Shown: positions 1 through 64,000 of the stretch, piece after piece | Numbering within the stretch: the first letter of the stretch is position 1 | How the letters are laid out: every line of letters starts with the position of its first letter | NCBI GenBank assembly: GCA_015492245.1 | Contig: WGFM01000032.1 | Span: 6,231-70,230, forward strand | Direction of reading: 5' to 3' | Length of the DNA stretch: 64,000 nt | DNA from: Deltaproteobacteria bacterium | GTDB lineage: Bacteria; Desulfobacterota; GWC2-55-46; DRQE01 | The notes under the pieces: generated by a model | The model's database searches: none | Told to the model about the DNA's origin: nothing | Seen by the model: the letters and a program-made list of their open reading frames with translations, nothing else | Translations under genes and position numbers: made by a program

Positions 1-1252
1 TGCCTGTAAGCCCTTTGTCACCAGGAAAGTTCACTATCCTGTTGCAGGTGGTTCTTCCAGTAAGCTCGGTTCTGTCGAGCTTGCTCTCTCCCTCTACAAG
101 AACCTTCATCCTTCTGCCTACAAGAAGCCTGTTCCTTCTGATGGTTATCTCCCTTTGTGTTGCCTGTAGCTCCTCGAGCCTTCTCTGTTTTACATCTTCA
201 GGTAGCTGGTCCGTGTAGGTAGCTGCCTCTGTTCCAGGTCGGGGTGAATACTTGAAAGAGAAGATGCTATCGAACCCAACGGTTCTTACCACTTCCATGG
301 TCTCACGGAAGTCCTCCTCTGTCTCTCCTGGAAAGCCCACTATCATGTCTGTGGATATGGACACGTCCCTATAAAGCCTTCTGAAAAGAGAGACCTTCTT
401 AAGATACTCCTTCACGGTGTATCTTCTTTTCATCCTCTCAAGCACCCTGTCAGAGCCTGCCTGTATGGGAAGGTGCATGCTTCTTGCAAGTTTCTCCTCT
501 TCGCCAAAAAGATATATGAGTTCTTCTGATATATCCTTTGGATGGGAGGTTAGAAAACGCACCCTTTCTATGCCATCTACTCTACAGACCATCCTCAAAA
601 GCTCTGGAAATGACACATCCCCGCAGTAGCTGTTGACATTCTGTCCCAGAAGGGTTACCTCCTTTATCCCCCTGTCAGCAAGCCTTCGTATATCCTCTAT
701 CACATCACGGTGGGGCCTGCTCACCTCCCTGCCCCTCACATATGGGACTATACAGTAGGTACAGTAGTTGTCGCATCCACGCATGCAGCTTACATATGCC
801 TTTACACCATCGACCTCAGGGGTGGGAAACTCCCCTGACTCGATGGAGCCATAGAGCTCTGTGGATACAACCTGTGTCTTCTCCTCTCTTACCCTCTTGA
901 GAAGCTCTGTGAGACGATGTATGTTGTGTGTGCCTACCACGATGTCCACATAGGGCATCCTCTTCAGAAGCTCGCCCCCTTTCTGCTGTGCCACGCACCC
1001 GCTTATACCTATGACGAGTTCAGGGTTGTTCCTCTTAAGCCTCTTGTATCTTCCTGCGGTGCTGTACACCTTCTGTTCCGCCTTGTCTCTTATGCTGCAG
1101 GTGTTAATCAGTATGAGGTCTGCCCTGTCGGGTGTATCGGTGGGTCTGTAGCGATGGTCCTTGAGGAACGCAAGCATCCGCTCGGTGTCATTCTCGTTCA
1201 TCTGACACCCGAATGTCTCTATGAATACATATCTCTCGCACCCTTCTCTCAT
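1..1252 (-). CDS. miaB: tRNA-2-methylthio-N6-dimethylallyladenosine synthase MiaB (radical SAM methylthiotransferase); C-terminus runs off left edge
   Basis: Own reverse-complement translation from ATG at 1250-1252: MREGCERYVFIETFGCQMNENDTERM... with CMRGCDNYCTYCIVP radical-SAM motif and UPF0004 N-domain FGCQMNE. No stop before position 1, so absent from the ORF track. Confidence 0.85.
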   Translation of the reverse strand, partial: MREGCERYVFIETFGCQMNENDTERMLAFLKDHRYRPTDTPDRADLILINTCSIRDKAEQKVYSTAGRYKRLKRNNPELVIGISGCVAQQKGGELLKRMPYVDIVVGTHNIHRLTELLKRVREEKTQVVSTELYGSIESGEFPTPEVDGVKAYVSCMRGCDNYCTYCIVPYVRGREVSRPHRDVIEDIRRLADRGIKEVTLLGQNVNSYCGDVSFPELLRMVCRVDGIERVRFLTSHPKDISEELIYLFGEEEKLARSMHLPIQAGSDRVLERMKRRYTVKEYLKKVSLFRRLYRDVSISTDMIVGFPGETEEDFRETMEVVRTVGFDSIFSFKYSPRPGTEAATYTDQLPEDVKQRRLEELQATQREITIRRNRLLVGRRMKVLVEGESKLDRTELTGRTTCNRIVNFPGDKGLTG

Positions 1253-1291
1253 AGATAATATTTTAAAGATTCAACCCCCCGAGCGTCAAGC

Positions 1292-1915
1292 TTATTTTAT
1301 ATGCTCAACTATCTCTTTTTTCGATGGTTTTACAACCCATGCCCCTGGTTTTTCGTATTTTTCAGAGAGCACCCTTGCCACCTTCTTCGCTTCCTCCTTC
1401 GAGCCATAGAAGCCAACCCTGACCCTGTGCCACTTTATACCATCCTTCAGGAACTCTGTGATGTAGGCGTTGTATCCTGCCTTAAGAAGCCGTGAGACAA
1501 GCCCCTCTGCCTCTTTCTCTGTCCTGAAGGATGCGAGATGCACCGCCCATCTGCCATCGGGCACAGGATGCGGCGGAGGGGAAAGCCTCTCTTTCTTCTT
1601 TGCCACGGGCTTCTGTGTGGCCACGGGCTTGCCCTTCTCTGCCACCTTCCTTTCGGCCTCTTTCGGTCTGCTCACCTTCTCCTCTCTTTTCGGTGCAGGC
1701 ACAGGCTTTGATGTAATCTTTGCAGGGGCCTCTGTGGCAGGCCTTACCTTTTCAGGTGCCACCACCCTTATGCGCTTTGTAATCTTTTCCTGCTCCATTC
1801 GGCCAGCCTCTTCACTGGAAAAAAGAAACCACAAGAGCACACCACCACCTACAAGGAGCAGTATAAGGATCATGTTGTAGGCCCTGTTACCTCCAGAAAC
1901 GGTCAAGAGTGCCAA
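1292..1915 (-). CDS. SPOR-domain (peptidoglycan-binding) membrane protein with Lys/Pro-rich linker
   Basis: N-terminal TM helix (ILILLLVGGGVLLWFLF), K/P/E-rich linker, C-terminal SPOR-like block WAVHLASFRTEKEAEGLVSRLLKAGYNAYI...WHRVRVGFY. True start may be the internal Met at 1873. Confidence 0.7.
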   Translation of the reverse strand: MALLTVSGGNRAYNMILILLLVGGGVLLWFLFSSEEAGRMEQEKITKRIRVVAPEKVRPATEAPAKITSKPVPAPKREEKVSRPKEAERKVAEKGKPVATQKPVAKKKERLSPPPHPVPDGRWAVHLASFRTEKEAEGLVSRLLKAGYNAYITEFLKDGIKWHRVRVGFYGSKEEAKKVARVLSEKYEKPGAWVVKPSKKEIVEHIK

Positions 1916-2026
1916 TTTGCACCTCCTTGATTGAATTGGTCTTCGATTTAATAAAGATTATACTATCATATTTTTATTGTCAAATAAAACCTTACAGCAT
2001 TAACCATGTCCCTGTTCCCATTCGGT

Positions 2027-2071
2027 CTCTACAAACAAAAGACCCCGGGCCCTACAGACAGGCCCGGGGTC
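2027..2071 (-). terminator. Rho-independent terminator downstream of aclA
   Basis: Perfect 11-bp GC-rich stem gaccccgggcc/ggcccggggtc (2041-2071), followed on the minus strand by UUUUGUUUGU. Confidence 0.6.
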
Positions 2072-2101
2072 TACACTGGGTGAAATTCTTTCAGACAGGT
2101 T

Positions 2102-4825
2102 TTACCGTATGAATGTGCACCGGCTTGCAGGGGTGCGGGTATCCATGTCTCTACCCCTGTTTATGTGGTCGTCTATCTCTGCTGCACAGCCTACCATCCT
2201 GCCAAAGAGGAAGGTGGTGAACGCTGCGTTCTCAACCTCTTTCTCGGTCATCCTGCCACTGGTGAAGGTGTTCCAGACCATCTTAAGGAGTATCACCGCT
2301 ATCACGGCATCCACATTCACACAGAACACATTCCTCGTAACCCTTGCCTCGAAGAGCGACTGCACAAGTGTTCTGTAGAAGTCAAGGAACACATTGTATA
2401 TACGGCGCTCCTTGAAGACCTCTTCGATGAAGCGCTCCCTTGGGTCGTAGTTTACCTGCTTACCCTTGAACACGGGATGTCCCACGCATGGTATCTTCTT
2501 GTACTCTATATTGCCTATGGCCTTCTGCTCTGTCTTGTACTGGCCATACCAGGTGGCATACTCGTCTGCTATCTTCTTAAGGTCCAGCCCGTGCTCGGCA
2601 CTGCCAGGGTCTTCAAGGCCCGTGTTACGGAACCTCTCTATGAGAAACTCTATGGCCTCGTAGCCATTGCCACCATGTGCAAACCCTGTGTGGGTCAGAA
2701 ACCCTGCAAAGGCCTTGTTTATCTGCACCCTGATGGGGTCTTCCGGCCCATCGGCACTTACGGCACCCTTGCTGCCCTGGGCAGATATGGTGCCAGGCCC
2801 GTTGGACACAATCAGTCCCAGAAGAAGCGAGAACTCGAAGAGCTCTTCCTCTGTGGGCCTTCTTCCAACAAGGGCAAGGAAGGCCGTCTCTGTAAAGGAC
2901 CACTCCCCAGTAAGCTCCGTATCCTTCACCCCACAGAAGGCATCCTCTGTGTGCCTCTCTGCCGGCACACTGCAGGCAATCATCTTGGAGAACAGAAGGG
3001 AATACCAGGGCAGTGTAACAAATGTAACCCTCGATATATCCTTCCTCAAAAGGGGCTTCCATGCAAGGGTTGCCCACACGGCCGCAAGAAGCGCAGCCCT
3101 GGAAGGCAGCCCCCTGGCCACATCCCTCACAAAATCGACAAACACAGAGCTTCTTCCCGCACCATCTACCTTGTCAACCATTGCCCTGAGCACCCTATCC
3201 TCTCCATCAGAGGCCCTGAAGAGCACCCTGTCATCATCACTCAAGCCATCTATTATCTCTTTGTAATCAAGTGGTTCTGCAGGGTCTTTAACAACAAGCT
3301 TGAAGTTGTCGAATATTATCTCCATTATACGCTGTGCATCTTTTACCCTGGCTCTACCCACTATGGATATGGCAGATGTGAGCACCGTATTCGGGGAATT
3401 TCCCTCTTTTCTTGCAGCATCTGCACAGAGGAGTTCTGGCAGGTTACAGGAGTTTACGAACCCGTTGAGCACAGTGTTTGCAAGCTCACGCTCGTAGCTA
3501 TCAGGGTAGTTCTTTATGACCGAGAGCACAAGGTTTTCCTCGAAGGAGTGTTTGCCAGCATCGAGTATGGAGACCCCGTGGAGTTTTGTTATCTGGGTAG
3601 TGGGGTCCATCATTGACGCACCACTTGCATCCTTCATGGACTGGCGCGGATACTGTGCGCCAACCTGTTTGAGTATCTCTTCTATCTGTTCCCCGTATGG
3701 AGAGATTGCCCTTACGGTCTGTATGTCCAGTTCCCTGGGAACCTGTATGCTCGCATTGTTTGCAAACCAGCATTTGAGGGAAAGGTCTCCTCTTGGCTCG
3801 AAGTCGGGCTCTATGCCGTTCAATTCCATAACCTTTGTGAGTGCCTCTGGTATGTGTGCTATGTTTGTAACCACCGCACCCTTCTTCGAGAAGACGGGGT
3901 TCTCCGGTGTATAGATGTCATCCACCCCGAAGTAATCCATGAACCAGCGCTCCTTTGCCCTGGCATCGTCGCCACTGCCGGCAAGGCTTCCGGCGTGCCC
4001 ACATGCCTTCGTGAGCCTTGCCTTCCATCTGCCAACAACACATGCAACGGTGGGCCTGGTTATGTTGAGGTCCTTTTCGTAGTATCCACCTGGCTCCACA
4101 TATATGACGGCACACTTGCTCCTCGGGTCATTGGAGAGGGCATGGAAGAACTCACGGGGTGCAAAGTGTATGTACACATCCTTTCCGCTCGATATGGATG
4201 TGGTAGTGCCCCATCCCTTTGTAAGGAGGTATACAGCAATTGTGGTAGTGAAGTTACCAGAATTTGAGTATATGGCTACAGAGCCCTTCACCAGGGACTC
4301 CTCGGGTCTGCTTCCGCCGAGGGCTCCACCGATTCTCACCCTGTTCCACGAGTCTGCCACACCCAGGCAGTTTCCACCGAACACATCCACCCCGTTTGTC
4401 TGGCAGATGGCCCTTATTATACGGGCATCGTGGATGGGAATCTTCTCTGTTATTATGATTATCTTCTTAAGCTCCGGGTTGAACTTTACCACCTCTGCCA
4501 CTCCGTCCTTGACGCCTGCTGGTGGCAGGTAGACCACTGCGGTGGTAAACCGGTGGCCTGCATCCAGCCCTTCCTTTACAGAGTTGTACACCGGTATATC
4601 ACCTGTGGGGGTCTCCAGCACCTGCCCGCTTCTACCAGGACTTGTGCCGAAGACCACATTCCCACCGCTGAAGGCATGGCTTACAGGGGTTACGGTGCGG
4701 CTCTCTGTGCCAAGGATGTTCAGCACACAGACCCTGTCCTCTTTTGTTGCCACCTCTTCAAGAGAATCTATACCAACATAGTAGGGAAAGTTCTTTACAC
4801 CTTCTTTATGCATCGTATGGTTCAC
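2102..4825 (-). CDS. aclA: ATP-citrate lyase large (alpha) subunit, unusually long form (907 aa): CoA-binding/phosphohistidine domain + citryl-CoA lyase (citrate-synthase-like) domain
   Basis: SucD-like N-terminus. Phosphohistidine loop CGHAGSLAGSGDDARAKE. C-terminal citrate-synthase-like motif PCVGHPVFKGKQVNYDPRE. About 300 aa longer than canonical bacterial AclA. Confidence 0.8.
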   Translation of the reverse strand: MNHTMHKEGVKNFPYYVGIDSLEEVATKEDRVCVLNILGTESRTVTPVSHAFSGGNVVFGTSPGRSGQVLETPTGDIPVYNSVKEGLDAGHRFTTAVVYLPPAGVKDGVAEVVKFNPELKKIIIITEKIPIHDARIIRAICQTNGVDVFGGNCLGVADSWNRVRIGGALGGSRPEESLVKGSVAIYSNSGNFTTTIAVYLLTKGWGTTTSISSGKDVYIHFAPREFFHALSNDPRSKCAVIYVEPGGYYEKDLNITRPTVACVVGRWKARLTKACGHAGSLAGSGDDARAKERWFMDYFGVDDIYTPENPVFSKKGAVVTNIAHIPEALTKVMELNGIEPDFEPRGDLSLKCWFANNASIQVPRELDIQTVRAISPYGEQIEEILKQVGAQYPRQSMKDASGASMMDPTTQITKLHGVSILDAGKHSFEENLVLSVIKNYPDSYERELANTVLNGFVNSCNLPELLCADAARKEGNSPNTVLTSAISIVGRARVKDAQRIMEIIFDNFKLVVKDPAEPLDYKEIIDGLSDDDRVLFRASDGEDRVLRAMVDKVDGAGRSSVFVDFVRDVARGLPSRAALLAAVWATLAWKPLLRKDISRVTFVTLPWYSLLFSKMIACSVPAERHTEDAFCGVKDTELTGEWSFTETAFLALVGRRPTEEELFEFSLLLGLIVSNGPGTISAQGSKGAVSADGPEDPIRVQINKAFAGFLTHTGFAHGGNGYEAIEFLIERFRNTGLEDPGSAEHGLDLKKIADEYATWYGQYKTEQKAIGNIEYKKIPCVGHPVFKGKQVNYDPRERFIEEVFKERRIYNVFLDFYRTLVQSLFEARVTRNVFCVNVDAVIAVILLKMVWNTFTSGRMTEKEVENAAFTTFLFGRMVGCAAEIDDHINRGRDMDTRTPASRCTFIR

Positions 4826-4846
4826 CTCTCGGTAGTTTTTGTGGTT

Positions 4847-6151
4847 TCAAACTGTTGCCTGTGCGGGTTCCTCCCGTTTGCCCAGGAGTTTCTCCTCTAT
4901 GAGCCTTCTACCGCCCTGGCGCATCCACTCGTCCACCGTCAGGGCGTAGTTCACCACCTCGCTCATTGCGCTGTCGTGCCCGAACATACGATATGGAAGC
5001 TTGAGCCTGTCCAGTGTGTCCTTCATGTATGCCATGCCCTTAACAAGGTTTGGCCCGCCTCTGCCTATGACCACAAAGAGCGGTGTGGGGCCATTGTCCT
5101 GGAAGTACTCGCGCAGGGCATCTGCCATGGCACGGAAGGTCTGGTATATATCTGTATTGTTGGCCTTCCCACCTATTATGAAGAGCACATTGCTCTGTTT
5201 GAGCCAGTACTTGAAGACAATCCTTGAAATCTGCAACATCTTCTCATAGGGTGGGTTTCCACCGAAGTCGGAAGATATTGTGGCTCTCTCGCCAAGAAGC
5301 TCTGTAACGAGGGCGTTGGCACCCCCGCCGAAGGTTGGTGCGGTTATGGTGCCATGGGGGTTTATGACGAACACATCGCTCTGGCCCTGATAGGTGCGAA
5401 GCTGGTTTATCTCCTGCTCGAACTCCGAGTAGTCCGAGGCGAAAAGATGCGGTGGAAGCTCCAGCCTCTTCCATGCAGGGTCATCGATGTCGAATGTTGC
5501 CTTGAAATCACATGCGACTGGCACAAGGCGGCCTGCCGCATTCGGCATCATCCTTATGGGGTTGAGCTCTATGAGGCTGAACCCGTAGTTGTTGTAAAGG
5601 GTCCACAGCTTCGGCAGGTTCTGCACGAGGGGGCTTATAATCTCCTTTGGTGCCTTGAGCTCTTCCAGGGCGTTGGCTATGTGGTAGCTCTTAAGCCCTG
5701 TAAGTGGGTCGAAAGGCACCACCCTGAGCTTGTCCTTTGGCACCTCCTCTATGTCCACACCACCCTCGTGTGTTATGGTTATGGTGGGTGCCCTGTAGAC
5801 AGTGGACTCACTTATGGAGAAGTATACCTCATGCTTTGCCGGCACAAAACCCTCGAAGGTTACACCATCTGCCTTTGCCGTGATGTTACCAGCCGAGTGC
5901 TCAACAAAGTAGAGCCTTTCCTTGTGTCTGAGCGCCTCTTCTATGTTCTTTGCCCTGCCTATAAGGCCGGATTTGCCCTTCTTACCAACTCCACCTTTGA
6001 AGACGGGCTTTACGAATATCTCCCCATGTCTCTTTATAAGCTCCTTTATCTCGTCCACACTTGACTCTGGCCCAAGCACATCGGCCACAGGAAACTCCAC
6101 CTTCTTAAGAAGCTTTCCTCCCCATAAAAGGCCTGTTAACTGCATCGACAC
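4847..6151 (-). CDS. aclB: ATP-citrate lyase small (beta) subunit, ATP-grasp succinyl-CoA-synthetase-beta-like
   Basis: 434-aa ATP-grasp SucC-like protein immediately upstream and co-oriented with aclA, with a 21-nt gap. RBS GGAGGTG lies before the ATG at 6151. Confidence 0.75.
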   Translation of the reverse strand: MSMQLTGLLWGGKLLKKVEFPVADVLGPESSVDEIKELIKRHGEIFVKPVFKGGVGKKGKSGLIGRAKNIEEALRHKERLYFVEHSAGNITAKADGVTFEGFVPAKHEVYFSISESTVYRAPTITITHEGGVDIEEVPKDKLRVVPFDPLTGLKSYHIANALEELKAPKEIISPLVQNLPKLWTLYNNYGFSLIELNPIRMMPNAAGRLVPVACDFKATFDIDDPAWKRLELPPHLFASDYSEFEQEINQLRTYQGQSDVFVINPHGTITAPTFGGGANALVTELLGERATISSDFGGNPPYEKMLQISRIVFKYWLKQSNVLFIIGGKANNTDIYQTFRAMADALREYFQDNGPTPLFVVIGRGGPNLVKGMAYMKDTLDRLKLPYRMFGHDSAMSEVVNYALTVDEWMRQGGRRLIEEKLLGKREEPAQATV

Positions 6152-6284
6152 CTCCAGAATTTCCCCCTGTCTTCAAGGGATTTTAAGGTTTTGTATGGAA
6201 CTCATCGAGTGTTCTCTCACAACCCTGTCTGCATATATCCTGCCCTGAAAGGGTAGCTCCCCCATCTCTTCTTTGAGTCTTTAC

Positions 6285-8525
6285 TCATGTTATCACGGTA
6301 GCCGACTCGAGTATCCTGTTGAAGGTCTCGCTTGGACGCATTGCCTTCGAGGTCTTTTCTGGATCAGGTTGATAGTATCCTCCAAGGTCCTTCGGGCTTC
6401 CCTGTGTGGAGTCTATCTCCTCGAGTATCTTTTCCTCCTTTTCAGCAAGCTCTCGGGCTATCCTCGTGAACCGCTCCTTGAGTTCAGGGTCCTCCTCCTG
6501 TTCTGCCAGTGCCTCTGCCCAGTACAGTGCAAGGTAGAAGTGGCTCCCCCTGGTATCCAGCTCACCGCACTTTCTTGAAGGGGATCTGTTGTTATCGAGG
6601 AACTTTGCGTTTGCCCTGCTGAGAGTCTCTGAAAGAACCCTTGCCTTCATGTTGCCCATTACATTGCTCAGGTGTTCCAGTGATTCCGCCAGTGCCAGAA
6701 ACTCTCCGAGGGAATCCCACCTCAGATGTCCCTCCTCTACGAACTGCTGGACATGCTTTGGTGCAGAACCACCGGCACCTGTCTCGAAGAGCGCGCCACC
6801 ATTTATCAATGGCACGATGGAGAGCATCCTTGCACTGGTGCCGACTTCAAGTATGGGAAAGAGGTCAGTAATGTAATCACGCAGCACATTACCTGTAACC
6901 GATATGGTGTCCTTGCCCTCTCTCATCCTCTCTACAGAAAATCTCGTTGCCTCTGCAACGGACATGATACGAATATCAAGGCCCGTGGTGTCGTGTTCCT
7001 TCAGATACTCTTCGACCTTCTTCAAGAGTTCTATGTGGTGGGGCCTGTCCTCATCGAGCCAGAACACTGCAGGTGCGCCTGTGGCCCTTGCGCGTGTTAC
7101 AGCCAGTTTCACCCAGTCCCGTATGGCCAGGTCCTTCACGGTACATGCACGCCATATATCGCCCTCTTCGACCTCGTTCTCGAGTATGGTCCTTCCAGAG
7201 GAATCGACAAGCCGTATGGTTCCCTTTCCAGGGGACTGAAATGTCTTGTCATGTGAACCATATTCTTCTGCCTTCTTTGCCATGAGCCCCACATTGGAGA
7301 CACTCCCCATGGTTCTGGGATCAAAGGCACCGTATTTTTTGCAGTTGTCTATGGTCTCCTGATAGAGGCTTGCATAACTGTGATCTGGAATCACTGCCTT
7401 TGTATCATGGGGGCTGCCATCAGGACCCCACATCTTGCCACCATCACGAATCATTGGTGGCATGGATGCATCTATTATCACATTACTCGGCACATGGAGG
7501 TTAGTAATCCCCCTGGTAGAGTCCACCATGGCAAGTTCAGGACCCCTCCTGTAGACCCCCTCTATGTCAGCCTCGATTTCCTTTCTCTTCTCCTCTGGAA
7601 GGCTCTGTATCTTTGCATACAGTTCCCCGATACCGTTGTTGAGGTCAACCCCGAGTTCTTCTATCAGGTCGGCATGTTTCTCGATAACGTCCCTGTAATA
7701 CATCCTGACGCAATGACCAAAGATTATCGGATCAGAGACCTTCATCATCGTAGCCTTCAGGTGAAGGGAAAAGAGTATACCCATATCCCTCGTTTCATCT
7801 ATCTGTTCAGCCAGGAACTCCAGGAGGGCCTTCTTGCTCATAAATGTGGTATCAACTATCTCGCCGGCCTCCAGCAAGAGTTTCTCCTTCAGAACCGTTA
7901 CATTACCATTCTCATCGACGAACTCTATCCTTGCCTCTGTTGCCTCTGGTATGGTGGTTGATCTTTCGTTGGAACGAAAATCACCATCGCTCATCGTGGC
8001 AACATGTGTCTTCGAGTCGGCCTTCCATTCACCCATCTTGTGTGGGTTCTTCCTTACATACTGTTTGACAGCCTCTGCCACCCTGCGGTCAGAGTTTCCC
8101 TCCCTGAGGACCGGGTTTACGGCACTACCAAGAACCTTTGCATACCTTGCCTTAATCTCCCTCTCCTTGTCATCTTTTGGTTCCTCAGGGTAATCGGGCA
8201 CATTATAGCCCTGTTCCTGCAACTCTTTTATTGCTGCCTTGAGCTGGGGAACAGATGCACTGATGTTCGGCAGCTTGATGATATTTGCCTCGGGCTTCTT
8301 TACAAGTCTGCCAAGTTCAGCCAGATCATCGGGTATCCGCTGGTCCTCCCTCAGATACTCCGGAAAGGTTGCGATGACCCTGCCCGCAAGGGATATGTCT
8401 TTCAACTCTATCTCGATACCGCAACCATGTGTGAAACTCTTTATAATCGGCAACAGGGAATAAGTTGCCAGTGCAGGTGCCTCATCGGTCCTGGTCCAGA
8501 CAATCTTTGATACCTGTGATGTCAT
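6285..8525 (-). CDS. icd: Monomeric NADP-dependent isocitrate dehydrogenase (about 740-aa type)
   Basis: 746 aa. Collinear match to monomeric IDH (Azotobacter/Corynebacterium type): [57 protein letters not shown]...[30 protein letters not shown]. Confidence 0.92.
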
Positions 8526-8551
8526 GATTTACCTCCTTTAAAGAATCTCTC

Positions 8552-8579
8552 GAGTTTATCGTTGCATGCCTGTTAGACA
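8552..8579 (-). promoter_or_regulatory. Putative sigma70-type promoter for icd (TTGTCT-N16-TAAACT)
   Basis: Minus strand reads ttgtct-aacaggcatgcaacga-taaact, then aaggagg RBS 7 nt before the icd ATG at 8525. Confidence 0.3.
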
Positions 8580-8584
8580 AAAAT

Positions 8585-8612
8585 GTCAGTCTCTAACTGG
8601 GTAGAGACTGAC
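8585..8612 (-). terminator. Hairpin / probable intrinsic terminator between GH63 gene and icd
   Basis: 11-bp perfect stem gtcagtctcta/tagagactgac with 5-nt loop, followed on the minus strand by AUUUUUUG. Confidence 0.4.
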
Positions 8613-8767
8613 AAATATTCAACAAAACTCACCTTACGAACGAGCTATCCAGATTGTCGGTGGTAAATATATAGCACTATCTTTATTCCCTGTCAAGTTT
8701 TTTATCTTTTGGTTCATACCCTCATGCAACGCAGAGCCAGGCGTTCCACATTGGAGCAAAGGGCTCT

Positions 8768-10090
8768 TCAATCACAGCAGACGGCGGCTATGGTTAGTGC
8801 CGCAGTCCAGGAGAAACCGTCTATCCCGCAGCCCTTCTTCTTGATGGGGTCGAAGTATTCATGGAATCCGTATCTTTTTATGAGTTCCAGCATGGATTCC
8901 TTTATTTCAAGGGCCTTGTGTGTATAGCCATATTTTTTAAGCCCCTCGTATACAATCCAGTTCATGTTTGCCCATACAGGGCCCATCCAGTATCTATCGG
9001 AGCTGAAGTCTTCCTCGCATCTTGGATAACTTGGCACGGCACTGTTTGTCTCTTCCATACCACACTGGCAGACCCTGTCTATATACCGGTAGAGCCTTTC
9101 GGCCTGTTCATGGGCAGGCACCCCTGCAAAAAGTGGAGAGAACGATGCAGCAGTGGGTTTTCTTATCTGTGAGCTCGTCCTCAGATTGTAGCTATAATAC
9201 ATTCCTGCCTCTTCGTTCCAGAGCACCTTCTCGATGGCCTTTCTGGTGGAGGCCAGGTATTCCTTTGGTTCCAGGGTGTCCTGTCCTACAATCCTTCCTA
9301 TCTCTATGAGGCATTCGTTGGCCCTGCACAGAAGAGAGTTGAACAGCACATCGTAGACCAGAAAAGGCGAGTCCTTCACCATCTGGTGTTGCTGGTAGCC
9401 GTATTCTTTGAATAGTTCAACGAGATATACATATCTTTTGTAGAGTTCATCCTCTGGCCTCTCATCTGGTGGCACATTGATTATGTCTTTTCTTCTGTAA
9501 GTAGTGGCATAGCCCTGTGGTATGGGGATGCCCCTGAGCATATCACGCCATGCAGGCGAGTCATCCTGGCCCGATTCCCAGGGGTGCACCATTGCAATGA
9601 GTCCGTCTCTGTGGGGGTCTCTTTCCCGGTAGAGGAAGCGATGAAAATCAAGAAGCCTGGGATAGATGTAGCCGAGAAACCTCTTGGCCTCCTCCATATC
9701 CACGGCGTTGTTGTAAAAGTAGAGTGCGCCGATGGTGAGAAGTGGTGGCTGTATTATGCATGAGGTGTCCACACCCCTTGGGGCATATACTGGTAGGGGG
9801 CGCCAGAAGGATGCATTGGGAAAATACTCACTGTAGGCAGGGTTGTATCTTATGTGCGGCACCATGCCATCTGCCCATTGTGCCTTAAGGAGAGAGACCA
9901 GCTCTCTTTTTGCCCTCTCCTCGTCGAAGTATGAATAGCCTATGGCGATGAAACCAGAGTCCCAGCTCCACTGGTGAGGATACTGCTTTACAGAGGGGGC
10001 GGTGTAATTGCCCTGCCAGTTCCTGTCAAGCACCTCTCTTGCCCTTCTTATAAGGGTTATGAGCTTTTTCTCCTCTTTTCTATCATACAT
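8768..10090 (-). CDS. Glycoside hydrolase family 63-like (mannosylglycerate/glucosylglycerate hydrolase-type, six-hairpin glycosidase)
   Basis: 440 aa. Resembles bacterial GH63 compatible-solute hydrolases (QWSWDSGFIAIGY, WPHIRYNP, MVHPWESGQDDSPAW, WMGPVWANMNW). Confidence 0.6.
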   Translation of the reverse strand: MYDRKEEKKLITLIRRAREVLDRNWQGNYTAPSVKQYPHQWSWDSGFIAIGYSYFDEERAKRELVSLLKAQWADGMVPHIRYNPAYSEYFPNASFWRPLPVYAPRGVDTSCIIQPPLLTIGALYFYNNAVDMEEAKRFLGYIYPRLLDFHRFLYRERDPHRDGLIAMVHPWESGQDDSPAWRDMLRGIPIPQGYATTYRRKDIINVPPDERPEDELYKRYVYLVELFKEYGYQQHQMVKDSPFLVYDVLFNSLLCRANECLIEIGRIVGQDTLEPKEYLASTRKAIEKVLWNEEAGMYYSYNLRTSSQIRKPTAASFSPLFAGVPAHEQAERLYRYIDRVCQCGMEETNSAVPSYPRCEEDFSSDRYWMGPVWANMNWIVYEGLKKYGYTHKALEIKESMLELIKRYGFHEYFDPIKKKGCGIDGFSWTAALTIAAVCCD

Positions 10091-10223
10091 CGTTGCATCC
10101 CCTTCAGTTGCCTGTTAGATACTATTGCCCCAACCCCGTTGTTGAGCCCACACCAGAACGATGGCAAAGGTCCGTCCTGTAGTCCTTACCCTGGCAGCAA
10201 GGTTATATCTACACCCTACCAGA

Positions 10224-10556
10224 TCACTTCTTCTTTTCTATACTGTCCAGATCACAGCAGGAGTGTCCCTCGCTCTGGAGGGCATCGCGCTCGTTTTCTT
10301 CTGTATAGTGTATCCAGCCTCTCTTGAACCTCTCGAGAAAGCTATCATCGAGAACAAAGCCGTTCTTTTCCATCCAGTGTTCCACGGCCTCTTCACAGCA
10401 CATAAGGAGATCATATTCCACAGAGATTTCTTTTTTCTCCATATCCACACTCACCTTGGATACCCCCCTGACCTTCCCTATAAGCTCCTCAATCTCTTCA
10501 TTTCTGCCCGAAGGGGCCTTCTTGAATCTTATGTGACGATATTTAAGGACAGCCAT
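10224..10556 (-). CDS. Hypothetical small protein, HMA-like fold with Cys pairs (CC ... HSCC)
   Basis: 110-aa ORF with beta-alpha-beta-like segment LIGKVRGVSKVSVDMEKKEISVEYD plus LMCCEE and GHSCCD. Lies in a cluster with small metal-ligand-rich membrane proteins. Confidence 0.35.
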   Translation of the reverse strand: MAVLKYRHIRFKKAPSGRNEEIEELIGKVRGVSKVSVDMEKKEISVEYDLLMCCEEAVEHWMEKNGFVLDDSFLERFKRGWIHYTEENERDALQSEGHSCCDLDSIEKKK

Positions 10557-10585
10557 CTGGACACCTCCTTTTGTGAGAGCAGCCG

Positions 10586-10852
10586 TCAGGCCTGCTTGCC
10601 AAACTTCATGTTGAAAAGGTTATAGAAGGGTGTGAACACAAGCCCTATGTAGATGCCATAAAGGAAGCTTTCTATAAGTCCCAGGAAGAAACTCCACCAG
10701 CTTATCCACTCAAACCCTGGTAGAAGTCTTATCCATGCCTCGTACATTGCGTAGCCAGGAAATATGAGATCGAACAGAACACAGAGCACATAGGTGAAAC
10801 TGAGGAAACACCCGGTAGAAAAACCAACCACCTTCCAGTCAAGAAACCCCAT
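10586..10852 (-). CDS. Small integral membrane protein (two TM helices), hypothetical
   Basis: 88 aa, hydrophobic: FLDWKVVGFSTGCFLSFTYVLCVLFDLIF...ISWWSFFLGLIESFLYGIYIGLVF. Confidence 0.4.
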   Translation of the reverse strand: MGFLDWKVVGFSTGCFLSFTYVLCVLFDLIFPGYAMYEAWIRLLPGFEWISWWSFFLGLIESFLYGIYIGLVFTPFYNLFNMKFGKQA

Positions 10853-10871
10853 CTTCTAACCTCCTTTTTTG

Positions 10872-11048
10872 TCAATGGCACGACTTCTTCTCATCTCCGC
10901 CCTCTCTTCCGGCTTCCTTCCCCTGGCCTCCTTTTTCCGTGTCTTTGTGGCCTCCTCCGCAGCATCCACCACGGCGCATCATGAAGTAGAATATTGCCCC
11001 TATGATGAGAAACCATACTATAGCATTAACACCTTCCATGATTACCAT
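10872..11048 (-). CDS. Tiny single-TM protein with Cys/His/Gly-rich tail (GGCCGGGH...SCH)
   Basis: Short form MVIMEGVNAIVWFLIIGAIFYFMMRRGGCCGGGHKDTEK...SCH from ATG at 11046-11048. The track's 92-aa form has an unstructured N-extension. Confidence 0.4.
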   Translation of the reverse strand: MVIMEGVNAIVWFLIIGAIFYFMMRRGGCCGGGHKDTEKGGQGKEAGREGGDEKKSCH

Positions 11049-11255
11049 CCTGTTTTTGAGGTTTTCTCCACTATACCGGGAGACACAGGCCACGCCTTCG
11101 GTAGATTGGGATACCCGGATCAATGGAACTGGTGGGCAGTTTAGGGTCATGCCCAGGACCTTCTACAGTGTCCCTCACCACAGTGTGCCACCCGGGGAAC
11201 CATAAATCTATACCTCATTTCTCATACCCCCTTTCTGTCTGTTAATGCCTGTTCA

Positions 11256-11426
11256 GTCTGCTCTGTGCTCCAGCCCTTGCGGACAACCTTTGTCCGGCGC
11301 TTCTTTTTTCTCCATCTTCTGCTCGTCTGTCCTGTGCATCTCCTTGTGCATGGGCATGTGGACGGACCCACCGAGCAGATACAGCCCCAGTACCACCACC
11401 ATCATCACCCCCATCAGGAATTCCAT
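11256..11426 (-). CDS. Tiny single-TM protein with His/Met-rich motif (HMPMHKEMH); not in ORF track (56 aa)
   Basis: Own translation: MEFLMGVMMVVVLGLYLLGGSVHMPMHKEMHRTDEQKMEKKEAPDKGCPQGLEHRAD. RBS AGGAGGG 6 nt upstream and a TTGACA-N17-TATGAT promoter with a palindromic operator. Confidence 0.55.
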
Positions 11427-11461
11427 GAAACCCTCCTGAAAGACAATCCTCCCATAATGAA

Positions 11462-11490
11462 ATCATATTCTACAAAGCGTAGAATGTCAA
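11462..11490 (-). promoter_or_regulatory. Near-consensus sigma70 promoter TTGACA-N17-TATGAT with embedded palindrome TTCTAC-N5-GTAGAA (operator-like)
   Basis: Minus strand reads cTTGACAttctacgctttgtagaaTATGATttc. The inverted repeat ttctac gcttt gtagaa fills the spacer. About 29 nt to the ATG at 11426. Confidence 0.55.
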
Positions 11491-11527
11491 GGGATAAAGA
11501 GGACATTCATGGTGTTTTTCTAATGGC

Positions 11528-12124
11528 CTATTTTCTGCCTTCCGTAGGGTGTGTAATAAGGGTGGTTCTGAAGAACCTTACGAAGTAGTCAATCCCTGAC
11601 CACAGGGTAACAACCAGTGCCAGCCATATGAGCCAGACTCCCAGGAGTTGAAAGTCTATCCCCCACAGCTCGTAGTGCAGAAGCAGGGCGGTTATGGCCG
11701 CTATCTGGCTTACTGTCTTGACTTTGCCCAGCCATGTTGCGCCTATAACTATGCCTGTTCTTACCGCCATGGTTCGAAGCCCTGTAACGGCTATCTCACG
11801 AGATACTATGAGGGCAACCATCCAGGCAGGCACCCGATCGAGGGATATGAGCATTATCAGGGCTGTGACTATGAGGAGTTTGTCCGCAAGGGGATCGAGG
11901 AACTTCCCGAGGGATGTAACCGTGCCCCACCTTCTTGCAAGCCATCCATCGAGCCAGTCGGTAGCACACACAATAAGAAAGACAAGGGCTGCAATTATAC
12001 TCAATGTCCTGCCGGGTGAGAGAAGAACAAGTATAAGAAACGGTGATGCCCCTATCCTCACAAGGGAAAGGATGTTTGGCAGGTTCCAGAGCTCTTGCCG
12101 AAAATCGTTCTCCATTTGTTTCAC
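11528..12124 (-). CDS. pgsA: CDP-diacylglycerol--glycerol-3-phosphate 3-phosphatidyltransferase (CDP-alcohol phosphatidyltransferase family)
   Basis: 198 aa with CDP-OH_P_transf signature DWLDGWLARR...G...DPLADK and multiple TM helices. Confidence 0.75.
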   Translation of the reverse strand: MKQMENDFRQELWNLPNILSLVRIGASPFLILVLLSPGRTLSIIAALVFLIVCATDWLDGWLARRWGTVTSLGKFLDPLADKLLIVTALIMLISLDRVPAWMVALIVSREIAVTGLRTMAVRTGIVIGATWLGKVKTVSQIAAITALLLHYELWGIDFQLLGVWLIWLALVVTLWSGIDYFVRFFRTTLITHPTEGRK

Positions 12125-12197
12125 TTCTCTATCTCCACCCCTTTCTATCCATTAAGTCTATACCCATAGGGATGGAAGGGCAAGAATTTTTTAGGGC

Positions 12198-12227
12198 TTG
12201 ACACAGCTACTCCCATTCCTGTAAGTT
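12198..12227 (+). promoter_or_regulatory. Putative sigma70 promoter for nadB (TTGACA-N18-TAAGTT)
   Basis: ttgaca at 12198-12203 and taagtt at 12222-12227, in the divergent intergenic region between pgsA and nadB. RBS AGGAGG lies before the ATG at 12258. Confidence 0.35.
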
Positions 12228-12257
12228 TTTTAGAATACACAGGAGGTTGTTACCCCC

Positions 12258-13868
12258 ATGGAGGTGAAGAGCGATTTTCTCGTCATCGGCAGTGGCATTG
12301 CGGGGCTCACCTTTGCCCTCACCGTTAAGGACCATGGCACCGTCGCCATCGTTACAAAGAGAGACAGGAAAGAGTCTGCCACTTTCTATGCCCAGGGTGG
12401 CATTGCATCGGTTCTGAGCAGTGAGGACAGCTTCGATGCCCACATACGGGACACCATAAAGACAGGGTGTGGCCTTTCTCATCCAGATGTTGTGGAGCTG
12501 GTGGTAAAGGATGGCCCACGAAGGATACAGGAGCTTATAGACATGGGCGTACACTTTACGGCAGGAAAAGAAGGGCTTGATCTGGGCAAGGAAGGAGGCC
12601 ATTCCAGAAGGAGGATAGTCCATGCAGGAGACCTTACCGGCAAGGAGGTCGAGGATGCGCTCCTTCGTGCCATAGATAAGGAAGAGAACATTACAATATA
12701 CGAGAACCACATAGCCGTAGACCTTATAACCCATTCCAAGTTCGTGGGACGCACCACCGATGACCGTGTGTGGGGCGCCTATGTGCTCGATAAATCCACA
12801 GGCCAGATACACACCTTCCTCGCCCGTGCGACCATACTTGCCACAGGTGGTGCAGGCAAGGTATACCTGTATACCAGCAACCCCGATGTGGCCACAGGCG
12901 ATGGCATAGCCATGGCATACCGGGCAGGGGCAGAGTGTGGTAACATGGAATTCATGCAGTTCCATCCCACCTGCCTGTATCATCCAAAGGCGAAGAGCTT
13001 TCTCATATCAGAGGCCCTCCGTGGAGAAGGGGCAATCCTGAGGCTCAAGGACTCGACCCCCTTCATGAAGAAATACCACCCCGATGGCGAGCTCGCCCCA
13101 CGCGACATTGTTGCAAGGGCAATAGACTTCGAACTGAAAAAGAGTGGAGATGAATGTGTCTACCTCGATATAAGCCATCGTCCAGCAGAGTTCGTAAAGA
13201 AGAGGTTCCCCAATATATACAGAAGATGCATCGAGTTCGGCTTCGATATGACACGAGAGCCCATCCCTGTGGTGCCTGCTGCACACTACATATGTGGTGG
13301 GGTAAGGACAGACAGGTGGGGGCAGACCACCATAAGAAGACTCTATGCCATAGGCGAGACCGCACACACAGGGCTGCATGGTGCCAACAGGCTTGCCTCG
13401 AACTCTCTGCTCGAGGCCCTGGTGTTTGCAAAGAGGGCAGCTGAACACTCCACAGAACTGGTAAAGAACGACAGGGAGGAGATACCCCCCATCCCGCCAT
13501 GGCATACAGGTGGAGCGGTCATAAGCGATGAGATGGTGGTCATCACCCACAACTGGGATGAAATAAGAAGGTTCATGTGGAACTATGTTGGTATCGTAAG
13601 GTCCAACCGCCGGCTCGAGCGTGCAAAAAGAAGGATAGAGGTGCTCTCCGAAGAGATAGACCAGTACTACTGGGACTTCATACTCACATCAGACCTCGTG
13701 GAACTGAGAAACATAGCGGTCGTATCAGAACTCATAATAAACTCTGCCATATACAGGAAGGAATCGAGGGGGCTCCACTACAACATAGACTTTCCAGAGA
13801 GGGATGACCTCCGTTTCAACAAGGATACCATCATAAGGAGGAAGGCTCAGGGGTCCGAGACCCTGTAA
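12258..13868 (+). CDS. nadB: L-aspartate oxidase
   Basis: 536 aa. FAD-binding VIGSGIAGL, fumarate-reductase/succinate-dehydrogenase flavoprotein family. Characteristic NadB blocks [32 protein letters not shown]. Confidence 0.9.
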
Positions 13869-14913
13869 GGTGAAACCTTATGGTGAAGGTTGTGCCCTTT
13901 CCCTTCTCGCTCTCCACCTCTATGTCCCCGTTGTGGTTCTCTATTACCCTGTACGCTATGGTGAGTCCAAGGCCTGCCCCTGTAACCTTTGATGTGAAGA
14001 AGGGATGAAAGATCCTTCTTGCAACCTCGCTCTCCATACCACAGCCCGTATCCCTTATCTTCACCACAAGGATATTTCCCTCTGCCGGAAGGGTGGAGAT
14101 GGTTATCTCGCCCTTCCTGTCTATGGCATCTATGGAGTTATGCAGCAGGTTCAGAAGGGCAACCCGTAGATGAGCACTATCCATCTCGAACTCTGGCACC
14201 CCTGGCATGAGCTCTGTCTTTATTGTAATATCCTTCTCACCAATGAACTTTCTGGCCTCTTCTACCGCCTCCTCTATAACCTGGTTTATGTTACCAGGAC
14301 GCATCCTTGGGGTCAGAATACCCTTGTATTCATCTATCCTCTCCATCATCTTCTCGAGCCTCTCCACATAGGCCATCATGACCTCAAGGTATTTCCTGTG
14401 GTCAGGGTTTGTCTCGTGCTCATAGAGGCGCCTTGCCATCCCCCCTATGCTCACAAGTGGGTTACGAACCTCGTGGGCTATCTGGTCTACCATCTCGCCG
14501 AGGACGGCCATCTTCTCTGCCTCCCTGAGTTTTGTCTGCAGCATCTTGACCCTCAAAAGAGACCTTACCCTCGCACTCACCTCCACGAGGCTGTAGGGCT
14601 TGACTATGTAGTCTTCGGCACCCATCTCAAGCCCCATGACCTTGTCATCCAGTTCACCCCTTGCAGTCAGCATTATTACGGATATGTAGCGTGTGCGCTC
14701 GTCGGACTTGAGACGCCTGCACATCTCATAGCCATCCATCCGTGGCATCATGATGTCAAGAAGGACGAGGTCGGGCCTGAACTTTTCAACCTTCTCAAGC
14801 CCCTCTACTCCATCCTTTGCGGTGTCCACCTGGTAGCCGTCTGCCGTCATCTTCTCGGAGAGCAGAAAACGGCTCTTCTCGTTATCATCAACAATGAGTA
14901 TTCTTGGTTTCAT
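13831..14913 (-). CDS. Hybrid two-component protein: N-terminal receiver domain fused to HisKA + HATPase_c histidine kinase (no sensor or TM domain)
   Basis: REC signature ILIVDDNE...[10 protein letters not shown]...DYIVKP. HisKA H-box IAHEVRNPL. HATPase block DTGCGM...GAGLGLTIA. 3' end overlaps nadB by 38 bp (convergent). Confidence 0.8.
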
Positions 14914-14919
14914 ATCTGA

Positions 14920-15669
14920 TCAGAATCCTACCCGAAACATTATGAATGGTCCTGTCAGTTCAAGGTCTACCTTGTCGTCATCGTTTTCTGCATACAACTG
15001 CAGGTACCTGTACCCACCAGATATGGTCATGAGGGGCATGGGTCTTATATTCACCCCCACCTCTCCATCGACAAAGTGGGCATCCCCCCCATAGGTCATA
15101 CCTGTAAGTTCACCCTCTATACTGAACAGTGCTGGAAGCCCCAGCCTGAAGGCAACACCGATGGCAGGAAAACCCATGGCCAGGGACTCTGCCTCATCTA
15201 TGGTTGCAGACTTAAGTGAGGCGTCTATATCCATATACTTGAGCTCCGCTATTACGCCGAGCCTGTTTCCTGCAACACTTATGAAGTCGTACTGATAGCC
15301 AAGACGATGGTAGTCCACATCGAGGCTCGATGTTACAGCTGTGTTGACACTGTAGGTCCTGCCTGCAAAGTTTATACTCCTCGTTATGGTCTTCGCACCA
15401 TCCCAGCTCATTGGCACAAAGGCATACCTTATACTGTGCTTTCCCATCTGAAGGGTTATCCTTGCCTCGAGAAAGTTCTCCTCTGTATCCACACCGAGGT
15501 CCTTCTCAAAATCCATGGTGGTGCCGGTGAGTCCACTTTCTGTAACCTTTACCTCGGCATCGAGCTCGCTCACCCAGTATCTTGCCTCTGCCTTGATTAA
15601 TGCCATGGCATCAGACTGGAAGATTATCACAGAAGCTATGGTCGCAACGATCATTATCAGCCTTCTCAT
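14920..15669 (-). CDS. Outer-membrane beta-barrel protein (OmpA-like/porin family, 8-10-strand class), with signal peptide
   Basis: Start chosen at MRRLIMIVATIASVIIFQSDAMA (RBS GGAGGA upstream) rather than the track's longer ORF. Alternating amphipathic strands, C-terminal ...MFRVGF. Confidence 0.6.
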   Translation of the reverse strand: MRRLIMIVATIASVIIFQSDAMALIKAEARYWVSELDAEVKVTESGLTGTTMDFEKDLGVDTEENFLEARITLQMGKHSIRYAFVPMSWDGAKTITRSINFAGRTYSVNTAVTSSLDVDYHRLGYQYDFISVAGNRLGVIAELKYMDIDASLKSATIDEAESLAMGFPAIGVAFRLGLPALFSIEGELTGMTYGGDAHFVDGEVGVNIRPMPLMTISGGYRYLQLYAENDDDKVDLELTGPFIMFRVGF

Positions 15670-15739
15670 GCCCCTTGTCCTCCTTTCGACAGTATTAATA
15701 CTTGACAGTCTCCTCCAGCTGGCATAACCTGAATACAGT

Positions 15740-16120
15740 ATGTTTCTGAAACTCTTCATACTCTTCACCGTGGTTCCTGTGGTGGAGCTTGCCCTTCTCA
15801 TAAAAGTGGGCACCATGATAGGCACGCTCAACACTGTGGCACTTGTGATACTCACTGCCATCGTGGGCGCCTACATGGTAAGGCTTGAAGGACTCAATGT
15901 GTTCTACCGTTTTCAAAGAAACCTCCTGCATGGCATATTCCCTGCCGAGGAGATATTCGATGGCGCACTCTTGCTCGTGGCAGGTGCCCTCCTTATAACC
16001 CCTGGTATTATAACCGACATACTGGGCTTTTCCATAGTATTTCCACCATCGAGAAGGGTGATAAAGAACATCCTCAGACGCTACTTTGAGAAAAGGTTCG
16101 AGTTAAGGGTCATAAGATAG
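15740..16120 (+). CDS. fxsA: FxsA family inner-membrane protein
   Basis: 126 aa, two N-terminal TM helices, conserved LLLVAGALLITPGIITDILG..RR block typical of FxsA. Confidence 0.7.
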   Translation: MFLKLFILFTVVPVVELALLIKVGTMIGTLNTVALVILTAIVGAYMVRLEGLNVFYRFQRNLLHGIFPAEEIFDGALLLVAGALLITPGIITDILGFSIVFPPSRRVIKNILRRYFEKRFELRVIR

Positions 16121-16134
16121 TACATTGTTTTCTG

Positions 16135-16614
16135 CTATATCTGGGGGCTCGAAGGGCCTGCCTGCTTGCCCATCTCGTATCTTATCGTCCCTGACTGGTC
16201 TGCATAGAACCACCGTATCTGTGTGTTCCCATCCTCTGGCTCCACCCTCAGAGACCATGTGGAGTCCTCCTCCAGACCACCTGAGACCGAAAGCGTATAC
16301 CTGTAGCCCTCGTATATCCTTACATTGTTACCGCCACCTGACGGAGCTGTTCCTGGCATATTGAGTTCACTGAAGTCATCGGTGTATACACCCTTCTCTG
16401 CCCTGTACAACTCCTGTGCCTTCATGATCTGCTTTGTGTGGAGTATCGCAACGGTCTCCTTTGTCTTGTATATGAACTTGAAGTATACCATTGTGGCTAT
16501 TGCCGCCAGAACACCTATGAAGAACAGCACCACAATCAGCTCAACCAGGGTGAACCCTGACTGAGAGTGTAAACCAAACAGCCCCTTCCTGTCTCCCTCA
16601 GACCTTTTTACCAT
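16135..16614 (-). CDS. Type IV pilin/pseudopilin (prepilin-type N-terminal methylation motif)
   Basis: G|FTLVELIVVLFFIGVLAAIA N-terminal helix. Leader may be shorter than the track's start. Confidence 0.75.
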   Translation of the reverse strand: MVKRSEGDRKGLFGLHSQSGFTLVELIVVLFFIGVLAAIATMVYFKFIYKTKETVAILHTKQIMKAQELYRAEKGVYTDDFSELNMPGTAPSGGGNNVRIYEGYRYTLSVSGGLEEDSTWSLRVEPEDGNTQIRWFYADQSGTIRYEMGKQAGPSSPQI

Positions 16615-16622
16615 AAAGAAGG

Positions 16623-17213
16623 CTACCCTTTCTTCTCCCCGATGCTGGAAGCATCCTCAGTAGAAAACCTTTCGATGAGCCTGTTCAGTCTATCCGTCGC
16701 ATGACCTGTGCCCCCTTCTTTTTCGAGTACCGAGCCAATGGCCTTCAACTCCCTGACAAGTTCCTCATGCAATGCCATATCCTGCTCCCTTCTCTGCTGC
16801 AGGTGGTCTGCGAGCCTGTTCACCACATCCTCGAGTTCTCTGAACTCGTCACCCTTCCTCAACCTCATGCGCACATGGAAGTTACCCTTAAGGAGTTCTT
16901 CCAGTGTTCTCTCAACCCTGTATACGGGCCCTGCAACCCTGTGGGATGCCAGTATAACCTGTATGCCCACAAGAAGGGCTATGACCACCACTGCCGGCCA
17001 CAGAACCTTATGGAGGCTCAATATGGCGTAGGATACCATTTCCTTCTCGTATATGCTCGTTGCAGACTGCAGTTCCATCCACAGGGGATAGAATATCAGC
17101 ATACCCAGTATGATGGAATATATGATAAGGGATATTACTATCGTAAGGGTTGCCTTTATCTGGTAGGCTGGTTTTATGAGTTTTTTCTTTCTGCGAAAGA
17201 AGGGATGGCCCAT
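16623..17213 (-). CDS. Membrane protein with two TM helices and HAMP-like linker domain
   Basis: Two TM helices then an amphipathic HAMP-like segment HRVAGPVYRVERTLEELLKGNFHVRMRLRKGDEFRELEDVVNRLADHL. No output domain. Confidence 0.5.
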   Translation of the reverse strand: MGHPFFRRKKKLIKPAYQIKATLTIVISLIIYSIILGMLIFYPLWMELQSATSIYEKEMVSYAILSLHKVLWPAVVVIALLVGIQVILASHRVAGPVYRVERTLEELLKGNFHVRMRLRKGDEFRELEDVVNRLADHLQQRREQDMALHEELVRELKAIGSVLEKEGGTGHATDRLNRLIERFSTEDASSIGEKKG

Positions 17214-17340
17214 GGTTAATTCCTCGTTACCATGAGATGATAAAACAATTGTCCCCCTCTGTCAAACATAAAAAAGCCGTCCCATCCTGCGGTTATTTGC
17301 CTGATGGAACGGCTGTATTCTTCGTCCCCGACAATGTGCC

Positions 17341-18498
17341 TTATCCCTTCATGGCCTTTATGAGCACCCCTGCAACCTCTGGCCTTGAGAACTCTGGCGG
17401 AGGTATCTCACCCTGTCTTAGCATCTCACGCACCTTTGTTCCAGAAAGGGTTATGTGGTCATGGGAGTCATGGGGGCAGGTCTTGTATGAAGCCATACCG
17501 CCACATCTTTTGCAGTAGAATGTGTAGTCGAAAAAGAGCGGAGTTATGCCTATCTTTTCGGGATCGAACTCGTCGAATATGTAGTGTGCATCGAATGTGC
17601 CGTAGTAGTTGCCCACACCTGCATGGTCTCTACCCACTATGAAGTGGGTGCACCCGTAGTTCTTGCGTATAAGGGCATGGAACACGGCCTCTCTGGGGCC
17701 TGCATACCTCATTGCCGCAGGAAACACAAGGAGCATCACCCTGTCCTTTGGATAGTAGTTCTCCATGAGGACCTCGTAGCAGCGCATCCTCACATCTGCA
17801 GGTATATCGTCTGCCTTGGTCTCACCCACAAGGGGGTGTATCATTAGTCCATCCACCACTTCGAGGGCACACTTCTGTATGTACTCGTGGGCACGGTGTA
17901 TGGGGTTACGGGTCTGAAAGCCCACCACCCTCTTCCATCCACGTTCCTGGAAGAGGGCCCTCGTCTGGGCAGGGTCAAGTCTGTATTGTTTGAAGTCCTC
18001 ATGTTCTGGCCTCTCTATGAGTGAGACCTTTCCACCAAGGAGCATATCTCCTGACTGGTAGAGTCTCTTTACCCCTGGGTGTGCCTCCTCCCTTGTGCCG
18101 TATACCTGGAGGGCCTCTTTATCCTTGTCGTGGGGGAATACCTCCTCTACCGCCATAAGGGCCAGTATGGTGCCATCTTCGCTGGTAAGGGCCACATCTT
18201 CGCCCTCTTTTATGGTGTCTGCGGTCTCTTTCGAGACCGCAAGGGTTACCGGAATGGTCCATGGCAGCCCACCTGCAAGGTGCATGGTGTCCATGGTGGA
18301 GTGGTAGTCCTCTTTTGTCATGAAGCCCTCGAGGGGGCTGTATGCACCTGTTGATATAAGCTCCAGATCAGATATTTCTTTTGGGCTGATGGCTATCTTC
18401 CTTAGCCCCTCTGCCCTCTTTCTCGCCTCCGTGAGCTCATCGCCTTTCAGCCTTCTGTCAACGAGCCTTCCCCCGTGGGGTGCAATGGTCTCTTTCAC
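17341..18498 (-). CDS. sat: Sulfate adenylyltransferase (ATP sulfurylase), homo-oligomeric type without APS-kinase domain
   Basis: 385 aa. [23 protein letters not shown] and PUA-like N-terminal domain are ATP-sulfurylase signatures. Confidence 0.9.
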
Positions 18499-18546
18499 CC
18501 TTTCGTACCTCCTTGAGTAGTCTTTGGTAGCAGAGTATACTCTGGC

Positions 18547-19242
18547 TTACTGGTGCAGCCCGCACTCGGTCTTTTCTTTGCCAGCCCATCTGCCTGCCCT
18601 GGGGTCCTCGCCTGGATGGACGGGCCTTGTGCAGGGCTGGCAGCCTATGCTGGGATAGTTCTGGTCATGGAGCACATTGTATGGAACATCGTTATCCTTT
18701 ATGTAGTTCCATACATCGTCGTATGTCCATGCAACAAGCGGGTTTATCTTTACAAGGCCGAACCTGTTGTCCCATGTAACAACCGGGGCATTCGCCCTTG
18801 TTGGGGACTGCTCTCTCCTTATACCTGTTATCCATGCCTTGAGGTCCTTGAGGGCTGCCTCGAGGGGGCGCACCTTTCTTATCCTACAGCACTCATCAGG
18901 GTTTGTCTCCCAGAGCTTTGGGCCATACTTCTCTTCCATCTCCTCGAGGGTAATTTCTGCCTCGTACTTTTCGGGCTGTATGCCGTACTTCTCCTTCACC
19001 CTCTCTATCACATCGTAGGTCTCCTTGAAAAGCAGCCCTGTATCGAGGTAGAAGATCCTGGCATCCTTCCTTATCTTGACGAGCATATCCAGGAGCACCA
19101 CATCCTCTGCACCGAAGCTGCATGCAAGTGATATGTGGGGATGAAAGTTGTCAAGCGCCCACCCGATTACTTCCTGTGGGGATTTGCCCTCGAAGGAATC
19201 ACTTGTCTTTTTCAGTTCTTCTTCTGTCCACACTTTCTCCAT
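18547..19242 (-). CDS. cysH: Adenylylsulfate (APS) reductase, thioredoxin-dependent CysH family with Fe-S Cys cluster
   Basis: PAPS_reduct fold (SFGAEDVVLLDM). CC (ECCRIRK) plus C-terminal CQPCT pattern typical of APS- rather than PAPS-reductases. Catalytic ECGLH tail. Confidence 0.85.
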   Translation of the reverse strand: MEKVWTEEELKKTSDSFEGKSPQEVIGWALDNFHPHISLACSFGAEDVVLLDMLVKIRKDARIFYLDTGLLFKETYDVIERVKEKYGIQPEKYEAEITLEEMEEKYGPKLWETNPDECCRIRKVRPLEAALKDLKAWITGIRREQSPTRANAPVVTWDNRFGLVKINPLVAWTYDDVWNYIKDNDVPYNVLHDQNYPSIGCQPCTRPVHPGEDPRAGRWAGKEKTECGLHQ

Positions 19243-19248
19243 CTTCTC

Positions 19249-19722
19249 CTATACCTCCTCTTCGTCGAATATTTCCACCCTGCAGGATACCCGCTCCTTC
19301 AACTCATCCATCATCGAAGAAGAGAAGTATCTCCTCAGGGTGGTTGTCTTCTTCCTTATAGTTATTATAAGCTCTATGGAATATTTTTCTATTGTTTTTT
19401 TGATGATCTCGATAAAATCTCCCTCTTCCATCAGGGGTTCGAACTCCACGCCCTCTTCCATGGCCTTTATCTGCACCTTGCCGAGTTCTTCATAGCCCCG
19501 TTGTCTGGACTCCTTCATTATGGCCTCTGACAGCTGTGTAGAGGGCTTGTCCCCTATGAAGCCCACATCTGAGAACCGCTCGAGCGCCTCTTCTGCAACG
19601 GCCCTGTCGAGTATGTAGAGGGCGTAGAGCATGGCACCCTCTTTCTTTGCGGTCCTTACCGCATGTTCTATTGCCCTCTCGGATCTTCTCGAGCCCGGTA
19701 TAACGAGCACTATCCCCTTCAC
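19249..19722 (-). CDS. Universal stress protein (UspA family)
   Basis: GTG start at 19720-19722 preceded by GGAGGG RBS. USP alpha/beta signature IVLVIPGSRRSERAIEHAV...IELIITIRKK. Overlaps stop of the upstream transporter by 4 nt. The track's 283-aa ORF is an out-of-frame read-through. Confidence 0.65.
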   Translation of the reverse strand: MKGIVLVIPGSRRSERAIEHAVRTAKKEGAMLYALYILDRAVAEEALERFSDVGFIGDKPSTQLSEAIMKESRQRGYEELGKVQIKAMEEGVEFEPLMEEGDFIEIIKKTIEKYSIELIITIRKKTTTLRRYFSSSMMDELKERVSCRVEIFDEEEV

Positions 19723-21152
19723 CTCAACCCTCCGAGCCCTATGAGCGGCCAGTAGAACCTTGCCACGAGGTTGAAGACCACCCAAGAGGTTATGCTCATT
19801 ATGACACCTGCCTTTGCCATGTCCCTGATCGTAAGGTATGTGGAGGATACAGCTATGGCGTTTGCAGGTGTCGAAAGGGGCAGTGTGAAGGCAAGCCCTG
19901 CGGGCACCGCTATGGCATAGGTTACGAGCACAGGGTCTATGTTGACCCCTCCGGTAAGCCCTATTCCCACAGGCAGAAGTATGGCAATCACTGCGGCATT
20001 GCTTATCCCCTCTGTAAAGAGCAGTGCCAGAAGGCTCAGTACCGCCACTGCAAGCCATGGCTCCACCATCCATCCACCTATCGTGGACTGGGCTATCCAC
20101 ATGGCGGCCCCACTTCTTTCAAGGGCAGTGCCCATTATTATCGCCCCTCCGTACATGAGTATTATACCCCAGTTCACATACTCCTCTATGTCCTTCCAGC
20201 GCACAAGCCTCAACACGAAAAGGGCCACCACCGCTGCAAGGGACACCGTGGCAAGCCCAACCCTTGCGCCAAGGGTTGCCCATGCCACCACGGTAACCAC
20301 AAGGATTATGCCCACCATGTATTCATTGTAACCTATCTTTCCCATGGATTGTATACGCCTTTTGAGCACCTCGTGTGCCTTCTCCACACTGTCTATGTCC
20401 ATGGAGAACAACCTTGTAAGAAGAAAGTAACCAAACAGCAGCATTATCACCACAACGGGAAAGACCCCTACCGAGTAGCTTATGAAGTCTATGGTCCTGC
20501 CCGTGGTCTCCTTCAGTATGCCCAGGGCAAGGGGCACCCTTGCACCACCGAGGAATGTGGCGATCCCTCCTATGACGCAACCCCAGGCGAGCGAGAGAAA
20601 GAGCATCTTCGCATAGGTGGACCTACCTGGTCTCAGCCCAAGGCTCTTTGCGATCTCGAACACTATGGGAAATAGCATGGCAGCCACCGCATGTTCTGAC
20701 ATGAAGCAGGAAAGCAGCGCCGCCAGGAGGTATATGCTCAGAAGAAGCCTTGCCGGTGAACTACCGAATCTATCCATTATAACGAGGGCGATCCTGTTGG
20801 AAAGCCCTGAATGCATCACCGCACCTGCCAGTATGAAGGCACCAAGGATGAAGAATACCGCCTCGTTGCCGAAGAGCCCGTATACCTCTTCTTTTGGCAG
20901 TATGTCCACAAGCGGCACAAGTGCTATGGCAAAAAGGCTGGTTATGGCAAGGGGTATTATGTTGGACACCCACAGTATAAGACACAGGATGAACACCGCT
21001 ATGGCGTTCTTGCCCTCAGGGGTAAGCCCCTCGGGGGTGGGCATCTTTATGAGGTAATAGAACCCTGCCGCAAGGAGCACAAAGAAGGCAGGCCGAAGCC
21101 CCTTCAAGACAAGCAGCACCCATATGGACCTTCTGTCTATCTCTACAGCCAT
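19719..21152 (-). CDS. DASS/SLC13-family anion:sodium symporter (putative sulfate permease)
   Basis: 477 aa, about 12-14 TM helices, duplicated-repeat architecture with SNxA/TNxA-like hairpin tips (ISNAAVIAILLP). Genomic context with usp-cysH-sat. Confidence 0.7.
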   Translation of the reverse strand: MAVEIDRRSIWVLLVLKGLRPAFFVLLAAGFYYLIKMPTPEGLTPEGKNAIAVFILCLILWVSNIIPLAITSLFAIALVPLVDILPKEEVYGLFGNEAVFFILGAFILAGAVMHSGLSNRIALVIMDRFGSSPARLLLSIYLLAALLSCFMSEHAVAAMLFPIVFEIAKSLGLRPGRSTYAKMLFLSLAWGCVIGGIATFLGGARVPLALGILKETTGRTIDFISYSVGVFPVVVIMLLFGYFLLTRLFSMDIDSVEKAHEVLKRRIQSMGKIGYNEYMVGIILVVTVVAWATLGARVGLATVSLAAVVALFVLRLVRWKDIEEYVNWGIILMYGGAIIMGTALERSGAAMWIAQSTIGGWMVEPWLAVAVLSLLALLFTEGISNAAVIAILLPVGIGLTGGVNIDPVLVTYAIAVPAGLAFTLPLSTPANAIAVSSTYLTIRDMAKAGVIMSITSWVVFNLVARFYWPLIGLGGLR

Positions 21153-21208
21153 CTCTCTGTAACCCTGTTTTGAAGGAAAGGTAAGGAGGTTGCCCCTCTC
21201 TTATATTG

Positions 21209-22402
21209 TCAATCCTCTTCTATCTCCTTTACCCTGAGCTTTCGCCTCAGGGTGGAGAGCCCCCAGGCGGTCTTGAGTCCCAGCCTTGTGCCATAGAACT
21301 TTTCGATTAGCCCGCTTATCCCACCAGTTTTCTCACCTGCAATGAGTCTACCCTCTATGGGTGTGGTTACAACACTTATATCCCTCATCCAGTTCATGTT
21401 TATCCCCTTCTTCTTTACCGCCCTGTAGAGGTGTCTGTATATGGGTATTATCACCTCTGCATTAAGGGGTTCTATCCTCAGGGCCCCACCAGGGCGTGGC
21501 CTGTATATGGGCAATATGGGCACCACGCCCATGTCTGTGAGAAAGTCTATGCCCATGCATGTGGAGCCAGGGGGTTCAAGCCCCACTATGAGGTGTGAGG
21601 CAACGGTGCCATTTGGAAATATGTCTGCCGCATATCTCAATGCCTCTATGTATCTTTTTCTGCCCACAAACCTTGCCCTGCCCGGGCAGAGTGCCTCGAA
21701 GAGCTCCTCGTCGAATATCTCGAGGTTGTAGAGCAGGGCATCTGCCCCAAGGGCATATGTCCTGTCTATCCAGTGATTGTTCTTCGGTGGAAGGGCTTCC
21801 ACTGCAACAAGGCAGTTGAACCTCTTCTTTATGGCCTCTATGTAGGGTGTGAGGAACCCTATGCCACCATCGTCGTCCTCGGTAAAGCCCGTGGAAAGGT
21901 ATATTATCTCTGACACTCCTTCCTCAAGCACTGCCGAGACGACCTCCACCACCTCGTCCACTGTATGGGTTCTGCCCGGTCTTTCATCGTATCCACCGGC
22001 ACAATAGCTGCACTCCACCTTCTTTTCGAAGAACACACACTCCTTCTTGGGTAGAATCAGCACATAGCTCCCGTGCACCGTGGCTATCTCGCTGTAGGGT
22101 GTGCCCTCTCCTGTCGTTCTCGAGAGAAACTCGGGCATTTTTACAGGCCTTACCTCCACCTCACCTGTGGTGTCTGATATGAGCCACCTTTCTCCCGCCT
22201 TCTTGAGAACATATGGAGAATCTCTGGTGAACTCCTCTCCGCAGGGCACATTCACAGGGGAACCCCCTGGAAGCACTATGTCCACTCCCTCACCTGCCCT
22301 GCCGTAGAAGGCAAGAGGGCCATCTTCCCGGGGAAGCCTTATCCCCCTGAGCATGAGGTCTATCTTCAATGTGCCGGGGTTGTTGAGGTAGCTCTTTTTC
22401 AT
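21209..22402 (-). CDS. Uncharacterised radical-SAM-like protein with non-canonical Cx8Cx2C motif and N-terminal about 110-aa extra domain
   Basis: 397 aa. KKECVFFEKKVECSYCAGGYDER cluster loop; GxIxGxxE-like IVGLEPPG; TIM-barrel-like periodicity. Its start abuts the stop of the E1 gene (22402/22403). Confidence 0.5.
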   Translation of the reverse strand: MKKSYLNNPGTLKIDLMLRGIRLPREDGPLAFYGRAGEGVDIVLPGGSPVNVPCGEEFTRDSPYVLKKAGERWLISDTTGEVEVRPVKMPEFLSRTTGEGTPYSEIATVHGSYVLILPKKECVFFEKKVECSYCAGGYDERPGRTHTVDEVVEVVSAVLEEGVSEIIYLSTGFTEDDDGGIGFLTPYIEAIKKRFNCLVAVEALPPKNNHWIDRTYALGADALLYNLEIFDEELFEALCPGRARFVGRKRYIEALRYAADIFPNGTVASHLIVGLEPPGSTCMGIDFLTDMGVVPILPIYRPRPGGALRIEPLNAEVIIPIYRHLYRAVKKKGINMNWMRDISVVTTPIEGRLIAGEKTGGISGLIEKFYGTRLGLKTAWGLSTLRRKLRVKEIEED

Positions 22403-23224
22403 CTAAGTTTCACAACTCGAGCGTTGCAGCTCGCAACTCTCCTCGTATGTTACAAGCTCTTTTATGGATGGCTCCTTGCCACAGAGCCTGCACCCGGGGT
22501 CTTTCCTTACCCTGACTTTTCTGAAGTCCATCCTCAATGCATCGAATATGAGGAGCCTTCCCGAAAGCCCCTCGCCTATCCTGAGTATCTCCTTTATGGT
22601 CTCAACAGCCTGCAACACCCCTATGACCCCTGCAAGGGCACCGAGTACGCCTGCCTCCTGGCAGCTTGGCACAAGCCCTGGTGGAGGGGGCTCTGGATAG
22701 AGACACCTGTAACATGGCGAGCCCTCATGGGGCTTGAAGACCGAAAGCTGCCCCTCGAAACGGAACATGCTGCCAGATACAAGAGGCCTATGCTCGAAAA
22801 AGGCCGCATCGTTTACGAGAAACCTTGTAGGGAAGTTGTCCGAGCCATCGAGCACAATATGGAACCCCCTTATGACCTCCCTTATGTTCTCCCTTGTGAG
22901 CCTCTCGTTGTAGGTTATAACCTCTACATCAGGGTTTAACTCCTCTATGGTCTTCTTTGCAGAGAGTGCCTTCGGGGTGCCAACCCTGGGGGTGGAGTGT
23001 ATTATCTGACGCTGAAGGTTGCTCAGATCCACCCTGTCTCCATCGGCGATCCCCACGGTGCCAACCCCTGCAGCTGCAAGATACATGAGCGCAGGCGAAC
23101 CAAGCCCACCTGCACCAACCACAAGGACCCTGGCATCGAGCAACTTTCGCTGCCCCCTGCCACCAACCTCTGGAAGTATGATGTGCCTGGAATACCGCTC
23201 TATCTGCTCCTCTGTAAAATCCAT
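22403..23224 (-). CDS. MoeZ/MoeB/ThiF-family E1-like sulfur-carrier-protein adenylyltransferase
   Basis: RYSRHIILPEVGGRGQRKL, nucleotide loop VVGAGGLGS, two CxxC pairs (CYRC...CRLC). Confidence 0.85.
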   Translation of the reverse strand: MDFTEEQIERYSRHIILPEVGGRGQRKLLDARVLVVGAGGLGSPALMYLAAAGVGTVGIADGDRVDLSNLQRQIIHSTPRVGTPKALSAKKTIEELNPDVEVITYNERLTRENIREVIRGFHIVLDGSDNFPTRFLVNDAAFFEHRPLVSGSMFRFEGQLSVFKPHEGSPCYRCLYPEPPPPGLVPSCQEAGVLGALAGVIGVLQAVETIKEILRIGEGLSGRLLIFDALRMDFRKVRVRKDPGCRLCGKEPSIKELVTYEESCELQRSSCET

Positions 23225-23297
23225 TTAAACCTGCCTCCTTACACCACAAAAGATAAGAACGAATGCTAAATATACCCTCTGTTCTCCTGAAAAGGAT

Positions 23298-23702
23298 CTA
23301 TTTCTCGGCTATTTCTTCTTCTACAAACACATCGGCATCATCCAGCCTCCAGCACCTGACCTCAGTCTCTCTCCCGCCCCTTACTCCCACGATGAGGTAG
23401 AAGTATTCGGGCCATGCCCTGGTTCTGTCGAACTCAGATGGTTCTGCCGGGTGATCCGGGTGTGAGTGGTATATGCCGATTACCGCAAGCCCCCTTTTTG
23501 CTGCCTCTTTTTCCACCATGAGGAATTCCCGTGGGTCTATCTCGTAGCGGTCCTGCGCCCTTTCGGTGTTGATATTTTTAACCTTCACCGCCTCTAACAC
23601 CACCCCTTCCTTACCCAGAAGCAGTCCGCAGCATTCATTGGGGTAAGAGGCCCTTGCATTCTCACGCACCTTTTCTGCTGCATCCCTGACTATGCGAAGC
23701 AT
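23298..23702 (-). CDS. JAMM/MPN+ metalloprotease (Mec+/CysO-hydrolase-like)
   Basis: 134 aa with canonical JAMM motif E...HSHPDHPAEPSEFD (HxHx7Sx2D). Confidence 0.85.
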   Translation of the reverse strand: MLRIVRDAAEKVRENARASYPNECCGLLLGKEGVVLEAVKVKNINTERAQDRYEIDPREFLMVEKEAAKRGLAVIGIYHSHPDHPAEPSEFDRTRAWPEYFYLIVGVRGGRETEVRCWRLDDADVFVEEEIAEK

Positions 23703-23712
23703 CTTTCCGTAG

Positions 23713-24672
23713 TCAATCCTCCCACACCCTTGTGGAGAGGTACTTGTCTCCGCCGTCCGGGAACATGACGACTATGAGCCCCTCTTTGAGTGTCCTTGCA
23801 AGCCTCAATGCCCCGAGTAGAGCTGCCCCTGAGGACTGGCCTGCAAGTATGCCCTCTTCTTTTGCAAGCCTTCTTGTCATCTCGTAGGACTCTTCGGTGT
23901 CTGCCGGTATCTTATCGTCCAGTTCTTCCTCGTGGTATATGCCAGGCACGATGCTCGATGCCATGTGTTTAAGGCCCTCGAGCCCGTGAAGGGGGCTATC
24001 GGGCTCAACTGCTATGACCTTTATATCCTTTCTGAACTCCTTCAATCTTCTTCCAGTGCCCATTATGGTTCCCCCTGTGCCTATGCTTGCCACAAAGTGG
24101 GTTATTCTGCCCTCTGTCTGTGCGATTATCTCTGGCCCGGTGGTCTCGTAATGGGCAAGGGGGTTGGAGGGGTTGTTGTATTGATCAAGCTTGCAGTATT
24201 TCTCGGGGTTGTCCACATATAGCTTCCAGCAAAGCCTTATGGCCCCATCGGAGCCCTCCAAGGGGTCAGAGAATATCACCTTAGCCCCGTAGGCGCTGAG
24301 CATCTTCTTTCGCTCCTCACTCACATTGCCTGGCACCACAAGCTCCACCCTGTAGCCCTTGTGTGCGCCTATCCATGCATAGGCAATGCCTGTGTTGCCG
24401 GATGTTGAATCGAGTATTATCTTGTCCTTCGTAAGACGGCCTGCCTTCTCGGCGTCCTCTATCATCTTCAGTGCTGGCCTGTCCTTTACAGAACCCCCTG
24501 GATTGTAGCCCTCGAGCTTGGCATATATCTCCACCCCGGGAGGTATATCCCTGGTTACATTCCTTATATTGACGAGCGGGGTGTTGCCAACAAGGTCTAT
24601 AACAGAGCCCACCGCCTCCCTTACCCCTCCTGACCTTGTCCGGTAGTCCGCCCCTGCAACCCTTGTATCCAT
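23713..24672 (-). CDS. cysM: Cysteine synthase, CysM/CysK family (likely carrier-protein-thiocarboxylate-dependent)
   Basis: PLP-lysine motif GGSVKDR, GNTGIA, SIGTGGT. Start reassigned to the internal ATG at 24670-24672 (MDTRVAG...), 6 nt after RBS AGGGAGG. Confidence 0.85.
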   Translation of the reverse strand: MDTRVAGADYRTRSGGVREAVGSVIDLVGNTPLVNIRNVTRDIPPGVEIYAKLEGYNPGGSVKDRPALKMIEDAEKAGRLTKDKIILDSTSGNTGIAYAWIGAHKGYRVELVVPGNVSEERKKMLSAYGAKVIFSDPLEGSDGAIRLCWKLYVDNPEKYCKLDQYNNPSNPLAHYETTGPEIIAQTEGRITHFVASIGTGGTIMGTGRRLKEFRKDIKVIAVEPDSPLHGLEGLKHMASSIVPGIYHEEELDDKIPADTEESYEMTRRLAKEEGILAGQSSGAALLGALRLARTLKEGLIVVMFPDGGDKYLSTRVWED

Positions 24673-24722
24673 ACAAAAACCTCCCTGAAGTAAAGACAAA
24701 ATACCTTACTAACTTAGTCAAG

Positions 24723-24750
24723 TTTATAATAGATTAGTATTTTTGTCAAG
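24723..24750 (-). promoter_or_regulatory. Internal sigma70-type promoter TTGACA-N16-TATAAA upstream of cysM
   Basis: Minus strand reads TTGACAaaaatactaatctatTATAAAct, within the 88-nt gap between the NIL gene stop and cysM. Confidence 0.4.
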
Positions 24751-24787
24751 AACTTTAACAAAAAAAGGCACTTACGGTGGGAGGGTC

Positions 24788-25027
24788 TTACTCTATTATA
24801 TCGAGTTCTATGGGTTCCACCTTAACGCCTTTGTCGATGAAGAACTGTATTGCCCTGCCTATCTCCTCTTCGCTACCCTCGAGCTCAAGGGCCACAAGCC
24901 CCATGGTATCTGACACACATGCCTGCCGTATGTTGGTAACCACACGGAAGCGCTTGCCCGCCTCGTATATGAGGGGTTCCTTCACGAGCTCCCTCGGGTA
25001 TGTAAGGTAGACCCTTTTTTTCAACAC
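24788..25027 (-). CDS. Stand-alone NIL-domain protein (MetN C-terminal-like; sulfur-amino-acid-associated)
   Basis: 79 aa. PLIYEAGKRFRVVTNIRQACVSD.MGLVALELEGSEEEIGRAIQFFIDKGVKVEPIE matches the RF.V..NI..A...G.M.LEL.G....A...L...V.VE NIL pattern. Confidence 0.55.
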   Translation of the reverse strand: MLKKRVYLTYPRELVKEPLIYEAGKRFRVVTNIRQACVSDTMGLVALELEGSEEEIGRAIQFFIDKGVKVEPIELDIIE

Positions 25028-25302
25028 ATGCCTCCTGCTATTGCAGGAATTATGGAGAGCTCATCACCCTCTTTGAGCTCTGTATCCAGGTTGAGCTTGA
25101 ACCGTATGTCCTCATCGTTCACATAGAGGTTTACGAACTTTCTTATAGAGCCGTCTTCCTCGCAGATGCGCTCTTTTATACCTGGATACCTCTTTTCGAG
25201 GTCATCTATGACCTCTCTTACTGTTGTGCCCTCTGCAGTAACCTCGTCCTTGCCTTCTGTAAGTTTCCTCAGTGGTGTGGGTATCCTTACCTTTACAGCC
25301 AT
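25021..25302 (-). CDS. MoaD/ThiS/CysO-family sulfur carrier protein with C-terminal GG followed by 2-residue extension (..AIAGG-MC)
   Basis: 93-aa beta-grasp. C-terminal DELSIIPAIAGGMC resembles MoaD ...VAIIPPVSGG but with MC after the di-glycine. Confidence 0.75.
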   Translation of the reverse strand: MAVKVRIPTPLRKLTEGKDEVTAEGTTVREVIDDLEKRYPGIKERICEEDGSIRKFVNLYVNDEDIRFKLNLDTELKEGDELSIIPAIAGGMC

Positions 25303-25332
25303 ACCTTGAGTTACCTCCTTTTTGATGGGGTT

Positions 25333-25575
25333 TTATTCGCCTCTTTCTATAAGGAGCCTGAAGTGGTCGTCCTCTTTCTTCACATCTATTATCCTGTGTC
25401 CCTCTTCTTTTATGCTCTTTGGCACATTCTGGATGGGCTCTCCACTGTCGAGCACCACCTCGAGCACCTCGCCCTTCTCCATGCTCTCGAGCTTGAGCTT
25501 GGTCTTAACGAAGTTCATGGGGCAGAGCACCCCTCTCAGGTCAAGGGTATCTACCGGTCTTACTTCTGCTGACAT
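25333..25575 (-). CDS. tusA: TusA/SirA-like sulfurtransferase
   Basis: 80 aa with LDLRGVLCPMNFVKTK active-site Cys motif (CPxP variant). Confidence 0.7.
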   Translation of the reverse strand: MSAEVRPVDTLDLRGVLCPMNFVKTKLKLESMEKGEVLEVVLDSGEPIQNVPKSIKEEGHRIIDVKKEDDHFRLLIERGE

Positions 25576-26534
25576 GCTGCCTCCTTTGCTCCGAGCACCC
25601 TGTCGCCGAAGACATCTTTCATGAATTCAAGGTACTTATCGACCCCCACGCGTTCCAGGGTCTTTCCAATCCTCTCACCCCTCATGCCATTTGCCATATA
25701 CCACTCTATGGTCTTCTCGATTACCTCTGCCACCTTCTCGTCAGGCACAAAGAGTGCCACCTCTTCTGCCTCCATGGGCCATCTACCGTGCTTTCCACCA
25801 ACCCGTACGAGGTGTCCATAGCGCTTTGCCCTCCAGGCACCTGTTGGGCATGCACGGATGCAATCGCCACAGTAGATGCATTTTTCAGGATAGTAGATGG
25901 GTTTACCCGTATCGGGATCACTCTCTATGGCGTCCTCCTTACATGCCTCGGCACATATGGTGCAGCCCGTGCATGTGGGTTCCTCCCACTCGGGCTCCAC
26001 CACACCCTGAAAGCCCAGGTCCATCTCTCTGGTTCTTGCACAATCTATCGGGCAGCCAGAGAAGGATATTTTGAACTTGTGGTGTGTGGGTGTGCCGAAG
26101 AACCTTTCATCCACCATCTTTGCAAGGGCCTGGGTGTCGGTAAGCCCATTCGGGTTGTACTCACAGCCGCCACAGGCAGTGGGCACCCTCACCCTTGGCC
26201 CGCAGGAGGCAACCTTCCAGCCTATGGCCTCAAGCTCCTTCACAAGCTGGGGGAACTCCTTGTAGTCCACATAGAGTATCTCTATGGATTGGCGAAAGCT
26301 CAGGTGTATGACGCCCTTCTTGCTGTACTTGTGGGCTATCTTCGAGATTTCTATGAGCTTATCTGTTGGAACCCTTCCCCCAGGGCATCGAAGCCTCACG
26401 GTGAAAAGATCACGCTGGCGCTGTTTTATAAAGCCACCTGTCTTGAGCTCGCCAAAATCGAGTTTTTTTGTCTCTCCGTCGAGGCTTACCTCGACCCTTG
26501 TGGTCTTATCCTCAATGAAACGGTCCATGGACAC
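25560..26534 (-). CDS. Small sulfite/nitrite-reductase-family protein (siroheme/4Fe-4S-binding half-domain) with inserted 2x[4Fe-4S] ferredoxin domain; assimilatory-type low-MW sulfite reductase / AsrC-like
   Basis: NiR/SiR ferredoxin-like half domain. Siroheme-cluster cysteines SCGPRVRVPTACGGC...SGCPIDCA. Ferredoxin motifs CTGCTICAEAC and CIYCGDCIRACP. Confidence 0.7.
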   Translation of the reverse strand: MSMDRFIEDKTTRVEVSLDGETKKLDFGELKTGGFIKQRQRDLFTVRLRCPGGRVPTDKLIEISKIAHKYSKKGVIHLSFRQSIEILYVDYKEFPQLVKELEAIGWKVASCGPRVRVPTACGGCEYNPNGLTDTQALAKMVDERFFGTPTHHKFKISFSGCPIDCARTREMDLGFQGVVEPEWEEPTCTGCTICAEACKEDAIESDPDTGKPIYYPEKCIYCGDCIRACPTGAWRAKRYGHLVRVGGKHGRWPMEAEEVALFVPDEKVAEVIEKTIEWYMANGMRGERIGKTLERVGVDKYLEFMKDVFGDRVLGAKEAACQQK

Positions 26535-26599
26535 ATCTCTCCTTTCAAAAAGATGTAGACAACTATGATAACAAAAAACCCCCTGGGGGTAAAGGAGGA

Positions 26600-27853
26600 T
26601 TAGCCCTCCAGGGCATATTTTTCATCCATCTTCTTTACCAGCTCATCGAAGTCCTTGAGGCTTGCGTTTATGGTGGGCACCTCTTCGAGTCTTCCATGGA
26701 GTGCCTCCTGGGTCTTGAGCCCGTTGCCTGTTACGGAGACCACTATGGACTCGTCCCTGGGGATTCGGCCCTGTTCTATGAGCTTCTTTGTAACCCCCAG
26801 GGTAACCCCACCGGCTGTCTCTGCAAATATGCCCTCCCTTTCTGCCAGAAGCTTTATCGCCTCTACGATTTCCTCATCCGACACATCCTCTGCCCATCCG
26901 CCACTCTCTCTTATGGTCTTCGCAGAGTAGTAGCCATCGGCAGGGTTGCCTATCGCAAGGGATTTTGCAATGGTGTTGGGTCTTACAGGCTCTATGAGCT
27001 CTTTACCCCTCTTTACCGCTGTAACTATGGGTGCACAGCCCGTTGCCTGTGCCCCGTAGACCTTCGCATCCATGTTGTCCACAAGCCCGAGCATATGAAG
27101 CTCTCTGTATGCCTTCCACACCTTCGTTATGAGCGAGCCCCCTGCCATTGGCACAACCGTGTGTCTGGGCAGCCTCCAGCCCAGCTGTTCTGCAATCTCG
27201 AAGCCGAAGGTCTTCGAGCCCTCGGCATAATAGGGCCTTATGTTTATGTTCACGAATGCCCAGCCGTATTTGCCCGCAATCTCACTGCACAGGCGGTTTA
27301 CCTCATCGTATGTGCCCCTTATACCCACGACCCTTGCCCCGTATACGAGGGTTCCCACAATCTTCGTGGGCTCGAGATCGAAGGGTATGAACACATAGCT
27401 CTCCATACCACAGGCAGTGGCATTTGCAGCCACAGAGTTCGCAAGGTTGCCTGTGGACGCACAGGAGGCCACCTTGAAGCCCATCTCCAGTGCCCTGGAG
27501 ATGGCAACAGAGACCACCCTGTCCTTGAAAGAGAGGGTGGGATAGTTTACCGCATCGTTCTTTATGTAGAGCTCCTTTACACCCAGGGCCTTCTCAAGGT
27601 TTCTCGCCCTTATAAGGGGCGTAAAACCAACTTCTCTGCCCACCGTGGGCTCTCCATCTATGGGTAGAAGCTCCCTGTAGCGCCACATGTTCTGTGGCCT
27701 CTTCTCTATGGTCTCTTTCGACAGGCTCTTCTTGATTTTACCATACTCGTAGACCACCTCGAGGGGACCAAAGCAGTACTCGCACACATGCAAAGCCTTC
27801 CTGGGATACTCCCTGCCACACTCTCTGCATCTCAGTGCCTTCATAAAGCCCAT
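26600..27853 (-). CDS. thrC: Threonine-synthase-family PLP enzyme with N-terminal zinc ribbon; candidate phosphohomoserine sulfhydrylase given SAM-riboswitch control
   Basis: CRECG...CEYC ribbon and PLP-lysine motif TLSFKDR, ThrC fold. Directly downstream of a SAM-I riboswitch. Confidence 0.75.
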   Translation of the reverse strand: MGFMKALRCRECGREYPRKALHVCEYCFGPLEVVYEYGKIKKSLSKETIEKRPQNMWRYRELLPIDGEPTVGREVGFTPLIRARNLEKALGVKELYIKNDAVNYPTLSFKDRVVSVAISRALEMGFKVASCASTGNLANSVAANATACGMESYVFIPFDLEPTKIVGTLVYGARVVGIRGTYDEVNRLCSEIAGKYGWAFVNINIRPYYAEGSKTFGFEIAEQLGWRLPRHTVVPMAGGSLITKVWKAYRELHMLGLVDNMDAKVYGAQATGCAPIVTAVKRGKELIEPVRPNTIAKSLAIGNPADGYYSAKTIRESGGWAEDVSDEEIVEAIKLLAEREGIFAETAGGVTLGVTKKLIEQGRIPRDESIVVSVTGNGLKTQEALHGRLEEVPTINASLKDFDELVKKMDEKYALEG

Positions 27854-27879
27854 CTATTCATCCTCCCTTGTTTTTTGGA

Positions 27880-28078
27880 TAAAAAAAACCTCTTCCTTAC
27901 TTTTTCCCTTTGAAGTTAAGAAGAGGTCTTAACGACTCTTCTTATCTTCCAGGAGCCCTTTAACTGGAAGACTCCTGCTGGAATTAGCACCGGGCGTTTC
28001 ATCCCCCAAGGGGGATAAAACCGGTTGCTGTGGCTTCACGGGGCCAGTTCCCTCCACCACTCTGGATAAGAAGATTAT
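27880..28078 (-). promoter_or_regulatory. SAM-I (S-box) riboswitch: aptamer (about 27936-28076) plus intrinsic terminator (27881-27927)
   Basis: Minus strand reads UCUUAUCCAGAGUGGUGGAGGGAACUGGCCCCGUGAAGCCACAGCAACC...GGUGCUAAUUCCAGCAG...GGAAGAUAAGAAGAG, matching S-box conserved positions. Then hairpin GACCUCUUC...GAAGAGGU + UUUUUUUU, then RBS GGGAGGA and the thrC ATG. Confidence 0.85.
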
Positions 28079-28189
28079 CCCTGTTCAATTGTTAGAGAAT
28101 CTTATAATACACTATGGAAGGATTGTCAAGGAAAAATAAAGGGTTCAGGACAATCAAAGGTAGAACCTCCTCTGTGTAGCCACAAATTT

Positions 28190-29071
28190 CTAAGTGTTAT
28201 CGAGCAGGAACTCCTTGAACTTCCTTGTTGCAGGTGAAGGACTTCTCTTTGAATGTGTTATTATATGGAAGTATCGTTCTATGCCGACACCCTTTATCTT
28301 GACCTCCTTGAGCATCTTTCTTCTCACATGCTCACATATGGCAAGTCTGGACATGAAGGCAAGCCCGAGCCCGCTCTTTATTGCACCCACAAGGGCCTGT
28401 GTGGAGCCCATCTCTGCCACTATGTTGAGTCCTTCAGGCTCTATGCCTGCCTCTCTTATGGCCCTTTCTGTCTCCATCCTGGTTCCAGAGCCCCTTTCCC
28501 TTACCACAAGTGGTATATGGGAAAGCTCTTCCCTTGAGACCCTCGATTTCTTGAAGGAAGAAGGTGCTGCCAGCACTATCTCGTCGGATACAAACCTTTC
28601 CAGCAATAGATGTTTATCCTTCACCACCGAGCCCACCACCCCTATGTCCACCCTTCCCTCTGACACCATGTGGCTTACCTTTTCTGTATCCGCTATGGTT
28701 AGTGATGGAAAGACCCCCGGGTACAGTCTTCTGAACTCTGCTATCCTCTGTGGCAGTATGTACTCCCCTGGTATGGTGCTCGCCCCTATTGTGAGTGTAC
28801 CCTGCACCGAGCCGCCGAACTCTTTCAGGGACTGGCTTGCCTCCTCTTTGAGTCTTACAATCTCCTTGGCGTATCTGTAGAGTATGGCTCCCTCCTTGGT
28901 GGGCACCACCTTTCTGCCGAGTCTGTCCAGCAGTCTTGTGGTGAGGGTTTCCTCAAGGGTTCTTATGTGAATACTTATGGTGGGTTGGGTAAGATTCAGA
29001 GACTCTGCAGCCTGGGAAAATCCTCCTTCCTCAACAACTCTGCAGAATATCTCAAGAAGTCTCAACTCCAC
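28190..29071 (-). CDS. LysR-family transcriptional regulator
   Basis: N-terminal wHTH MELRLLEIFCRVVEEGGFSQAAESLNLTQPTISIHIRTLE, C-terminal LysR substrate-binding domain. Confidence 0.85.
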   Translation of the reverse strand: MELRLLEIFCRVVEEGGFSQAAESLNLTQPTISIHIRTLEETLTTRLLDRLGRKVVPTKEGAILYRYAKEIVRLKEEASQSLKEFGGSVQGTLTIGASTIPGEYILPQRIAEFRRLYPGVFPSLTIADTEKVSHMVSEGRVDIGVVGSVVKDKHLLLERFVSDEIVLAAPSSFKKSRVSREELSHIPLVVRERGSGTRMETERAIREAGIEPEGLNIVAEMGSTQALVGAIKSGLGLAFMSRLAICEHVRRKMLKEVKIKGVGIERYFHIITHSKRSPSPATRKFKEFLLDNT

Positions 29072-29234
29072 GGGCTGCCCCTCTTTTTTTTATTCTTTCT
29101 TTCTCCTTCTTCAGAGAGCAGTCGGGGCACGCATACATCTTGTGGTGCTTTATAGTAAGTCTATCATATTCTTTATCGAGGGCAACCCTTATGACAACAT
29201 CACACTCTTTACCACAGAAATCACACCTTAACAT
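29052..29234 (-). CDS. Small zinc-ribbon protein (CxxC...CxxC)
   Basis: 60 aa, MLRCDFCGKEC...YACPDCS. RBS AAGGAGG 9 nt upstream of the ATG at 29232-29234. Overlaps neighbours on both sides. Confidence 0.45.
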   Translation of the reverse strand: MLRCDFCGKECDVVIRVALDKEYDRLTIKHHKMYACPDCSLKKEKERIKKRGAARGVETS

Positions 29235-29463
29235 ACCCTTTCTCCTCCTTCCTGTATACGGCGGAAGGATGCACCCTGTGAGCCGAAAGTACGGAGAGGG
29301 CCTCCTCGAGGTCCTCTTCTCTTTTAACCGTTATGACCAGATCGCAGTACTTCGTAAGGGTTCGTGGTGCAGGGTCAAGCCGTATATCGACACCCTGGTC
29401 CTTCAGAAGACTTTCTGCCTTCAGCACCTTATGTGTGGTTGAGAAGGCAAGTATATGTTTCAT
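29221..29463 (-). CDS. DUF3343-like small protein (putative Se/S carrier-like family)
   Basis: 80 aa. MKHILAFSTTHKVLKAESLLKDQGVDIRLDPAPR pattern recalled for DUF3343. Confidence 0.4.
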   Translation of the reverse strand: MKHILAFSTTHKVLKAESLLKDQGVDIRLDPAPRTLTKYCDLVITVKREEDLEEALSVLSAHRVHPSAVYRKEEKGYVKV

Positions 29464-29472
29464 GGACAGAGC

Positions 29473-30741
29473 TCATCTGTAGGTTCCACAGAGTCTCTCC
29501 GTGTAGAAAGGAAAACCCTCGCACAGCCTTCTCACCTCTTCTTTTATACGGCAGAGAAGTTTCTCGTCGTCAGGGGCTTTTAGCACCCTGTCTATGAAGT
29601 CTGCTATTGTGCGCATCTCTCCCTCTTTCATGCCCCTCGTGGTAACTGCGGGAACCCCTATCCTTATCCCGCTTGTTACGAAGGGGCTTCTCGTCTCAAA
29701 AGGTATGGTGTTCTTGTTTACCGTTATGCCTGCCCTGTGGAGGGCCTCTTCGGCCTCCTTGCCGGTAAGGCCTGTCTTTGTAAGGTCCACGAGCATAAGA
29801 TGGGTATCTGTTCCACCTGATATTAGCTCGTAGCCACGGCTCAAGAGTTCTTCTGCAAGGGTCTTTGCATTCTTCAGTATCTGCTTCTGATACTCCTTGA
29901 ACCCAGGCTCAAGGGCCTCTTTCAGTGCCACGGCCTTTGCGGCTATTATGTGCATAAGGGGGCCACCCTGTATGCCAGGGAATATCTCCTTGTCCATGGC
30001 CTTTGCGAACTCCTCCCTGCACATAATCATGCCTGCCCTTGGGCCTCTGAGTGTCTTGTGTGTGGTGGTGGTTACAAACTCTGCATGGGGCACGGGGCTT
30101 GGATGAAGCCCTGCTGCCACAAGCCCTGCTATATGGGCTATGTCTACCATTATGTGGGCACCAACCTCGTCTGCGATCTGGCGGAATGCCTCAAAATCTA
30201 TAACCCTGGGATAGGCACTCGCACCAACCACTATGAGTTTTGGCCTGTGCTTTCCTGCGAGCTCACGAACCTGGTCCATATCTATACGGTGATCCTCCTT
30301 TCTTACGCCATAGAACAGGAAGTCGTAGAGCCTGCCAGAAAAGTTGACAGGGCTTCCATGGGTGAGATGCCCACCATGGGTAAGGTCCATGCCCAGCACC
30401 CTATCCCCCGGCTTCAGGGTGGCCATGTAGACCGCCATGTTCGCCTGGGAGCCGGAGTGGGGCTGCACATTCACATGCTCACAGCCGAACAGCTTCTTCG
30501 CCCTCTCTATGGCGAGCCTCTCGGCTATGTCCACAAACTCGCATCCACCGTAGTAGCGCCTGCCAGGATAACCCTCTGCATACTTGTTTGTGAGCACACT
30601 TCCCACGGCCTCGAGCACCCGCTCGCTTACAAGGTTTTCAGAGGCGATGAGTTCCAGCTTGTATTCCTGCCTCTCTGTCTCAAGCCTTATCGCCTCGTAT
30701 ATCTGTGGATCGAATTCTTTAAGCAGTGATTCTTTCCTCAT
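29473..30741 (-). CDS. glyA: Serine hydroxymethyltransferase
   Basis: 422 aa. SHMT signatures [29 protein letters not shown]-lysine region [15 protein letters not shown]. Confidence 0.95.
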
Positions 30742-31202
30742 ATCCTTTCACCCATTCTGTCTTCTATTTCTCTTATCTTGTCCAGGCGTCTTGAGTGTCT
30801 GCCGCCCTGGAAGGATGACTCGAGCCACACCCTCACCATCTCCCTTGCAAGCCCCTTTCCCACCACCCTTCCACCTATGACCAGTATGTTGGCATCGTTA
30901 TGTTCCTTTGCCATCCTTGCGGTGTAAGTGTCGTATACAAGGGCAGCCCTCACACCGCTGAACTTGTTTGCCACTATACTCATCCCTATACCTGTGCCAC
31001 ATATGAGTATGGCCTTCTGTATCTCCCCTTTCGACACCTTCTCTGCCACGGGTATGCCGTAGTCAGGGTAGTCCACCCTCTCGTCACTGTCTGTTCCCAT
31101 ATCCACTAGTTCGTAGCCTGATGAAATGAGAAACTCTTTGATGTCCTCTTTCAGCTCCCTGCCTGCGTGGTCACTGGCTATGGCGATACGGCGGTCTTCC
31201 AT
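30738..31202 (-). CDS. rpiB: Ribose-5-phosphate isomerase B
   Basis: Start at the internal ATG 31200-31202 ([14 protein letters not shown]), RBS GAGGAG upstream. RpiB/LacAB fold, [16 protein letters not shown]. Confidence 0.8.
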
Positions 31203-31206
31203 CCCC

Positions 31207-32445
31207 TTACTCCTCGAACCTTTTGAACACAAGCACCGCATTTGTTCCCCCGAAGCCGAAGGAGTTACTCATCGCAGCCCTCATATCCATCTTGCGTGCC
31301 TCGTTCGGCACATAGTCCAGATCACATCCCTCATCGGGTGTCTCGTAGTTTATGGTGGGGGGCAGAACCCCTTCTTTTATTGCAAGCACTGTGAAGACCG
31401 CCTCCACCCCGCCGGCAGCCCCCAGGAGGTGGCCTGTCATGCTCTTTGTAGAGCTTACGGCAAGCCTTTCTGCATGCTCACCGAAGACCCTCTTTATCGC
31501 CTCGGTCTCGTTGAGGTCGTTGTAGTATGTGGATGTCCCGTGTGCGTTTATGTAGTCTATATCCGCTGGGTCGAGCCCTGCATCATTCAGGGCCAGTTCC
31601 ATGCACCTTGCTGCACCCTCTCCTTCAGGGGCGGGTTGTGTTATGTGGTAGGCATCGGCATTCAGCCCATAGCCTGCAACCTCTGCGTATATCCTTGCCC
31701 CCCTTCTTCTGGCACTCTCAAGTTCTTCGAGCACCAGAACACCTGCACCCTCGCCCACAACGAAGCCGTCTCTTTCCTTCTCGAAGGGTCTGCTTGCCCG
31801 CTGTGGCTCTGAGTTTCTCTGCGAGAGGGCCTTCATTGCGTTGAACCCTGCTATGCACAGGGGCGTTATGGTGGACTCTGTGCCGCCTGCCACCATGCAG
31901 TCTGCCTCACCCTGCTGGATGAGTCTGAAGGCATCGCCTATGGAGTGGGCGCCTGTTGCGCATGCGGTAACGGCACAGCTGTTTGGCCCCTTCGCACCGA
32001 GCTTTATGGAGACCTGTCCAGAGGCAAGGTTTATTATGACCATGGGTATGAAGAAAGGAGTAATCCTCGTTGGTCCCTTTTCTTTGAGCACATCGTGCCA
32101 GTGTTCTATACCAGGAAGCCCCCCTATGCCTGCACCTATGTATACCCCAACACGCTCGGCATTCTCTTCTGTAATCCTGTAGCCACTGTCTTCTACCGCC
32201 TCGCAGGCTGCCACAAGGGCATACTGGATGAAAAGGTCCATCTTCTTGAGCTCTTTCTTCTCGATATATGATGAGGGCTCGAAGTCATCTACCTCGCCTG
32301 CGATACGCACAGGAAACCCGGTGGCATCGAACCTCGTTATGGTGTCTATACCACTTCTGCCGGCCACTATATTCTGCCAGGCCCTCTCTGTGCCAGTTCC
32401 CACTGGACTGACACAGCCCAGCCCTGTAACCACTACCCTTCTCAT
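31207..32445 (-). CDS. fabF: 3-oxoacyl-ACP synthase II
   Basis: 412 aa. Active-site Cys region [25 protein letters not shown] and GHLLGAAG His/His motifs. Confidence 0.95.
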
Positions 32446-32459
32446 AGGATGTATCCTTA

Positions 32460-32696
32460 TTACCTGGATGCCTTCTTCTCTATATAGTCGATCGCATCCT
32501 GCACGGTGCGAATCTTCTCGGCATCCTCATCTGGTATCTCTATGCCGAACTCCTCTTCAAATGCCATGACCATCTCCACCGTATCGAGGGAATCCGCCCC
32601 CAGATCATCCACGAAAGAGGCGTCTGACTTTACCTCCTCCTCGGAAACGCCGAGCTGGTCCACGATTATCTTTTTTACCCTTGCTTCTGTTGACAT
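32460..32696 (-). CDS. acpP: Acyl carrier protein
   Basis: Start at the internal ATG 32694-32696 (MSTEARVKK...), RBS AAGGAGGG upstream. Phosphopantetheine site [11 protein letters not shown]. Confidence 0.95.
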
Positions 32697-32784
32697 CTTC
32701 CCACCCTCCTTGAAGATTTTTGACAAACAATGCTGATTGTATATCACCTATGCCGGTTCATGTCAATTTTAAAGACCCTTCTCT

Positions 32785-33525
32785 TTACATGCTCATACCG
32801 CCGTTTATATTGAGCACCTCGCCTGTTATGTAACCTGCCCCATCCGAGGCAAGAAAGAGCACTCCTTCGGCCACATCCTCGGGGGTTCCGAGCCTTTGAA
32901 GTGGTATTCTTCCTCTAAGCTCCTCTCTGGCCTTCTCTGGCATGGCCTGTGTCATGGCGGTGTCTATGAAACCAGGGGCCACGGCATTGCAGGTGATACC
33001 CCTCGAGGCAAACTCCCTTGCAACGGTCTTTGTAAGGGCTATGAGGCCACCCTTGCTTGCGGCATAGTTTGCCTGCCCCGGGTTGCCTGTTATACCAACG
33101 ATGGAGGCTATGTTCACTATCCTTCCATAGCGAGCCCTTGCCATAACCCTGACAGATGACCTTATACAGTTGAACGCCCCCTTGAGGTTTACATCCAGTA
33201 CCCTCTGCCAGTCCTCGTCCGTCATGCGCAGCAGGAGTCTATCCCTTGTGATACCAGCGTTGTTCACCAGTATGTGGAGTGCGCCAAGGCTATCCACCGT
33301 CTCCTTTACCATACGGTCTGTATCCTCGGGGCTGGTTACATCCACCTTTACGAAGATGGCCTCACCCCCTGCCTCCCTTATCTCTCTGGCGGTCTTATTG
33401 CCCGCCTCTTCGTTAACATCTGCTATACTAACCCTTGCCCCCTCGGCCGAAAGCTTGAGGGATATGGCTCTGCCTATACCCTGGCTTCCTCCTGTAACTA
33501 TGGCCACACGGTCTTCAAGAAGCAT
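32785..33525 (-). CDS. fabG: 3-oxoacyl-ACP reductase
   Basis: 246 aa SDR: TGGSQGIG, NNAG, Y...K catalytic motif (YAASKGG). Confidence 0.92.
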   Translation of the reverse strand: MLLEDRVAIVTGGSQGIGRAISLKLSAEGARVSIADVNEEAGNKTAREIREAGGEAIFVKVDVTSPEDTDRMVKETVDSLGALHILVNNAGITRDRLLLRMTDEDWQRVLDVNLKGAFNCIRSSVRVMARARYGRIVNIASIVGITGNPGQANYAASKGGLIALTKTVAREFASRGITCNAVAPGFIDTAMTQAMPEKAREELRGRIPLQRLGTPEDVAEGVLFLASDGAGYITGEVLNINGGMSM

Positions 33526-34471
33526 CTTCTTCCTCCGTCAAGGTTGTTTTAAGGGTTTCGAGGTCTTCTGGTCTGCCAAAGTTGAGTGTAGAGAGTCTCT
33601 TCTCTATGCGTTTTGCAAGCCCTGTAAGGACCTTTCCCGGGCCTATCTCAACGGTTGCCTCCACACCATCTGTGAACATCCGTTTTATGGTATCTAGCCA
33701 CCTTACAGGGTGTGTCAGCTGGAGTGCAAGCAGTTCTCTTATCCTTTCTGGCACATCTGCGGGTTCTGCCGTTACATTGGATACTATTGGTATCAGTGGC
33801 CTGCCTATTTCTATCCTGGACAGCTCTTCTGCAAGCCTTTCAGCTGCCTCTTTCATAAGTGGCGAGTGCGATGGCACACTTACCTGCAGGGGCACAACCC
33901 TCTTTGCACCCACATCCTTTGCCGCGGTCTCCACCCTCTCGACGGCCTCTCTGTGGCCCGATATGACTATCTGTTCGGGGCTGTTTATATTGGCAGGCAC
34001 CACCTCCTCCTCATCTGTTGAGGCATCCTCACAGAGTTCTTCGACCACCTCTGGTGCAAGCCCTATTATGGCGGTCATCTTGCCAACCCCTTCCTCTGCA
34101 CTTTTCTGCATGAACACACCCCGCAGGTGGGTGAGCCTTACGGCGTCTTCGAAGCTGATGCTCTCTGCACACACAAGGGCCGTGTATTCACCCAGGCTGT
34201 GGCCTGCCGTATAGATGGGCTCAAGGGGGAACTCTGCCTGCACCACCCTGAGGGCAGCCACACTCACCGTAAGTATTGCAGGCTGAGTGTTCTCTGTACG
34301 GTTCAGTTCTGCCTCTGGGCCTTCGAAGCAGAGCCCTTCCATGTCTCTACCCAGAACCCCGGAGGCCTCCCTGAAGACCTTCTGTGCCTGGGCGAACTCG
34401 TCAAACAGAGCCCTGCCCATACCAACGAACTGTGAGCCCTGTCCCGGAAATAGGAACGCCACTTTTTTCAT
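33515..34471 (-). CDS. fabD: Malonyl-CoA:ACP transacylase
   Basis: 318 aa with GQGSQ and GHSLGE active-site motifs. Confidence 0.92.
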   Translation of the reverse strand: MKKVAFLFPGQGSQFVGMGRALFDEFAQAQKVFREASGVLGRDMEGLCFEGPEAELNRTENTQPAILTVSVAALRVVQAEFPLEPIYTAGHSLGEYTALVCAESISFEDAVRLTHLRGVFMQKSAEEGVGKMTAIIGLAPEVVEELCEDASTDEEEVVPANINSPEQIVISGHREAVERVETAAKDVGAKRVVPLQVSVPSHSPLMKEAAERLAEELSRIEIGRPLIPIVSNVTAEPADVPERIRELLALQLTHPVRWLDTIKRMFTDGVEATVEIGPGKVLTGLAKRIEKRLSTLNFGRPEDLETLKTTLTEEEDAS

Positions 34472-34472
34472 C

Positions 34473-35450
34473 TCACCACCTCAACACAGTTGCTCCCCAT
34501 GTGAACCCCCCACCGAAGGCAACAAGGAGCACCACATCTCCTCTCTTTATGCGTCCTGCCTCGACTGCCTCGTAAAGGGCTATGGGGATGGATGCAGAAG
34601 ATGTGTTACCATACCTGTCTATATTTGAAAACACCCTTGTGTTTCCTATACCGAGCCTGTCCTTTATGGCATTTATTATCCTTATGTTGGCCTGATGAGG
34701 TATGACAAGGGCTATATCCTCTGGCCTGAGTCTGTTCTTTCTCATGGCCTCCTTTATGGCCCCACCCATGGTCTTTACAGCCATCCTGAAGGTCTCGTTG
34801 CCCTTCATCTTGAGGTATGGCCTGGGGGAGTTTCTTCTCTCAAATGGGCTCCCTGTGAGTGCCCCCGGGGTGTAGAGCATCTCCCAGTACCTGCCATCTG
34901 AGTGTATGTGGGAAGATAGTATACCGCCCTTGCCCCTTGTCTGCCTCAGGACAACCGCACCTGCACCATCTCCGAAGAGCACACATGTGGCCCTGTCCTG
35001 CCAGTCCATGATCCTTGAGAACACATCCACACCAACAACCAGTGCTGTTCTTGCTGCCCCGCTCTTTATGTAGCGGTCTGCCACATCGAGTGCATAGAGG
35101 AAACCAGAGCATGCTGCTGCCACATCGAATGCTGGAATACCTGGCCTCATGCCCAGTTCTGCCTGAACGAGGCAGGCCGTTGATGGAAAGACATTGTCTG
35201 CCGTTACCGTGCCCACCACAAGGAGCTCTACATCCCTTGCCTTAAGCCCTGCACCCCTGAGTGCACTGCGCGATGCCCTCGTGGCAAGCTCCACCGTCCT
35301 CTCGCCAGACACTATCCTTCTTTCCTTTATGCCTGTACGGGTGGTTATCCACTCATCCGAGGTATCCACCATCTCCTCAAGGTCCCTGTTTGTGAGCACC
35401 CTTTCGGGCACATATAACCCACACCCTATAATCCTGCTCTTAAGGGTCAT
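34473..35450 (-). CDS. fabH: 3-oxoacyl-ACP synthase III
   Basis: 325 aa with AACSGF active-site Cys and HQANIRI, FGGGFTWGA C-terminal motifs. Confidence 0.92.
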   Translation of the reverse strand: MTLKSRIIGCGLYVPERVLTNRDLEEMVDTSDEWITTRTGIKERRIVSGERTVELATRASRSALRGAGLKARDVELLVVGTVTADNVFPSTACLVQAELGMRPGIPAFDVAAACSGFLYALDVADRYIKSGAARTALVVGVDVFSRIMDWQDRATCVLFGDGAGAVVLRQTRGKGGILSSHIHSDGRYWEMLYTPGALTGSPFERRNSPRPYLKMKGNETFRMAVKTMGGAIKEAMRKNRLRPEDIALVIPHQANIRIINAIKDRLGIGNTRVFSNIDRYGNTSSASIPIALYEAVEAGRIKRGDVVLLVAFGGGFTWGATVLRW

Positions 35451-35473
35451 GCCTCCTTAAGTCCTTCTCTTTA

Positions 35474-36505
35474 TTATGCAGGTTGACGCTGAGTAAGTTC
35501 CTCGAGGTCTCTGTTGTTAGAGAGTTCCTTAATAAGACAGGAGTTCACACCACTTTCGACATACTCTCTGGCCCTCAGTATGGCGTTCTTTATCGCCTTG
35601 GATGACGAGGCACCATGGCTTATGATACACACGCCATCTATGCCGAGAAGTGGAGCCCCCCCGTATTCTGCATAGTCTATCTTCTTCTTGAGATTGTCGA
35701 ACGCCGGCTTTGCAAGTATATAGCCCAGTTTTGCAAGGAACCTTGCCTTTATCTCTTTTTTCAGCATCCTTACCACCGTCTCAACGAGCCCCTCGCTGAG
35801 CTTCAGCACCACATTGCCCACGAATCCATCGGTAACCACCACGTCTATACCGCCACGGTATATGTCCTTGCCCTCTATGTATCCCACATAGTTGAGGGAT
35901 GTCTTCTTGAGCAGCTCATGGGTCTGTTTTGTAAGCTCGTTGCCCTTTTCCTCTTCCTCCCCGTTGGAAAGCAGCCCCACCCTTGGCCTCTCTTTGTCGA
36001 GCACATACTTTGCGTATATGGAGCCCATCAGTGCGAACTGTAGAAGATGGAGGGGCTTGCAGTCCACATTACCCCCTACATCGAGCACCACAGCGGGCTC
36101 CATCATGGTGGGCACACATACGGCTATGGCAGGCCTGTTCACGCCCTTGAGTCTCTTGAGCACCATTATACCTGCAGCAAGCGCTGACCCACTGTTACCA
36201 GCACTCACCACGGCATCTGCCCTGCCCTCCTTGACCAGCTCGAAGCACACCCTTATTGAGGAATCCTTCTTGTTCCTTATGGCCTGTGCAGGAGACTCTG
36301 CCATACCCACCACCTCGCTTGCATGCACTATCGGTATGGAGAGCCCCTGGATGTCGTGCTTTTTCAGTTCCTCTTCTATCCTCTGCCTGTCTCCAACAAG
36401 TGTAACATCCACGCCGCTCTTTACCGCCTGCACGGCACCACTTACCACAGAGGCAGGGGCATAGTCCCCCCCCATGGCATCCACTGCTACCCTTACATTA
36501 TCCAT
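35474..36505 (-). CDS. plsX: Phosphate:acyl-ACP acyltransferase
   Basis: 343 aa; [10 protein letters not shown]-terminal signature of PlsX. Confidence 0.9.
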
Positions 36506-36514
36506 CAGCCCTTC

Positions 36515-36700
36515 TCAGACCTCCTCTTCCATCTTCACTACTTCCCTGCCCCTGTAGAATCCACACTTGGGGCAGACATGGTGTGGCCTCTTGAGCTCTC
36601 CACACCTTGGACATGTAGAGGAAGGTGGCGCAGAGAGTGCATCATGGCTACGGCGCTTGCCTCTACGGCTGCGGCTCTGACGCTTCTTTGGATTCGGCAT
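36515..36700 (-). CDS. rpmF: 50S ribosomal protein L32
   Basis: 61 aa. MPNPKKRQSRSRRGKRRSH plus CPRCG...CPKCG zinc ribbon. Confidence 0.92.
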   Translation of the reverse strand: MPNPKKRQSRSRRGKRRSHDALSAPPSSTCPRCGELKRPHHVCPKCGFYRGREVVKMEEEV

Positions 36701-36731
36701 CTTGTATCGAACCTCCTTTGTGTCGTCTTGT

Positions 36732-37256
36732 CTATTCTACCCTGAAACCCTTGAGCTTTGCAAATCTGGGGTCTACCCTGTCTTCCGGCGGGCACTTGCA
36801 CTCTGCCCTGTTGAGGTCTTTGCCACAGCGTGGGCAAAGCCCCAGGCAGTCTTCGCTGCACAGAGGCTTGGTGGGTATCTCTAAGGAGACCTCCTCGAAG
36901 AGCACCTCAAGGAGTTCTATCTCATCACCTTCAAAGAATGTTACATCCATATCCTCTGGTGAGAGTTCCTTCTCTCTTTCCTTCTCCTTACCCCTTACCA
37001 GATGCCTTGCAAAATCTGCCTCCACGGTGCATCCAAACTCCTCGAGACACCTTGCACACCTTAAAGAAATGGTTACGGCCACATGGCCTGCAATCTCCAC
37101 TGCACCTGAGACAGGCCTTATATCCACATGACCGGTGACGGGAGAAAGGGTACTTACTCCCCTCTGGTCTGCAAGAAGACGGAAGTCCTCCTCTTCGGTT
37201 ACATCCACACCCAGCCCTTCAGGGCCTATATCCTGTAGTTTTATCTTCATAACCAT
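36732..37256 (-). CDS. yceD: YceD/DUF177 family protein (23S rRNA accumulation protein)
   Basis: 174 aa with Cys pairs CARCLEE...CPRCG and conserved synteny upstream of rpmF-plsX. Confidence 0.8.
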   Translation of the reverse strand: MVMKIKLQDIGPEGLGVDVTEEEDFRLLADQRGVSTLSPVTGHVDIRPVSGAVEIAGHVAVTISLRCARCLEEFGCTVEADFARHLVRGKEKEREKELSPEDMDVTFFEGDEIELLEVLFEEVSLEIPTKPLCSEDCLGLCPRCGKDLNRAECKCPPEDRVDPRFAKLKGFRVE

Positions 37257-37300
37257 TTAACTATTAAGGAGAAAATTATACAGGAGATGGCTCTGCTTTG

Positions 37301-38326
37301 TCAATCTTTTTGGTCTCCTCCTGTCCAAAAAGAGACTGTGCCCCTGTAACCCGAGCAATCGTGCCGTTCTGGTGTGAGCCTACAGCTCATTATACCCTCT
37401 GTTTTCGGGATGGGTCTGAAGTTGACCCTCCTGTTGTCCACATCCAGGGGGATAACCCTGAACGAGTGGAGCCAGCTTCTATGGGCCTCTTTCCTCAGGA
37501 CCACCTCAAGGAGCATCCCCTCTGGCTCCATGGTGCTGTAAGAGGCGAAGACCAGGTTTCCCACACTATAGGCTATTATACCGCCTTTGTAAAGTTCTAT
37601 CGGCTGTAGCACATGCGGGTGATGGCCCACCACCACTGCCGCACCACTATCTATGGCCACACGGGCAAGCCTTCTCTGATAGGGCTTTGGCTCCTTCATG
37701 CCCTCTTCACCCCAGTGGAAGCTTACCACCACGAAGTCAGAGGCCTTCCTTGCCTCCCTGACATCTTCTCTTACAAACCCTGCAAGCCCCCTTGCGGTGC
37801 CCCCCCTTTCGGTATCTGCATAGAACTTCTTTGGAAAGGTGTTGGAATAGGCAAGAAAGGCCACCCTTATGCCTGCCCTTTCCATAATCCAGGCCCTTCT
37901 TGCCTCCTCCATGGTGGTGCCTGCACCCACATGGCCTATACCACTGGAGGCAAGCACCTCAAGGGTATCCTCAAGCCCCTCCATGCCGTAGTCCATTATG
38001 TGATTGTTTGCAAGTGTAACCACATCTATGCCCCCCTTTTTCAGAACCTCCACGAGCCCTGGTGCCACCCTGAACAGATACTCCTTCTCCATGAACTCTT
38101 TCTGTGCGGTTGTAAAGGGGGCCTCAAGGTTTGCAACCCTTACATCCGCTCTTTCCAGTATGTCTTTCAGATCTCCCCATGGATACCCTGCCCCTTCTCT
38201 TTCCACAACCCCTTCCACCCAGCTTCCAAGATAGAGGTCTCCCCCCAGGACAAGGCGCAGCTGGGCCGCATCAGCAGAGGACACCCACAACAGAACATAC
38301 AGGACTGCAACCATTCTTTTTACCAT
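37301..38326 (-). CDS. CapA/PGA_cap-family metallophosphatase-like protein (poly-gamma-glutamate capsule synthesis-like), exported
   Basis: Signal peptide MVAVLYVLLWVSSADA. PGA_cap motifs NLEAPFT, ANNHIMDYG, VVVSFHWGEE, GHHPHVLQP. Confidence 0.75.
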   Translation of the reverse strand: MVKRMVAVLYVLLWVSSADAAQLRLVLGGDLYLGSWVEGVVEREGAGYPWGDLKDILERADVRVANLEAPFTTAQKEFMEKEYLFRVAPGLVEVLKKGGIDVVTLANNHIMDYGMEGLEDTLEVLASSGIGHVGAGTTMEEARRAWIMERAGIRVAFLAYSNTFPKKFYADTERGGTARGLAGFVREDVREARKASDFVVVSFHWGEEGMKEPKPYQRRLARVAIDSGAAVVVGHHPHVLQPIELYKGGIIAYSVGNLVFASYSTMEPEGMLLEVVLRKEAHRSWLHSFRVIPLDVDNRRVNFRPIPKTEGIMSCRLTPERHDCSGYRGTVSFWTGGDQKD

Positions 38327-38440
38327 AAAATCGATTCTATCCCCTACTCTGCAGGGTTGTCAAACCTTAAAAGCCTTGTAGAAGAGCCAAACCTCTGTTA
38401 TACTTTTCTGGACTAAACTTTTTGTTCAGGAGGAAAGTGT

Positions 38441-39100
38441 ATGAAAAAGGCCAGGGTTGTGAAGAAACTTAAAGCCCTCCTTACAGAAAATCTGCACATG
38501 AACCCATCGAAAAATCCCGTACATATAAGGCTCGAAGATGACAGCATGGTCGTGGAAGGAGAGGTTGAGAGGGTTGCCTACAAGAAGAAGGCCCTCCTCC
38601 TTGCAATGGGGCTCGAAGGCATCGAGGGTGTCATAGACAGGCTCAGGGTAAGACCTGCGAAGCGGATGGGAGACGGGGAAATCAAAAAACACATAATGGA
38701 CGCCATAACAGAGGAACCAGCACTGGATGCCTCTGCAATAGATGTGGAGGTCAAAGACGGCGTGGTGGATATTGAGGGCAGGGTGCCCTCTTTGAGCCAT
38801 AAACGACTCTGCGGGGTCCTTGCCTGGTGGGTCCCAGGCAGCACAGATGTGATAAACAGCCTTATGGTAGACCCCCCGGAGGAAGACTCCCCCGAAGAAC
38901 TTGTCGATGCCATAAGGATCGTGTTAGAGAAAGATGGGCTCGTGGATGCCTCTTCCATAACCATCGAGGCGGATGCAAACTGGGTGGTAACCCTCAGGGG
39001 CACCGTTAAAGGCCCTGCAGAATGCCTTGCCGCAGAGGACGATGTATGGTATGTGTGGGGAGTAAACGATGTTATGAACAAACTTGATGTCCTGAAATAA
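38441..39100 (+). CDS. BON-domain protein (OsmY-like, three BON repeats)
   Basis: 219 aa with three repeats of the I.V.V.DGVV.L.G.V motif. Confidence 0.65.
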   Translation: MKKARVVKKLKALLTENLHMNPSKNPVHIRLEDDSMVVEGEVERVAYKKKALLLAMGLEGIEGVIDRLRVRPAKRMGDGEIKKHIMDAITEEPALDASAIDVEVKDGVVDIEGRVPSLSHKRLCGVLAWWVPGSTDVINSLMVDPPEEDSPEELVDAIRIVLEKDGLVDASSITIEADANWVVTLRGTVKGPAECLAAEDDVWYVWGVNDVMNKLDVLK

Positions 39101-39117
39101 CTTTCAATGAAAACTGC

Positions 39118-39741
39118 TTGAAAACATTGAAGAAAATAAAAGACATCAAAAAGATAAGGATACGAAGGGTAGACCCCGAGGTGGTCGAGCAGAAGGGGCT
39201 TTTCGGTGGTGGCTGCATGGATGCAGGCTGCGAGGACATATGCTGTGAGTACGGCTGCGATGTGGACTATGCAACACTCGGGCTCATCTACAGGTATCGC
39301 CGTCTCATAGAACCCCTTACAGGGGCAAGCGTGGATGACTGCTTTTCCACGGAACTGACCCCTGACGAGGACTACATAGGTGGGGCATACAGGGAGACCC
39401 TTGTAAGGGAAGAGGATGAGCGCTGCGCCTTTCACCTCAAGGACAGGAAGGGTTGTGCCCTCTTCTACCTGTGGCAGACAAAGGGGCTTCCCAAAAGGAT
39501 TGTGCCCACCATATGCCGTGTGTATCCAGTAACATGGCACAGGGGCCATCTCTTTGTGGACAGACCCATCAAAAGGGCCTGCAGGTGCCTCGAAAGGGCC
39601 CCAAAGGGAGTATACATACCCTCCATATACGAGACCCAGCGCCGCGACATACTGGCACTGTTCGAGATAGAACCAAAGGAGCTCGAAAAGATAGAAAGGC
39701 TCAGGAAGGAGAGGATAAGGAGGTTCAAAAACAGGCCTTGA
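39118..39741 (+). CDS. YkgJ/UPF0153-family putative zinc- or iron-chelating Cys-rich protein
   Basis: 207 aa with CMDAGCEDICCEYGC (CxxxCxxxCC) N-terminal cluster. Confidence 0.5.
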   Translation: MKTLKKIKDIKKIRIRRVDPEVVEQKGLFGGGCMDAGCEDICCEYGCDVDYATLGLIYRYRRLIEPLTGASVDDCFSTELTPDEDYIGGAYRETLVREEDERCAFHLKDRKGCALFYLWQTKGLPKRIVPTICRVYPVTWHRGHLFVDRPIKRACRCLERAPKGVYIPSIYETQRRDILALFEIEPKELEKIERLRKERIRRFKNRP

Positions 39742-39759
39742 AGCATCTACTCTCCAGGC

Positions 39760-41235
39760 CTATCCCTTCCTTTCTTTCAGCCACTCCCTTACATACCCAA
39801 GGGCACTCTCCTTATCCCTTACAACCCCTTTTTCCACACCCTCTTCTATCTTTCTCTTCATCTCCCCCACGATGACACCCTCTTTCACGCCGAACACCCT
39901 CATTATCTCATGGCCATCCATCATGGGCTCGGGCCTTACTCTTGTGTATACCTCAAAGTAGAACCTCAACATCTCCCTTACGAATGCGTAAAGCTCGGGG
40001 TCCTCACCACCCCTTGTTGCCCTTGCATCGGCGATGGCAAGACACAACAGATCAAGCCCCACATCTCCACCCACGGCATTGAAAAAATGGTTTCTCGCCC
40101 TGTCGGTGGGACTTTCAAGCTGTATGAGGGAGAAAACCCTGTGATGATTTCTCACAATAGTTGATATTATATCTGATATTTTTCTTCCAACCCTCAATCT
40201 TTTAAGGATTTTTTTTGACACTTTCTCACCCTCGACATCGTGTCCCCAGAACTTAAGCTCTTCCTTCTCTATCCTCATGGTCTCAGGTTTTCCGCAGTCA
40301 TGGAGGAAGGCTGCAAGCTTGAACACCACCTCTCTCCTCGTGCCAGAGGGAAGTTCTCCCATGAAGTGTTCCCGAAGGGCTGGAAACTCGGTCATAACTC
40401 TGTCATCCAGGAGTCTTTCTGCCTCATCGAGTGTCTTGAGCGAGTGCGAGACCATGTCGTAATGCCCCCCCTTTCTCCAGCCTGCAAGCTCTGGCAGCAT
40501 GTGGTATACAAGGCCGACCCTGAAGAACTCCCTCATGGTGGGGGCAGTCTCTTTATTTGAGAATATAGTCATAAGCTCATCTTTTATCCTTTCTGTGGCA
40601 ACGAGCCCTATGAGTGGGGCATCTTCTTTGAGCAGCCTTCGGGTATTGCGCTCGACCCTGAGGCCATGGAGCTGGCAGAGCCTGAGTGCCCTTACAAGCC
40701 TGAGGGGGTCCTTCTTGAAACCATCTTCAGATACAAGCCTCAGCCTCTTCTTTTTTATATCCTCTATTCCTCCTGCAGGGTCTATGACAGGTGGGATGTG
40801 GTGGCCATAGAGGTCTTCAAGCCCCACTGCAAGGGCGTTTATGGTGAAGTCTCTCTTAAGGAGGTCTTCCTCCAGGGTGGCACCATCCATGGGTGCAATA
40901 TCTATCGTAAAGGGTAGCCTGCCCCTTTTCTTTACCACCCTCCATATACCTCTTTCTCTATCCATCAGAAACCTCTTTGCCCTGAATTCCTGTGCCACCC
41001 TGCTTGCGACCCTTTCGGGCACGTCCTGTGTAACAAGGTCATAGTCTTTCATCCAGCTTCTCTCAAGGCCTGCCTCTCTCAGCACCCCACCCACAAGGTA
41101 GAGCTTGACCTCTTCAGCACGGGCAAGCCCGTAGAGGGTCTTAACGATGGGGTCCTGCTTCAGGGCTGCAAATCGTTCATAAAAAAAAGCCGACCTCTGG
41201 CCGGCTCTCCTGGGTGTCTGTCGCTTCTCTCTCAT
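39760..41235 (-). CDS. cca: tRNA nucleotidyltransferase (CCA-adding enzyme/poly(A) polymerase head domain) with C-terminal HD domain
   Basis: 491 aa. GGVLRE (GGxVRD-like) and RDFTINA head-domain motifs; HD region AAFLHDCGKP. Confidence 0.8.
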   Translation of the reverse strand: MREKRQTPRRAGQRSAFFYERFAALKQDPIVKTLYGLARAEEVKLYLVGGVLREAGLERSWMKDYDLVTQDVPERVASRVAQEFRAKRFLMDRERGIWRVVKKRGRLPFTIDIAPMDGATLEEDLLKRDFTINALAVGLEDLYGHHIPPVIDPAGGIEDIKKKRLRLVSEDGFKKDPLRLVRALRLCQLHGLRVERNTRRLLKEDAPLIGLVATERIKDELMTIFSNKETAPTMREFFRVGLVYHMLPELAGWRKGGHYDMVSHSLKTLDEAERLLDDRVMTEFPALREHFMGELPSGTRREVVFKLAAFLHDCGKPETMRIEKEELKFWGHDVEGEKVSKKILKRLRVGRKISDIISTIVRNHHRVFSLIQLESPTDRARNHFFNAVGGDVGLDLLCLAIADARATRGGEDPELYAFVREMLRFYFEVYTRVRPEPMMDGHEIMRVFGVKEGVIVGEMKRKIEEGVEKGVVRDKESALGYVREWLKERKG

Positions 41236-42881
41236 ACAACCTCTACCTCTATGGTGTCATCATTCAGAGGTGGAGAAGGTTTTCTAAGGCTTTCCATCTT
41301 TTCTGCCACATTCCTGTATTCCTTGTCCATCTCGTAGACCTTTGAGAACATCCTGAGGGCATCTTCCCTTCTGCCTGATGCCTCCAGTGTCAGGCCGAGC
41401 TCGTACATAAGGGCCTTCTTTTCCTCCTCGCTTTTGCCCTCCATCTTGAGTGCCCGCTCGTAGAACCCTGTGGCCTCATGGAACTCCCCCTTCTTCATGG
41501 AGCAGAGGGCCAGTCTTGTCAGCGCATCGAACTCAAGGGAAGGGTCCTTGAGGCTCAGCTTGAACTCCTTTATTGCCTCATCGAAGAGTTCCATCTCCAT
41601 ATATGCTATACCAAGGTTGTAATGGGTTTCGGCATCCTCTTTTGTGAGTTGAGCTCCCATGTCTTCCTTGAGTTCTTCTGCCATCTCCACTGCCTCGCCC
41701 TCGGCAACAGGGGATACGAGCTGGTCCAGGGCCTCTTCCACCCCGAGCTCTTTTATTATGTCCACATACTGTTCGGCCTCCTTCTCCCTTGTCTTCTCCT
41801 GGGCCGGGGCTTCTTCTTCAACCTCTTCTACAAGCTCTATCTCTTCCATCGCCTCTTCTTCGAAGATTTCATCTGGTATCATTATAAGTTCTTCCCCTGC
41901 CTTCTCAGGCTCGGCCGAAAGCTCTTCCGGGGGTGTGGATACAACCTCTTCAGGGGATTCCTCTTCTTCTATTGTCTCTATGATTTCAAGTGGTGGTTCT
42001 TCTTCTGGTTCTTCCAGGGGTAATGGGGGTTCCGTCTTTTCTGCCTCTTCTTCTGCAAACTTTGAAAAGTCCACCTCTCTTTCCTCTGGACACAGCTTTT
42101 CGAGCATGCCTCGTGCCTCCTGGTTGTCAGGAAAGCGCTCCACAATGTCCTTACACCTTGCTATCAGCCTGTCTCTGAGCCCCTTCTCTTTGTAGAGTCT
42201 TACAAGTTCAAGGGCATGTTCTTTGTACCCTTCACTGTCCTCTTTCTTCTCACAGAGTTCGAGGAGTTTCTCAAGTATTGCCACATTCTCTGGATACTCC
42301 TCGTATATCTCTCCTATGACCTTCTCTGCCCTTTCCGTTCTGCCCTGTCCAAGGAGTTTGTCGAATATGGTGCAGTATTCCTTTACGGCATCGTCCTCAT
42401 AGCCTAACTCCAGTTCCTTCTTTGCGAGTCTAAGCCGCACACCAGTGTTGTTTGGATCCACCTCTACCATCTTCTTAAGAAGCTCAAAGGCATCCTGTGT
42501 TCTTCCCTTTCTCTCGAATATATTCAGTATATAGCTATACTCGCTTATGGCATCTGCCAGAAGGCGTTGTTTTGTGTAGAGTTCAGCGAGCCTGTAGTGC
42601 ACATCCAGGTTGGTCTCATCGAGCTTGAGTATCTGTTTGTATACAGCGATGGCCTTGAGGTAGAACCCTTTTCTGTTGTTTATCCTTGCTGCCTCGTTGT
42701 ATTCCTCTATTGCATCCTCCTTCTTTCCTGCCTTCACATAGAGGTCTCCGAGCCTGAGCCTTAATGTTACATCATGTGGGTCCGTGGCAACAGCTCCCCT
42801 GTATTCTTCTATTGCCTTGCCAAGATGTCCCTTCATTATGTGTCTCTGTGCACGCTCTATGTATTTTTCCTTACCTGTCAT
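41232..42881 (-). CDS. TPR-repeat protein with central highly acidic low-complexity linker
   Basis: 549 aa. N- and C-terminal TPR helices (AIEEY, LGDLYVKAGK, YNLGIAYMEMELFDEAI) flank an E/P-rich region. 4-nt overlap with cca. Confidence 0.75.
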   Translation of the reverse strand: MTGKEKYIERAQRHIMKGHLGKAIEEYRGAVATDPHDVTLRLRLGDLYVKAGKKEDAIEEYNEAARINNRKGFYLKAIAVYKQILKLDETNLDVHYRLAELYTKQRLLADAISEYSYILNIFERKGRTQDAFELLKKMVEVDPNNTGVRLRLAKKELELGYEDDAVKEYCTIFDKLLGQGRTERAEKVIGEIYEEYPENVAILEKLLELCEKKEDSEGYKEHALELVRLYKEKGLRDRLIARCKDIVERFPDNQEARGMLEKLCPEEREVDFSKFAEEEAEKTEPPLPLEEPEEEPPLEIIETIEEEESPEEVVSTPPEELSAEPEKAGEELIMIPDEIFEEEAMEEIELVEEVEEEAPAQEKTREKEAEQYVDIIKELGVEEALDQLVSPVAEGEAVEMAEELKEDMGAQLTKEDAETHYNLGIAYMEMELFDEAIKEFKLSLKDPSLEFDALTRLALCSMKKGEFHEATGFYERALKMEGKSEEEKKALMYELGLTLEASGRREDALRMFSKVYEMDKEYRNVAEKMESLRKPSPPLNDDTIEVEVV

Positions 42882-42886
42882 ATGTT

Positions 42887-43675
42887 TTATACCCCCATGG
42901 GTGTTTTACCCTCGATGTTCCACAGAGGGCTGGAATACTTCTCACGGAGGGCGCTTTCCAGCATATACAACAACTCCTTCTTCTCCATGCTCACCTCTTC
43001 GAATTCTACAGAGAGCCCCTGTGTCATCTTTTCAACGAGAAGCCTCTCCAGCACATCTTTATCGATTGATGCAAACTCACCCACCGCTGCCATCTCGAGG
43101 TGGGCATCCGCTCCGAAGAGTCTTTCCACAAGCCCCTTCTCCACACTCAGAAGAATTGAGCCATGCTGGAGGAAGGCCCTCTTCAGTCTTCTCTGCGCAC
43201 CGCCTGAAAGCTTTCTTCCCCCTACGGTAATCTCATACCTTGAGGCCGAATGAAAACAGGACTCTCTTTTTCTGTATCCCGCAGGATTCTTCCTGCAGGA
43301 GAGTTCTGCCTCTATGCCCACTTCTCTGAGTGTCTCCTTTATGATACTGTTTATCACATAATATGTGTGTCGCAACCCTCTGTCGAAGGGCTCTGCATCC
43401 ATGGGTGCAACCATGGAGTAGGTGAGTTCTCTCCAGTGAAGCACCGCCCTTCCACCTGTGGGTCTTCTGACCACTGTAAGCCAGCAGTCCACAAACCCTG
43501 TGGCATCCTGCATGTAGCCCACTGAAAGGGCCTTCTCCTGCCAGCCATAGAGCCTCAGTGTTGGTCTTCCCCATCCCTGTTCGAGGCCCAGAAGGAGTGC
43601 CTCATCGCGTGCCATGTTTTCAGCTGCCGGACATTCCCCCTCGAGCAGTAGTTGCCACCTTTCGATTGGTCTCAT
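42887..43675 (-). CDS. Lipoate-protein ligase / octanoyltransferase family protein (BPL_LplA_LipB domain)
   Basis: 262 aa with conserved RRPTGGRAVLH and K-containing GGRKLSGGAQRR motifs. Confidence 0.7.
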   Translation of the reverse strand: MRPIERWQLLLEGECPAAENMARDEALLLGLEQGWGRPTLRLYGWQEKALSVGYMQDATGFVDCWLTVVRRPTGGRAVLHWRELTYSMVAPMDAEPFDRGLRHTYYVINSIIKETLREVGIEAELSCRKNPAGYRKRESCFHSASRYEITVGGRKLSGGAQRRLKRAFLQHGSILLSVEKGLVERLFGADAHLEMAAVGEFASIDKDVLERLLVEKMTQGLSVEFEEVSMEKKELLYMLESALREKYSSPLWNIEGKTPMGV

Positions 43676-43687
43676 AACATATATATT

Positions 43688-45022
43688 TTAGGAGAATCTC
43701 GAGAGAAAATCTATATCAATGTTGCCTGCAATGAAGTCGTGATCCTTCATTATTTCCAGAAGCAGGGGTATGTTTGTCTTGATACCCTCTATGCGGAATT
43801 CTTCAAGGGCACGGGTCATCTTCTTTATGGCCTCAAGGCGTGTTGGTGCATGGACGATGAGTTTTGCAATAAGTGAGTCATAATGGGATGGTATGGTGTA
43901 TCCAGAGTATATGGCTGTATCCACCCTTACCCCGGGACCGCCTGGCAGATAGAGCGAGGTAATCTTGCCAGGTGATGGCACGAAGGTTCTGGGGTCTTCC
44001 GCATTTATCCTGCACTCTATGCTGTGCCCTGTGAGTTTCACATCCTTCTGCCTCAGGGAAAGTGGAGTGCCTGCGGCAATCCTTATCTGTTCTTTGACCA
44101 TGTCCAGTCCTGTTATCATCTCGGTTACAGGGTGTTCCACCTGTATGCGTGTATTCATCTCCATGAAGTAGAAGTTCCTGTTCCTGTCCACCAGGAACTC
44201 CACTGTGCCTGCGTTTACATATCCAATACTTTTTGCAAGCCTTATTGCTGCCTCTCCCATCTTCTGCCTGAGCCTTGCATCCACAACAGGAGAAGGTGCC
44301 TCTTCCACAATCTTCTGGTGGCGGCGCTGTATGGAGCACTCCCTTTCACCAAGGTGGATAACACTACCATGCTGGTCTGCAAGGAGCTGTATCTCTATGT
44401 GTCTCGGTTTTTCACAGTATTTCTCTATGAACACCTCATCGTCTCCGAAGGCGGTGTGCGCCTCTCTTCTTGCCATGTGGAATGCGCTTCCAAGGGATGC
44501 CTGTGTGTGCACAAGCTTCATGCCCCTTCCACCCCCACCTGATGCCGCCTTTATTATCACCGGAAAACCTATCTCCTTTGCCATCTCAAGGGCGGTCTTT
44601 TCATTCTCAAGGCCTGTCTTGCTCCAGGCAAGAACAGGCACTTTAACCTTCTCTGCCTCTTTCTTTGCTGCTATCTTGTTGCCCATGAGGCGTATGACCT
44701 TTGAAGGTGGCCCTATGAACTTGATCCCACAGTTCTCGCATATCTCTGCGAACTCGGCACTTTCTGCAAGAAACCCGTAGCCAGGGTGCACGGCCTCGGC
44801 ATCCACCACCTCTATGGCACTAATTATGGATGATATGTTAAGATAGCTCTCGGAACTCTTTGCAGGCCCTATACATATGGCGGCATCTGCAAGCCTTACA
44901 TGCATGGAATCTCTGTCCGTGTCCGAATATACGGCCACGGTTCTTACATCCAGCTCCCGTGCTGCCCTTATTATCCTTACGGCTATCTCGCCACGGTTTG
45001 CAACAAGTATTTTGTTGAACAT
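43688..45022 (-). CDS. accC: Acetyl-CoA carboxylase, biotin carboxylase subunit
   Basis: 444 aa. [13 protein letters not shown]-grasp [21 protein letters not shown]. Confidence 0.95.
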
Positions 45023-45060
45023 AGGATATATTCTCCAGGAGGAGTTTTTCTCTGTTTTAG

Positions 45061-45513
45061 TCAGGAGGAGACCTCTACCTCAAACAGTGGTTCACCGTAT
45101 TCAACGGGCTGGCCGTTCTCAACGAGCACAGAGACCACCTTTCCCGTATACTCGGATTCCACCTCGTTCATAATCTTCATGGCCTCTATTATACAGACCA
45201 CCTGGCCTGGGCTCACGCTGGCTCCCACATCCACGAAGGGGTCTGCATCCGGGGCAGGTGCCCTGTAGAAGGTGCCAACCATTGGAGATGTTATTACCTT
45301 TATGTTTGCCCTCTCCCCTGTGGACACCCTTTCTGGTGGAGGTGCCTCTGATGGCACCCTCTCCACGGCCACTGGCCTCTGCTGAGGCTCGAGCTGGATG
45401 GCTGTGGGTCTTCTTTTTATCCTTACCTTTCCCTTCTCATCTTCGAGCTCGAGCTCTTCAATATCTGTATTCTTCATGAACCTGTAGAGTGCTCTCAAGT
45501 CTTTTATCTCCAT
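45061..45513 (-). CDS. accB: Acetyl-CoA carboxylase, biotin carboxyl carrier protein
   Basis: Start at the internal ATG 45511-45513 ([10 protein letters not shown]...), RBS AGGAGG upstream. Biotinyl-lysine motif EAMKIMNEV. Confidence 0.9.
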
Positions 45514-45521
45514 ATCGCCTC

Positions 45522-46589
45522 CTATTCTATTGTTCTGAGCTCTTTGTTGCCCTCTGTAAGGAGCGTACATCCATCTTTTTCAACGAGCACCATGTCCTCT
45601 ATCCTCACCCCTCCAAGGCCTGGTATGTATATGCCGGGCTCAACGGTTACCACCATGCCTTCTTCGAGTATATCGGGGCTACGGGGGCCAACATAGGGGG
45701 CCTCATGCACCCTGAGGCCCACGCCATGGCCTGTGCCATGGGCAAAGTATCTTCCATAGCCTGCCTTTCTTATGGTGCTCCGTGCAACAGAGTCTATCCT
45801 TCTGGCCCTTACACCTGCCTTTATGGCGTCTATGGCACGCCTCTGTGCATCGAGCACTGTGGTATAGACCCTTTTATGTATACCCTTGGGGCTACCTGTA
45901 AAGTATGTTCTGGTCTCGTCGGAACTATAGCCCTGGTAGACAACACCCATATCCACTATGAGGAATTCCCCTCTCTCTATACTCTTGCTGGATGGTGTCC
46001 CATGGGGCAGTGCGCTACGCTCGCCCGATACTACTATTATATCAAAAGACAGCCTCTCTGCCCCGGCCTTTCTTACGGTGCCCTCTATCGTCCAGGCGAC
46101 ATCCCTTTCGGCTCTGCCCACAACCCCTGCCTTCTCCATCCTTCTGAAGCCACGGCTTGCAATCCTTATGGCCTCTCTTATACTCTGAAGCTCTCCCCCG
46201 TCCTTTCTTGCCCTGAGCCTGTCAACCATGCCGGCCACATCTCTTACCCTTACCCCCTCAAGCCTCTTCTTCATATTCATCCACCTCTGGTGGCTCAATG
46301 CCCTGCCATCGAGCCCGAGGGTTCTGAACCCGTTTTTTTTTACAAACCCTGCAATATCCTCTGCCTCCTTAGAGTATCCTTTTATCCTCACCCCCTCTGT
46401 CTCTGTGCGTGCCTGAAGGGTATAGCGTGAGTCTGTAAAGAGCCAGGCACCTTTTCTCGAGATAAGAAGCTGTGCCGCACTCCCTCTAAAGCCCGAAAGA
46501 TAGCGTATATTGGCAATGTCAGAGACAAGGAGGCAGTCTATCCCGCGCCTTTCCATCTCTTCTGTCAGGGTGGCAATCCGCTCTTTCAT
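45522..46589 (-). CDS. pepP: Xaa-Pro aminopeptidase / M24B metallopeptidase
   Basis: 355 aa. Creatinase N-domain plus M24 metal ligands (D..D...HGTGHGVG...E...E). Confidence 0.85.
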
Positions 46590-46591
46590 GG

Positions 46592-46957
46592 TCAGGTGAG
46601 AAGGTCCTCCCCTATGGTGCTGGCAAGTCTGCGCAACAGATACCTTCCCTTGCCCATATTGCCATCGTGCAGCAACACCAGTGCCAGAAAGTAGTCCCTT
46701 CCCACAGGCCTCACGACCACCCTGTTACGCTCAAGGGTTATTACCACCTCTTCCACCTCTCCGAGCTCGAGCAGTTCCGATGCCCTCCGTATCTCTGCCA
46801 TAACCTTTCCATATTCCACGCCGAAGGACTCTATGTCGCAACTTGCGCCCTCTTTGATGTAGTCCTGCACAGCTATGCCATCCATGCCCATGACCGTTGC
46901 GGCATATCCACCCTCTACCCCTTCGACCACCTCTTTGAGTATCTTCTTAAAGTCCAT
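46592..46957 (-). CDS. Roadblock/LC7-domain protein (MglB-like)
   Basis: 121 aa. GGYAATVMGMDGIAV...VVVRPVGRDYFLALVL typical Roadblock fold. Confidence 0.65.
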   Translation of the reverse strand: MDFKKILKEVVEGVEGGYAATVMGMDGIAVQDYIKEGASCDIESFGVEYGKVMAEIRRASELLELGEVEEVVITLERNRVVVRPVGRDYFLALVLLHDGNMGKGRYLLRRLASTIGEDLLT

Positions 46958-46962
46958 ATGCC

Positions 46963-47193
46963 CTATCCCCTCTTTTTTCTCCCCTTCTCTTCGAGCCTTC
47001 TCATCCTTTCTGTAAGCTCTCTGTCATCAGGGTTAGAGTCTGCCAGTATCCTGTATATGATAATGGCATCTTCCATGTGTCCCTGTCTCTCCAGCAGTTC
47101 TGCCATGGTGCGGGTAAAGAATATGTCGTCCCCTGGTTTCAGAACACTTCTCCTCATATCCCTACAATTGTTTAAAGTTATTAAAGAATACAT
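46963..47193 (-). CDS. Hypothetical small protein (single TPR-like hairpin)
   Basis: 76-aa ORF (or 64 aa from MRRSV). AELLERQGHMEDAIIIYRILADSNPDD resembles one TPR. No other support. Confidence 0.3.
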   Translation of the reverse strand: MYSLITLNNCRDMRRSVLKPGDDIFFTRTMAELLERQGHMEDAIIIYRILADSNPDDRELTERMRRLEEKGRKKRG

Positions 47194-47205
47194 CTCAAGT
47201 CAAGG

Positions 47206-48819
47206 CTAAACTTTGGCTCGTAGAAGATAGCCCCTCAGGGTCTCCGGCTCTACCTCTCTGAGCACGACGGTTCCTATTCTTTCTGCAAGCACGAACCTTA
47301 TCTTGCCCCTTTTCACCTTCTTGTCGAGCCTTATGGTATCTATGATGCTTTCTGCATCAAGTTCCTCTGGCATCCTTACCGGGAGCCCGAGTGCTGAAAG
47401 CAGCTTTTCTATCCTCTCCTGTGTGCCCGCCTCTGTCATACCCATGTAGCGTGATAGTCCTGCAGCCATTACCATCCCGATGCCAACGGCCTCACCGTGT
47501 CTGTAGCTGGCATAGCCTGTAAGTGCCTCTATGGCATGGCCGAAGGTATGGCCAAAGTTCAGTATGCTCCTTAAGCCTGCCTCTTTCTCGTCTCTACTTA
47601 CAACCTCTGCCTTTATGGCGCAGGACCTTCTTATGGCCCCTATTATGGGCTCGTCGAGGGAGAGCAGCCCCCGGGTGTTTCCCTCAAGGAAGCCGAAGAA
47701 CCTTTCATCCCATATGACACCATATTTTACCACCTCAGAAAGACCTGCCCTGAGGTCTCTTTCATCGAGGGTCTCGAGCACATCCGGGTCTATCAACACA
47801 GCCCTTGGGTGGTAGAAGGCACCTATGAGGTTCTTGCCCCTGGGGTGGTTCACCCCTGTCTTTCCACCAACAGAGCTGTCCACCTGCGCAAGAAGTGTGG
47901 TGGGTATCTGCACATGAGGCACACCCCTCAAGAATGTGGCGGCCACGAACCCTGCAATATCCCCGATCACACCTCCACCAAGGGCTATAATGAGACTCGA
48001 GCGCTCAAGCCTTTCCGAAAGAAGCCTGTCGTATATGGTGGCCACAGTCTGGAGGTTCTTGTATTCCTCTCCATCTGGAACCTCCACCACCACCGGAAGA
48101 AAACCCTCTTTCTTGAGAGACCCCACAAGTCTCTCACAGTAAAGCCTGCCCACCGTTGGGTTGGTTATTACGGCACACCTTTCCGAGGGGGCCACACCCT
48201 TAACCCTTTTTCCTGCCTCATCGAGTATGCCCCGCTTTATGTATATCGGGTAGGACTCATCCACCCTCTTTTCAAGCCTTACCCGGAGTGTATCTTCATC
48301 CTTAATGAACTCCATGATTATATCTGCCACCTCTTCGGGGGTCCTATCTGTTGTATCTATCAAGATGTCCGAATCCCTGTAGGCGTCCTCTCTTCTTCGA
48401 AGAAGCTCCTCTATGGCCCTTCTTCTGTCCCTTTCGTTAAGAAGGGGTCTTTCGTCTCCACTGCCTGTGCGCTCGAGTATTGTATCCACCGTGGCAACGA
48501 GGCATACAAGGATACCCCACTCTTTGAGGAGCCTTCTGTTCTCTTCATCCACCACAGCCCCTCCGCCTGTGGCGAGCACAACAGCTGTCTTTGTTGAGGT
48601 AACATCCCTTATGACCTCTTTTTCGAGTGTCCTGAATAGGGGCTCCCCCTTCTTTTCGAATATCTCCTTTATGGTGAGGGCTGCCCTCTTCTCTATGAGT
48701 TCGTCTGTATCGATAAACTCAAGCCCTAATCTTCTGGCAAGCAGTCTACCCACAGAGCTCTTGCCTGTTCCCATGAACCCTGCAAGCACCAGATTTTCAG
48801 AACCTTTCGAGCTCACCAA
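47206..48819 (-). CDS. aroKB: Bifunctional shikimate kinase / 3-dehydroquinate synthase fusion
   Basis: N-terminal P-loop [14 protein letters not shown] (AroK). C-terminal Aro[12 protein letters not shown], metal-site HGEAV. Confidence 0.9.
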
Positions 48820-49951
48820 GGTAGCCCCTTAAGTTTCTCCTTATCTCCCTTATGGAGTCTCCGCCGAACTTTTCCATGAACGCGGCTGCAAGCTCCATCG
48901 CCACCACTGCCTCTGCCACCACACTGGCCGAAGGCAGGGCGCACACATCGCTCCTTTCAACTGCTGCCAGGTGAGTCTTTCTGGTTGTAATATCCACCGA
49001 GTGAAGTGGTTTCATAAGTGTTGGTATGGGTTTCATGACAGCCCTTATGAGCAGGGGCTCGCCATTGGTCATGCCCCCTTCTATGCCACCTGCGTGGTTG
49101 GTCCTGCGGTGGTAGCCCCTCTTTGTGGTGTAGAATATCTCATCATGTGCCTTGGAGCCAGGTAGCGTTGCAAACCCGAATCCTTCGCCTATCTCCACCC
49201 CTTTTATCGCCTGTATGCTCATCACGGCCCCTGCAAGCCTTGCATCAAGTTTTCTGTCCCAGTGGACATGGCTTCCAATACCTGGTGGCAGGCCTGTGGC
49301 AACCACCTCGAATATGCCGCCAAGGCTGTCTCCGTTGCGCTGGGCCCTGTCTATCCTTCTTTTCATCTTCTCTGTAACATCAGGGTCAGGACATCTGGTA
49401 TCAGATGCCTCGGCCCTCTCAAAGAGCCTCTGTGGTGGGAGGTCTTCCCCTGGTTCGTATCTTACCCCACCTATGTCCACCACCCAGCTGTATACCTCTA
49501 TCCCGAATTCTTCGAGGAGCCTCCTTGCCACCGTGCATGCCGCAACCCTGACAGCGGTCTCCCTTGCGCTTGAGCGCTCGAGGATGTTTCGCACATCCTT
49601 TGTGAGATACTTCATCGCCCCTGGAAGGTCTGCATGTCCTGGCCTGGGGTTGGTGAGCATGGGTGCTCTACCCTTCTGGGGCTTCATTGCATCCTTCCAG
49701 TTCTCCCAGTCGCGGTTTCTTACAACAAGGGATATGGGCGAGCCAAGGGTTCTGCCCAGCCTCACCCCGGAGAGTATCTCCACCTGATCCTTCTCTATCT
49801 TCTGCCTTGCACCCCTGCCATAGCCCTGCTGCCTTCTGTGAAGCTGGGTGTCTATGTATTCGGCTGTAAGCTCAAGCCCTGCGGGAACACCCTCTACTAT
49901 GGCCGTAAGGGCCCTGCCATGTGATTCCCCTGCTGTAAGGTATCTCAACAT
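48797..49951 (-). CDS. aroC: Chorismate synthase
   Basis: Start at the internal ATG 49949-49951 ([12 protein letters not shown]), RBS AAGGGGG upstream. GRSSARET-like and conserved chorismate-synthase blocks. Overlaps aroKB by 23 nt. Confidence 0.92.
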
Positions 49952-50015
49952 CTCTGACCCCCTTAAAAAAAAGCACCCCGCAGGGTGCATGGTGCTGAAA
50001 AGGTATTCATCGATA

Positions 50016-52772
50016 CTACTGTATCTCCCCTTTCTTCAGTATCGTGGGGGTTATGAATATGAGCAACTCCTTCTGAGAGTCCGTAACCGATTTACCCTTG
50101 AAGAGCCATCCCAGGACAGGCAGGTCTTTGAGGAACGGCACACCCTGCTCTGATCTACTCATATCAGATACTATTATGCCACCTATGACGGTTGTCTCGC
50201 CGTCTTTTACCAGCACGGTGGTTGATGCCTCTTTCTTGCTTATACTGGGTTTTCCTGTGGCTGTCCGATATGTTCCTATGGCATTTCTGCTTGCCTTTAT
50301 GTCCATGAGTATGCTTCCATCTGGTGTAACCTGTGGTTTTACGGTAAGGCTCAGGCTCGCATCAACAAATGTTGTCTGTGTGCCGGCTGCAGAGGTCGTC
50401 TCGAATGGAACAGATTCACCCTGTTCTATCTTTGCCTCTTTGTTGTTGAGCGTTACTATCCTTGGCCGTGATATGGTTTTTACAAGACCCTGTTTCTCTC
50501 CTGCCGAGATTCTCAGGTCGAGTATCAGTGGTGTTCCCTTGTGCTTGCCCACTATGAAACCGAGTGCACCGAGGGTGCCTGCGGTGCCGGCTGCCGGAAG
50601 GTTCACGGCATAGTTGGTTACACCAACATCTGCCGTGAAACCCGAGCCTTTGTCCTGAGATGTAACGCCTCCGCCCGCGAATGTGGCTGTCTGCTGGCTC
50701 GGGTACGGAGCGGCTGAGCCAAGCTCCGAGGTGCTTCCAAAGAGATTGTAGTGGAAGTCCGCATTGCTATCCCTTACATCCACACCCCACTGTATGCCCA
50801 GGTCCCTTGCAAAGCTTGATTCTGCCTCTACAATCCTCGTTTCTATGAGGACCTGGGGTATGGGTATGTCCACCTTTCTAACATACTCCTTCACCTCTCT
50901 GAGCACGGACTTTATATCCCTCACTATGAGGGTATTGGTGGTCTCGTGCACGGTTACACTACCCCTGTCTGAAAGCAGGCTCTGCACCTGCGGGGCTACA
51001 CTCGATGCGTTGTCATAGTTCACCCTTATGAACTCTGTTACGAGCTCCTCGAGTTTTTTCTGGGCAGCCCTTGTGCGCATCTCCTCTTCCTTCTCCTGCC
51101 GTATCTTGTCCCGTGGGGCCACCCTTATGACATTGCCCTCTCTTATACTGTCCAGCCCCTTGGTCCTCAGCACAAGTTCAAATGCCTGCTGCCATGGCAC
51201 ATTCTTGAGCTTGAGTGTTATCGTGCCCCTCACATCCTCGGATACCACTATGTTTAGATCACTTATCTCTGCAAGAAGTCTCAACACATCCACCACCTGG
51301 GCATCCACCATGTTTATGTTGACCTTTCTGGTCTTGTATGCCTCGACAACAATGGGCTTCTCTCGGGCCTTCGCGGGGGTGGCATCTCTCTTTGCCGGCC
51401 TCTCCTCCCTGGCCTTCTCGGCAACGAGGACAGGGAAGTCTATGTATATGAAACCATCGCCTTCGCCAACATTGTAGGGTGTTCTGCCTGTAAGCCTTAT
51501 GAATATTCTTCCAAGCTCTGGCCTTGTTGATGCCTGGTAGGAGCTTATGCTTATAACCGGTGTCTTGAGCTCTGTTGCATCAAGGGTTACCCTCAAATCC
51601 TCCGGTATGTATGCAGATGGAAGGTCCACTATGAGATTCTTACCCATCTTCGCCTCTGTTATGCGGAACTCTGGCTTGCCTGTTCCCTCTATTACGAGCC
51701 TTGCTGTGCCAGGAAGTTTCTTGAACCTTATGTCCTTTATCTCGACCCTTTCTGTACCCACAGTGGCAGTAGCCTCTACAGGGGCATTCTCTGTTGATTC
51801 AGCCTGGCCTGGCTCATCCTTCAGCCCTGAAACAGGCGCTGTGTCTTCTCCACCTTCGGCCTTCCTGAACCTTACGGCAAGCATGCCATCTTCTTTATCA
51901 ACCATGTAGGAGGGCACAACGGGCTGTGGTGAATCAAAGACCATCCTTACCTTGTCAGGATGCACCCCAACCCTCATCTGCTCAATCACATCTGATCCAA
52001 CCTGGAACTCCTTCTCAGCGAATGTGGCTCCAACACCCCATACATCGAGAACAACCCTCGTGGGGTCATCGAGCCCAAAGGCGTTGAAGTTTCCTATCTC
52101 TCCATCTCCCACGAGTGTTATGACCACCTCGCCATCTTCACTGTCTATCCTGACATCTGTAATGTTGGTTGCATCTTCCTGCAGAGGTTCTTCTACCCCT
52201 TCGGTTGCAACCACTGTGGTTTCAACGGCTACATCTTCTTCTGTCTTCTCTATGATTGTATTTACCTCATCTGCTGTCTGCGGGGCCTCTTCTTCTGGCA
52301 CGGCCTCCTCACCACTCATTGCAGATATGTATACATCTCTTCTGAGGTCTACCAGAATACTGTTCTCTCCCGACTTCACCCTGTGGAGTATTCCCTGCCT
52401 CAGGCCTATCTCTATTCTGCCGATCCTTTTGTCTTCGTCTCCATATGTAGACGATCTTATCTCGGTTATATAATTGTTGTTAATCTCTATGGGGCTTTCC
52501 ACGGTGCTCACATCCACCCCTGGCATGTCTATTATTATCCGTGGTGGGTCGGTTAGCTTGAAGGCCGTGTATTTTACGGGCCCATCGGTCTCCACCAGCA
52601 CGGCATCTCCATCGCCCACCACACTTATTAGCTCTACCTTTGTGGCCTCCTCTGCGGCTGGTTCTGGCTCTTTTATACTCGTTGTCTGTCTTTTTGGTGT
52701 GCATCCCCCAATGGCAATGGCAATACTCACGAGTATCCCGACAAGACCGTTTAGAAAAAGCCTCTTATTCAT
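50016..52772 (-). CDS. pilQ: Type IV pilus secretin PilQ with multiple N-terminal AMIN-like domains
   Basis: 918 aa. Lipoprotein-like N-terminus IGGCTP. Secretin C-terminal domain ([13 protein letters not shown]..., [11 protein letters not shown]). Confidence 0.9.
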
Positions 52773-52810
52773 AGGAACCTCCCCTTGTTCTTACGGGTAA
52801 TAAACCCTCT

Positions 52811-53332
52811 TCATTTCTTCTCTGGCAGTGTTAGTTTCACTGTTTCAGTGGCTACAACATTACCTTCTGCATCCCGTATCTTCTCTTTGACCATCACGCT
52901 ATCCATTGTTATTGCCACCACCCTGCCATCTTTTATGCCTATTCGGTCTCCTTTTCTTATTATGTATCGTTTTCCATCAGGTGCCCGCACCACAGCCCTT
53001 GGCTTCTTGACTCCTGTAACCACTGCAACGAGCCTGAACACCCCCACCTCGCAGCACTCAAGAGGTGTTTTAATACGCTGTTCCATCCTTTTAACCTTGA
53101 CCTTCGCAAGGTAGCTCAGGAAGGGGTTCCTCTTGAGTCTCGTTATATCTATCTCCTCTTCCTTTTCTGTCTTCTCTGCTGGCTGTGGCTGTTTCTGTTC
53201 TACTATTCTTTTCTTCTGCGGCCTTTTGATCTCCACCTTTTCCGCCGCAGGCTCTTCTCCTCCGCAACCTGCAACGGCAAATATCAACAGTGTCAGCACT
53301 GCCACATATCTTTTGATACTTTTCATCTTCAT
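52811..53332 (-). CDS. pilP: Type IV pilus assembly lipoprotein PilP
   Basis: 173 aa. Lipobox AGCGG. Position between pilO and pilQ. Confidence 0.75.
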   Translation of the reverse strand: MKMKSIKRYVAVLTLLIFAVAGCGGEEPAAEKVEIKRPQKKRIVEQKQPQPAEKTEKEEEIDITRLKRNPFLSYLAKVKVKRMEQRIKTPLECCEVGVFRLVAVVTGVKKPRAVVRAPDGKRYIIRKGDRIGIKDGRVVAITMDSVMVKEKIRDAEGNVVATETVKLTLPEKK

Positions 53333-53937
53333 CTCTTCTTTTCTGGTATAAATCTGAAGGTGGTTACCACGAACTTTGCCCTCAACATGGGCGCAAGTGA
53401 TGTGCCCCCCTTTGTCAGGCTCACCTTTACGCCTGTTATGTTCACTATTCTCGAGAGCTTGCTTATTCTGTAACAGAAATCAAACAGACTTTCGAATGTG
53501 CCCTCCACCTCCATACTGACGGGCACCGCTGCGTAAAACCCCTTCGGCTTCTCTGGCAGTGGTTTGAAGAACAATATTTTAAGCCCAGCCTTTTTACCTG
53601 ACTCGCTTATACTGTCTATAAGCCCTGGTATCTCCTTCTTGTCGGGAAGCCTCTCAAGGGCCTCTTTGAGTTTGATCTCAAGCTCCTCTTTCTCTTTTCT
53701 GTACCTGGGTATGTCCTGTGCTATACGCTTTGTCTCTATGAGTTTTATCTCGAGCCTGTCCATCCTGTCTCTGAGTTCTTCTATCCTGTCGAGCTGCGGG
53801 GAGATGAAGAACTGATAACTTACAAGCCCTACAAGGAGATTCACGCCTATGAGTATAAGGACCTTGTGCAGGCGTGGAAGCTTGAGCACCCTGTCGAGTT
53901 TTATGGTATTGACTATATTTTTTATATCTATGGCCAT
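53329..53937 (-). CDS. pilO: Type IV pilus assembly protein PilO
   Basis: 202 aa, single TM + coiled coil + ferredoxin-like domain. Overlaps pilP by 4 nt. Confidence 0.75.
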   Translation of the reverse strand: MAIDIKNIVNTIKLDRVLKLPRLHKVLILIGVNLLVGLVSYQFFISPQLDRIEELRDRMDRLEIKLIETKRIAQDIPRYRKEKEELEIKLKEALERLPDKKEIPGLIDSISESGKKAGLKILFFKPLPEKPKGFYAAVPVSMEVEGTFESLFDFCYRISKLSRIVNITGVKVSLTKGGTSLAPMLRAKFVVTTFRFIPEKKR

Positions 53938-53940
53938 GCC

Positions 53941-54483
53941 CTACTTTCTTTCCACATTTATGGTGAAGCTTACTATGTCCAGCCCTATACCTTCGGCCTT
54001 TGTTCTTCTTGCAACCACCAGTTCCACCCTTTTTACATCACTGTATGCATCGAGTCTTCTCATGAATTCTGCCAGGTCTTCGTCTGTAGCCGCATTGCCA
54101 TTGAGGGTTATGTTCTTGCCATCTTCTGAAAGGGATACAAGCCACACCTTTTTCGGTATGGCCTCGCTTATCTTGAAGAACAGTGAGACCGGCCCTGTTC
54201 TTGCCTTCTCGAGCTGGTTGACCACATCGAGCTTGCTTTGAAGCAGCTTTTTCTGTTCCTTTATCTTTGCAAGCTCTCCCACCTTTCTTTTAAGCTTCCT
54301 GAGCTCTGTCTCCATCACATCTATATCTTCCTCCAGCATGGATACATCACTTTCGAGCTTAAGGTAGTATGCCGTGGAGACCGCTATGACCATGGCCGTT
54401 ATGAGCCCTGCCACTGTAAGCTGGAACCTTATGGACTCTTTCTTTTTTGCAGCCCTTACTGGCAGGAGGTTTATCCTTATCAT
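53941..54483 (-). CDS. pilN: Type IV pilus assembly protein PilN
   Basis: 180 aa with MIRINLLP N-terminus, TM helix and coiled coil. Confidence 0.8.
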   Translation of the reverse strand: MIRINLLPVRAAKKKESIRFQLTVAGLITAMVIAVSTAYYLKLESDVSMLEEDIDVMETELRKLKRKVGELAKIKEQKKLLQSKLDVVNQLEKARTGPVSLFFKISEAIPKKVWLVSLSEDGKNITLNGNAATDEDLAEFMRRLDAYSDVKRVELVVARRTKAEGIGLDIVSFTINVERK

Positions 54484-55544
54484 CTATCTCCGAGCCTCCT
54501 TACTGCACAACCCACTGCCACACCGAAGCATGGTGCCATATCCTCGAGATACTTTGCATCAAAGTTCTGCGGGTTGTAGTTCAAGCCATTAAATGGGTTT
54601 GTGATCTCCACATCGAGCCCCACCTTTTCATTCATCAACTCTTTTAGTCCCTGTGTCTTTGCCCCGCCTCCACAGAGCATTATCCTGTGTATTACGAGAC
54701 CCGGGTTGCCTGCTATGAAGAAGTCCACACTTCTTCTGACCTCCATGACCATGCTCTCTGATACCATGTTTACAACCTGTGCCACCTCATCCGGTGTCAT
54801 GTCTTCCAGTTGTTTGCCCAGCTTGAGCTCTTCTGCCTCCTTGAACGGAATGCCGAAGTTTCTCTGCAACTCTTCTGTGTAGTGGTTTCCCCCCATGGGC
54901 ACGGTTCGCGTGAATGTGGTAATCCCTCCTGCTATCACACTTATGCTGGTCACACTGGCCCCTATGTTCACCATCGTTATGTTTTCAACTGGAGGAATGG
55001 TGTAGTTTATCTCCATCATGTTTTCGAGGGCAAAGGCATCCACATCCATTATCATGGGGTTCAGCCCTGCCTCCTTGATGACATTTATGTAATCGTTTAT
55101 GACATCCTTCTTGACGGCAACGAGCATTACCTCCATCTGCCCCTTTCCGCCAACACTCTCACCGAGTATCTGAAAGTCTATGTTCACCTCACTTATGGGG
55201 AACGGTATGTACTGCTCTGCCTCCCACTGGATGGACTCACCCAGTTCTTCCTCTGTCATGGCAGGCAGTTCCACCTTTTTTATGATGACCGAGTTGCCGG
55301 TAAGGGAGGACACCGTATCTTTTGCCCTGACCTTGTGGTCTGCAATAAGTTTCTTTATTGCATCTGTAACACTCATGGAGTCTATGATGGACCCGTCGAC
55401 GATGGCTTCTGGAGGGAGGGGTTCGAAGCCGAGTTTTACAAGCTCCCATCCCTTCTTTGCCTGACTCAACTGAACCAGCTTTACAGAGCTCGAGCCTATG
55501 TCAAGCCCTATGACCTCTTTCTTCTTTAAGAAAGAAAGTACCAT
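54480..55544 (-). CDS. pilM: Type IV pilus assembly ATPase-like protein PilM (actin/FtsA fold)
   Basis: 354 aa; IGLDIGSSSVKLV N-terminal actin-like motif; overlaps pilN by 4 nt. Confidence 0.9.
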   Translation of the reverse strand: MVLSFLKKKEVIGLDIGSSSVKLVQLSQAKKGWELVKLGFEPLPPEAIVDGSIIDSMSVTDAIKKLIADHKVRAKDTVSSLTGNSVIIKKVELPAMTEEELGESIQWEAEQYIPFPISEVNIDFQILGESVGGKGQMEVMLVAVKKDVINDYINVIKEAGLNPMIMDVDAFALENMMEINYTIPPVENITMVNIGASVTSISVIAGGITTFTRTVPMGGNHYTEELQRNFGIPFKEAEELKLGKQLEDMTPDEVAQVVNMVSESMVMEVRRSVDFFIAGNPGLVIHRIMLCGGGAKTQGLKELMNEKVGLDVEITNPFNGLNYNPQNFDAKYLEDMAPCFGVAVGCAVRRLGDR

Positions 55545-55546
55545 TA

Positions 55547-55756
55547 TCAGTCGCTCCCGAAGACCTTGTCCTTCTCTGACAACCTGAACCCCAGTGCCTG
55601 TATAATCTTTCTCTTCGTGTCCATACGGCAGGGGTATCCTTTCTCGATTCGATCGATGGTAATGGGGGATACACCGGCCTTTCTGGCAAGCTCGGATTTA
55701 CTGAGGAGCATGCTCTCCCTTATCTTCTTGAGATTGTTCTTTGCCTTCACCTTCAT
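55547..55756 (-). CDS. XRE-family helix-turn-helix DNA-binding protein
   Basis: 69 aa. LSKSELARKAGVSPITIDRIEKG HTH, immediately upstream of pilM. Confidence 0.65.
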   Translation of the reverse strand: MKVKAKNNLKKIRESMLLSKSELARKAGVSPITIDRIEKGYPCRMDTKRKIIQALGFRLSEKDKVFGSD

Positions 55757-55784
55757 ACTTTAGACCAACCGGTGTTTGCATTGG

Positions 55785-55812
55785 AAAAGGGGCAAAAGCT
55801 GCCCCTCTTTTT
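55785..55812. terminator. Bidirectional-looking GC hairpin terminator between minor-pilin operon and XRE-pilMNOPQ operon
   Basis: aaaa-GGGGCA-aaagc-TGCCCC-tcttttt. A-tract on one side, T-tract on the other. Confidence 0.5.
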
Positions 55813-55903
55813 ATGGAATCTGTAGTGATTTTATTTTATTAAAGCATAATTTGTCAAGACTTTTTTCAAATTAACATCAATTTTGTATAATTTAATATAA
55901 CAA

Positions 55904-56440
55904 CTATGGTGTCTCTATCCTCACCCTTCCGCTCCTTGAGGTTACAACCACCCTGTATCTCTGCGTGTTGTTGGAGTCCAGTATGCAGATGGTTGCCGCA
56001 TCCGCGGTTCCGTTGGGATAGAAGGTTACATTTATATCCGTGTTGCCATCACATGCCTGCCCCGTTGCCCAGTTGACAGACTGATCAAGGCTCTTCCACG
56101 GCCCTACCTGTGTCCAGACGGTGCTTCCAGATGGCTCATTGCCCTCTGTAACCCTGTATCTTCTGCCATCCATGTCGAACTCCATCCTGTGCTCACGATT
56201 CTTCGTTATTGCAAGCTGGCGGGCAAGCCTTGATTTCGAGAGTATATCCCATGCGGCCTCCTTGTATCTTAAAGAACTCAACCATGTACTCACACTGGGC
56301 ACAGCAATGGCTGCGATTACAGTCAATATGGCCATCACAACCAGCACCTCTACAAGGGAGAATCCCCTCTCGTCGTGCTCCCTCTTACTGGAAGGATATG
56401 GTGATGGTATATTCCTGATAGGCTCTGCCATCATGCCCAT
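55904..56440 (-). CDS. Type IV minor pilin/pseudopilin, FimT/GspH-like
   Basis: G|FSLVEVLVVMAILTVIAAIAVP prepilin N-terminus, GspH-like size. The true start is probably downstream of the track's ATG, which overlaps the upstream gene by 56 nt. Confidence 0.7.
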   Translation of the reverse strand: MGMMAEPIRNIPSPYPSSKREHDERGFSLVEVLVVMAILTVIAAIAVPSVSTWLSSLRYKEAAWDILSKSRLARQLAITKNREHRMEFDMDGRRYRVTEGNEPSGSTVWTQVGPWKSLDQSVNWATGQACDGNTDINVTFYPNGTADAATICILDSNNTQRYRVVVTSRSGRVRIETP

Positions 56441-57296
56441 CCTCTGCTATTATTTTCACCCTGTGGGTGCCTGTCTGTGATGCATCTACAGGCCATTCTA
56501 TAAGGCCATTCTGGTCTATGGTCATACCTTCTGGTGCGGCCTCGAGCCAGAGTCTTGTCCTGTCACCATCGGGGTCTTCTACCTCCACCTGATATGTGTA
56601 CATGGTGGTCTTGAAGCTTTCAGGCGGTGCGGATACAAACATGGGTGGTGCGTTGCCCACCGTAACAGGGTCTGCGGTGAAGGGTTCTCCATAGGCCTCG
56701 CCGTCGTAGGGTGTTACGGTCAGCACCACCCTGTCGCCCCTTTTGAGTCTGTCTCCTTCCAGCACAGGTGCTGATACATCTGTCTGTTCCTCATCGTTTA
56801 TCATCCACCTGTAGAGGTACTCCACTTCGTCTCCATCAGGGTCCTCGCCCTCTACCTCTGCGGTTATATCCACACCACGATAGACCTGCCCCGGGTTGAG
56901 CCTTATAGATGTTATCCCTGGTGGTGTGTTGCCTATAGTTACACTTGCGCTCTTCTCTACATTACCGGCCCTGACCTCTACAGATATGGTATCTCCCTTC
57001 TCTATGTATTTCCTGGGGAGCACATCCCTGTCTATTCCCTCTACTGGCATATCGTTCTTGAACCATCGGTAGCTGACCCTTTTCACATCCCCTTTAACCA
57101 GCGCCCTGAGGTCCTTATCCCTGGTGGGCTCTGGAGGAACTATCACAACCTCTATCTGTCCTGTGCCCCCCCTTGCTGCAGCCTCTCTCTGCTGGTTCAC
57201 CTCTTTGTCATCATCCCTGGAGCATGCTGCAAGCTGCGTTACAATCAGGATCCATAGCAGAACCGCTCCCGCCCCTCTGAATACATCTTTTGTCAT
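56385..57296 (-). CDS. Exported lipoprotein with tandem Ig/cadherin-like repeats carrying VE.EDPDGD motifs
   Basis: Signal peptide + lipobox LAACS. Two about 100-aa repeats with EVEGEDPDGDEVEY / VEVEDPDGDRTRLW (Ca-binding-like DPDGD). Confidence 0.55.
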   Translation of the reverse strand: MTKDVFRGAGAVLLWILIVTQLAACSRDDDKEVNQQREAAARGGTGQIEVVIVPPEPTRDKDLRALVKGDVKRVSYRWFKNDMPVEGIDRDVLPRKYIEKGDTISVEVRAGNVEKSASVTIGNTPPGITSIRLNPGQVYRGVDITAEVEGEDPDGDEVEYLYRWMINDEEQTDVSAPVLEGDRLKRGDRVVLTVTPYDGEAYGEPFTADPVTVGNAPPMFVSAPPESFKTTMYTYQVEVEDPDGDRTRLWLEAAPEGMTIDQNGLIEWPVDASQTGTHRVKIIAEDGHDGRAYQEYTITISFQ

Positions 57297-57318
57297 ATCG
57301 CCTATTTGTGTCCCCCGC

Positions 57319-57669
57319 TCAAAAGAGTTTCATAAAGGGGTATCGGTGTCTGTCCTTTCTCTCGATGTAGTCTGGCAGAAGATATATTCTCTCTGCATCT
57401 ATACTGCCGTCCTCCCTGAGCTTGCCTTCCACATAGAGCCATTTGTGTCCCCTCAGGTAGTAAAGGTCTCTTTCATGTCCGTAGGAGTTGAACACCCTTG
57501 TCTTCCCTGTTATGTTTATTACCAGGTGTTCATTCAGCACTATCCTGTCGCCAGTGTGCTCGGTTACGCCTCCCTGCAGAAACTTCCATGGTCTTTGCTT
57601 CTCTGCCACCACTACGCCATGGTTCAACAATACTCCCACCAGCAGCGATACCGCAAGTATCTTTTTCAT
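57319..57669 (-). CDS. Small exported protein, PilY2-like position
   Basis: 116 aa with signal peptide MKKILAVSLLVGVLLNHGVVVA. 4-nt overlap with the pilY1 stop. Confidence 0.5.
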   Translation of the reverse strand: MKKILAVSLLVGVLLNHGVVVAEKQRPWKFLQGGVTEHTGDRIVLNEHLVINITGKTRVFNSYGHERDLYYLRGHKWLYVEGKLREDGSIDAERIYLLPDYIERKDRHRYPFMKLF

Positions 57670-60600
57670 CTTATCTCCCTCCAGTATACAGGTATGACGC
57701 TACCCATCTCACTTACCTCCGGGGTTGCCAGTGCACCACCCACACCTATGAGGGCAGAAATCCCAGATGGACTTATGACCATAACAACACCTGATGGAAT
57801 GCCGGTACCTATGGTCTTTGACCTATCGGATGCATCCTTTACCACACCATCGGTCGTATCATTGGCAGTATTGTAGTTGTAGGCCGCCTCTGTTGTGAGA
57901 TAGTCTATAGCGTAGAGTCTTGCCGTTCCCCTGTTGGCAGAGGTATTGCAGGGGTCTGTAGTGGTCTCGGCTGACGGGGCATATGTGGTAAAGTAGGCAA
58001 CCTTGCTTATAACTGTCGCCTCTGATAGCATCTTCTCACCGGCGTTGTCGTTCAGCTTTATGTACCACCCGTATGAATTGTAGATATTTACACTACCGTT
58101 TGTGGCATCGGACAGGTCCGTCTCATTCACATGGGTTGTCTGTCCCACATCTTTCACTGCATACAGCCTGTCGACCACATCTGTACTCAGTGGATGTGCC
58201 CTGTCTCCTGTGCCGAAGACGATCAGCTCATAGCCCACCTCGAGTGTTACCGCTGGTTTGTAGAATATCTTCCTGCCCGTGGAGGCGTCTGCCCCTGGGT
58301 TGGACTTGAAGATTATCCTGCCGCTCCATGTGGTGGTATCTGTGTTTGCCACATCGAACCTCCACATATTACCCTCTGTGTCTCCCACATATAGTCTTTC
58401 GACGAACCCATCGGCGTCAATATCCACTGTGGCTATACGGCTCGGTATGGAGTGTGTGAGGTCTGTATCCTCAGCATTTGTATAGCCCCACACCTTGTGT
58501 CCGCTGTTGGTAAACGAGGGAACCCCGGTTAGGCTGAGTGTGGCTATCTCCACGGCATATACACCACGGCCCATGGTGTTTGTTGTTGGTGGTTCTGTAT
58601 CCTCGTTGATGTTGTCATAGCCTGCGCCTATGAATGCAACCACCTTTGTAACCTTCTGCCCACCTGAGTCCACCTCCACATTGACGATTTCAGGGGTAGA
58701 CCAACTCTCGCCAAGCTCCGAGTAGTCTGTGTTGTCTCCAGATGGGCTCTCGGTTGGACCTATCCTCCACAGGAACTGGGGTGTATTGGGGTCAGATACA
58801 TCGAGTGCGTAGTACCACCTGCCACCCCTTCTCTCTCCGAACATCACTATCACCTTGTCTCCATCGGCTGTCTCTATGTTGCCGTCGTTATCTGCGTCGT
58901 ACATGTAGGCCACAGGTGTTCCGTCCACATAGTATGTATGCGTGTTACCACTCAGGTGCTTCAGATAGGGCAAGAGATCCGGTGGTATGAACGCCCAGAG
59001 CTCTTCTCCATCGCAGTCCCTGAAGAGATGTAGCATACCATCGTTTGCACCCACGAATATCATGGTCTTGTTCTGTGTGCAATCGCTCTCGTCTGCCGTG
59101 TTGAAAGTTGCGTAATGGACCACAAGCGGTACCGAGTGAAGGATATCGCCGAGTATCCAGCCGCGCTTCTCTGTGGTGTTTCCGTTCGAGTCGCTATCGT
59201 AGGCATCCTTACCATGTACATAGTTTACGACCCTGTCCTTCTCGGTGCTGTCGGTAACATCGAGCAATGTGGGTGTAATGGCTGTGTTCGATGTGGTAAA
59301 TGCGTTTGAAGAGTCGGCAAGATTCGTGCTCGTGCCGAGATAGGTGTATATGTTTCTCTCTGTCGTTCTCAGGAGCAGCCTCTCTCCCACTCCCCCGGCA
59401 TCCACATCTCCACCATCTGCCACAGAGCTCCAGTAGGATACGGCGTTGTCCTTTATGCTTCCATCGGCATTGGTTGCAAGGTTGCCGTTCTTGTCCACCA
59501 CATTGCCATCGTCGTCTATGCCGTATTTCTTGAGGTTTCCGAGCCAGAACGCACCGAGCTGGGGCTTGAAGAACCCCATGTAGAGTCTGCTTCCTGAAAA
59601 GGTTCTGTTCTCGGGACTCACTGGAAGCACTGGAGAGACGAAGGATGTGTTGTCCTCTATGATATTAGCAAATATCTGCCTGAGGGCCTCGCTCAAGCCT
59701 GCGGTTGAACCAGCCGAGTAGTATACACCGCCACCATTCTGGGCCGTTTCATGGAGGAGCTTCTCTGCGCCTGGCTGACCTGCAAGACCAAACCCTATCG
59801 TGTATGTAACAACCCTCTGCACACCCTGTGTCTTCGGATCCCCTGCTACATCCTGAAGCACATCGTTATCGTACATGTACTTTGCCACATCGTCCAGATA
59901 GTCTGAGCCCTGGTAGGAGTAGTCCTTTTCAGGGTCTCCACCTGGCTCGAAGCCGTCTCCATCACAATCACCGCTGTTACAGATGGTTCTAAGAATACTA
60001 TCCCGGTCCTGTGTGGACATTCCGTCTGTTATGAGTATCACATAGTTGTTCTGACAACTGTACTCTATGGGTGTGGAGTATGAGAGGTTTCCATTGAATG
60101 CGGTTTCCTCCCCTCCGTAGTACATCATAGCCTCGTAGAGTGTCTCTGCGAGGGGTGTCCATGTATTTGCAACTATGTTGTTCAGCGTATATACCAGGGC
60201 CTCCCGGTTGGTTGTCGTACCCGTGAATATGGCATCCATGTCTTTTATGTAAGCGTCGTAGCCGTTGTACCCGTAGCTGTCTCCCACACCTGCGATGTGT
60301 CCACCACTGGAGGTGTTGAATATCATCAGTCCAAACTTCACACCAGTGGTGGTATTTATGAGGTTTGTTATGACCTCCTTTGCCACATCTATCTTTGGTC
60401 TCGTTCCACCTGCCTGTGTGAGCCAGTTTATGTAGTTACCCGTTGCGAAGCTCGCAGACTGCCACCACCAGCCTGCACAGCTACCGTTGGTTCTCAGCAC
60501 ACCCTGATATGTTCCGGATGTAAGGAGGGCGTTCTTTGCCGTGGCACAGCTTATGGTGTTCACATCGCTTATGTGGGGCTGCCATATCTGCTCTATCGCC

Positions 60601-60878
60601 CTCCATCTGTAGACCGTGTTGGTGCTGCATGGTTGTCCCTGGCAACTGTTTGTCTGTGGATATGTGATACTTGGGTCGTAAGGATCTCCCACTATTATGT
60701 CGTCGTTCATGCTGCCAGAGTTGTCGAGTATTATGAGCACATTGGGCTGGATCTGGGCTGTTGAGACCCCGTATATGGCCGTATCTCCAGGATACTGGTC
60801 CAGCGCCTTTGAATGGGCTGGCAGAAGGATGCCTATAATTATCAGTATCTTTGTCAGTATCTTTGCGCCCCTTCTCAT
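57666..60878 (-). CDS. pilY1: Type IV pilus tip-associated adhesin PilY1 with N-terminal vWA (MIDAS) domain and C-terminal beta-propeller
   Basis: 1070 aa. Signal peptide. VLIILDNSGSMND MIDAS motif. PilY1-like C-terminal region. Position within the minor-pilin operon. Confidence 0.8.
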   Translation of the reverse strand: MRRGAKILTKILIIIGILLPAHSKALDQYPGDTAIYGVSTAQIQPNVLIILDNSGSMNDDIIVGDPYDPSITYPQTNSCQGQPCSTNTVYRWRAIEQIWQPHISDVNTISCATAKNALLTSGTYQGVLRTNGSCAGWWWQSASFATGNYINWLTQAGGTRPKIDVAKEVITNLINTTTGVKFGLMIFNTSSGGHIAGVGDSYGYNGYDAYIKDMDAIFTGTTTNREALVYTLNNIVANTWTPLAETLYEAMMYYGGEETAFNGNLSYSTPIEYSCQNNYVILITDGMSTQDRDSILRTICNSGDCDGDGFEPGGDPEKDYSYQGSDYLDDVAKYMYDNDVLQDVAGDPKTQGVQRVVTYTIGFGLAGQPGAEKLLHETAQNGGGVYYSAGSTAGLSEALRQIFANIIEDNTSFVSPVLPVSPENRTFSGSRLYMGFFKPQLGAFWLGNLKKYGIDDDGNVVDKNGNLATNADGSIKDNAVSYWSSVADGGDVDAGGVGERLLLRTTERNIYTYLGTSTNLADSSNAFTTSNTAITPTLLDVTDSTEKDRVVNYVHGKDAYDSDSNGNTTEKRGWILGDILHSVPLVVHYATFNTADESDCTQNKTMIFVGANDGMLHLFRDCDGEELWAFIPPDLLPYLKHLSGNTHTYYVDGTPVAYMYDADNDGNIETADGDKVIVMFGERRGGRWYYALDVSDPNTPQFLWRIGPTESPSGDNTDYSELGESWSTPEIVNVEVDSGGQKVTKVVAFIGAGYDNINEDTEPPTTNTMGRGVYAVEIATLSLTGVPSFTNSGHKVWGYTNAEDTDLTHSIPSRIATVDIDADGFVERLYVGDTEGNMWRFDVANTDTTTWSGRIIFKSNPGADASTGRKIFYKPAVTLEVGYELIVFGTGDRAHPLSTDVVDRLYAVKDVGQTTHVNETDLSDATNGSVNIYNSYGWYIKLNDNAGEKMLSEATVISKVAYFTTYAPSAETTTDPCNTSANRGTARLYAIDYLTTEAAYNYNTANDTTDGVVKDASDRSKTIGTGIPSGVVMVISPSGISALIGVGGALATPEVSEMGSVIPVYWREIR

Positions 60879-60905
60879 AACCCACCTCTCTATTTTGACC
60901 GTTTG

Positions 60906-61376
60906 CTAATTCTTTGGCAGTATCTTCACCACCGTGGTCTCAAGCCTTACCCTCGAGTTTCCCGGGGCAGTGCCTTCAAGCTTTATCTCGTAGTAGTTTG
61001 CCTTGAACTTTGTAATATCCACCCCCGAGCCCTTTGGTGGTGGACCACTTGTGAGGTAGCGTACCGTTCCAGTTGCATCTGTGGAGCCAACCTTGAGGCT
61101 CACGCCCGAAAGGGGGATATTCACGGTGCCCGTGCCTATGGTGGTGTATATGTTGGAGTCCACCATGCCATACTCCACACCCCTCTCTGCTGCGTAGAAT
61201 GCCTCTTCTTTGAGCTTGAGGTTTCGGGCGATCTGTATCTCAGGGGTGGTGGTGGACATCATCATGCTTCCAAGGACTCCCATGAGAAGCAGTATGATCA
61301 TGACCAGCACAAGGGCTGTTCCCTTCTCATTCAGGATAAGTCTTCTTGCATGGACTTCTTTACCCATATGTGGCAC
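60906..61376 (-). CDS. pilX: Type IV pilus minor pilin PilX
   Basis: 156 aa. ALVLVMIILLLMGVLGSMMM hydrophobic N-helix, PilX_N-like. Confidence 0.65.
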   Translation of the reverse strand: MPHMGKEVHARRLILNEKGTALVLVMIILLLMGVLGSMMMSTTTPEIQIARNLKLKEEAFYAAERGVEYGMVDSNIYTTIGTGTVNIPLSGVSLKVGSTDATGTVRYLTSGPPPKGSGVDITKFKANYYEIKLEGTAPGNSRVRLETTVVKILPKN

Positions 61377-61382
61377 TCCCTG

Positions 61383-62333
61383 TTATCTGTTTCTGAGCTT
61401 TACAACCGTTGTAAGCTCCCTTGTTCTCTGCCCGCCCATAACAGCCTGGGTCTTGGGTGATGCCGTGGCACCAGTAAGTGTAACCCTCATGGCCCTTATC
61501 TGTGAGTAGTTGGTGGTGCTGTCGAGCTCTGTGGTTGAGCCATCGAGTATGTATCGAAACTGCAGGTCTGTAATGTTTGTCGCCACAATGGAGCTCTCAT
61601 CTGCACTCCCATTTACTATCCTGAACAGACATGTCTGCCCCGTGGGACACCCCGAGACCCCGGAGCCACAGCCTGTTGCAGGCCCAAGACAGTAGAGCAC
61701 GGTGCCCGGATACTGCTCGGATGTGGTATCTCCTGTTCTAACTATAACAAAGCCCTTCTTGAAAGATATGTTGCTCCCGCTTCCAGAGGGCACAACTGTC
61801 AGGCCAGGAGTTACTGTATCTACTGTTGACACAGTATAGGTGGTGGACAGAGGTTCTGTCTTGTTGGTGGGGTCTATGATTCTTACCACATCGTTCACCG
61901 CGAAGCTGCCTGCATCCAGTGAGGAACTCACTGTAAATGTCATTGGCGAGCCCGATACAACATTGGTGGTAACATCGCCATCTATAACCCCATATACACT
62001 GACCGCAGAGGCAACGTTGAGGGTAACTGTATCCGAGCCCCCGGTGCCTCCACCATTAGATATGGCCGATACAGGATATGTTCCCCCTGGCACGAGGAAG
62101 CCCGCCTCCCTTATATCCCTGAGTATTGCGTCAACGGCTATCCTCAGGTTCTGCTGGACCTCCACGGTCTCCTCTTCCACATCGGTCATCCTGGCCTGTC
62201 TGTCATAGAGCAGCAGCACCGCAGATATGACTGTAATGAGTATTCCCATGACTATGAGGATTTCAACAAGGGTGAAACCCCTGTTGCAACATGCAGGGTG
62301 CAGACATGACCGTCTTCTTACCGGATGGCTCAT
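61383..62333 (-). CDS. pilW: Type IV pilus minor pilin PilW
   Basis: 316 aa. G|FTLVEILIVMGILITVISAV prepilin N-terminus, large size typical of PilW. Confidence 0.7.
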   Translation of the reverse strand: MSHPVRRRSCLHPACCNRGFTLVEILIVMGILITVISAVLLLYDRQARMTDVEEETVEVQQNLRIAVDAILRDIREAGFLVPGGTYPVSAISNGGGTGGSDTVTLNVASAVSVYGVIDGDVTTNVVSGSPMTFTVSSSLDAGSFAVNDVVRIIDPTNKTEPLSTTYTVSTVDTVTPGLTVVPSGSGSNISFKKGFVIVRTGDTTSEQYPGTVLYCLGPATGCGSGVSGCPTGQTCLFRIVNGSADESSIVATNITDLQFRYILDGSTTELDSTTNYSQIRAMRVTLTGATASPKTQAVMGGQRTRELTTVVKLRNR

Positions 62334-62336
62334 CGT

Positions 62337-62810
62337 CTATATGGTCCTTCTGAAGCTTGTAAGTGTTATGGATCTACCTACATTACTTGTAACGGTTACA
62401 TCTATCCGTGCCACCCCTACAACGGGATTGTTGGCATCTATATCGATTATGGCAGAATAGCTAATCCCCTGAACAGTCCTTGTGGTCGCAGTGGTATCAG
62501 GGTCAAGGTCATAGGTAACATCTGTCTGGTCTGAATCGAACAGGGTATCTTCAGGGCTTCTCGACATGATCTCATCCAGAACAGAATAGGCTACGGTGGT
62601 CTCAACGGTTATGCTCTGTGCCATGCGGTTGGAACTCATGCCGGTGGTGAGTATGGTTGCCGTTGCAAGAAGCCCCACGGCAAGTATGAAAAGTGCTATC
62701 AAGAGCTCTACAAGGGAGAAACCCCTCTCTCCTCCTACATCCGCCACCTGAAAAACCTCCTTTACAAGGGATATGGCTATCGAACAATATTGCAATATGC
62801 ATGCCATCAC
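62337..62810 (-). CDS. pilV: Type IV pilus minor pilin PilV
   Basis: G|FSLVELLIALFILAVGLLA prepilin N-terminus. The leader in the track ORF is probably over-extended. Confidence 0.7.
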   Translation of the reverse strand: MMACILQYCSIAISLVKEVFQVADVGGERGFSLVELLIALFILAVGLLATATILTTGMSSNRMAQSITVETTVAYSVLDEIMSRSPEDTLFDSDQTDVTYDLDPDTTATTRTVQGISYSAIIDIDANNPVVGVARIDVTVTSNVGRSITLTSFRRTI

Positions 62811-62872
62811 AGAAGTGTCTGATTTTTAAGTATTATTTCTGACTGGAGAGACTGAAAAGGTATGAAATCTTT

Positions 62873-64000
62873 TCACAATCCGTAATTTTTTATCTTGTAA
62901 AGGAGTGCCCTGTGGCTTATCTCAAGCAGTCTTGCCGCCTTTGTTCTGTTGCCCCCTGTTATCTCGAGGGCCTTCTTTATGAGCCTTTTCTCAAGTTCCT
63001 CCTCTGCCCTCTTTATGGAGAGTGGAGGGTAGCTCCTTTCGGTGTCTCTGTGGTCCTCGTCCCTGTCTTCTCTGAGTATGGGCAGGCTTTCTGGTGTGAT
63101 GGTATCTTTGTCCTCGAGTATTACGGCCCTTTCCATGACATTCTCCAGCTCCCTCACATTGCCGGGCCAGTGGTAGGCCAAAAGTAGCTCCATGGCCTCG
63201 GGGCTCATGGCCCGAATCTTCTTTGCGTATCTGTTGCTGTAGCGCTCGAGGAAGAAGCCTGCCAGAAGCTCTATGTCTGCCTTTCTCTCTCTCAAGGGGG
63301 GCACCCTTATGGGTATCACATTTAACCTGTAGTAGAGGTCTTCACGGAACCTGCCCTCTTTTATCTCCTCTTCCAGGTCCCTCGATGTTGCGGCTATGAC
63401 CCTTACATCCACCCTGGTGGTCTTTGTATCGCCAACCCTTCTCACCTCTCCTTCCTGGAGCACCCTCAAGAGTTTTACCTGCAACTCCCTTGGCAGTTCT
63501 CCCACCTCATCGAGGAATATGGTTCCCCCGTCTGCCTCCTGGAAGAGTCCTGCCCTTGTTCTCACCGCATCTGTGAAGGCACCTTTCATGTGGCCGAAGA
63601 GCTCACTTTCCATAAGTCCCTCTGGTATTGCCCCACAGTTTACAGGCACAAAGGGGGCATCCCTTCTTCGGCTCTTGGTGTGTATGGTTCTTGCCACAAG
63701 TTCTTTTCCCGTGCCTGTCTCGCCTGTTATGAGCACCGTTGTGTCGTAGTCTGCAATCCTGTCTATGAGGGCGACTATATCGAGCATCTTTCTATCCCGT
63801 GCATAGAGGGGAGGATATTTCTCCATGTCCTGGCGTTTGAGCCGCTCGTTTTCCCTGCGAAGCCTTTCACGCTCCTGAGCCTTGCGCAGTGTAAGTATTA
63901 TCTCGTCGGTCTTGAAGGGTTTCGATATGTAATCATAGGCACCGAGTTTCATACACTCTACGGCAGTATCTATGGTGCCGTAGGCACTCATCATTATGAC
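62873..64000 (-). CDS. pilR: Sigma-54-dependent response regulator (NtrC/PilR family); N-terminal receiver runs off right edge
   Basis: AAA+ sigma-54 activator motifs GETGTGKELVARTIH, GAFTDA, ESELFGH; C-terminal Fis-type HTH; end of receiver (DYISKPF) at the window edge. Confidence 0.85.
   Translation of the reverse strand, partial: VIMMSAYGTIDTAVECMKLGAYDYISKPFKTDEIILTLRKAQERERLRRENERLKRQDMEKYPPLYARDRKMLDIVALIDRIADYDTTVLITGETGTGKELVARTIHTKSRRRDAPFVPVNCGAIPEGLMESELFGHMKGAFTDAVRTRAGLFQEADGGTIFLDEVGELPRELQVKLLRVLQEGEVRRVGDTKTTRVDVRVIAATSRDLEEEIKEGRFREDLYYRLNVIPIRVPPLRERKADIELLAGFFLERYSNRYAKKIRAMSPEAMELLLAYHWPGNVRELENVMERAVILEDKDTITPESLPILREDRDEDHRDTERSYPPLSIKRAEEELEKRLIKKALEITGGNRTKAARLLEISHRALLYKIKNYGL

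Follow-up and report, generated by a model that had tools for sequence, protein, structure and literature searches.

MoeB/ThiF-type E1 enzymes adenylate a free C-terminal glycine carboxylate. Mec+ reportedly hydrolyses CysO-Cys. The HcyS/HcyD/HcyF/MetY system of Wolinella succinogenes is said to be encoded in a cluster with sulfate-assimilation genes and sulfite reductase. Its carrier, HcyS, reportedly has a tail of one extra C-terminal residue, HcyD is said both to trim this tail and to hydrolyse the HcyS-homocysteine adduct, and the system reportedly uses MetY, an O-acetylhomoserine sulfhydrylase, not a ThrC-like enzyme. QbsE, which ends with GG-CF, and CxnE, which has the extension SEAARAEESR, are clustered with the JAMM proteases QbsD and CxnF respectively, and these proteases are proposed or shown to remove the tail before adenylation (PMC5925218). 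A SAM riboswitch is located upstream of metM in Streptomyces albulus (PMC12172450). Mec is needed for the maturation of MetO (bioRxiv 10.1101/2024.10.14.618325), according to the GapMind 2026 preprint, which cites Hasebe 2024.

The locus described here is located in a stretch of 64,000 nucleotides, which is termed the window. Its sulfate-assimilation operon, which has a SAM riboswitch and belongs to an uncultured Thermodesulfobacteriota-like bacterium, probably encodes a pathway of the CysO/CysM/Mec+ and MetO/MetM/Mec type, in which cysteine and homocysteine are made by way of a protein thiocarboxylate; the carrier of this pathway would be a pro-form trimmed by a JAMM protease, and its tail would be a spacer that precedes the gene for a NIL-domain protein. 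The features of the carrier gene are as follows.

25021 to 25302, minus strand: pro-form of a CysO/MetO-like sulfur carrier, 93 residues (ORF translation, Pfam ThiS, PDB relatives)
25030 to 25302, minus strand: mature part of the carrier, ending with Gly90-Gly91
25024 to 25029, minus strand: tail codons ATG TGT (Met92-Cys93), predicted to be removed as a dipeptide (DNA reading, tail variability)

The C-terminus of the carrier is IPAIAGGMC, encoded at its end by gca gga ggc atg tgt tga. The ORF translation and the reading of the DNA thus confirm the preliminary description, in which the MoaD-like carrier ends with IPAIAGG-MC and not at the di-glycine. The carrier matches Pfam ThiS (E=3.4e-20), which indicates a ThiS/MoaD fold. 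Its best solved relatives are 4N6E_B (E=3e-26) and M. tuberculosis CysO, 3DWG_C (E=3e-22), and both chains stop exactly at the GG aligned with carrier residues 90-91. The protein therefore has the fold, the CysO homology and the Gly-Gly of a CysO-type carrier, followed by two further residues. Independent assemblies contain the identical carrier protein and show the same order of genes, indicating that the carrier and JAMM ORFs are not chance ORFs. No second carrier or JAMM paralogue is found within the window.

The genes of the operon are arranged in the order ThrC-like (MetM-like) enzyme, small sulfite reductase, TusA, carrier, NIL, CysM, JAMM, E1, radical SAM, DASS transporter, Usp, CysH and Sat. 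The last four constitute a sulfate uptake and activation set (17341 to 21152). The features other than the carrier are as follows.

27939 to 28072, minus strand: SAM riboswitch (RF00162), the operon leader directly upstream of the ThrC-like gene (Rfam)
26600 to 27853, minus strand: ThrC-like PLP enzyme with an N-terminal Cys4 zinc ribbon (Pfam PALP, E=3.6e-68)
25560 to 26534, minus strand: small sulfite-reductase-like protein with NIR_SIR and 2x4Fe-4S, presumed to supply sulfide (Pfam)
25333 to 25575, minus strand: TusA-like sulfurtransferase with a CPMNF motif (Pfam TusA, E=2.1e-23)
24788 to 25024, minus strand: NIL-domain protein, 78 residues (Pfam NIL, E=1.1e-12; independent gene calls)
23713 to 24699, minus strand: CysM-type PLP sulfhydrylase (TIGR01136 cysKM, PDB matches)
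23298 to 23702, minus strand: JAMM/MPN+ zinc metallopeptidase, 134 residues, predicted to trim the tail and release adducts (Prok-JAB, E=8.7e-29, and motif)
22403 to 23224, minus strand: MoeB/ThiF-type E1 adenylyltransferase, 273 residues (Pfam ThiF, E=2.3e-81, the sole domain)
21209 to 22402, minus strand: variant radical-SAM protein, conserved in the operon (NF045502 variant_rSAM, 172 bits, cutoff 125)
19719 to 21152, minus strand: DASS transporter
19249 to 19722, minus strand: Usp
18547 to 19242, minus strand: APS/PAPS reductase (CysH)
17341 to 18498, minus strand: ATP sulfurylase (Sat)

The riboswitch match scores 83.8 bits (gathering score 44.4, E=2.6e-18), and in 8 of 10 related loci a SAM riboswitch likewise precedes the ThrC-like gene. 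Across 80 genomes, no gene accompanies the carrier more constantly than the ThrC-like gene, which is located immediately upstream of it in most loci. The ThrC-like product has a score of 302.7 for PRK08197 threonine synthase (cutoff 303) and exceeds the equivalog cutoff of TIGR00260 thrC (285.8, cutoff 167.1), and solved threonine synthases align with it only from residue ~55. A ThrC-homologous gene in one operon with the carrier and a SAM riboswitch upstream of this gene are both features of the MetM/MetO system. This protein is therefore a probable MetM-type homocysteine synthase that depends on the carrier thiocarboxylate. For carrier operons of this kind, automated annotation as "threonine synthase" or "ubiquitin-like small modifier protein 1" probably misleads. 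The sulfite-reductase-like protein matches Pfam NIR_SIR (E=9.3e-28), NIR_SIR_ferr and Fer4 and is under every NCBIfam cutoff. The TusA gene overlaps its gene by 16 nt, and the two proteins are fused into a single chain in two other loci. CysM is above the cutoff of TIGR01136 cysKM (356.7, cutoff 344.15) and just below that of the TIGR01138 cysM equivalog (381 versus 394). It is closest to solved CysM/OASS-B enzymes, with 209 bits to M. tuberculosis CysM (3DWG_A), so that the carrier operon includes a CysM-type sulfhydrylase as in the CysO/CysM/Mec+ pathway. Its true start is likely the ATG at 24672, which follows GGGAGG and gives 319 residues; a 319-residue gene call in a close relative matches this start. 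The E1 belongs to the PRK05690 MoeB subfamily (321, cutoff 266) and is not of the MoeZ type, since it has no rhodanese domain and has a score of 349 for NF005902 MoeZ against a cutoff of 647. The TusA and sulfite-reductase genes may replace the rhodanese persulfide donor.

Relatives of the locus were collected by a metagenome scan with the carrier alignment, which gave mostly loci with 52-73% identity, and by exact-protein look-ups, which gave the close relatives. The order ThiS-NIL-PALP-JAB-ThiF is kept in all five long contigs of the close relatives (L162 to L165 and L167), and the synteny of the radical-SAM gene is kept in L162 to L167.

The JAMM protein has the full motif, E23 (in PNECCG) followed by HSHPDHPAEPSEFD at 23427-23468, in which H79-S-H81, S89 and D92 are located. 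A zinc hydrolase with this E...HxHx7Sx2D pattern is thus encoded within the operon, as in the CysO/CysM/Mec+ pathway. Its solved relatives are 2KCQ, 2KKS and PfJAMM1 (5LD9). The preliminary description placed the JAMM gene two genes downstream of the carrier. It is located downstream, but at a distance of three genes, with the NIL and CysM genes between; the 78-residue NIL gene had been missed. As in pro-carrier/JAMM systems, residues follow the GG (GG-MC) and a JAMM gene is clustered with the extended carrier.

Among 79 loci flanked on either side by 3 kb or more, which are phylogenetically non-independent, a JAMM gene is nearby in 21 of the 47 loci with extended or fused carriers and in 1 of the 32 with naked-GG carriers (p=2.6e-5). 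When the carriers with adequate flanks are divided by class, the fractions are 1/32 for naked, 13/39 for tailed and 8/8 for NIL-fused carriers. A CysM gene is nearby in 41/47 extended as compared with 6/32 naked carriers, and within CysM-containing loci the association of tail and JAMM is not significant (p=0.2). Because the presence of JAMM is confounded with that of CysM, co-occurrence is not in itself proof that the tail is trimmed, and JAMM probably has a product-release role of the Mec+ type as well. Nevertheless, hypervariability of the tail, co-occurrence with JAMM and published precedents support the proposal of the preliminary description that the operon JAMM is the obvious processing enzyme, as the most likely assignment. 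The carrier is most likely a pro-form, the GG of which must be exposed, with JAMM as the probable remover of the tail before adenylation. JAMM is predicted to hydrolyse the Gly-X bond, and E1 is predicted to act only on the trimmed form.

It is unlikely that JAMM is purely a Mec+-type hydrolase of carrier-Cys or carrier-Hcy adducts and that the tail is cut by an unlinked peptidase, such as a carboxypeptidase. The presence of JAMM follows that of CysM no less closely than that of the tail, five loci have a naked-GG carrier together with JAMM, as in M. tuberculosis, and 26 of the 39 tailed carriers have no JAMM in the flanks examined. However, the GG-X amide is the identical bond in both reactions, and the related JAMMs QbsD, CxnF and Mec are reported to process such tails. 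HcyD is likewise said to have both roles. In addition, all eight NIL-fused carriers with adequate flanks have JAMM nearby, and a carboxypeptidase could not resolve a fusion of 80 residues. An ORF located beside NIL in Binatia-type loci, which have a tail and no JAMM, was considered as an alternative protease and rejected, since it belongs to the radical SAM protein, as a ThiF-like extension of its N-terminus.

Trimming of the tail by JAMM is consistent with the variability of the tail. Among the 120 closest carrier homologues, exactly two residues follow the GG in 99 and ~45 different dipeptides are found, while the mean column identity of the carrier body is 83%. A hypervariable tail on such a body is expected for a discarded propeptide. 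The dipeptide AA is one of the variants that occur naturally. As judged from these sequences, a tail after GG is the norm for the carrier family and is not peculiar to the locus in the window. When carriers are represented at 50% identity, only 28 of 150 end with a naked GG, suggesting that in most members of the CysO/MetO-like family the GG terminus is masked. The extensions range from one or two residues to an entire fused NIL domain, and the family also includes tandem carriers.

The DNA of the tail suggests why its residues vary within limits. One further feature is located at the junction of the carrier and NIL genes.

25031 to 25036, minus strand: AGGAGG Shine-Dalgarno sequence for the NIL gene, built from the Ala-Gly-Gly codons of the carrier (sequence)

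The TTG start of NIL (25024-25022) overlaps the TGA stop of the carrier (25023-25021), and the same 4-nt overlap is found in independent gene calls of six further loci (L001, L162, L163 and L165 to L167). At ten junctions, those of the window and nine further loci, GGAGGN or GGGGGG is followed by NNN NNT TGA, with the NIL TTG overlapping the stop. Since the carrier stop (TGA) and the start of the following gene (TTG) overlap, the last tail codon is forced to be NNT. Lys, Gln, Glu, Met or Trp is the last tail residue in 2 of 98 two-residue tails, against an expectation of about 20% (p=4e-8); no such bias is detected at the first position (18/98). The Gly codons are GGAGG in 11 of the 12 loci in which NIL starts 5 nt after the GG codons and in none of the six others (p=3.8e-4), and they are GGAGG in 1 of 10 in-frame carrier-NIL fusions. 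The MC tail looks like a translated spacer between the AGGAGG Shine-Dalgarno sequence and the TTG start of NIL, and the residues of the short tails look as if the coupled translation of the following gene, rather than a role in the protein, determines them. The identity of the tail residues would then have no meaning at the protein level, being dictated by AGGAGG, a 6-nt interval and a TTG that overlaps TGA. Translational coupling cannot account for every tail, because locus L164 retains a two-residue tail (RS) although its NIL start is 52 nt away, does not overlap, and its Gly codons are GGCGGC.

The preliminary description suggested that the terminal Cys may mimic a Cys adduct or form a self-protecting cap. 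This suggestion finds no support, since the Cys is not conserved and is located at P2', with Met at P1', and Cys is the first tail residue in only 1 of the 98 two-residue tails. It is very improbable that the tail or its Cys has a function at the protein level, whether as adduct mimic, as persulfide or zinc ligand, or as a cap against premature or off-target adenylation. A tail is retained in 119 of the 120 homologues, though a single mutation would delete it, and Cys is the commonest last residue (20/98), exceeding the 1/16 expected from a model with NNT as the only constraint. Five loci (L024, L026, L092, L094 and L096) have a one-residue GG-C tail, which exactly mimics the CysO-Cys product, and a cap role that is independent of sequence is conceivable. 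However, about 80% of the tails have no Cys, and in the window Gly91 is joined to Met. The dipeptides are otherwise unconstrained except for the NNT codon rule, which the TTGA stop/start overlap explains, and any cap would be removed constitutively because JAMM is co-transcribed. For the excess of Cys at the last position, we propose that TGT creates a second in-frame start (xTG-TTG). Where coupling dictates the tail, a residue like the terminal Cys should not be taken as a sign of special chemistry.

That the split between carrier and NIL is an artefact or a recoding site, either a frameshifted fusion at an A-rich junction or a sequencing indel, is hardly credible. In its favour, in-frame fusions are known in other lineages and the junction of the window has an A7 run (TTGAAAAAAAGG), with A9-A10 runs at this position in three fusions (L008, L017 and L028). 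Against it, about 10 independent assemblies, which differ in their tail codons, all have the stop, the overlapping TTG and GGAGG, the Shine-Dalgarno sequence co-varies with the split state, and programmed frameshifting at the A run is rejected by the absence of an X XXY YYZ slippery heptamer before the carrier stop and by the conserved stop/start/Shine-Dalgarno architecture.

The NIL protein shows only weak similarity to the MetN C-terminal domain in the PDB (E=0.035). The Thermus "MoaD related protein" 1V8C was considered as a solved precedent of a carrier-NIL protein and rejected, because only its MoaD part aligns. No report of an association was found in the literature on NIL with MoaD, ThiS or JAB, or with homocysteine and a sulfur carrier. 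We tentatively consider that NIL may be an unrecognised third component of the MetM/MetO-type pathway, kept at an obligate 1:1 ratio with the carrier either by the embedded Shine-Dalgarno sequence and overlapping stop and start or by synthesis of a carrier-GG-NIL polyprotein that JAMM cleaves; this remains somewhat less probable than its opposite. If this is true, carrier-GG-NIL would be a bacterial metabolic counterpart of the ubiquitin-ribosomal-protein fusions, and MC-like tails would be the minimal state of the same continuum. The repeated coupling or fusion of NIL to the carrier in SAM-riboswitch operons points to an uncharacterised partner in thiocarboxylate-dependent Met/Cys synthesis, and the fusions suggest that bacterial JAMM peptidases have polyproteins among their natural substrates.

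In the pathway that we propose, the carrier would be translated as a 93-residue pro-form ending with AIAGG-MC. The JAMM zinc peptidase would cleave it at Gly91-Met92, release Met-Cys and expose Gly-Gly-COOH, and the rhodanese-less MoeB/ThiF-type E1 would then adenylate Gly91. Sulfide from the sulfite reductase, possibly delivered via TusA, would convert the adenylate to the thiocarboxylate. CysM and the MetM-type enzyme would use this thiocarboxylate as a nucleophile on PLP-bound aminoacrylate or vinylglycine, and an S-to-N acyl shift would give carrier-GG-Cys or carrier-GG-Hcy. The same JAMM would finally hydrolyse these adducts to the free amino acid and the regenerated carrier. Since adduct release already calls for a GG-specific peptidase, extensions beyond the GG would be tolerated.

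A capped carrier with a JAMM is an arrangement already known, and the locus adds another example of pro-form carriers matured by JAMM peptidases. This principle is well described and will not surprise specialists; the value of the locus lies in the wider comparisons. The MetO/MetM/Mec/MoeZ system of S. albulus, which converts O-phosphohomoserine to homocysteine, has in common with the locus a ThrC-like enzyme beside a ThiS/MoaD-type carrier and a SAM riboswitch upstream of the ThrC-like gene, and its Mec-type JAMM is stated, in the preprint mentioned above, to be necessary for maturation. In contrast, the carrier of the window shares its operon with CysM, the small sulfite reductase, TusA, NIL, radical SAM and the sulfate-activation set, its E1 has no rhodanese, and the carrier has a NIL partner, joined to it by translational coupling or by fusion. 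The likeness is one of gene type and context, and the ThrC-like protein still scores as a threonine synthase by NCBIfam. With the CysO/CysM/Mec+/MoeZ system of M. tuberculosis (3DWG/3DWM), the locus shares a carrier that is clearly a CysO homologue, and its operon also encodes a CysM-type sulfhydrylase and a JAMM hydrolase. However, M. tuberculosis CysO ends with a naked GG whereas the carrier of the window has MC after GG, MoeZ carries a rhodanese whereas the E1 of the window does not, and the CysM of the window is slightly closer to enterobacterial CysM than to the M. tuberculosis enzyme.

The HcyS system resembles the locus in its tailed carrier, JAMM and sulfate-assimilation context, and reportedly differs from it in using MetY and in the one-residue tail. 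QbsE, from the thioquinolobactin pathway of Pseudomonas fluorescens, also has exactly two extra residues, one of which is Cys. QbsE and CxnE (chuangxinmycin) serve sulfur insertion into secondary metabolites and not primary Cys/Met synthesis, and neither has a NIL partner. The locus matches the archaeal SAMP1/UbaA/desampylase conjugation system only in its carrier, which passes NF041918 SAMP1 (69.7 versus 60), while E1 (340 versus 450 for UbaA) and JAMM (89 versus 130 for desampylase) are both below the cutoff, and the operon context in the window is biosynthetic. Compared with the eukaryotic precursors of ubiquitin and of Ubl proteins (Ub-ribosomal fusions, polyubiquitin, SUMO and NEDD8 tails, with their DUBs), the carrier of the window acts in sulfur transfer, and neither an E2 nor an E3 is present. 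The two share a beta-grasp fold, a GG hidden behind variable tails or entire fused proteins, and a GG-specific peptidase that acts before E1, and the carrier-NIL fusions and tandem carriers of the carrier family mirror the ubiquitin fusions and polyubiquitin.

The last codons of the carrier gene are gca gga ggc atg tgt tga, encoding A-G-G-M-C-stop. The nearest solved relatives of the carrier, CysO-type 4N6E_B (E=3e-26) and M. tuberculosis CysO 3DWG_C (E=3e-22), both terminate at the GG aligned with carrier residues 90-91. These results bear out the preliminary description of a MoaD-like carrier ending in GG-MC. The JAMM protein that it named is also present in the operon, with a complete motif (E23, H79-S-H81-x7-S89-x2-D92) and with 2KCQ, 2KKS and PfJAMM1 as solved relatives, but it lies three genes downstream of the carrier rather than two, the NIL and CysM genes lying between. 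No second carrier or JAMM is found elsewhere in the 64-kb window.

Operon genes of interest (all on the minus strand; named from domain assignments unless a basis is given)
27939-28072, -, SAM riboswitch, first in transcription order (RF00162, 83.8 bits)
26600-27853, -, ThrC-like PLP enzyme with N-terminal zinc ribbon
25560-26534, -, small NIR_SIR/2x[4Fe-4S] sulfite-reductase-like protein
25333-25575, -, TusA
25021-25302, -, ThiS/MoaD-fold carrier
24788-25024, -, NIL-domain protein
23713-24699, -, CysM, probable start ATG at 24672
23298-23702, -, JAMM/Prok-JAB protein
22403-23224, -, MoeB/ThiF-type E1 without rhodanese domain
21209-22402, -, variant radical-SAM protein (NF045502, related to MSMEG_0568 family)
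19719-21152, -, DASS sulfate/dicarboxylate-type transporter
19249-19722, -, Usp
18547-19242, -, APS/PAPS reductase
17341-18498, -, ATP sulfurylase

The longest CysM frame opens with TTG, but the internal ATG at 24672 is the likelier start, because GGGAGG precedes it and the resulting length of 319 aa equals that of the gene call in a close relative, L162. The variant radical-SAM gene sits between the E1 and DASS transporter genes in all close relatives, and its product bears a ThiF-like N-terminal extension in Binatia-type loci. The minus strand 5' of the riboswitch carries three genes that L162 also keeps: one for a LysR-type regulator (28190-29071), one for a 60-aa Cys-rich product matching no family (29052-29234) and one for a Se_S_carrier/DUF3343-like protein (29221-29463). 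A terminator-like hairpin with a T-run and a promoter-like site (26579-26598, -) lies between the ThrC-like and sulfite-reductase genes, and may partly insulate the riboswitch-controlled gene from the remaining operon. The carrier (25021-25302, -) scores 69.7 against archaeal SAMP1, above the NCBIfam equivalog cutoff of 60, and its relatives are therefore publicly named 'ubiquitin-like small modifier protein 1', probably an over-annotation in view of the biosynthetic operon context.

Of the 120 best-matching homologues (identity 73-100%; mostly from Thermodesulfobacteriota/"Deltaproteobacteria" MAGs), 119 have residues beyond GG, and 99 have exactly two. The tail dipeptide is hypervariable (AA, RS, VN, LC, IS, MC, MH and others), while the rest of the protein has 83% mean column identity with IPAIAGG invariant. 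A wider census covered the top 150 matches from 1.84 billion representatives at 50% identity.

C-terminal states of the top 150 representatives (two-carrier proteins are not binned separately; two sit in the last row)
Naked GG: 28
Tail of 1-3 aa: 45
Tail of 4-12 aa: 25
Longer extension: 33
NIL-fused: 6
C-terminus not matched or truncated: 13

These counts indicate that a masked GG is the norm in the family. Gene-calling run-ons probably account for some of the longer extensions; others appear from their sequences to be real fusions to E1 or to a putative rhodanese. What follows GG in P0179, P0228, P0260 and P0263 is a rhodanese-like segment, an E1 (ThiF) domain or both; the E1 region in P0228 and P0263 is a phmmer match, and the rhodanese of P0179, P0228 and P0260 is putative, as read from the tail sequences. 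In carrier-E1 fusions the carrier would need excision from its own activating enzyme.

The tail is well explained as a spacer to the NIL start. The junction reads A GGA GGC ATG TGT TGA AAA AAA GG, in which AGGAGG (25036-25031, -) is contained in the Ala-Gly-Gly codons of the carrier. The NIL frame (beginning M-K-K-R-V-Y-L-T-Y-P) opens six nucleotides past AGGAGG at TTG 25024-25022, which overlaps the carrier TGA stop. The same 4-nt overlap is present in independent gene calls of six other assemblies, with the pattern GGAGGN NNN NNT TGA. NIL starts exactly 5 nt past the GG codons in 12 of 18 loci with a two-residue tail and NIL downstream. Gly-Gly is encoded as GGAGG in 11/12 overlap loci versus 0/6 without overlap (p=3.8e-4), and in only 1/10 in-frame carrier-NIL fusions. 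Because of the TTGA stop/start overlap, the final codon of the tail has to be NNT. As this constraint predicts, K, Q, E, M and W, which have no NNT codon, are the last residue of 2/98 tails (expected ~20%; p=4e-8); at the first position they occur at the expected rate (18/98). Cys, for which TGT is a permitted codon, is the last residue in 20/98 tails; this excess may arise because xTG-TTG, GTG-TTG here, creates a second in-frame start. The terminal Cys had been proposed to be an adduct mimic or a special cap. This proposal is not upheld, because Met is attached to GG in this carrier, and Cys directly follows GG in only 1/98 tails. A one-residue Cys tail (GG-C) occurs in L024, L026, L092, L094 and L096 (Mariprofundus, Poribacteria and others), and is literally the carrier-Cys product hydrolysed by Mec+-type enzymes.

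Ten of the 80 genome loci, spread over several phyla and including Acidulodesulfobacterium, Planctomycetia, Sumerlaeota and various "Deltaproteobacteria", have a carrier that runs on in frame, via a short basic linker, into a NIL domain. Pfam assigns ThiS(5-91)+NIL(~97-165) in the six tested; all keep AGG at the junction.

Carrier-NIL fusions
Loci: L003:8001-8513, L008:3020-3532, L017:8001-8516, L028, L035:6334-6903, L039:8001-8531, L042:3326-3853, L043, L066, L069:8001-8516
Proteins: P0136, P0145, P0172, P0178, P0208

Judged from sequence, carriers with a naked GG, with a tail of 1-2 residues or with a whole fused NIL domain form one continuum; the end state depends on whether the stretch from the GG codons to the NIL coding sequence holds a stop codon, and at which point. 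The fusions are possible natural polyprotein substrates of JAMM peptidases. Tandem carriers with two ThiS/MoaD domains, reminiscent of polyubiquitin, are also found (P0121, P0123, P0142); a short linker follows the GG at the end of domain one, and domain two ends in GG with a two-residue tail in P0121 and P0123 (GGQI, GGAI) and in naked GG in P0142.

Where at least 3 kb of sequence flanks the locus on each side, JAMM is nearby in 1/32 loci with naked-GG carriers, 13/39 with tailed carriers and 8/8 with NIL-fused carriers (extended vs naked, p=2.6e-5; fused vs rest, p=1.2e-5; the loci are not phylogenetically independent). This association is confounded by CysM, which is nearby in 41/47 extended but 6/32 naked cases; among loci that contain CysM, tails and JAMM show no significant association (p=0.2). 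Mec+ has an established role in freeing Cys or Hcy from its adduct with the carrier. The pattern, including the confounding, fits a JAMM that would have two jobs on one Gly-X amide bond: Mec+-type freeing of Cys or Hcy, and removal of whatever is encoded beyond GG. Extensions may be tolerable because a GG-specific peptidase is already present, and would then build up where they are useful for coupling NIL translation. Trimming of the pro-carrier by the JAMM of its own operon, as first proposed, is thus a reasonable reading supported by comparative evidence and precedent, the cut itself being predicted.

Across 80 genomes, the most constant neighbour of the carrier is the ThrC-like gene. The SAM riboswitch precedes it in the window and in 8/10 related loci, including Verrucomicrobia (naked-GG carrier) and Acidulodesulfobacterium (NIL fusion), which argues that these 'threonine synthase' genes encode MetM-like enzymes of the methionine pathway, misnamed by automated annotation. 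The sulfite-reductase and TusA genes overlap by 16 nt (25560-25575) and are fused into a single protein in Zetaproteobacteria (L019:10636-13065, L024:10546-12888), suggesting that TusA takes sulfur directly from the reductase. MoeZ has a rhodanese domain, whereas the E1 here has none; sulfite reductase and TusA plausibly supply sulfur in its place. HcyS/HcyD is a described pair of pro-carrier and JAMM. The operon resembles the M. tuberculosis CysO pathway in its CysM, JAMM and CysO-like carrier, and the MetM/MetO system of Streptomyces albulus in its SAM riboswitch and ThrC-like gene beside the carrier. The latter route is described as converting O-phosphohomoserine to homocysteine, with a SAM riboswitch at metM (PMC12172450), and Mec is said to be needed for maturation of the MetO carrier (GapMind 2026 preprint). 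QbsE/QbsD and CxnE/CxnF are further cases of a pro-carrier with a JAMM (PMC5925218). JAMM trimming of a pro-carrier is therefore not new in kind; further points of note are the stop/start architecture with the Shine-Dalgarno sequence in the Gly-Gly codons, the repeated carrier-NIL fusions and the role of NIL.

Follow-up and report, generated by a model that had tools for sequence, protein, structure and literature searches.

A threonine synthase-like enzyme behind a SAM-I riboswitch as a candidate MetM-type homocysteine synthase

Introduction

A gene for a PLP enzyme resembling threonine synthase (ThrC) lies among sulfur-assimilation genes in the window, the whole stretch of 64,000 nucleotides from a Deltaproteobacteria bacterium that was analysed. 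In every database entry, this protein and hundreds of its relatives bear the name "threonine synthase". Does it make threonine, or has a paralogue of ThrC been turned to another product? The MetM/MetO pathway for homocysteine is itself already known (Hasebe et al., 2024; Appl Environ Microbiol 90:e01247-24) and has entered GapMind 2026, which includes MetM, MetO, Mec and MoeZ and warns that annotations often mistake MetM for threonine synthase. On sequence comparison, the gene in the window is likely to encode a homocysteine synthase of the MetM type, a ThrC paralogue that would use O-phosphohomoserine together with a sulfur carrier. What is new is that the carrier has a NIL-domain partner, fused to it in some lineages.

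The enzyme gene and its leader

The gene and its control elements are as follows.

28101..28129, minus strand: promoter-like site, TTGACA, 17-nt spacer and TATAAG (recognized by eye from the sequence)
27939..28072, minus strand: SAM-I riboswitch aptamer (Rfam RF00162, full model 1-108)
27881..27930, minus strand: expression platform, an intrinsic terminator hairpin followed by U8 (sequence and folding)
26600..27853, minus strand: ThrC-fold PLP enzyme of the MetM-like clade, candidate homocysteine synthase (profile, motif, tree and model evidence)
26579..26598, minus strand: short GC hairpin and T6 directly after the enzyme stop codon, possibly a partial terminator (weak, 5-6 bp)

The open reading frame encodes 417 amino acids from an ATG start with a ribosome-binding site, GGGAGGA, upstream. 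The protein matches Pfam PALP (3.6e-68) and passes the curated NCBIfam thrC model TIGR00260 with 285.8 bits against a cut-off of 167.1. Its PLP-lysine motif is PTLSFKDRV, in which K110 is the Schiff-base lysine. An alignment of 19 sequences of the clade has S108, K110, D111 and R112 invariant, as well as C9, C24 and C27 of an N-terminal four-Cys ribbon, of which C12 is conserved in at least 90%. The AlphaFold2 model (pLDDT 90.8) has the fold of the solved ThrC structures of Thermus, Aquifex, Bacillus and Mycobacterium, with target-normalised TM values of 0.85-0.87. The sequence-only reading of this DNA had pointed to a threonine-synthase fold with the PLP lysine in TLSFKDR and an N-terminal Cys ribbon, and the profiles, alignment and model bear it out; it had also placed the gene first after a SAM riboswitch, where RF00162 indeed scores 83.8 bits, well above its gathering score of 44.4.

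Homologous aptamers are found in three other loci (L001, L003 and L005), and relatives with 78% identity have kept both the gene order and the riboswitch. The terminator hairpin has a folding energy of -17.9 kcal/mol, which none of 200 shuffled sequences attained, and folding provides an alternative pairing of its 5' arm with the 3' strand of P1, giving an antiterminator. The promoter-like site was missed by a consensus promoter scan because the scan demands that the -10 element end in T. At high SAM levels, the riboswitch would form the terminator and shut off transcription into the enzyme gene. The shut-off probably extends to the genes behind it, although the small hairpin and T-run 3' of the enzyme gene make riboswitch control over these downstream genes less than certain.

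The downstream sulfur cluster

The genes behind the enzyme gene are listed in their order of transcription.

25560..26534, minus strand: small sulfite reductase, NIR_SIR with 2x[4Fe-4S] ferredoxin (PF01077, PF03460, Fer4 families)
25333..25575, minus strand: TusA-family sulfurtransferase (PF01206, 2.1e-23)
25021..25302, minus strand: CysO/MetO-type sulfur carrier with the ThiS/MoaD fold, C-terminus ...AGG-MC (PF02597, 3.4e-20)
24788..25027, minus strand: stand-alone NIL-domain protein (PF09383, 1.1e-12)
23713..24699, minus strand: CysM-type cysteine synthase, start codon uncertain (TIGR01138, cysKM and PDB matches)
23298..23702, minus strand: JAMM/Prok-JAB metalloprotease, Mec/HcyD-like (PF14464, 8.7e-29)
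22403..23224, minus strand: MoeB/ThiF-type E1 adenylyltransferase, 273 aa (PF00899, 2.3e-81)
21209..22402, minus strand: variant radical-SAM protein (NF045502, 172 bits; cut-off 125)
19719..21152, minus strand: DASS / Na+:sulfate symporter (TIGR00785, 250 bits; PF00939, 3.8e-63)
19249..19773, minus strand: universal stress protein (Usp) family (PF00582, 1.1e-10)
18547..19242, minus strand: CysH, APS/PAPS reductase (NF002537, 298.8 bits)
17341..18498, minus strand: Sat, sulfate adenylyltransferase, with which the cluster ends (NF003166, 590 bits)

The cluster holds a full route from sulfate to sulfide. The MoaD-like carrier, E1 and JAMM protease that had been read as parts of one operon are all present; the sulfite reductase, TusA, NIL, CysM, radical-SAM, symporter, Usp, CysH and Sat genes had no place in that earlier reading. 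Roles are assigned to the cluster genes from family membership. The sulfite reductase scores 137 bits with TIGR02912 (sulfite_red_C), under its cut-off. The carrier matches CysO of Mycobacterium tuberculosis (3dwg_C, 3e-22), and its gene overlaps the NIL gene by 7 nt, the NIL protein having a weak match to the C-terminal domain of MetN (3dhx). The CysM-type protein scores 381 bits with TIGR01138 (cysM; cut-off 394) and 357 bits with the cysKM model, above the cut-off, and its PDB matches include E. coli CysM, with the higher score, and the O-phosphoserine-specific M. tuberculosis CysM, and are compatible with either type. ThiF is the sole domain detected in the E1. The position of the radical-SAM gene is kept in loci L001, L003, L006 and L007, and a Usp gene is at the equivalent position in L001 and L003. 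The gene next to Sat has a strong promoter-like site of its own at 17265..17237 according to the consensus scan. Counting against the MetM-type reading, two genes stand between the enzyme and carrier genes in the window, and CysM, which is known to use carriers of this kind, is in the cluster as well.

Some other replacement reaction might be suspected from these surroundings, with O-phosphoserine as substrate as in cysteate synthase, or with another sulfur amino acid or a cystathionine-type compound as product. Sulfite is an intermediate of the cluster, cysteate synthesis is a function that paralogues of ThrC have taken on, and some cysteine and sulfur-assimilation operons are under SAM riboswitches, as in the Bacillus S-box regulon. 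Identity as a cysteate synthase was rejected, the enzyme scoring only 63.3 bits with TIGR03844 (cysteate_syn) against a cut-off of 324.9. Cysteine synthesis is already covered by CysM in the operon, and minimal loci in other genomes, consisting of riboswitch, ThrC-like gene and ThiS alone, fit one dedicated step of the methionine branch. A reaction of this kind is accordingly quite improbable.

Separation from canonical threonine synthase

The phylogenetic placement proposed in the sequence-only reading was carried out with neighbour-joining (NJ) trees with 100 bootstrap replicates, and it put the query outside canonical ThrC. The query falls within a clade of 61 members with 94% bootstrap support, and in 100 of 100 replicates the grouping of the query with members from actinomycetes and cyanobacteria kept canonical ThrC out. 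The enzyme is 36-38% identical to the canonical ThrC of known structure and shares with it the PLP-lysine motif and the S84-T85-G86-N87 block, and its substrate is probably the same, O-phosphohomoserine. The N-terminal four-Cys ribbon is an addition relative to canonical ThrC.

The two groups differ at positions that are otherwise fixed. In Thermus numbering, the substitutions are G58L, G64V, T88L, N157R, R160Y, Q164S, N188G/S and N191L, and one residue is inserted behind N154. The residues that canonical ThrC has at the substituted positions are invariant in the ThrC of Aquifex, Thermus, Bacillus and Mycobacterium, and Arabidopsis ThrC keeps all of them but G64; they are replaced in 78-79 of 80 orthologues. 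In the query and in these orthologues, the ThrC-invariant T88, S155, R160, Q164, N188 and N191 become L, inserted V/I-N, Y, S/A, G/S and L, respectively. Thermus positions 88, 160 and 188 correspond to L126, Y209 and G238 of the query. The replaced residues include ones which we take, from Thermus ThrC, to bind phosphate; the active-site argument rests on the conservation patterns, the roles of the residues being assumed in this way.

Canonical ThrC coexists with members of the clade. In three Nitrospirota loci (L026, L027 and L043), a canonical ThrC, 61-66% identical to that of Thermus, is in the same locus as the clade member, and the Nonomuraea chromosome carries a canonical ThrC elsewhere. 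The 64-kb window itself contains no second ThrC homologue, no homoserine kinase and no other homocysteine route.

That the enzyme is a genuine threonine synthase which happens to sit in a sulfur-assimilation operon is very improbable, the least credible of the readings weighed. It passes TIGR00260, its homologues all carry the name, and a cyanobacterial member of the clade has been reported to have threonine synthase and threonine deaminase activities in vitro and to leave methionine levels unraised in vivo, so that some members of the clade may keep ThrC-like chemistry. TIGR00260, however, cannot separate the two clades, because its cut-off is passed alike by canonical ThrC and by the actinomycete and cyanobacterial members, and NCBIfam has no MetM model, which makes "threonine synthase" the default name. 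The separate clade, the replacement of ThrC-invariant residues and the coexisting canonical ThrC all argue against a threonine synthase, as does a SAM riboswitch conserved upstream of the gene across phyla. Control by SAM in place of threonine-responsive elements is a further difference from canonical ThrC. A candidate for a model of the clade's own, NF006050 (PRK08197), was also discarded: the query falls just short of its cut-off (302.7 against 303) and clade members of other phyla score 262-295, every one under the cut-off.

Conserved neighbourhood

Orthologous loci were compared in 80 species-level genomes of more than 12 phyla. A ThiS-like gene lies downstream on the same strand, within 1.5 kb, in 70 of the 80 loci, and E1, CysM and JAMM genes are often in the same loci, many carrier-adjacent loci being without CysM. 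The carrier is not adjacent in the remaining 10 loci and in Actinoplanes. A SAM-I riboswitch precedes the locus in 39/80 and is directly upstream of the orthologue in 38/80, where the aptamer ends 62-252 nt before the gene. These loci belong to Verrucomicrobiota, Planctomycetota, Acidobacteriota, Chloroflexota, Thermodesulfobacteriota and others, and among actinomycetes SAM-I is also found ahead of the gene in Actinoplanes and Nonomuraea. In one more locus the element is SAM-II. When 11 loci negative by our own SAM-I model were rerun with Rfam, one SAM-II and no missed SAM-I were found, so the SAM-I negatives are mostly real.

These counts bear on the possibility that the enzyme is an O-phosphohomoserine sulfhydrylase acting on free sulfide from the sulfite reductase, with carrier, E1 and JAMM protease serving CysM only. 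In the window, the sulfite reductase gene adjoins the enzyme gene and the carrier gene adjoins those for NIL and CysM; the carrier is close to CysO of the M. tuberculosis CysM system, and the loci without an adjacent carrier gene point the same way. This reading is nevertheless unlikely, since the carrier gene directly follows the enzyme gene in 70 of the 80 genomes, often with no CysM in the locus, and the characterised Streptomyces MetM is described as dependent on MetO thiocarboxylate (GapMind 2026).

For the MetM-type reading, the link to the characterised enzyme of S. albulus runs through actinomycetes. In the Nonomuraea locus, a riboswitch is followed by a ThrC-like gene and a ThiS gene, whose products have 53% identity to the query and 56% to the carrier, respectively; this matches the reported S. 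albulus layout of riboswitch, metM and metO. Identity to MetM is 51.6% for a cyanobacterial homologue encoded beside a MetO-like gene and only 33% for canonical ThrC of B. subtilis. A tblastn search of plasmids, which found Nonomuraea, yielded no Streptomyces member of the clade, and when a member from Micromonosporaceae served as the seed for homologues, only Micromonosporaceae were retrieved. Orthology to S. albulus MetM thus rests on the actinomycete proxy and the published identity values. The clade, the residue changes, the carrier synteny, the coexistence with ThrC and the actinomycete layout are the reasons for reading the gene as MetM-like, and with the riboswitch and the complete sulfate-to-sulfide route of the cluster they favour the earlier proposal that its product would be homocysteine and not threonine.

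Proposed pathway and comparison with known systems

Sulfate would be taken up by the DASS symporter and converted to sulfide by Sat, CysH and the sulfite reductase. The JAMM protease would trim the two extra residues, Met-Cys, from the carrier, and the E1 would then adenylate its Gly-Gly end, the resulting acyl-adenylate being converted to a thiocarboxylate by sulfide or a TusA persulfide. The PLP enzyme is predicted to bind O-phosphohomoserine and eliminate the gamma-phosphate. Whereas threonine synthase adds water at C-beta, this enzyme would take the thiocarboxylate C-terminus of the carrier (25021-25302) at C-gamma, and the JAMM protease would free homocysteine from the carrier-homocysteine adduct. 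CysM probably draws on the same carrier for cysteine.

In M. tuberculosis, CysO, CysM and Mec+ likewise combine a carrier, a CysM-type enzyme and a JAMM protease. That system makes cysteine with an enzyme of the CysK/CysM fold, whereas the enzyme in the window has the ThrC fold and an expected four-carbon substrate. The logic of a phosphorylated amino-acid substrate and a protein thiocarboxylate is common to both. In Wolinella succinogenes, the HcyS/HcyF/HcyD/MetY/Sir system attributed to Krishnamoorthy and Begley (2011) reportedly makes homocysteine from a carrier thiocarboxylate; a C-terminal extension of the carrier is said to be cut by the JAMM protease, with sulfide coming from the sulfite reductase of the cluster. 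The Wolinella enzyme is an O-acetylhomoserine sulfhydrylase of the MetY type (fold type I); the window has no MetY and has the ThrC-fold enzyme (fold type II) instead.

The S. albulus system has the same core as the window: a ThrC-homologous PLP enzyme and a ThiS-like carrier with a SAM riboswitch upstream of metM, a JAMM (Mec) protease for maturation or release of the carrier, and an E1. Unlike in S. albulus, sulfite reductase and TusA genes stand between the enzyme and carrier genes in the window, and CysM, NIL, the radical-SAM protein and a full sulfate-reduction set are in the cluster. Unlike MoeZ, the E1 has no rhodanese domain, and the carrier ends in GG-Met-Cys, a further difference from MetM/MetO.

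The NIL partner and the breadth of the clade

In 34 of the 80 loci, the carrier gene has a NIL gene behind it, and in 8 further loci NIL is translationally fused behind the Gly-Gly of the carrier. Such a fusion means that the carrier would be made as a ubiquitin-like precursor, which the JAMM protease would have to cut, and it offers a concrete substrate for bacterial ubiquitin-like processing. Methanogens and Desulfovibrio make homocysteine by an unrelated route, that of DUF39, which likewise needs a NIL-ferredoxin protein. For this reason NIL could be a module common to two pathways, serving in general to bind homocysteine or methionine, or to dock the carrier. The operon in the window would then have one carrier feeding both the MetM-like enzyme and CysM under a single SAM riboswitch. 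The joint proposal, in which NIL is an undescribed third component of MetM/MetO and a module of two pathways and in which one carrier serves two enzymes, is put forward tentatively, as possible rather than probable.

Given how widely the clade is spread, the route from O-phosphohomoserine and a thiocarboxylate may well be a major bacterial methionine pathway and not a Streptomyces curiosity. Because its members share the name of threonine synthase and no model in NCBIfam release 20 sets them apart, metabolic reconstructions will miss the homocysteine step and may overcount threonine synthases in Thermodesulfobacteriota, Nitrospirota, Verrucomicrobiota, Planctomycetota, cyanobacteria and others. 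The clade can be told from ThrC by the signature PT[LHF]SFKDRV, STGNL and N-x-N-x-R-P-[YF]-Y-x-EG-[SA]-K.

The gene cluster and its riboswitch

The query is an ORF of 417 residues with an ATG start and GGGAGGA 5' of it. It is followed by twelve genes on the same strand:

26600..27853 (-), query, ThrC-fold PLP enzyme
Gene 1 after the query, small sulfite reductase with a ferredoxin insert
Gene 2, TusA
Gene 3, 25021-25302 (-), ThiS/MoaD-fold carrier, C-terminus AGG-MC
Gene 4, 24788-25027 (-), NIL-domain protein, 7-nt overlap with the carrier gene
Gene 5, CysM-type cysteine synthase
Gene 6, Prok-JAB/JAMM protease
Gene 7, MoeB/ThiF E1 without a rhodanese domain
Gene 8, 21209-22402 (-), variant radical-SAM protein
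Gene 9, Na+/sulfate-type DASS symporter
Gene 10, Usp protein
Gene 11, CysH
Gene 12, Sat

On this gene content, the cluster codes for taking up sulfate and reducing it to sulfide, for a protein-thiocarboxylate system and for two PLP enzymes. It contains the MoaD-like carrier, E1 and JAMM protease that the sequence-only reading had placed in one operon with the query. Two relatives, L001 (chromosome CP129479.1) and L003, whose enzymes are 78% identical to the query, share the gene order exactly and also have the riboswitch. The radical-SAM protein (NF045502, 172 bits) sits between the E1 and the sulfate symporter, a position kept in L001, L003 and two further related loci, L006 and L007. The genes upstream, at 29473-36505 (-), resemble ordinary housekeeping genes when their translations are judged by eye: a serine hydroxymethyltransferase, a ribose-5-phosphate isomerase B and, for fatty acids, a fabF-acpP-fabG-fabD-fabH-plsX cluster. 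They do not seem connected with the query.

The query is indeed the first gene after a SAM riboswitch, as the same reading had it. This SAM-I element (27939..28072 (-), 83.8 bits) is the sole Rfam element in the entire window. The stretch from the aptamer to the start codon holds a -17.9 kcal/mol hairpin with eight U after it. The 3' strand of P1 offers the 5' arm of this hairpin an alternative pairing partner; riboswitch and hairpin together are the usual SAM-off transcription attenuator. The distal cluster genes are likely to be under the same control, with one uncertainty about the transcript. Just past the query stop codon lies a short GC hairpin and a run of six T (26579-26598 (-)), with a weak promoter-like site (26593..26565) after it; together the two elements may set the expression of the first gene at a level different from that of the later genes. 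Directly upstream of the riboswitch, a LysR regulator (28190-29071 (-)) passes the NCBIfam model for selenium metabolism-associated LysR (304 bits, cut-off 250); it is absent from the corresponding position in L001 and L003. TusA has as its best NCBIfam match YedF, likewise selenium-associated, below the cut-off.

Separation from canonical threonine synthase

The threonine-synthase fold, the PLP lysine in TLSFKDR and the N-terminal CxxC..CxxC ribbon described from the sequence alone are all present. The query matches Pfam PALP (3.6e-68) and the NCBIfam thrC model TIGR00260 (285.8 bits, cut-off 167.1), its PLP lysine is K110 within PTLSFKDRV, and the ribbon cysteines (C9, C12, C24, C27) are invariant or near-invariant in an alignment of 19 clade members. 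Threonine synthases of Aquifex, Thermus, Bacillus and Mycobacterium come closest among solved structures (E = 1.8e-58 to 2.3e-51, 36-38% identity), and against these an AlphaFold2 model (mean pLDDT 90.8) gives target-normalised TM scores of 0.85-0.87. A search of the PDB for a MetM structure returned none. Cysteate synthase was rejected as an identity, the query scoring only 63 bits on its model against a cut-off of 324.9.

Full-length representatives of the 13,841 homologues found by an exhaustive profile search, aligned with five solved ThrC sequences, split sharply. In Thermus numbering, the canonical motifs are PTGSFKDRG, STGNT, VNSVNPxRxEGQKT and PVGNAGNIT, matched exactly in bacterial ThrC, with Arabidopsis ThrC (28% identical to the query) deviating at some other positions. 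All sequences above roughly 40% identity to the query instead have PT[LHF]SFKDRV, STGNL, VN[VI]N[LIV]RP[YF]YAEG[SA]KT and P[MIV][AG][SG]G, that is, the substitutions G58L/H, G64V, T88L, N157R, R160Y, Q164S, N188G/S and N191L and one residue inserted after N154. Among 80 orthologues of other genomes, L88 is present in 79; 78 have the R-x-[YFW]-Y motif, and 78 have S or A at position 164. In Thermus ThrC, the substrate phosphate is reportedly held by T88, N154, S155, R160 and N188, and the retained phosphate ion is said to direct water addition to C-beta. The residue argument against canonical ThrC rests on the pattern of conservation in the alignments. In a bootstrapped neighbour-joining tree of 98 sequences, the query falls within a 61-member clade (bootstrap 94%), and in each of 100 replicates every canonical ThrC stays outside the group of query, actinomycete and cyanobacterial sequences. 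The two checks proposed earlier, phylogeny and specificity residues, thus both set the query apart, and a true threonine synthase is deemed highly unlikely.

Distribution and synteny

When one genome was scanned for each GTDB species, at least 599 relatives were found. The best 80 of these are 56-79% identical to the query and come from Thermodesulfobacteriota, Verrucomicrobiota, Planctomycetota, Nitrospirota, Nitrospinota, Acidobacteriota, Chloroflexota, Cyanobacteria, Aquificaceae, Actinomycetota, Omnitrophota, Poribacteria and others. With a covariance model made from four Rfam-confirmed aptamers, a same-strand SAM-I riboswitch was found in 39 of the 80 loci, its 3' end 62-252 nt ahead of the gene in 38 of them. 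Rerunning 11 negative loci with Rfam revealed no missed SAM-I and one SAM-II (SAM_alpha) element, in the Acidobacteriota locus L068 (4737-4810 (+), 37.5 bits, gathering score 36), some 1.2 kb upstream of the MetM-like gene; the pathway would then have a second class of riboswitch.

When six-frame ORFs of the 80 loci were searched with the proteins of the window, a ThiS-like gene was found within 1.5 kb downstream of the MetM-like gene in 70, a NIL gene in 34, E1 in 29, CysM in 23 and JAMM in 17. Enzyme and carrier are thus the conserved core, and the window is a variant with sulfite reductase and TusA genes between them. In three Nitrospirota loci, a canonical ThrC directly follows the enzyme-carrier-NIL trio:

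L026, 2138-3265
L027, 7853-8944
L043, 1959-3098

These are 61-66% identical to Thermus ThrC and have all canonical residues. The paralogues thus coexist in one genome, and both users of O-phosphohomoserine are encoded side by side.

The carrier and its putative NIL partner

In the window's carrier, two residues, Met-Cys, lie beyond GG. Of the 70 neighbouring carriers (L006-L085), 44 stop exactly at GG, 16 have 1-6 extra residues of varied sequence, and 10 lack a terminal GG, being mostly carrier-NIL fusions in which GG is internal; lineages therefore differ in whether the carrier needs proteolytic maturation. Carrier and NIL form a single ORF in eight loci:

L006, 7158-7787
L007, 3206-3853
L008, 3008-3532
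L009, 7279-7800
L033, 7276-7788
L034, 6324-6848
L041, 6331-6903
L048, 3032-3472

Such an ORF reads ...IIPAIAGG, a linker and VYLTYP..., and the internal Gly-Gly implies processing by the JAMM protease, cleavage that this Rosetta-stone fusion would need. In 34 of the 80 loci NIL has its own gene behind that of the carrier, and its coupling to the sulfur carrier is tight. NIL has a weak match to the methionine-binding C-terminal domain of MetN, and the unrelated DUF39 homocysteine route requires a NIL-ferredoxin protein. None of the papers searched links NIL with metM or metO, and as partner of the carrier NIL may be a novel component.

Relation to MetM/MetO

In the GapMind summary (GapMind 2026, on Hasebe et al. 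2024), MetM is a homocysteine synthase that depends on MetO-thiocarboxylate and uses O-phosphohomoserine, MetO being the carrier, Mec the protease maturing MetO and MoeZ the E1; MetM is described there as frequently misannotated as threonine synthase. Its identity to B. subtilis ThrC is given as 33% in a 2026 preprint. A Microcystis study places a SAM riboswitch upstream of S. albulus metM, and the query is likewise preceded by SAM-I. Nonomuraea gerenzanensis, taken as an actinomycete proxy for MetM, has in order a SAM-I riboswitch (66.7 bits), a ThrC-like gene (protein 53% identical to the query, clade signature present) and a 91-aa ThiS (C-terminus AGG, 56% identical to the window's carrier). 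A canonical ThrC with 64% identity to the M. tuberculosis enzyme is encoded 9 Mb away on the same chromosome (NZ_LT559118.1, 11.85 Mb, catalogued as 'plasmid' and almost unannotated). In Actinoplanes, riboswitch and enzyme gene are present, and no carrier gene adjoins the latter.

Taken from sequence and gene context, the query is probably a MetM-type homocysteine synthase. It would catalyse a gamma-replacement in which the carrier thiocarboxylate displaces the phosphate of O-phosphohomoserine, with sulfur fed by the cluster's own sulfate-to-sulfide route and the E1, and with the JAMM protease for the finishing step; SAM would repress the whole system. Direct use of free sulfide, which the cluster's reduction route would supply, has a small chance, and some other replacement reaction is deemed unlikely. 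A reservation on the MetM-type reading is a Microcystis clade member for which, in the Microcystis study, threonine synthase and deaminase activities are reported in vitro; the "ThrC" described there neighbours a MetO-like gene and shares 51.6% identity with MetM.

MetM has no model of its own in NCBIfam release 20, and the TIGR00260 cut-off is passed by clade members from four phyla and by canonical ThrC alike; accordingly, all named homologues are called threonine synthase, and the query is systematically mislabelled. The MetM kind dates from 2024 and GapMind already includes it; the query adds a member, not a new kind. A further clade member, 58% identical to the query, lies at 145-1374 of an Aquificaceae MAG (L063), with no carrier gene detected near it within the available flank. 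Aquifex is among the organisms listed as having no known homocysteine pathway (Price et al. 2018), and the MetM-like family may fill this gap.

Follow-up and report, generated by a model that had tools for sequence, protein, structure and literature searches.

Why should a gene of the threonine synthase (ThrC) family be placed under the control of SAM? This question is raised by a 64-kb stretch of DNA (64,000 nucleotides, referred to as the window), in which all features described below lie on the minus strand. An initial annotation had proposed that the leader of the gene at 26600..27853 is a SAM-I (S-box) riboswitch with an intrinsic terminator and that the gene encodes a ThrC paralogue acting in methionine rather than threonine biosynthesis. 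Our analysis leads to the reading of a SAM-I attenuator in front of a MetM-type ThrC paralogue, which would be fed by the thiocarboxylate of a carrier protein with sulfur supplied by the adjoining gene string. We assign a probability of roughly 80% to this reading, in which SAM binding, termination and enzymatic activity are inferred from the sequence.

The leader contains a canonical SAM-I aptamer

Using the Rfam covariance models, the segment 27939..28072 was recognized as a member of RF00162 (SAM-I/S-box) with a score of 83.8 bits (E 2.6e-18), compared to a gathering score of 44.4 bits; a strong hit had been expected. The alignment was untruncated (model positions 1-108 of 108) and all upper-case, i.e. 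highly conserved, consensus positions were matched by the window aptamer. This match was the sole Rfam hit in the window, and a search of 17000..29600 with permissive filters reproduced RF00162 and revealed no second regulatory RNA in the cluster at E<=1. The S-box hallmark motifs quoted in the initial annotation (CUUAUCCAGAGUGGUGGAGGGAACUGGCCCCGUGAAGCCACAGCAACC ... GGUGCUAAUUCCAGCAG ... GAUAAG) were all located on the minus strand, and its element bounds of 27880..28078 cover both the aptamer and the terminator.

The leader folds into a structure that is stabler than 200 of 200 dinucleotide shuffles (z = -4.15), and the four-way junction P1-P4 that the initial annotation had called for was recovered in the minimum free energy (MFE) fold. 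Helix P1 is formed by 28072..28065 with 27946..27939, followed by P2 (28060..28030), P3 (28029..27986) and P4 (27977..27950), and a pseudoknot connects the P2 loop with J3/4 (CUGG 28047..28044 with CCAG 27981..27978). The predicted kink-turn of P2 is represented by its motifs, GGA on the 5' strand and UGAA on the 3' strand, which flank P2a/P2b in agreement with the Rfam consensus. The four-way junction, the P2 kink-turn motifs, the pseudoknot between the P2 loop and J3-4 and the core nucleotides are shared with the RF00162 representatives, such as the yitJ and metI leaders of B. subtilis and the metF aptamer of Thermoanaerobacter tengcongensis. Compared to the RF00162 consensus, the P3 and P4 stems are somewhat longer and are scored as insertions. 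The riboswitch itself is routine, without structural departure from the SAM-I class. It differs from the known cases in its host, an uncultured Thermodesulfobacteriota-like lineage rather than a member of the Firmicutes, and in the regulated gene, a ThrC paralogue.

The expression platform suggests transcription attenuation

Downstream of the aptamer, an intrinsic terminator was found at 27881..27930, consisting of a 13-bp interrupted stem with the core CCUCUUCUU/AGGAAGAGG followed by a U8 run at 27888..27881. The hairpin by itself folds with -17.9 kcal/mol (z = -2.89), and the stem ACCUCUUC/GAAGAGGU with its U8 run, as described in the initial annotation, is indeed present. It is followed, likewise as described, by a ribosome binding site (RBS), GGGAGG at 27867..27862, 8 nt 5' of the ATG at 27853. 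The alternative structure is an antiterminator (27912..27949), built from GAAGAUAAGAAGAG at 27949..27936, which shares bases with the 3' strand of P1, and CUCUUCUUAACUUC at 27925..27912, which constitutes the terminator 5' strand. The two segments pair at 13 of 14 positions, and the resulting helix cannot coexist with either P1 or the terminator. The enforced antiterminator fold has an energy of -74.3 kcal/mol compared to -75.4 kcal/mol for P1 plus terminator, a gap of 1.1 kcal/mol, and it is the MFE structure of a transcript that stops short of the terminator 3' strand. Such a terminator/antiterminator platform, with the 3' strand of P1 serving as anti-antiterminator, is also common to the RF00162 representatives mentioned above. 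Transcription may start from a putative sigma-70-type promoter at 28101..28129, read by eye as TTGACA (28129..28124) and TATAAG (28106..28101) with a 17-nt spacer, which was missed by a consensus scan because its -10 hexamer ends in G instead of T.

These features support the assignment of 27881..28072 as a SAM-I riboswitch with an intrinsic-terminator platform that would bind SAM and terminate transcription in vivo. When SAM is plentiful, the four-way-junction aptamer would be bound and helix P1 locked, so that the 3' strand of P1 is tied up, the terminator hairpin with its U8 run forms and RNA polymerase halts approximately 30 nt 5' of the start codon. Under SAM limitation, the 3' strand of P1 would pair with the terminator 5' strand, and the resulting antiterminator would permit read-through into 26600..27853.

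The riboswitch is conserved in related loci

We compared 80 related loci of many phyla, in which aptamers were sought with a purpose-built covariance model. A SAM-I aptamer on the same strand was detected upstream of the ThrC-like gene in 62 loci, with a distance to the start codon of 69-328 nt in 58 of them, and no SAM-I element was found in the remaining 18. Rfam RF00162 was confirmed upstream of the gene in five of seven loci tested; no Rfam class of any kind was found within 10 kb in loci L005 and L010. The terminator was also present in 48 of 58 related leaders, in the form of a hairpin with a U-run whose 5' strand mimics the 5' strand of P1. The combination of a SAM riboswitch with a MetM-like gene, described in Streptomyces, is shown here to be widespread.

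Covariation was assessed over 63 homologous leaders. Standard pairs occupied 92.4% of the pair cells compared to 83.5% in shuffled alignments, 17 pairs showed double changes, and none of 500 shuffles reached any of the measures, with slid controls at 34-47%. The pairs with double changes were distributed over P1 (4), P2a (4), P3 (1) and P4 (6), the last of which had been left out of the model that built the alignment. An MAFFT/RNAalifold consensus of six aptamers was misaligned and missed P4, which was tested instead by named pairs on the covariance model alignment. The pseudoknot was paired in 95.2% of the cells, with compensatory changes in two of its four pairs, one of which alternates between U-A (43), A-U (9) and C-G (4).

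The regulated gene encodes a paralogue of threonine synthase

The gene at 26600..27853, whose coordinates had been given exactly, codes for a ThrC-family PLP enzyme of 417 aa with a Pfam PALP domain, an N-terminal CxxC...CxxC zinc ribbon and an SFKDR lysine motif. The zinc ribbon was considered as a marker of MetM and rejected, as a haloarchaeal plasmid-borne thrC (38% identity) also begins with Cys motifs. The protein scores 285.8 bits against NCBIfam TIGR00260 (thrC), above the cut-off of 167.1, and 302.7 bits against NF006050, for which the cut-off is 303. The PDB sequences nearest to it are without exception those of threonine synthases (E 1e-58 to 1e-51), and public annotations label the family accordingly. 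Since it passes TIGR00260 and its nearest structures are true threonine synthases, ThrC activity is conceivable on the basis of the sequence alone. TIGR00260 is a poor discriminator, however, with canonical copies scoring about 330 bits and a MetM-like copy from Nonomuraea 270.

The ThrC-like family forms a clade of its own, with 52-79% identity inside the clade (62-79% over Thermodesulfobacteriota, Verrucomicrobiota, Zetaproteobacteria, Brocadia, Nitrospirota, NC10 and others) and about 36% identity to canonical ThrCs, which are 57-63% identical to one another. No canonical thrC was detected by tblastn in the 64-kb window, and the window genes examined included neither hom nor thrB. Because of the lack of a canonical thrC in the window, paralogy was demonstrated in relatives instead: a canonical thrC and the ThrC-like paralogue occur together in three genomes, namely those of loci L065 and L080 and of Nonomuraea. 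In L065, hom and thrC adjoin each other and in L080, thrC adjoins a TIGR02535 homoserine kinase gene, the hom and homoserine kinase genes being placed beside the canonical paralogue.

A sulfur carrier and its processing enzymes accompany the gene

Among the genes behind the ThrC-like gene is one for a ThiS/MoaD-type sulfur carrier resembling MetO and CysO (25021..25302; Pfam ThiS, NCBIfam SAMP1), with the PDB entries 4n6e_B and M. tuberculosis CysO 3dwg_C (E 3e-22) as best structural relatives. A ThiS/CysO-type carrier gene directly follows the ThrC-like gene in 61 of 71 loci, often with no CysM-like gene present, which argues that the carrier partners the ThrC-like enzyme. In the window, the carrier is encoded approximately 1.3 kb downstream of the ThrC-like gene, and two further genes as well as an intergenic hairpin with a T-run are inserted between the two.

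The carrier ends in ...AIAGG-MC, so that its GG terminus needs to be exposed by proteolysis. A JAMM/Prok-JAB metalloprotease similar to Mec and HcyD is encoded at 23298..23702 (Pfam Prok-JAB, 100.2 bits) and is expected to trim the carrier to the GG terminus; in every related locus with a JAMM gene nearby, the carrier carries a C-terminal extension or is part of a fusion. Activation of the carrier may be attributed to an E1-like adenylyltransferase of the MoeB/ThiF type with 273 aa (22403..23224; Pfam ThiF 272.9 bits, NF004281 321 bits and above cut-off). The carrier gene overlaps by 7 nt with a gene for a stand-alone NIL-domain protein (24788..25027; Pfam NIL, 48 bits). A NIL gene lies downstream of the carrier gene in 54 of 67 loci, and in six loci the two are fused in frame as carrier-GG-NIL.

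The remaining genes of the string encode a small sulfite-reductase-like protein with NIR_SIR domains and a 2x[4Fe-4S] ferredoxin insert (25560..26534; TIGR02912 137 bits, below cut-off), a TusA-family sulfurtransferase (25333..25575; Pfam TusA 82.4 bits), a CysM-type, PLP-dependent cysteine synthase (23713..24699; TIGR01136 cysKM 356.7 bits and above cut-off, with PDB matches to CysM) and a variant radical SAM protein abutting moeB (21209..22402; NF045502 172 bits), whose gene recurs in 10 related clusters. The string ends with sulfate assimilation (17341..21152), comprising, according to Pfam, a Na+/sulfate symporter (19719..21152), an APS/PAPS reductase (18547..19242) and an ATP sulfurylase (17341..18498), with a Usp-domain ORF listed between symporter and reductase.

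Taken as a pathway, the symporter, ATP sulfurylase, APS/PAPS reductase, sulfite-reductase-like protein and TusA would supply sulfur, the JAMM protease would trim the ...GG-MC tail and the MoeB-type E1 would activate the carrier for loading. The ThrC paralogue would then carry out a PLP-dependent gamma-replacement on O-phosphohomoserine with the C-terminal thiocarboxylate of the carrier as sulfur source, yielding homocysteine, and the CysM-type enzyme probably draws on the same carrier for cysteine. The window contains a compact cluster that would lead from sulfate via a protein thiocarboxylate to cysteine and homocysteine, with a SAM switch at its head.

Comparison with described thiocarboxylate systems

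A close described counterpart is the MetM/MetO system of Streptomyces, which was reported to form homocysteine from O-phosphohomoserine and a protein thiocarboxylate with the helpers Mec and MoeZ (bioRxiv 10.1101/2024.10.14.618325, Appendix 4). In S. albulus, from which metM-metO was reported by Hasebe et al. (Appl Environ Microbiol 90:e01247-24, 2024), metM is preceded by a SAM riboswitch according to PMC12172450, and the window shares with metM-metO a ThrC homologue accompanied by a ThiS/MoaD-type carrier, the upstream riboswitch, and JAMM (Mec) and E1 (MoeZ) helpers. We likened the window enzyme to S. albulus MetM via a proxy, the locus of the actinomycete Nonomuraea gerenzanensis (L081), in which riboswitch (RF00162, 68.7 bits), ThrC-like gene and ThiS-like gene follow each other in this order and whose enzyme and carrier are 53% and 56% identical to those of the window. 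The 53% of this proxy comparison are comparable to the 51.6% identity given for a Microcystis 'ThrC' and MetM in PMC12172450. Relative to metM-metO, the window has the sulfite-reductase-like gene and tusA between enzyme and carrier, a GG-MC tail on the carrier, and the JAMM, E1, CysM-type, radical SAM and sulfate-assimilation genes clustered in one place. The NIL gene that follows the carrier gene in the window is absent from the Nonomuraea locus.

The window also has the thiocarboxylate-carrier logic in common with the CysO-CysM-Mec+-MoeZ system of M. tuberculosis, as reflected by its CysM-type, JAMM and E1 genes and by the CysO match of the carrier. It differs in that the CysM-like protein has its closer match in enterobacterial CysM (253 bits, against 210 bits for the M. 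tuberculosis enzyme), in that the 273-aa E1 is without a rhodanese domain and in that the cluster adds a ThrC paralogue predicted to form homocysteine. A methionine pathway based on a protein thiocarboxylate, HcyS/HcyD/HcyF/MetY, was reportedly described in Wolinella succinogenes by Krishnamoorthy and Begley in 2011, a work cited in PMC5764234. There, a JAMM protein is said to remove a C-terminal extension of the carrier, an E1-like protein to act as activator and sulfite reductase to provide the sulfide, with the genes clustered with those for sulfate assimilation. The acceptor enzyme in Wolinella is MetY, an O-acetylhomoserine sulfhydrylase of fold type I, whereas that of the window has the ThrC fold (fold type II) and is expected to use O-phosphohomoserine. 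A further likeness, the genetic link between a NIL domain and homocysteine synthesis in anaerobes, exists to the pathway of methanogens and Desulfovibrio that relies on DUF39 and a NIL/ferredoxin protein (MA1821/MA1822; PMC5764234). Neither DUF39 nor COG2122 was seen among the cluster genes, and the window NIL protein differs from the NIL/ferredoxin protein by being without a ferredoxin domain and by having a ThiS-like carrier as partner.

The more novel details of the locus are the conserved NIL-domain partner, with its occasional fusion to the carrier, and the full sulfate-to-thiocarboxylate cluster. The literature searched held nothing relevant that links NIL to MetM/MetO or to threonine synthase, and no description of a three-part NIL system, a carrier shared by two synthases or a role of the radical SAM protein. 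As a speculative extension, we propose that MetM/MetO outside the actinomycetes may be a three-part system with the NIL protein as obligatory partner of the carrier, the fusions, which occur in at least six lineages, being released by a JAMM protease like ubiquitin precursors; in the organism of the window, one carrier would feed both the ThrC-fold and the CysM-type synthase, the riboswitch would gate the homocysteine branch only and the radical SAM protein would aid sulfur delivery. The conserved NIL and radical SAM proteins are candidates for missing steps of the pathway.

Alternative functions and significance

In view of its profile scores, nearest structures and public annotation, the product of 26600..27853 could be taken for a true threonine synthase, with SAM repression as branch-point control over the split of O-phosphohomoserine between threonine and methionine. 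We consider this quite improbable, since the logic would be inverted: high SAM should favour the flow of O-phosphohomoserine to threonine rather than repress it. Moreover, the enzyme belongs to a separate clade, its gene is found alongside a canonical thrC in three genomes and next to a sulfur-carrier gene in most loci, and according to GapMind 2026 the label of threonine synthase is frequently given to MetM in error. As circumstantial evidence, riboswitch and ThrC-like gene are found in MAGs labelled Akkermansia muciniphila (L052, L059), a species for which threonine must be supplied and methionine is not needed for growth (PMC5902328). The enzyme might also convert O-phosphohomoserine to homocysteine with free sulfide, leaving the carrier to the CysM-type synthase or to another pathway only. 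The placement of the window carrier gene near the CysM-like, JAMM and MoeB genes instead of directly after the ThrC-like gene would fit with this, as would the sulfite-reductase-like, hence sulfide-producing, protein encoded directly after the latter. We regard it as unlikely, however, given that the ThrC-like gene is directly followed by the ThiS-like gene in the large majority of loci, that many carrier-linked loci, e.g. in Verrucomicrobiota and Brocadia, are without a CysM-like gene, and that the published MetM reaction takes MetO-thiocarboxylate.

The proposal of the initial annotation, a ThrC paralogue working in the synthesis of methionine and not of threonine, is supported by the separate clade and the coexistence with thrC, and further by the carrier linkage and the Streptomyces MetM/MetO precedent. 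From its sequence and context, the product almost certainly makes homocysteine, as a synthase of the MetM type that would act on O-phosphohomoserine and a carrier-protein thiocarboxylate. The family, labelled threonine synthase by NCBIfam and in all public records, would accordingly consist of homocysteine synthases by regulation, paralogy and gene linkage, and it has members in Thermodesulfobacteriota, Zetaproteobacteria, Nitrospirota, NC10, anammox bacteria and Verrucomicrobiota, the latter including MAGs labelled Akkermansia, as well as in others. If the threonine synthase label is trusted in metabolic reconstructions, wrong calls of threonine prototrophy and methionine auxotrophy will result, and the practical value of the riboswitch is that of an annotation marker.

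Mode and reach of the control by SAM

Some SAM-I riboswitches outside Firmicutes work at the level of translation, and 10 of the 58 related leaders have no clear terminator. The window aptamer might accordingly sequester the RBS, or be a decayed relic, instead of attenuating transcription. We give very little credence to either possibility: the U8-tailed hairpin stops 14 nt short of the RBS and is not paired with it in the MFE fold, the antiterminator/terminator design is explicit, and the aptamer has kept all of the conserved consensus positions. Assuming an attenuator of transcription, the extent of its regulon is a separate matter that leaves the identity of the element unaffected. The riboswitch could govern the whole string of 13 genes over 10.5 kb, from 27853 to 17341, in which case SAM would shut down all sulfur assimilation. 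The single orientation throughout, the short or overlapping gaps and the position of carrier and NIL genes directly after the ThrC-like gene in most relatives, where they must be co-transcribed, speak for such a reach. Against it, cysteine synthesis should not hang on SAM alone, and a promoter-like sequence (TTGACA-17-TAAACT) is found 5' of the CysM-like gene. We therefore treat control of the entire string as a serious possibility, which we nevertheless rather doubt.

A further point against the longer reach is a short hairpin with a T6 run at 26565..26598, located 2-25 nt past the stop codon of the ThrC-like gene and overlapping an extended -10-like motif, TGnTATCAT, which is part of a TTTACC-17-TATCAT sequence with upstream TG. 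The hairpin is weak, with -8 kcal/mol and a z of +1.33, i.e. it folds no better than shuffles, which favours the longer reach and led us to reject it as a firm internal terminator. The TGnTATCAT motif is present at the same place in the related locus L004, which speaks for the shorter reach, and the segment is possibly a weak internal terminator combined with an internal promoter.

A SAM-I riboswitch with probable control by transcription attenuation

An Rfam scan of the whole window returned RF00162 (SAM riboswitch, S-box leader) at 27939..28072 on the minus strand and no other match, and a permissive re-scan of 17000..29600 gave no further element. The score of 83.8 bits (E 2.6e-18, model positions 1-108) against a gathering score of 44.4 bears out the SAM-I identity put forward in the initial annotation, whose listed motifs were all present on the minus strand at 27880..28078, as it had located them. 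All highly conserved consensus positions of RF00162 are matched, the surplus length of the window aptamer lying in P3 and P4. Rfam alignment and fold place P1 at 28072..28065 with 27946..27939 (minus strand, like all elements of this leader), followed by P2 with the GGA and UGAA kink-turn motifs (28060..28030), P3 (28029..27986) and P4 (27977..27950); the P2 loop CUGG (28047..28044) and CCAG in J3/4 (27981..27978) are complementary and give the pseudoknot. The fold stability of the 231-nt leader beats 200 of 200 dinucleotide shuffles (z -4.15).

The intrinsic terminator and RBS that had been annotated after the aptamer were likewise found upstream of the ATG of the ThrC-like gene (27853, minus strand): sequence and fold give a terminator hairpin with the core CCUCUUCUU/AGGAAGAGG and a U8 run (27888..27881), and GGGAGG was read in the sequence at 27867..27862. 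The antiterminator strand GAAGAUAAGAAGAG (27949..27936) shares bases with the P1 3' strand and forms 13 pairs over 14 positions with the terminator 5' strand CUCUUCUUAACUUC (27925..27912). Full folds reached -75.4 (P1 plus terminator) vs -74.3 kcal/mol (antiterminator), a gap of just 1.1 kcal/mol, and the antiterminator is the minimum-energy structure when the transcript ends ahead of the terminator 3' strand. Binding of SAM would lock P1, upon which the terminator would form and transcription halt; without SAM, the antiterminator would form and allow read-through into the ThrC-like gene. This alternation of P1, antiterminator and terminator is the classic design of S-box riboswitches, and the window element is a genuine SAM-I riboswitch that most probably acts via transcription attenuation. 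A promoter-like TTGACA-17-TATAAG, below the criteria of the promoter scan, was read in the sequence at 28129..28101 (minus strand).

Conservation across related loci

Using an alignment of 24 close homologues of the ThrC-like protein to scan one genome per species, we found 80 related loci (labelled with L numbers; ThrC-like identity 62-79%) in Thermodesulfobacteriota, Verrucomicrobiota, Zetaproteobacteria, Brocadiaceae, Nitrospirota, NC10, Omnitrophota, Elusimicrobiota and others. Rfam detected RF00162 just 5' of the ThrC-like gene in five of seven loci tested (60.7-96 bits). Our own covariance model, built from six aptamers, located a SAM-I element on the strand of this gene in 62 of the 80 loci, at 69-328 nt from the start codon in 58 of them (overall median ~140 nt) and with an intervening gene in four. 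The P1-P4 structure gained support from covariation: over 63 aligned aptamers, the named pairs (P1, P2a, P2b, P3 base, P4 and pseudoknot) were standard in 92.4% of cells compared to 83.5% in shuffles, 17 pairs had changes on both sides, and none of 500 shuffles attained any of these measures. Sliding the partners by 1-3 columns lowered pairing to 34-47%. The support from P4 and the pseudoknot is independent, as the model behind the alignment included neither.

Of the 58 proximal leaders, 48 have a hairpin and U-run ahead of the start codon, with a 5' strand typically like that of P1; the attenuation mechanism is therefore conserved, albeit not universal. In the upstream sequence (up to 10 kb) of L005, L010, L015, L021, L027, L058, L060, L073, L078 and L080, no SAM-I element was detected, and in L005 and L010 no Rfam riboswitch of any class. 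In loci without SAM-I, the ThrC-like gene is usually operon-internal, after MoeB, TusA, CysM-like or JAMM genes. A second paralogue of the CysK/CysM fold, with 34-45% identity to the CysM-like protein of the window, occurs in L007 (3603..4496), L008 (8891..9778) and L012 (1599..2489), and also after NIL in L016, L017, L024 and L031-L033. Its position, between riboswitch and ThrC-like gene or after NIL, implies SAM control of the paralogue too in some lineages.

The ThrC-like gene as a probable MetM-type homocysteine synthase

The 417-aa product of the ThrC-like gene (26600..27853, minus strand) has a PLP-enzyme fold with an SFKDR lysine motif and an N-terminal CxxC...CxxC that is invariant in the alignment of its close family. 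It passes TIGR00260 (NCBIfam threonine synthase) with 285.8 bits, its closest matches among solved structures are threonine synthases and public records label it as one. The fourth Cys of the CxxC...CxxC is Asp (HVCEFDFGPLE) in L052 and L065, from MAGs labelled Akkermansia and Chthoniobacteraceae (Verrucomicrobiota).

Two related loci, L065 and L080, hold a second ThrC homologue with ~36% identity to the ThrC-like protein, which adjoins homoserine dehydrogenase on the opposite strand in L065 and precedes a TIGR02535 'proposed homoserine kinase' (562 bits) in L080. These canonical copies and that of the actinomycete Nonomuraea gerenzanensis are 57-63% identical to one another, and the riboswitch-linked copies, including a second Nonomuraea gene, form a separate clade. 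In addition, a ThiS/MoaD-type gene lies directly 3' of the ThrC-like gene in 61 of the 71 loci with enough downstream sequence. The Nonomuraea locus consists of a SAM-I riboswitch (68.7 bits), a ThrC-like gene (53% identity) and a ThiS-like gene ending in GG (56% identity), the same layout as reported for metM-metO of Streptomyces albulus, where PMC12172450 places a SAM riboswitch upstream of metM. According to GapMind 2026 (bioRxiv 10.1101/2024.10.14.618325), MetM is a homocysteine synthase that acts on O-phosphohomoserine and depends on MetO thiocarboxylate; a homologue of threonine synthases, it is frequently misannotated as one, and Mec and MoeZ serve as its helpers. With the Nonomuraea locus as proxy, the window protein would be orthologous to the characterised S. 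albulus MetM.

Were the gene a genuine threonine synthase repressed by SAM, regulatory logic, paralogy and carrier linkage would all be at odds with this, and we regard it as unlikely. Paralogy, the separate clade, carrier linkage and the Nonomuraea layout lead us to argue that the ThrC-like gene is other than the housekeeping threonine synthase; they support the earlier assignment of this paralogue to methionine, not threonine, synthesis, in agreement with published biochemistry. Use of free sulfide by the enzyme, in place of the carrier, is a minor possibility. The combination of riboswitch and MetM-like gene agrees with a kind already known in S. albulus; beyond the literature searched are the breadth of this pairing across phyla, its setting within a full sulfate-assimilation cluster, the conserved NIL partner, sometimes fused to the carrier, and the recurrent radical SAM gene.

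SAM-I riboswitch and ThrC-like gene are also present in L052 and L059 (MAGs labelled Akkermansia muciniphila) and in L061. A. muciniphila requires added threonine, which suffices as the sole amino acid supplied, an auxotrophy that is experimentally confirmed (PMC5902328); as circumstantial evidence, this fits a ThrC-like gene that is not a threonine synthase. By tblastn, the carrier match is just 41-43% identical in L059 and L061, and no carrier match was obtained in L052.

In L080, a Nitrospirota MAG, 9995..14343 encodes in order the MetM-like protein, the carrier (GG-ARQ tail), NIL, canonical thrC and TIGR02535 (HomK type), so that both users of O-phosphohomoserine and its likely supplier stand side by side. 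The Nonomuraea record NZ_LT559118.1 (PLSDB; L081, L082), entitled 'Nonomuraea gerenzanensis plasmid I', is 11.85 Mb long, carries housekeeping thrC and groEL, and is chromosome-like by content; its PLSDB copy has just 10 annotated features.

The sulfur gene cluster and the extent of SAM control

The ThrC-like gene is followed on the minus strand by genes for a small sulfite-reductase-like protein, TusA, the ThiS-like carrier (25021..25302), a NIL-domain protein (24788..25027), a CysM-type cysteine synthase, a JAMM protease, a MoeB-type E1, a variant radical SAM protein (21209..22402) and, at 17341..21152, a Na+/sulfate symporter, a Usp-domain ORF, APS/PAPS reductase and ATP sulfurylase. The cluster, whose gene order is the same in L004, thus holds the genes for a complete route leading from sulfate to a protein thiocarboxylate, which its two PLP enzymes could use for homocysteine and cysteine.

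Right after the ThrC-like stop, a short hairpin with T6 (26565..26598, minus strand) overlaps a TGnTATCAT extended -10-like motif, which recurs at the same position in L004 (about 11310..11330); in stability, the hairpin does not exceed shuffled sequence. The two may form an internal terminator/promoter pair, and we give about one chance in three to the riboswitch controlling the whole gene string beyond the ThrC-like gene. Control of translation in place of termination is a minor possibility.

Carrier maturation and partner genes

The window carrier, whose closest solved relatives are CysO-type carriers, has the tail ...AIAGG-MC. Among the related loci, 37 carriers end exactly at GG, mostly in MAGs labelled Verrucomicrobiota, and none of these loci had a tblastn match to the window JAMM protein within the fetched sequence. 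Where a JAMM gene is nearby, the carrier is always extended, or fused in frame to NIL or MoeB. This distribution fits maturation of the carrier by the protease.

After the ThrC-like and ThiS-like genes, a NIL-domain gene is conserved as a third partner (54 of 67 loci); it is absent at the Nonomuraea locus, and the literature searched gave no link between NIL and MetM/MetO. The carrier ORF continues in frame past GG into the NIL domain in six loci (L001, L007, L009, L010, L011 and L013) and into MoeB in L015 and L078; in the window, the carrier and NIL ORFs share 7 nt but are read in different frames. The variant radical SAM protein (NF045502, 172 bits; MSMEG_0568-like) abuts moeB, and its gene recurs in 10 related clusters, including L001, L004, L007 and Zetaproteobacteria loci.

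Other features of the window

Directly 5' of the riboswitch, 28190..29463 (minus strand) encodes a LysR regulator, a 60-aa ORF and a Se_S_carrier-like protein (PF11823). The regulator matches the NCBIfam 'selenium metabolism-associated' type (304 bits, cut-off 250), and the best NCBIfam match of the TusA-like protein is the selenium-linked YedF. No tRNA gene was found in the 64-kb window, and every ORF with a Pfam or NCBIfam match among those examined lies on the minus strand. At 2102..8525 (minus strand), two ORFs with ATP-citrate-lyase/citryl-CoA-type domains, one with CoA-ligase and citrate-synthase parts and the other with citrate-binding and ATP-grasp parts, adjoin a monomeric isocitrate dehydrogenase, a possible sign that the source organism has a reductive TCA cycle.
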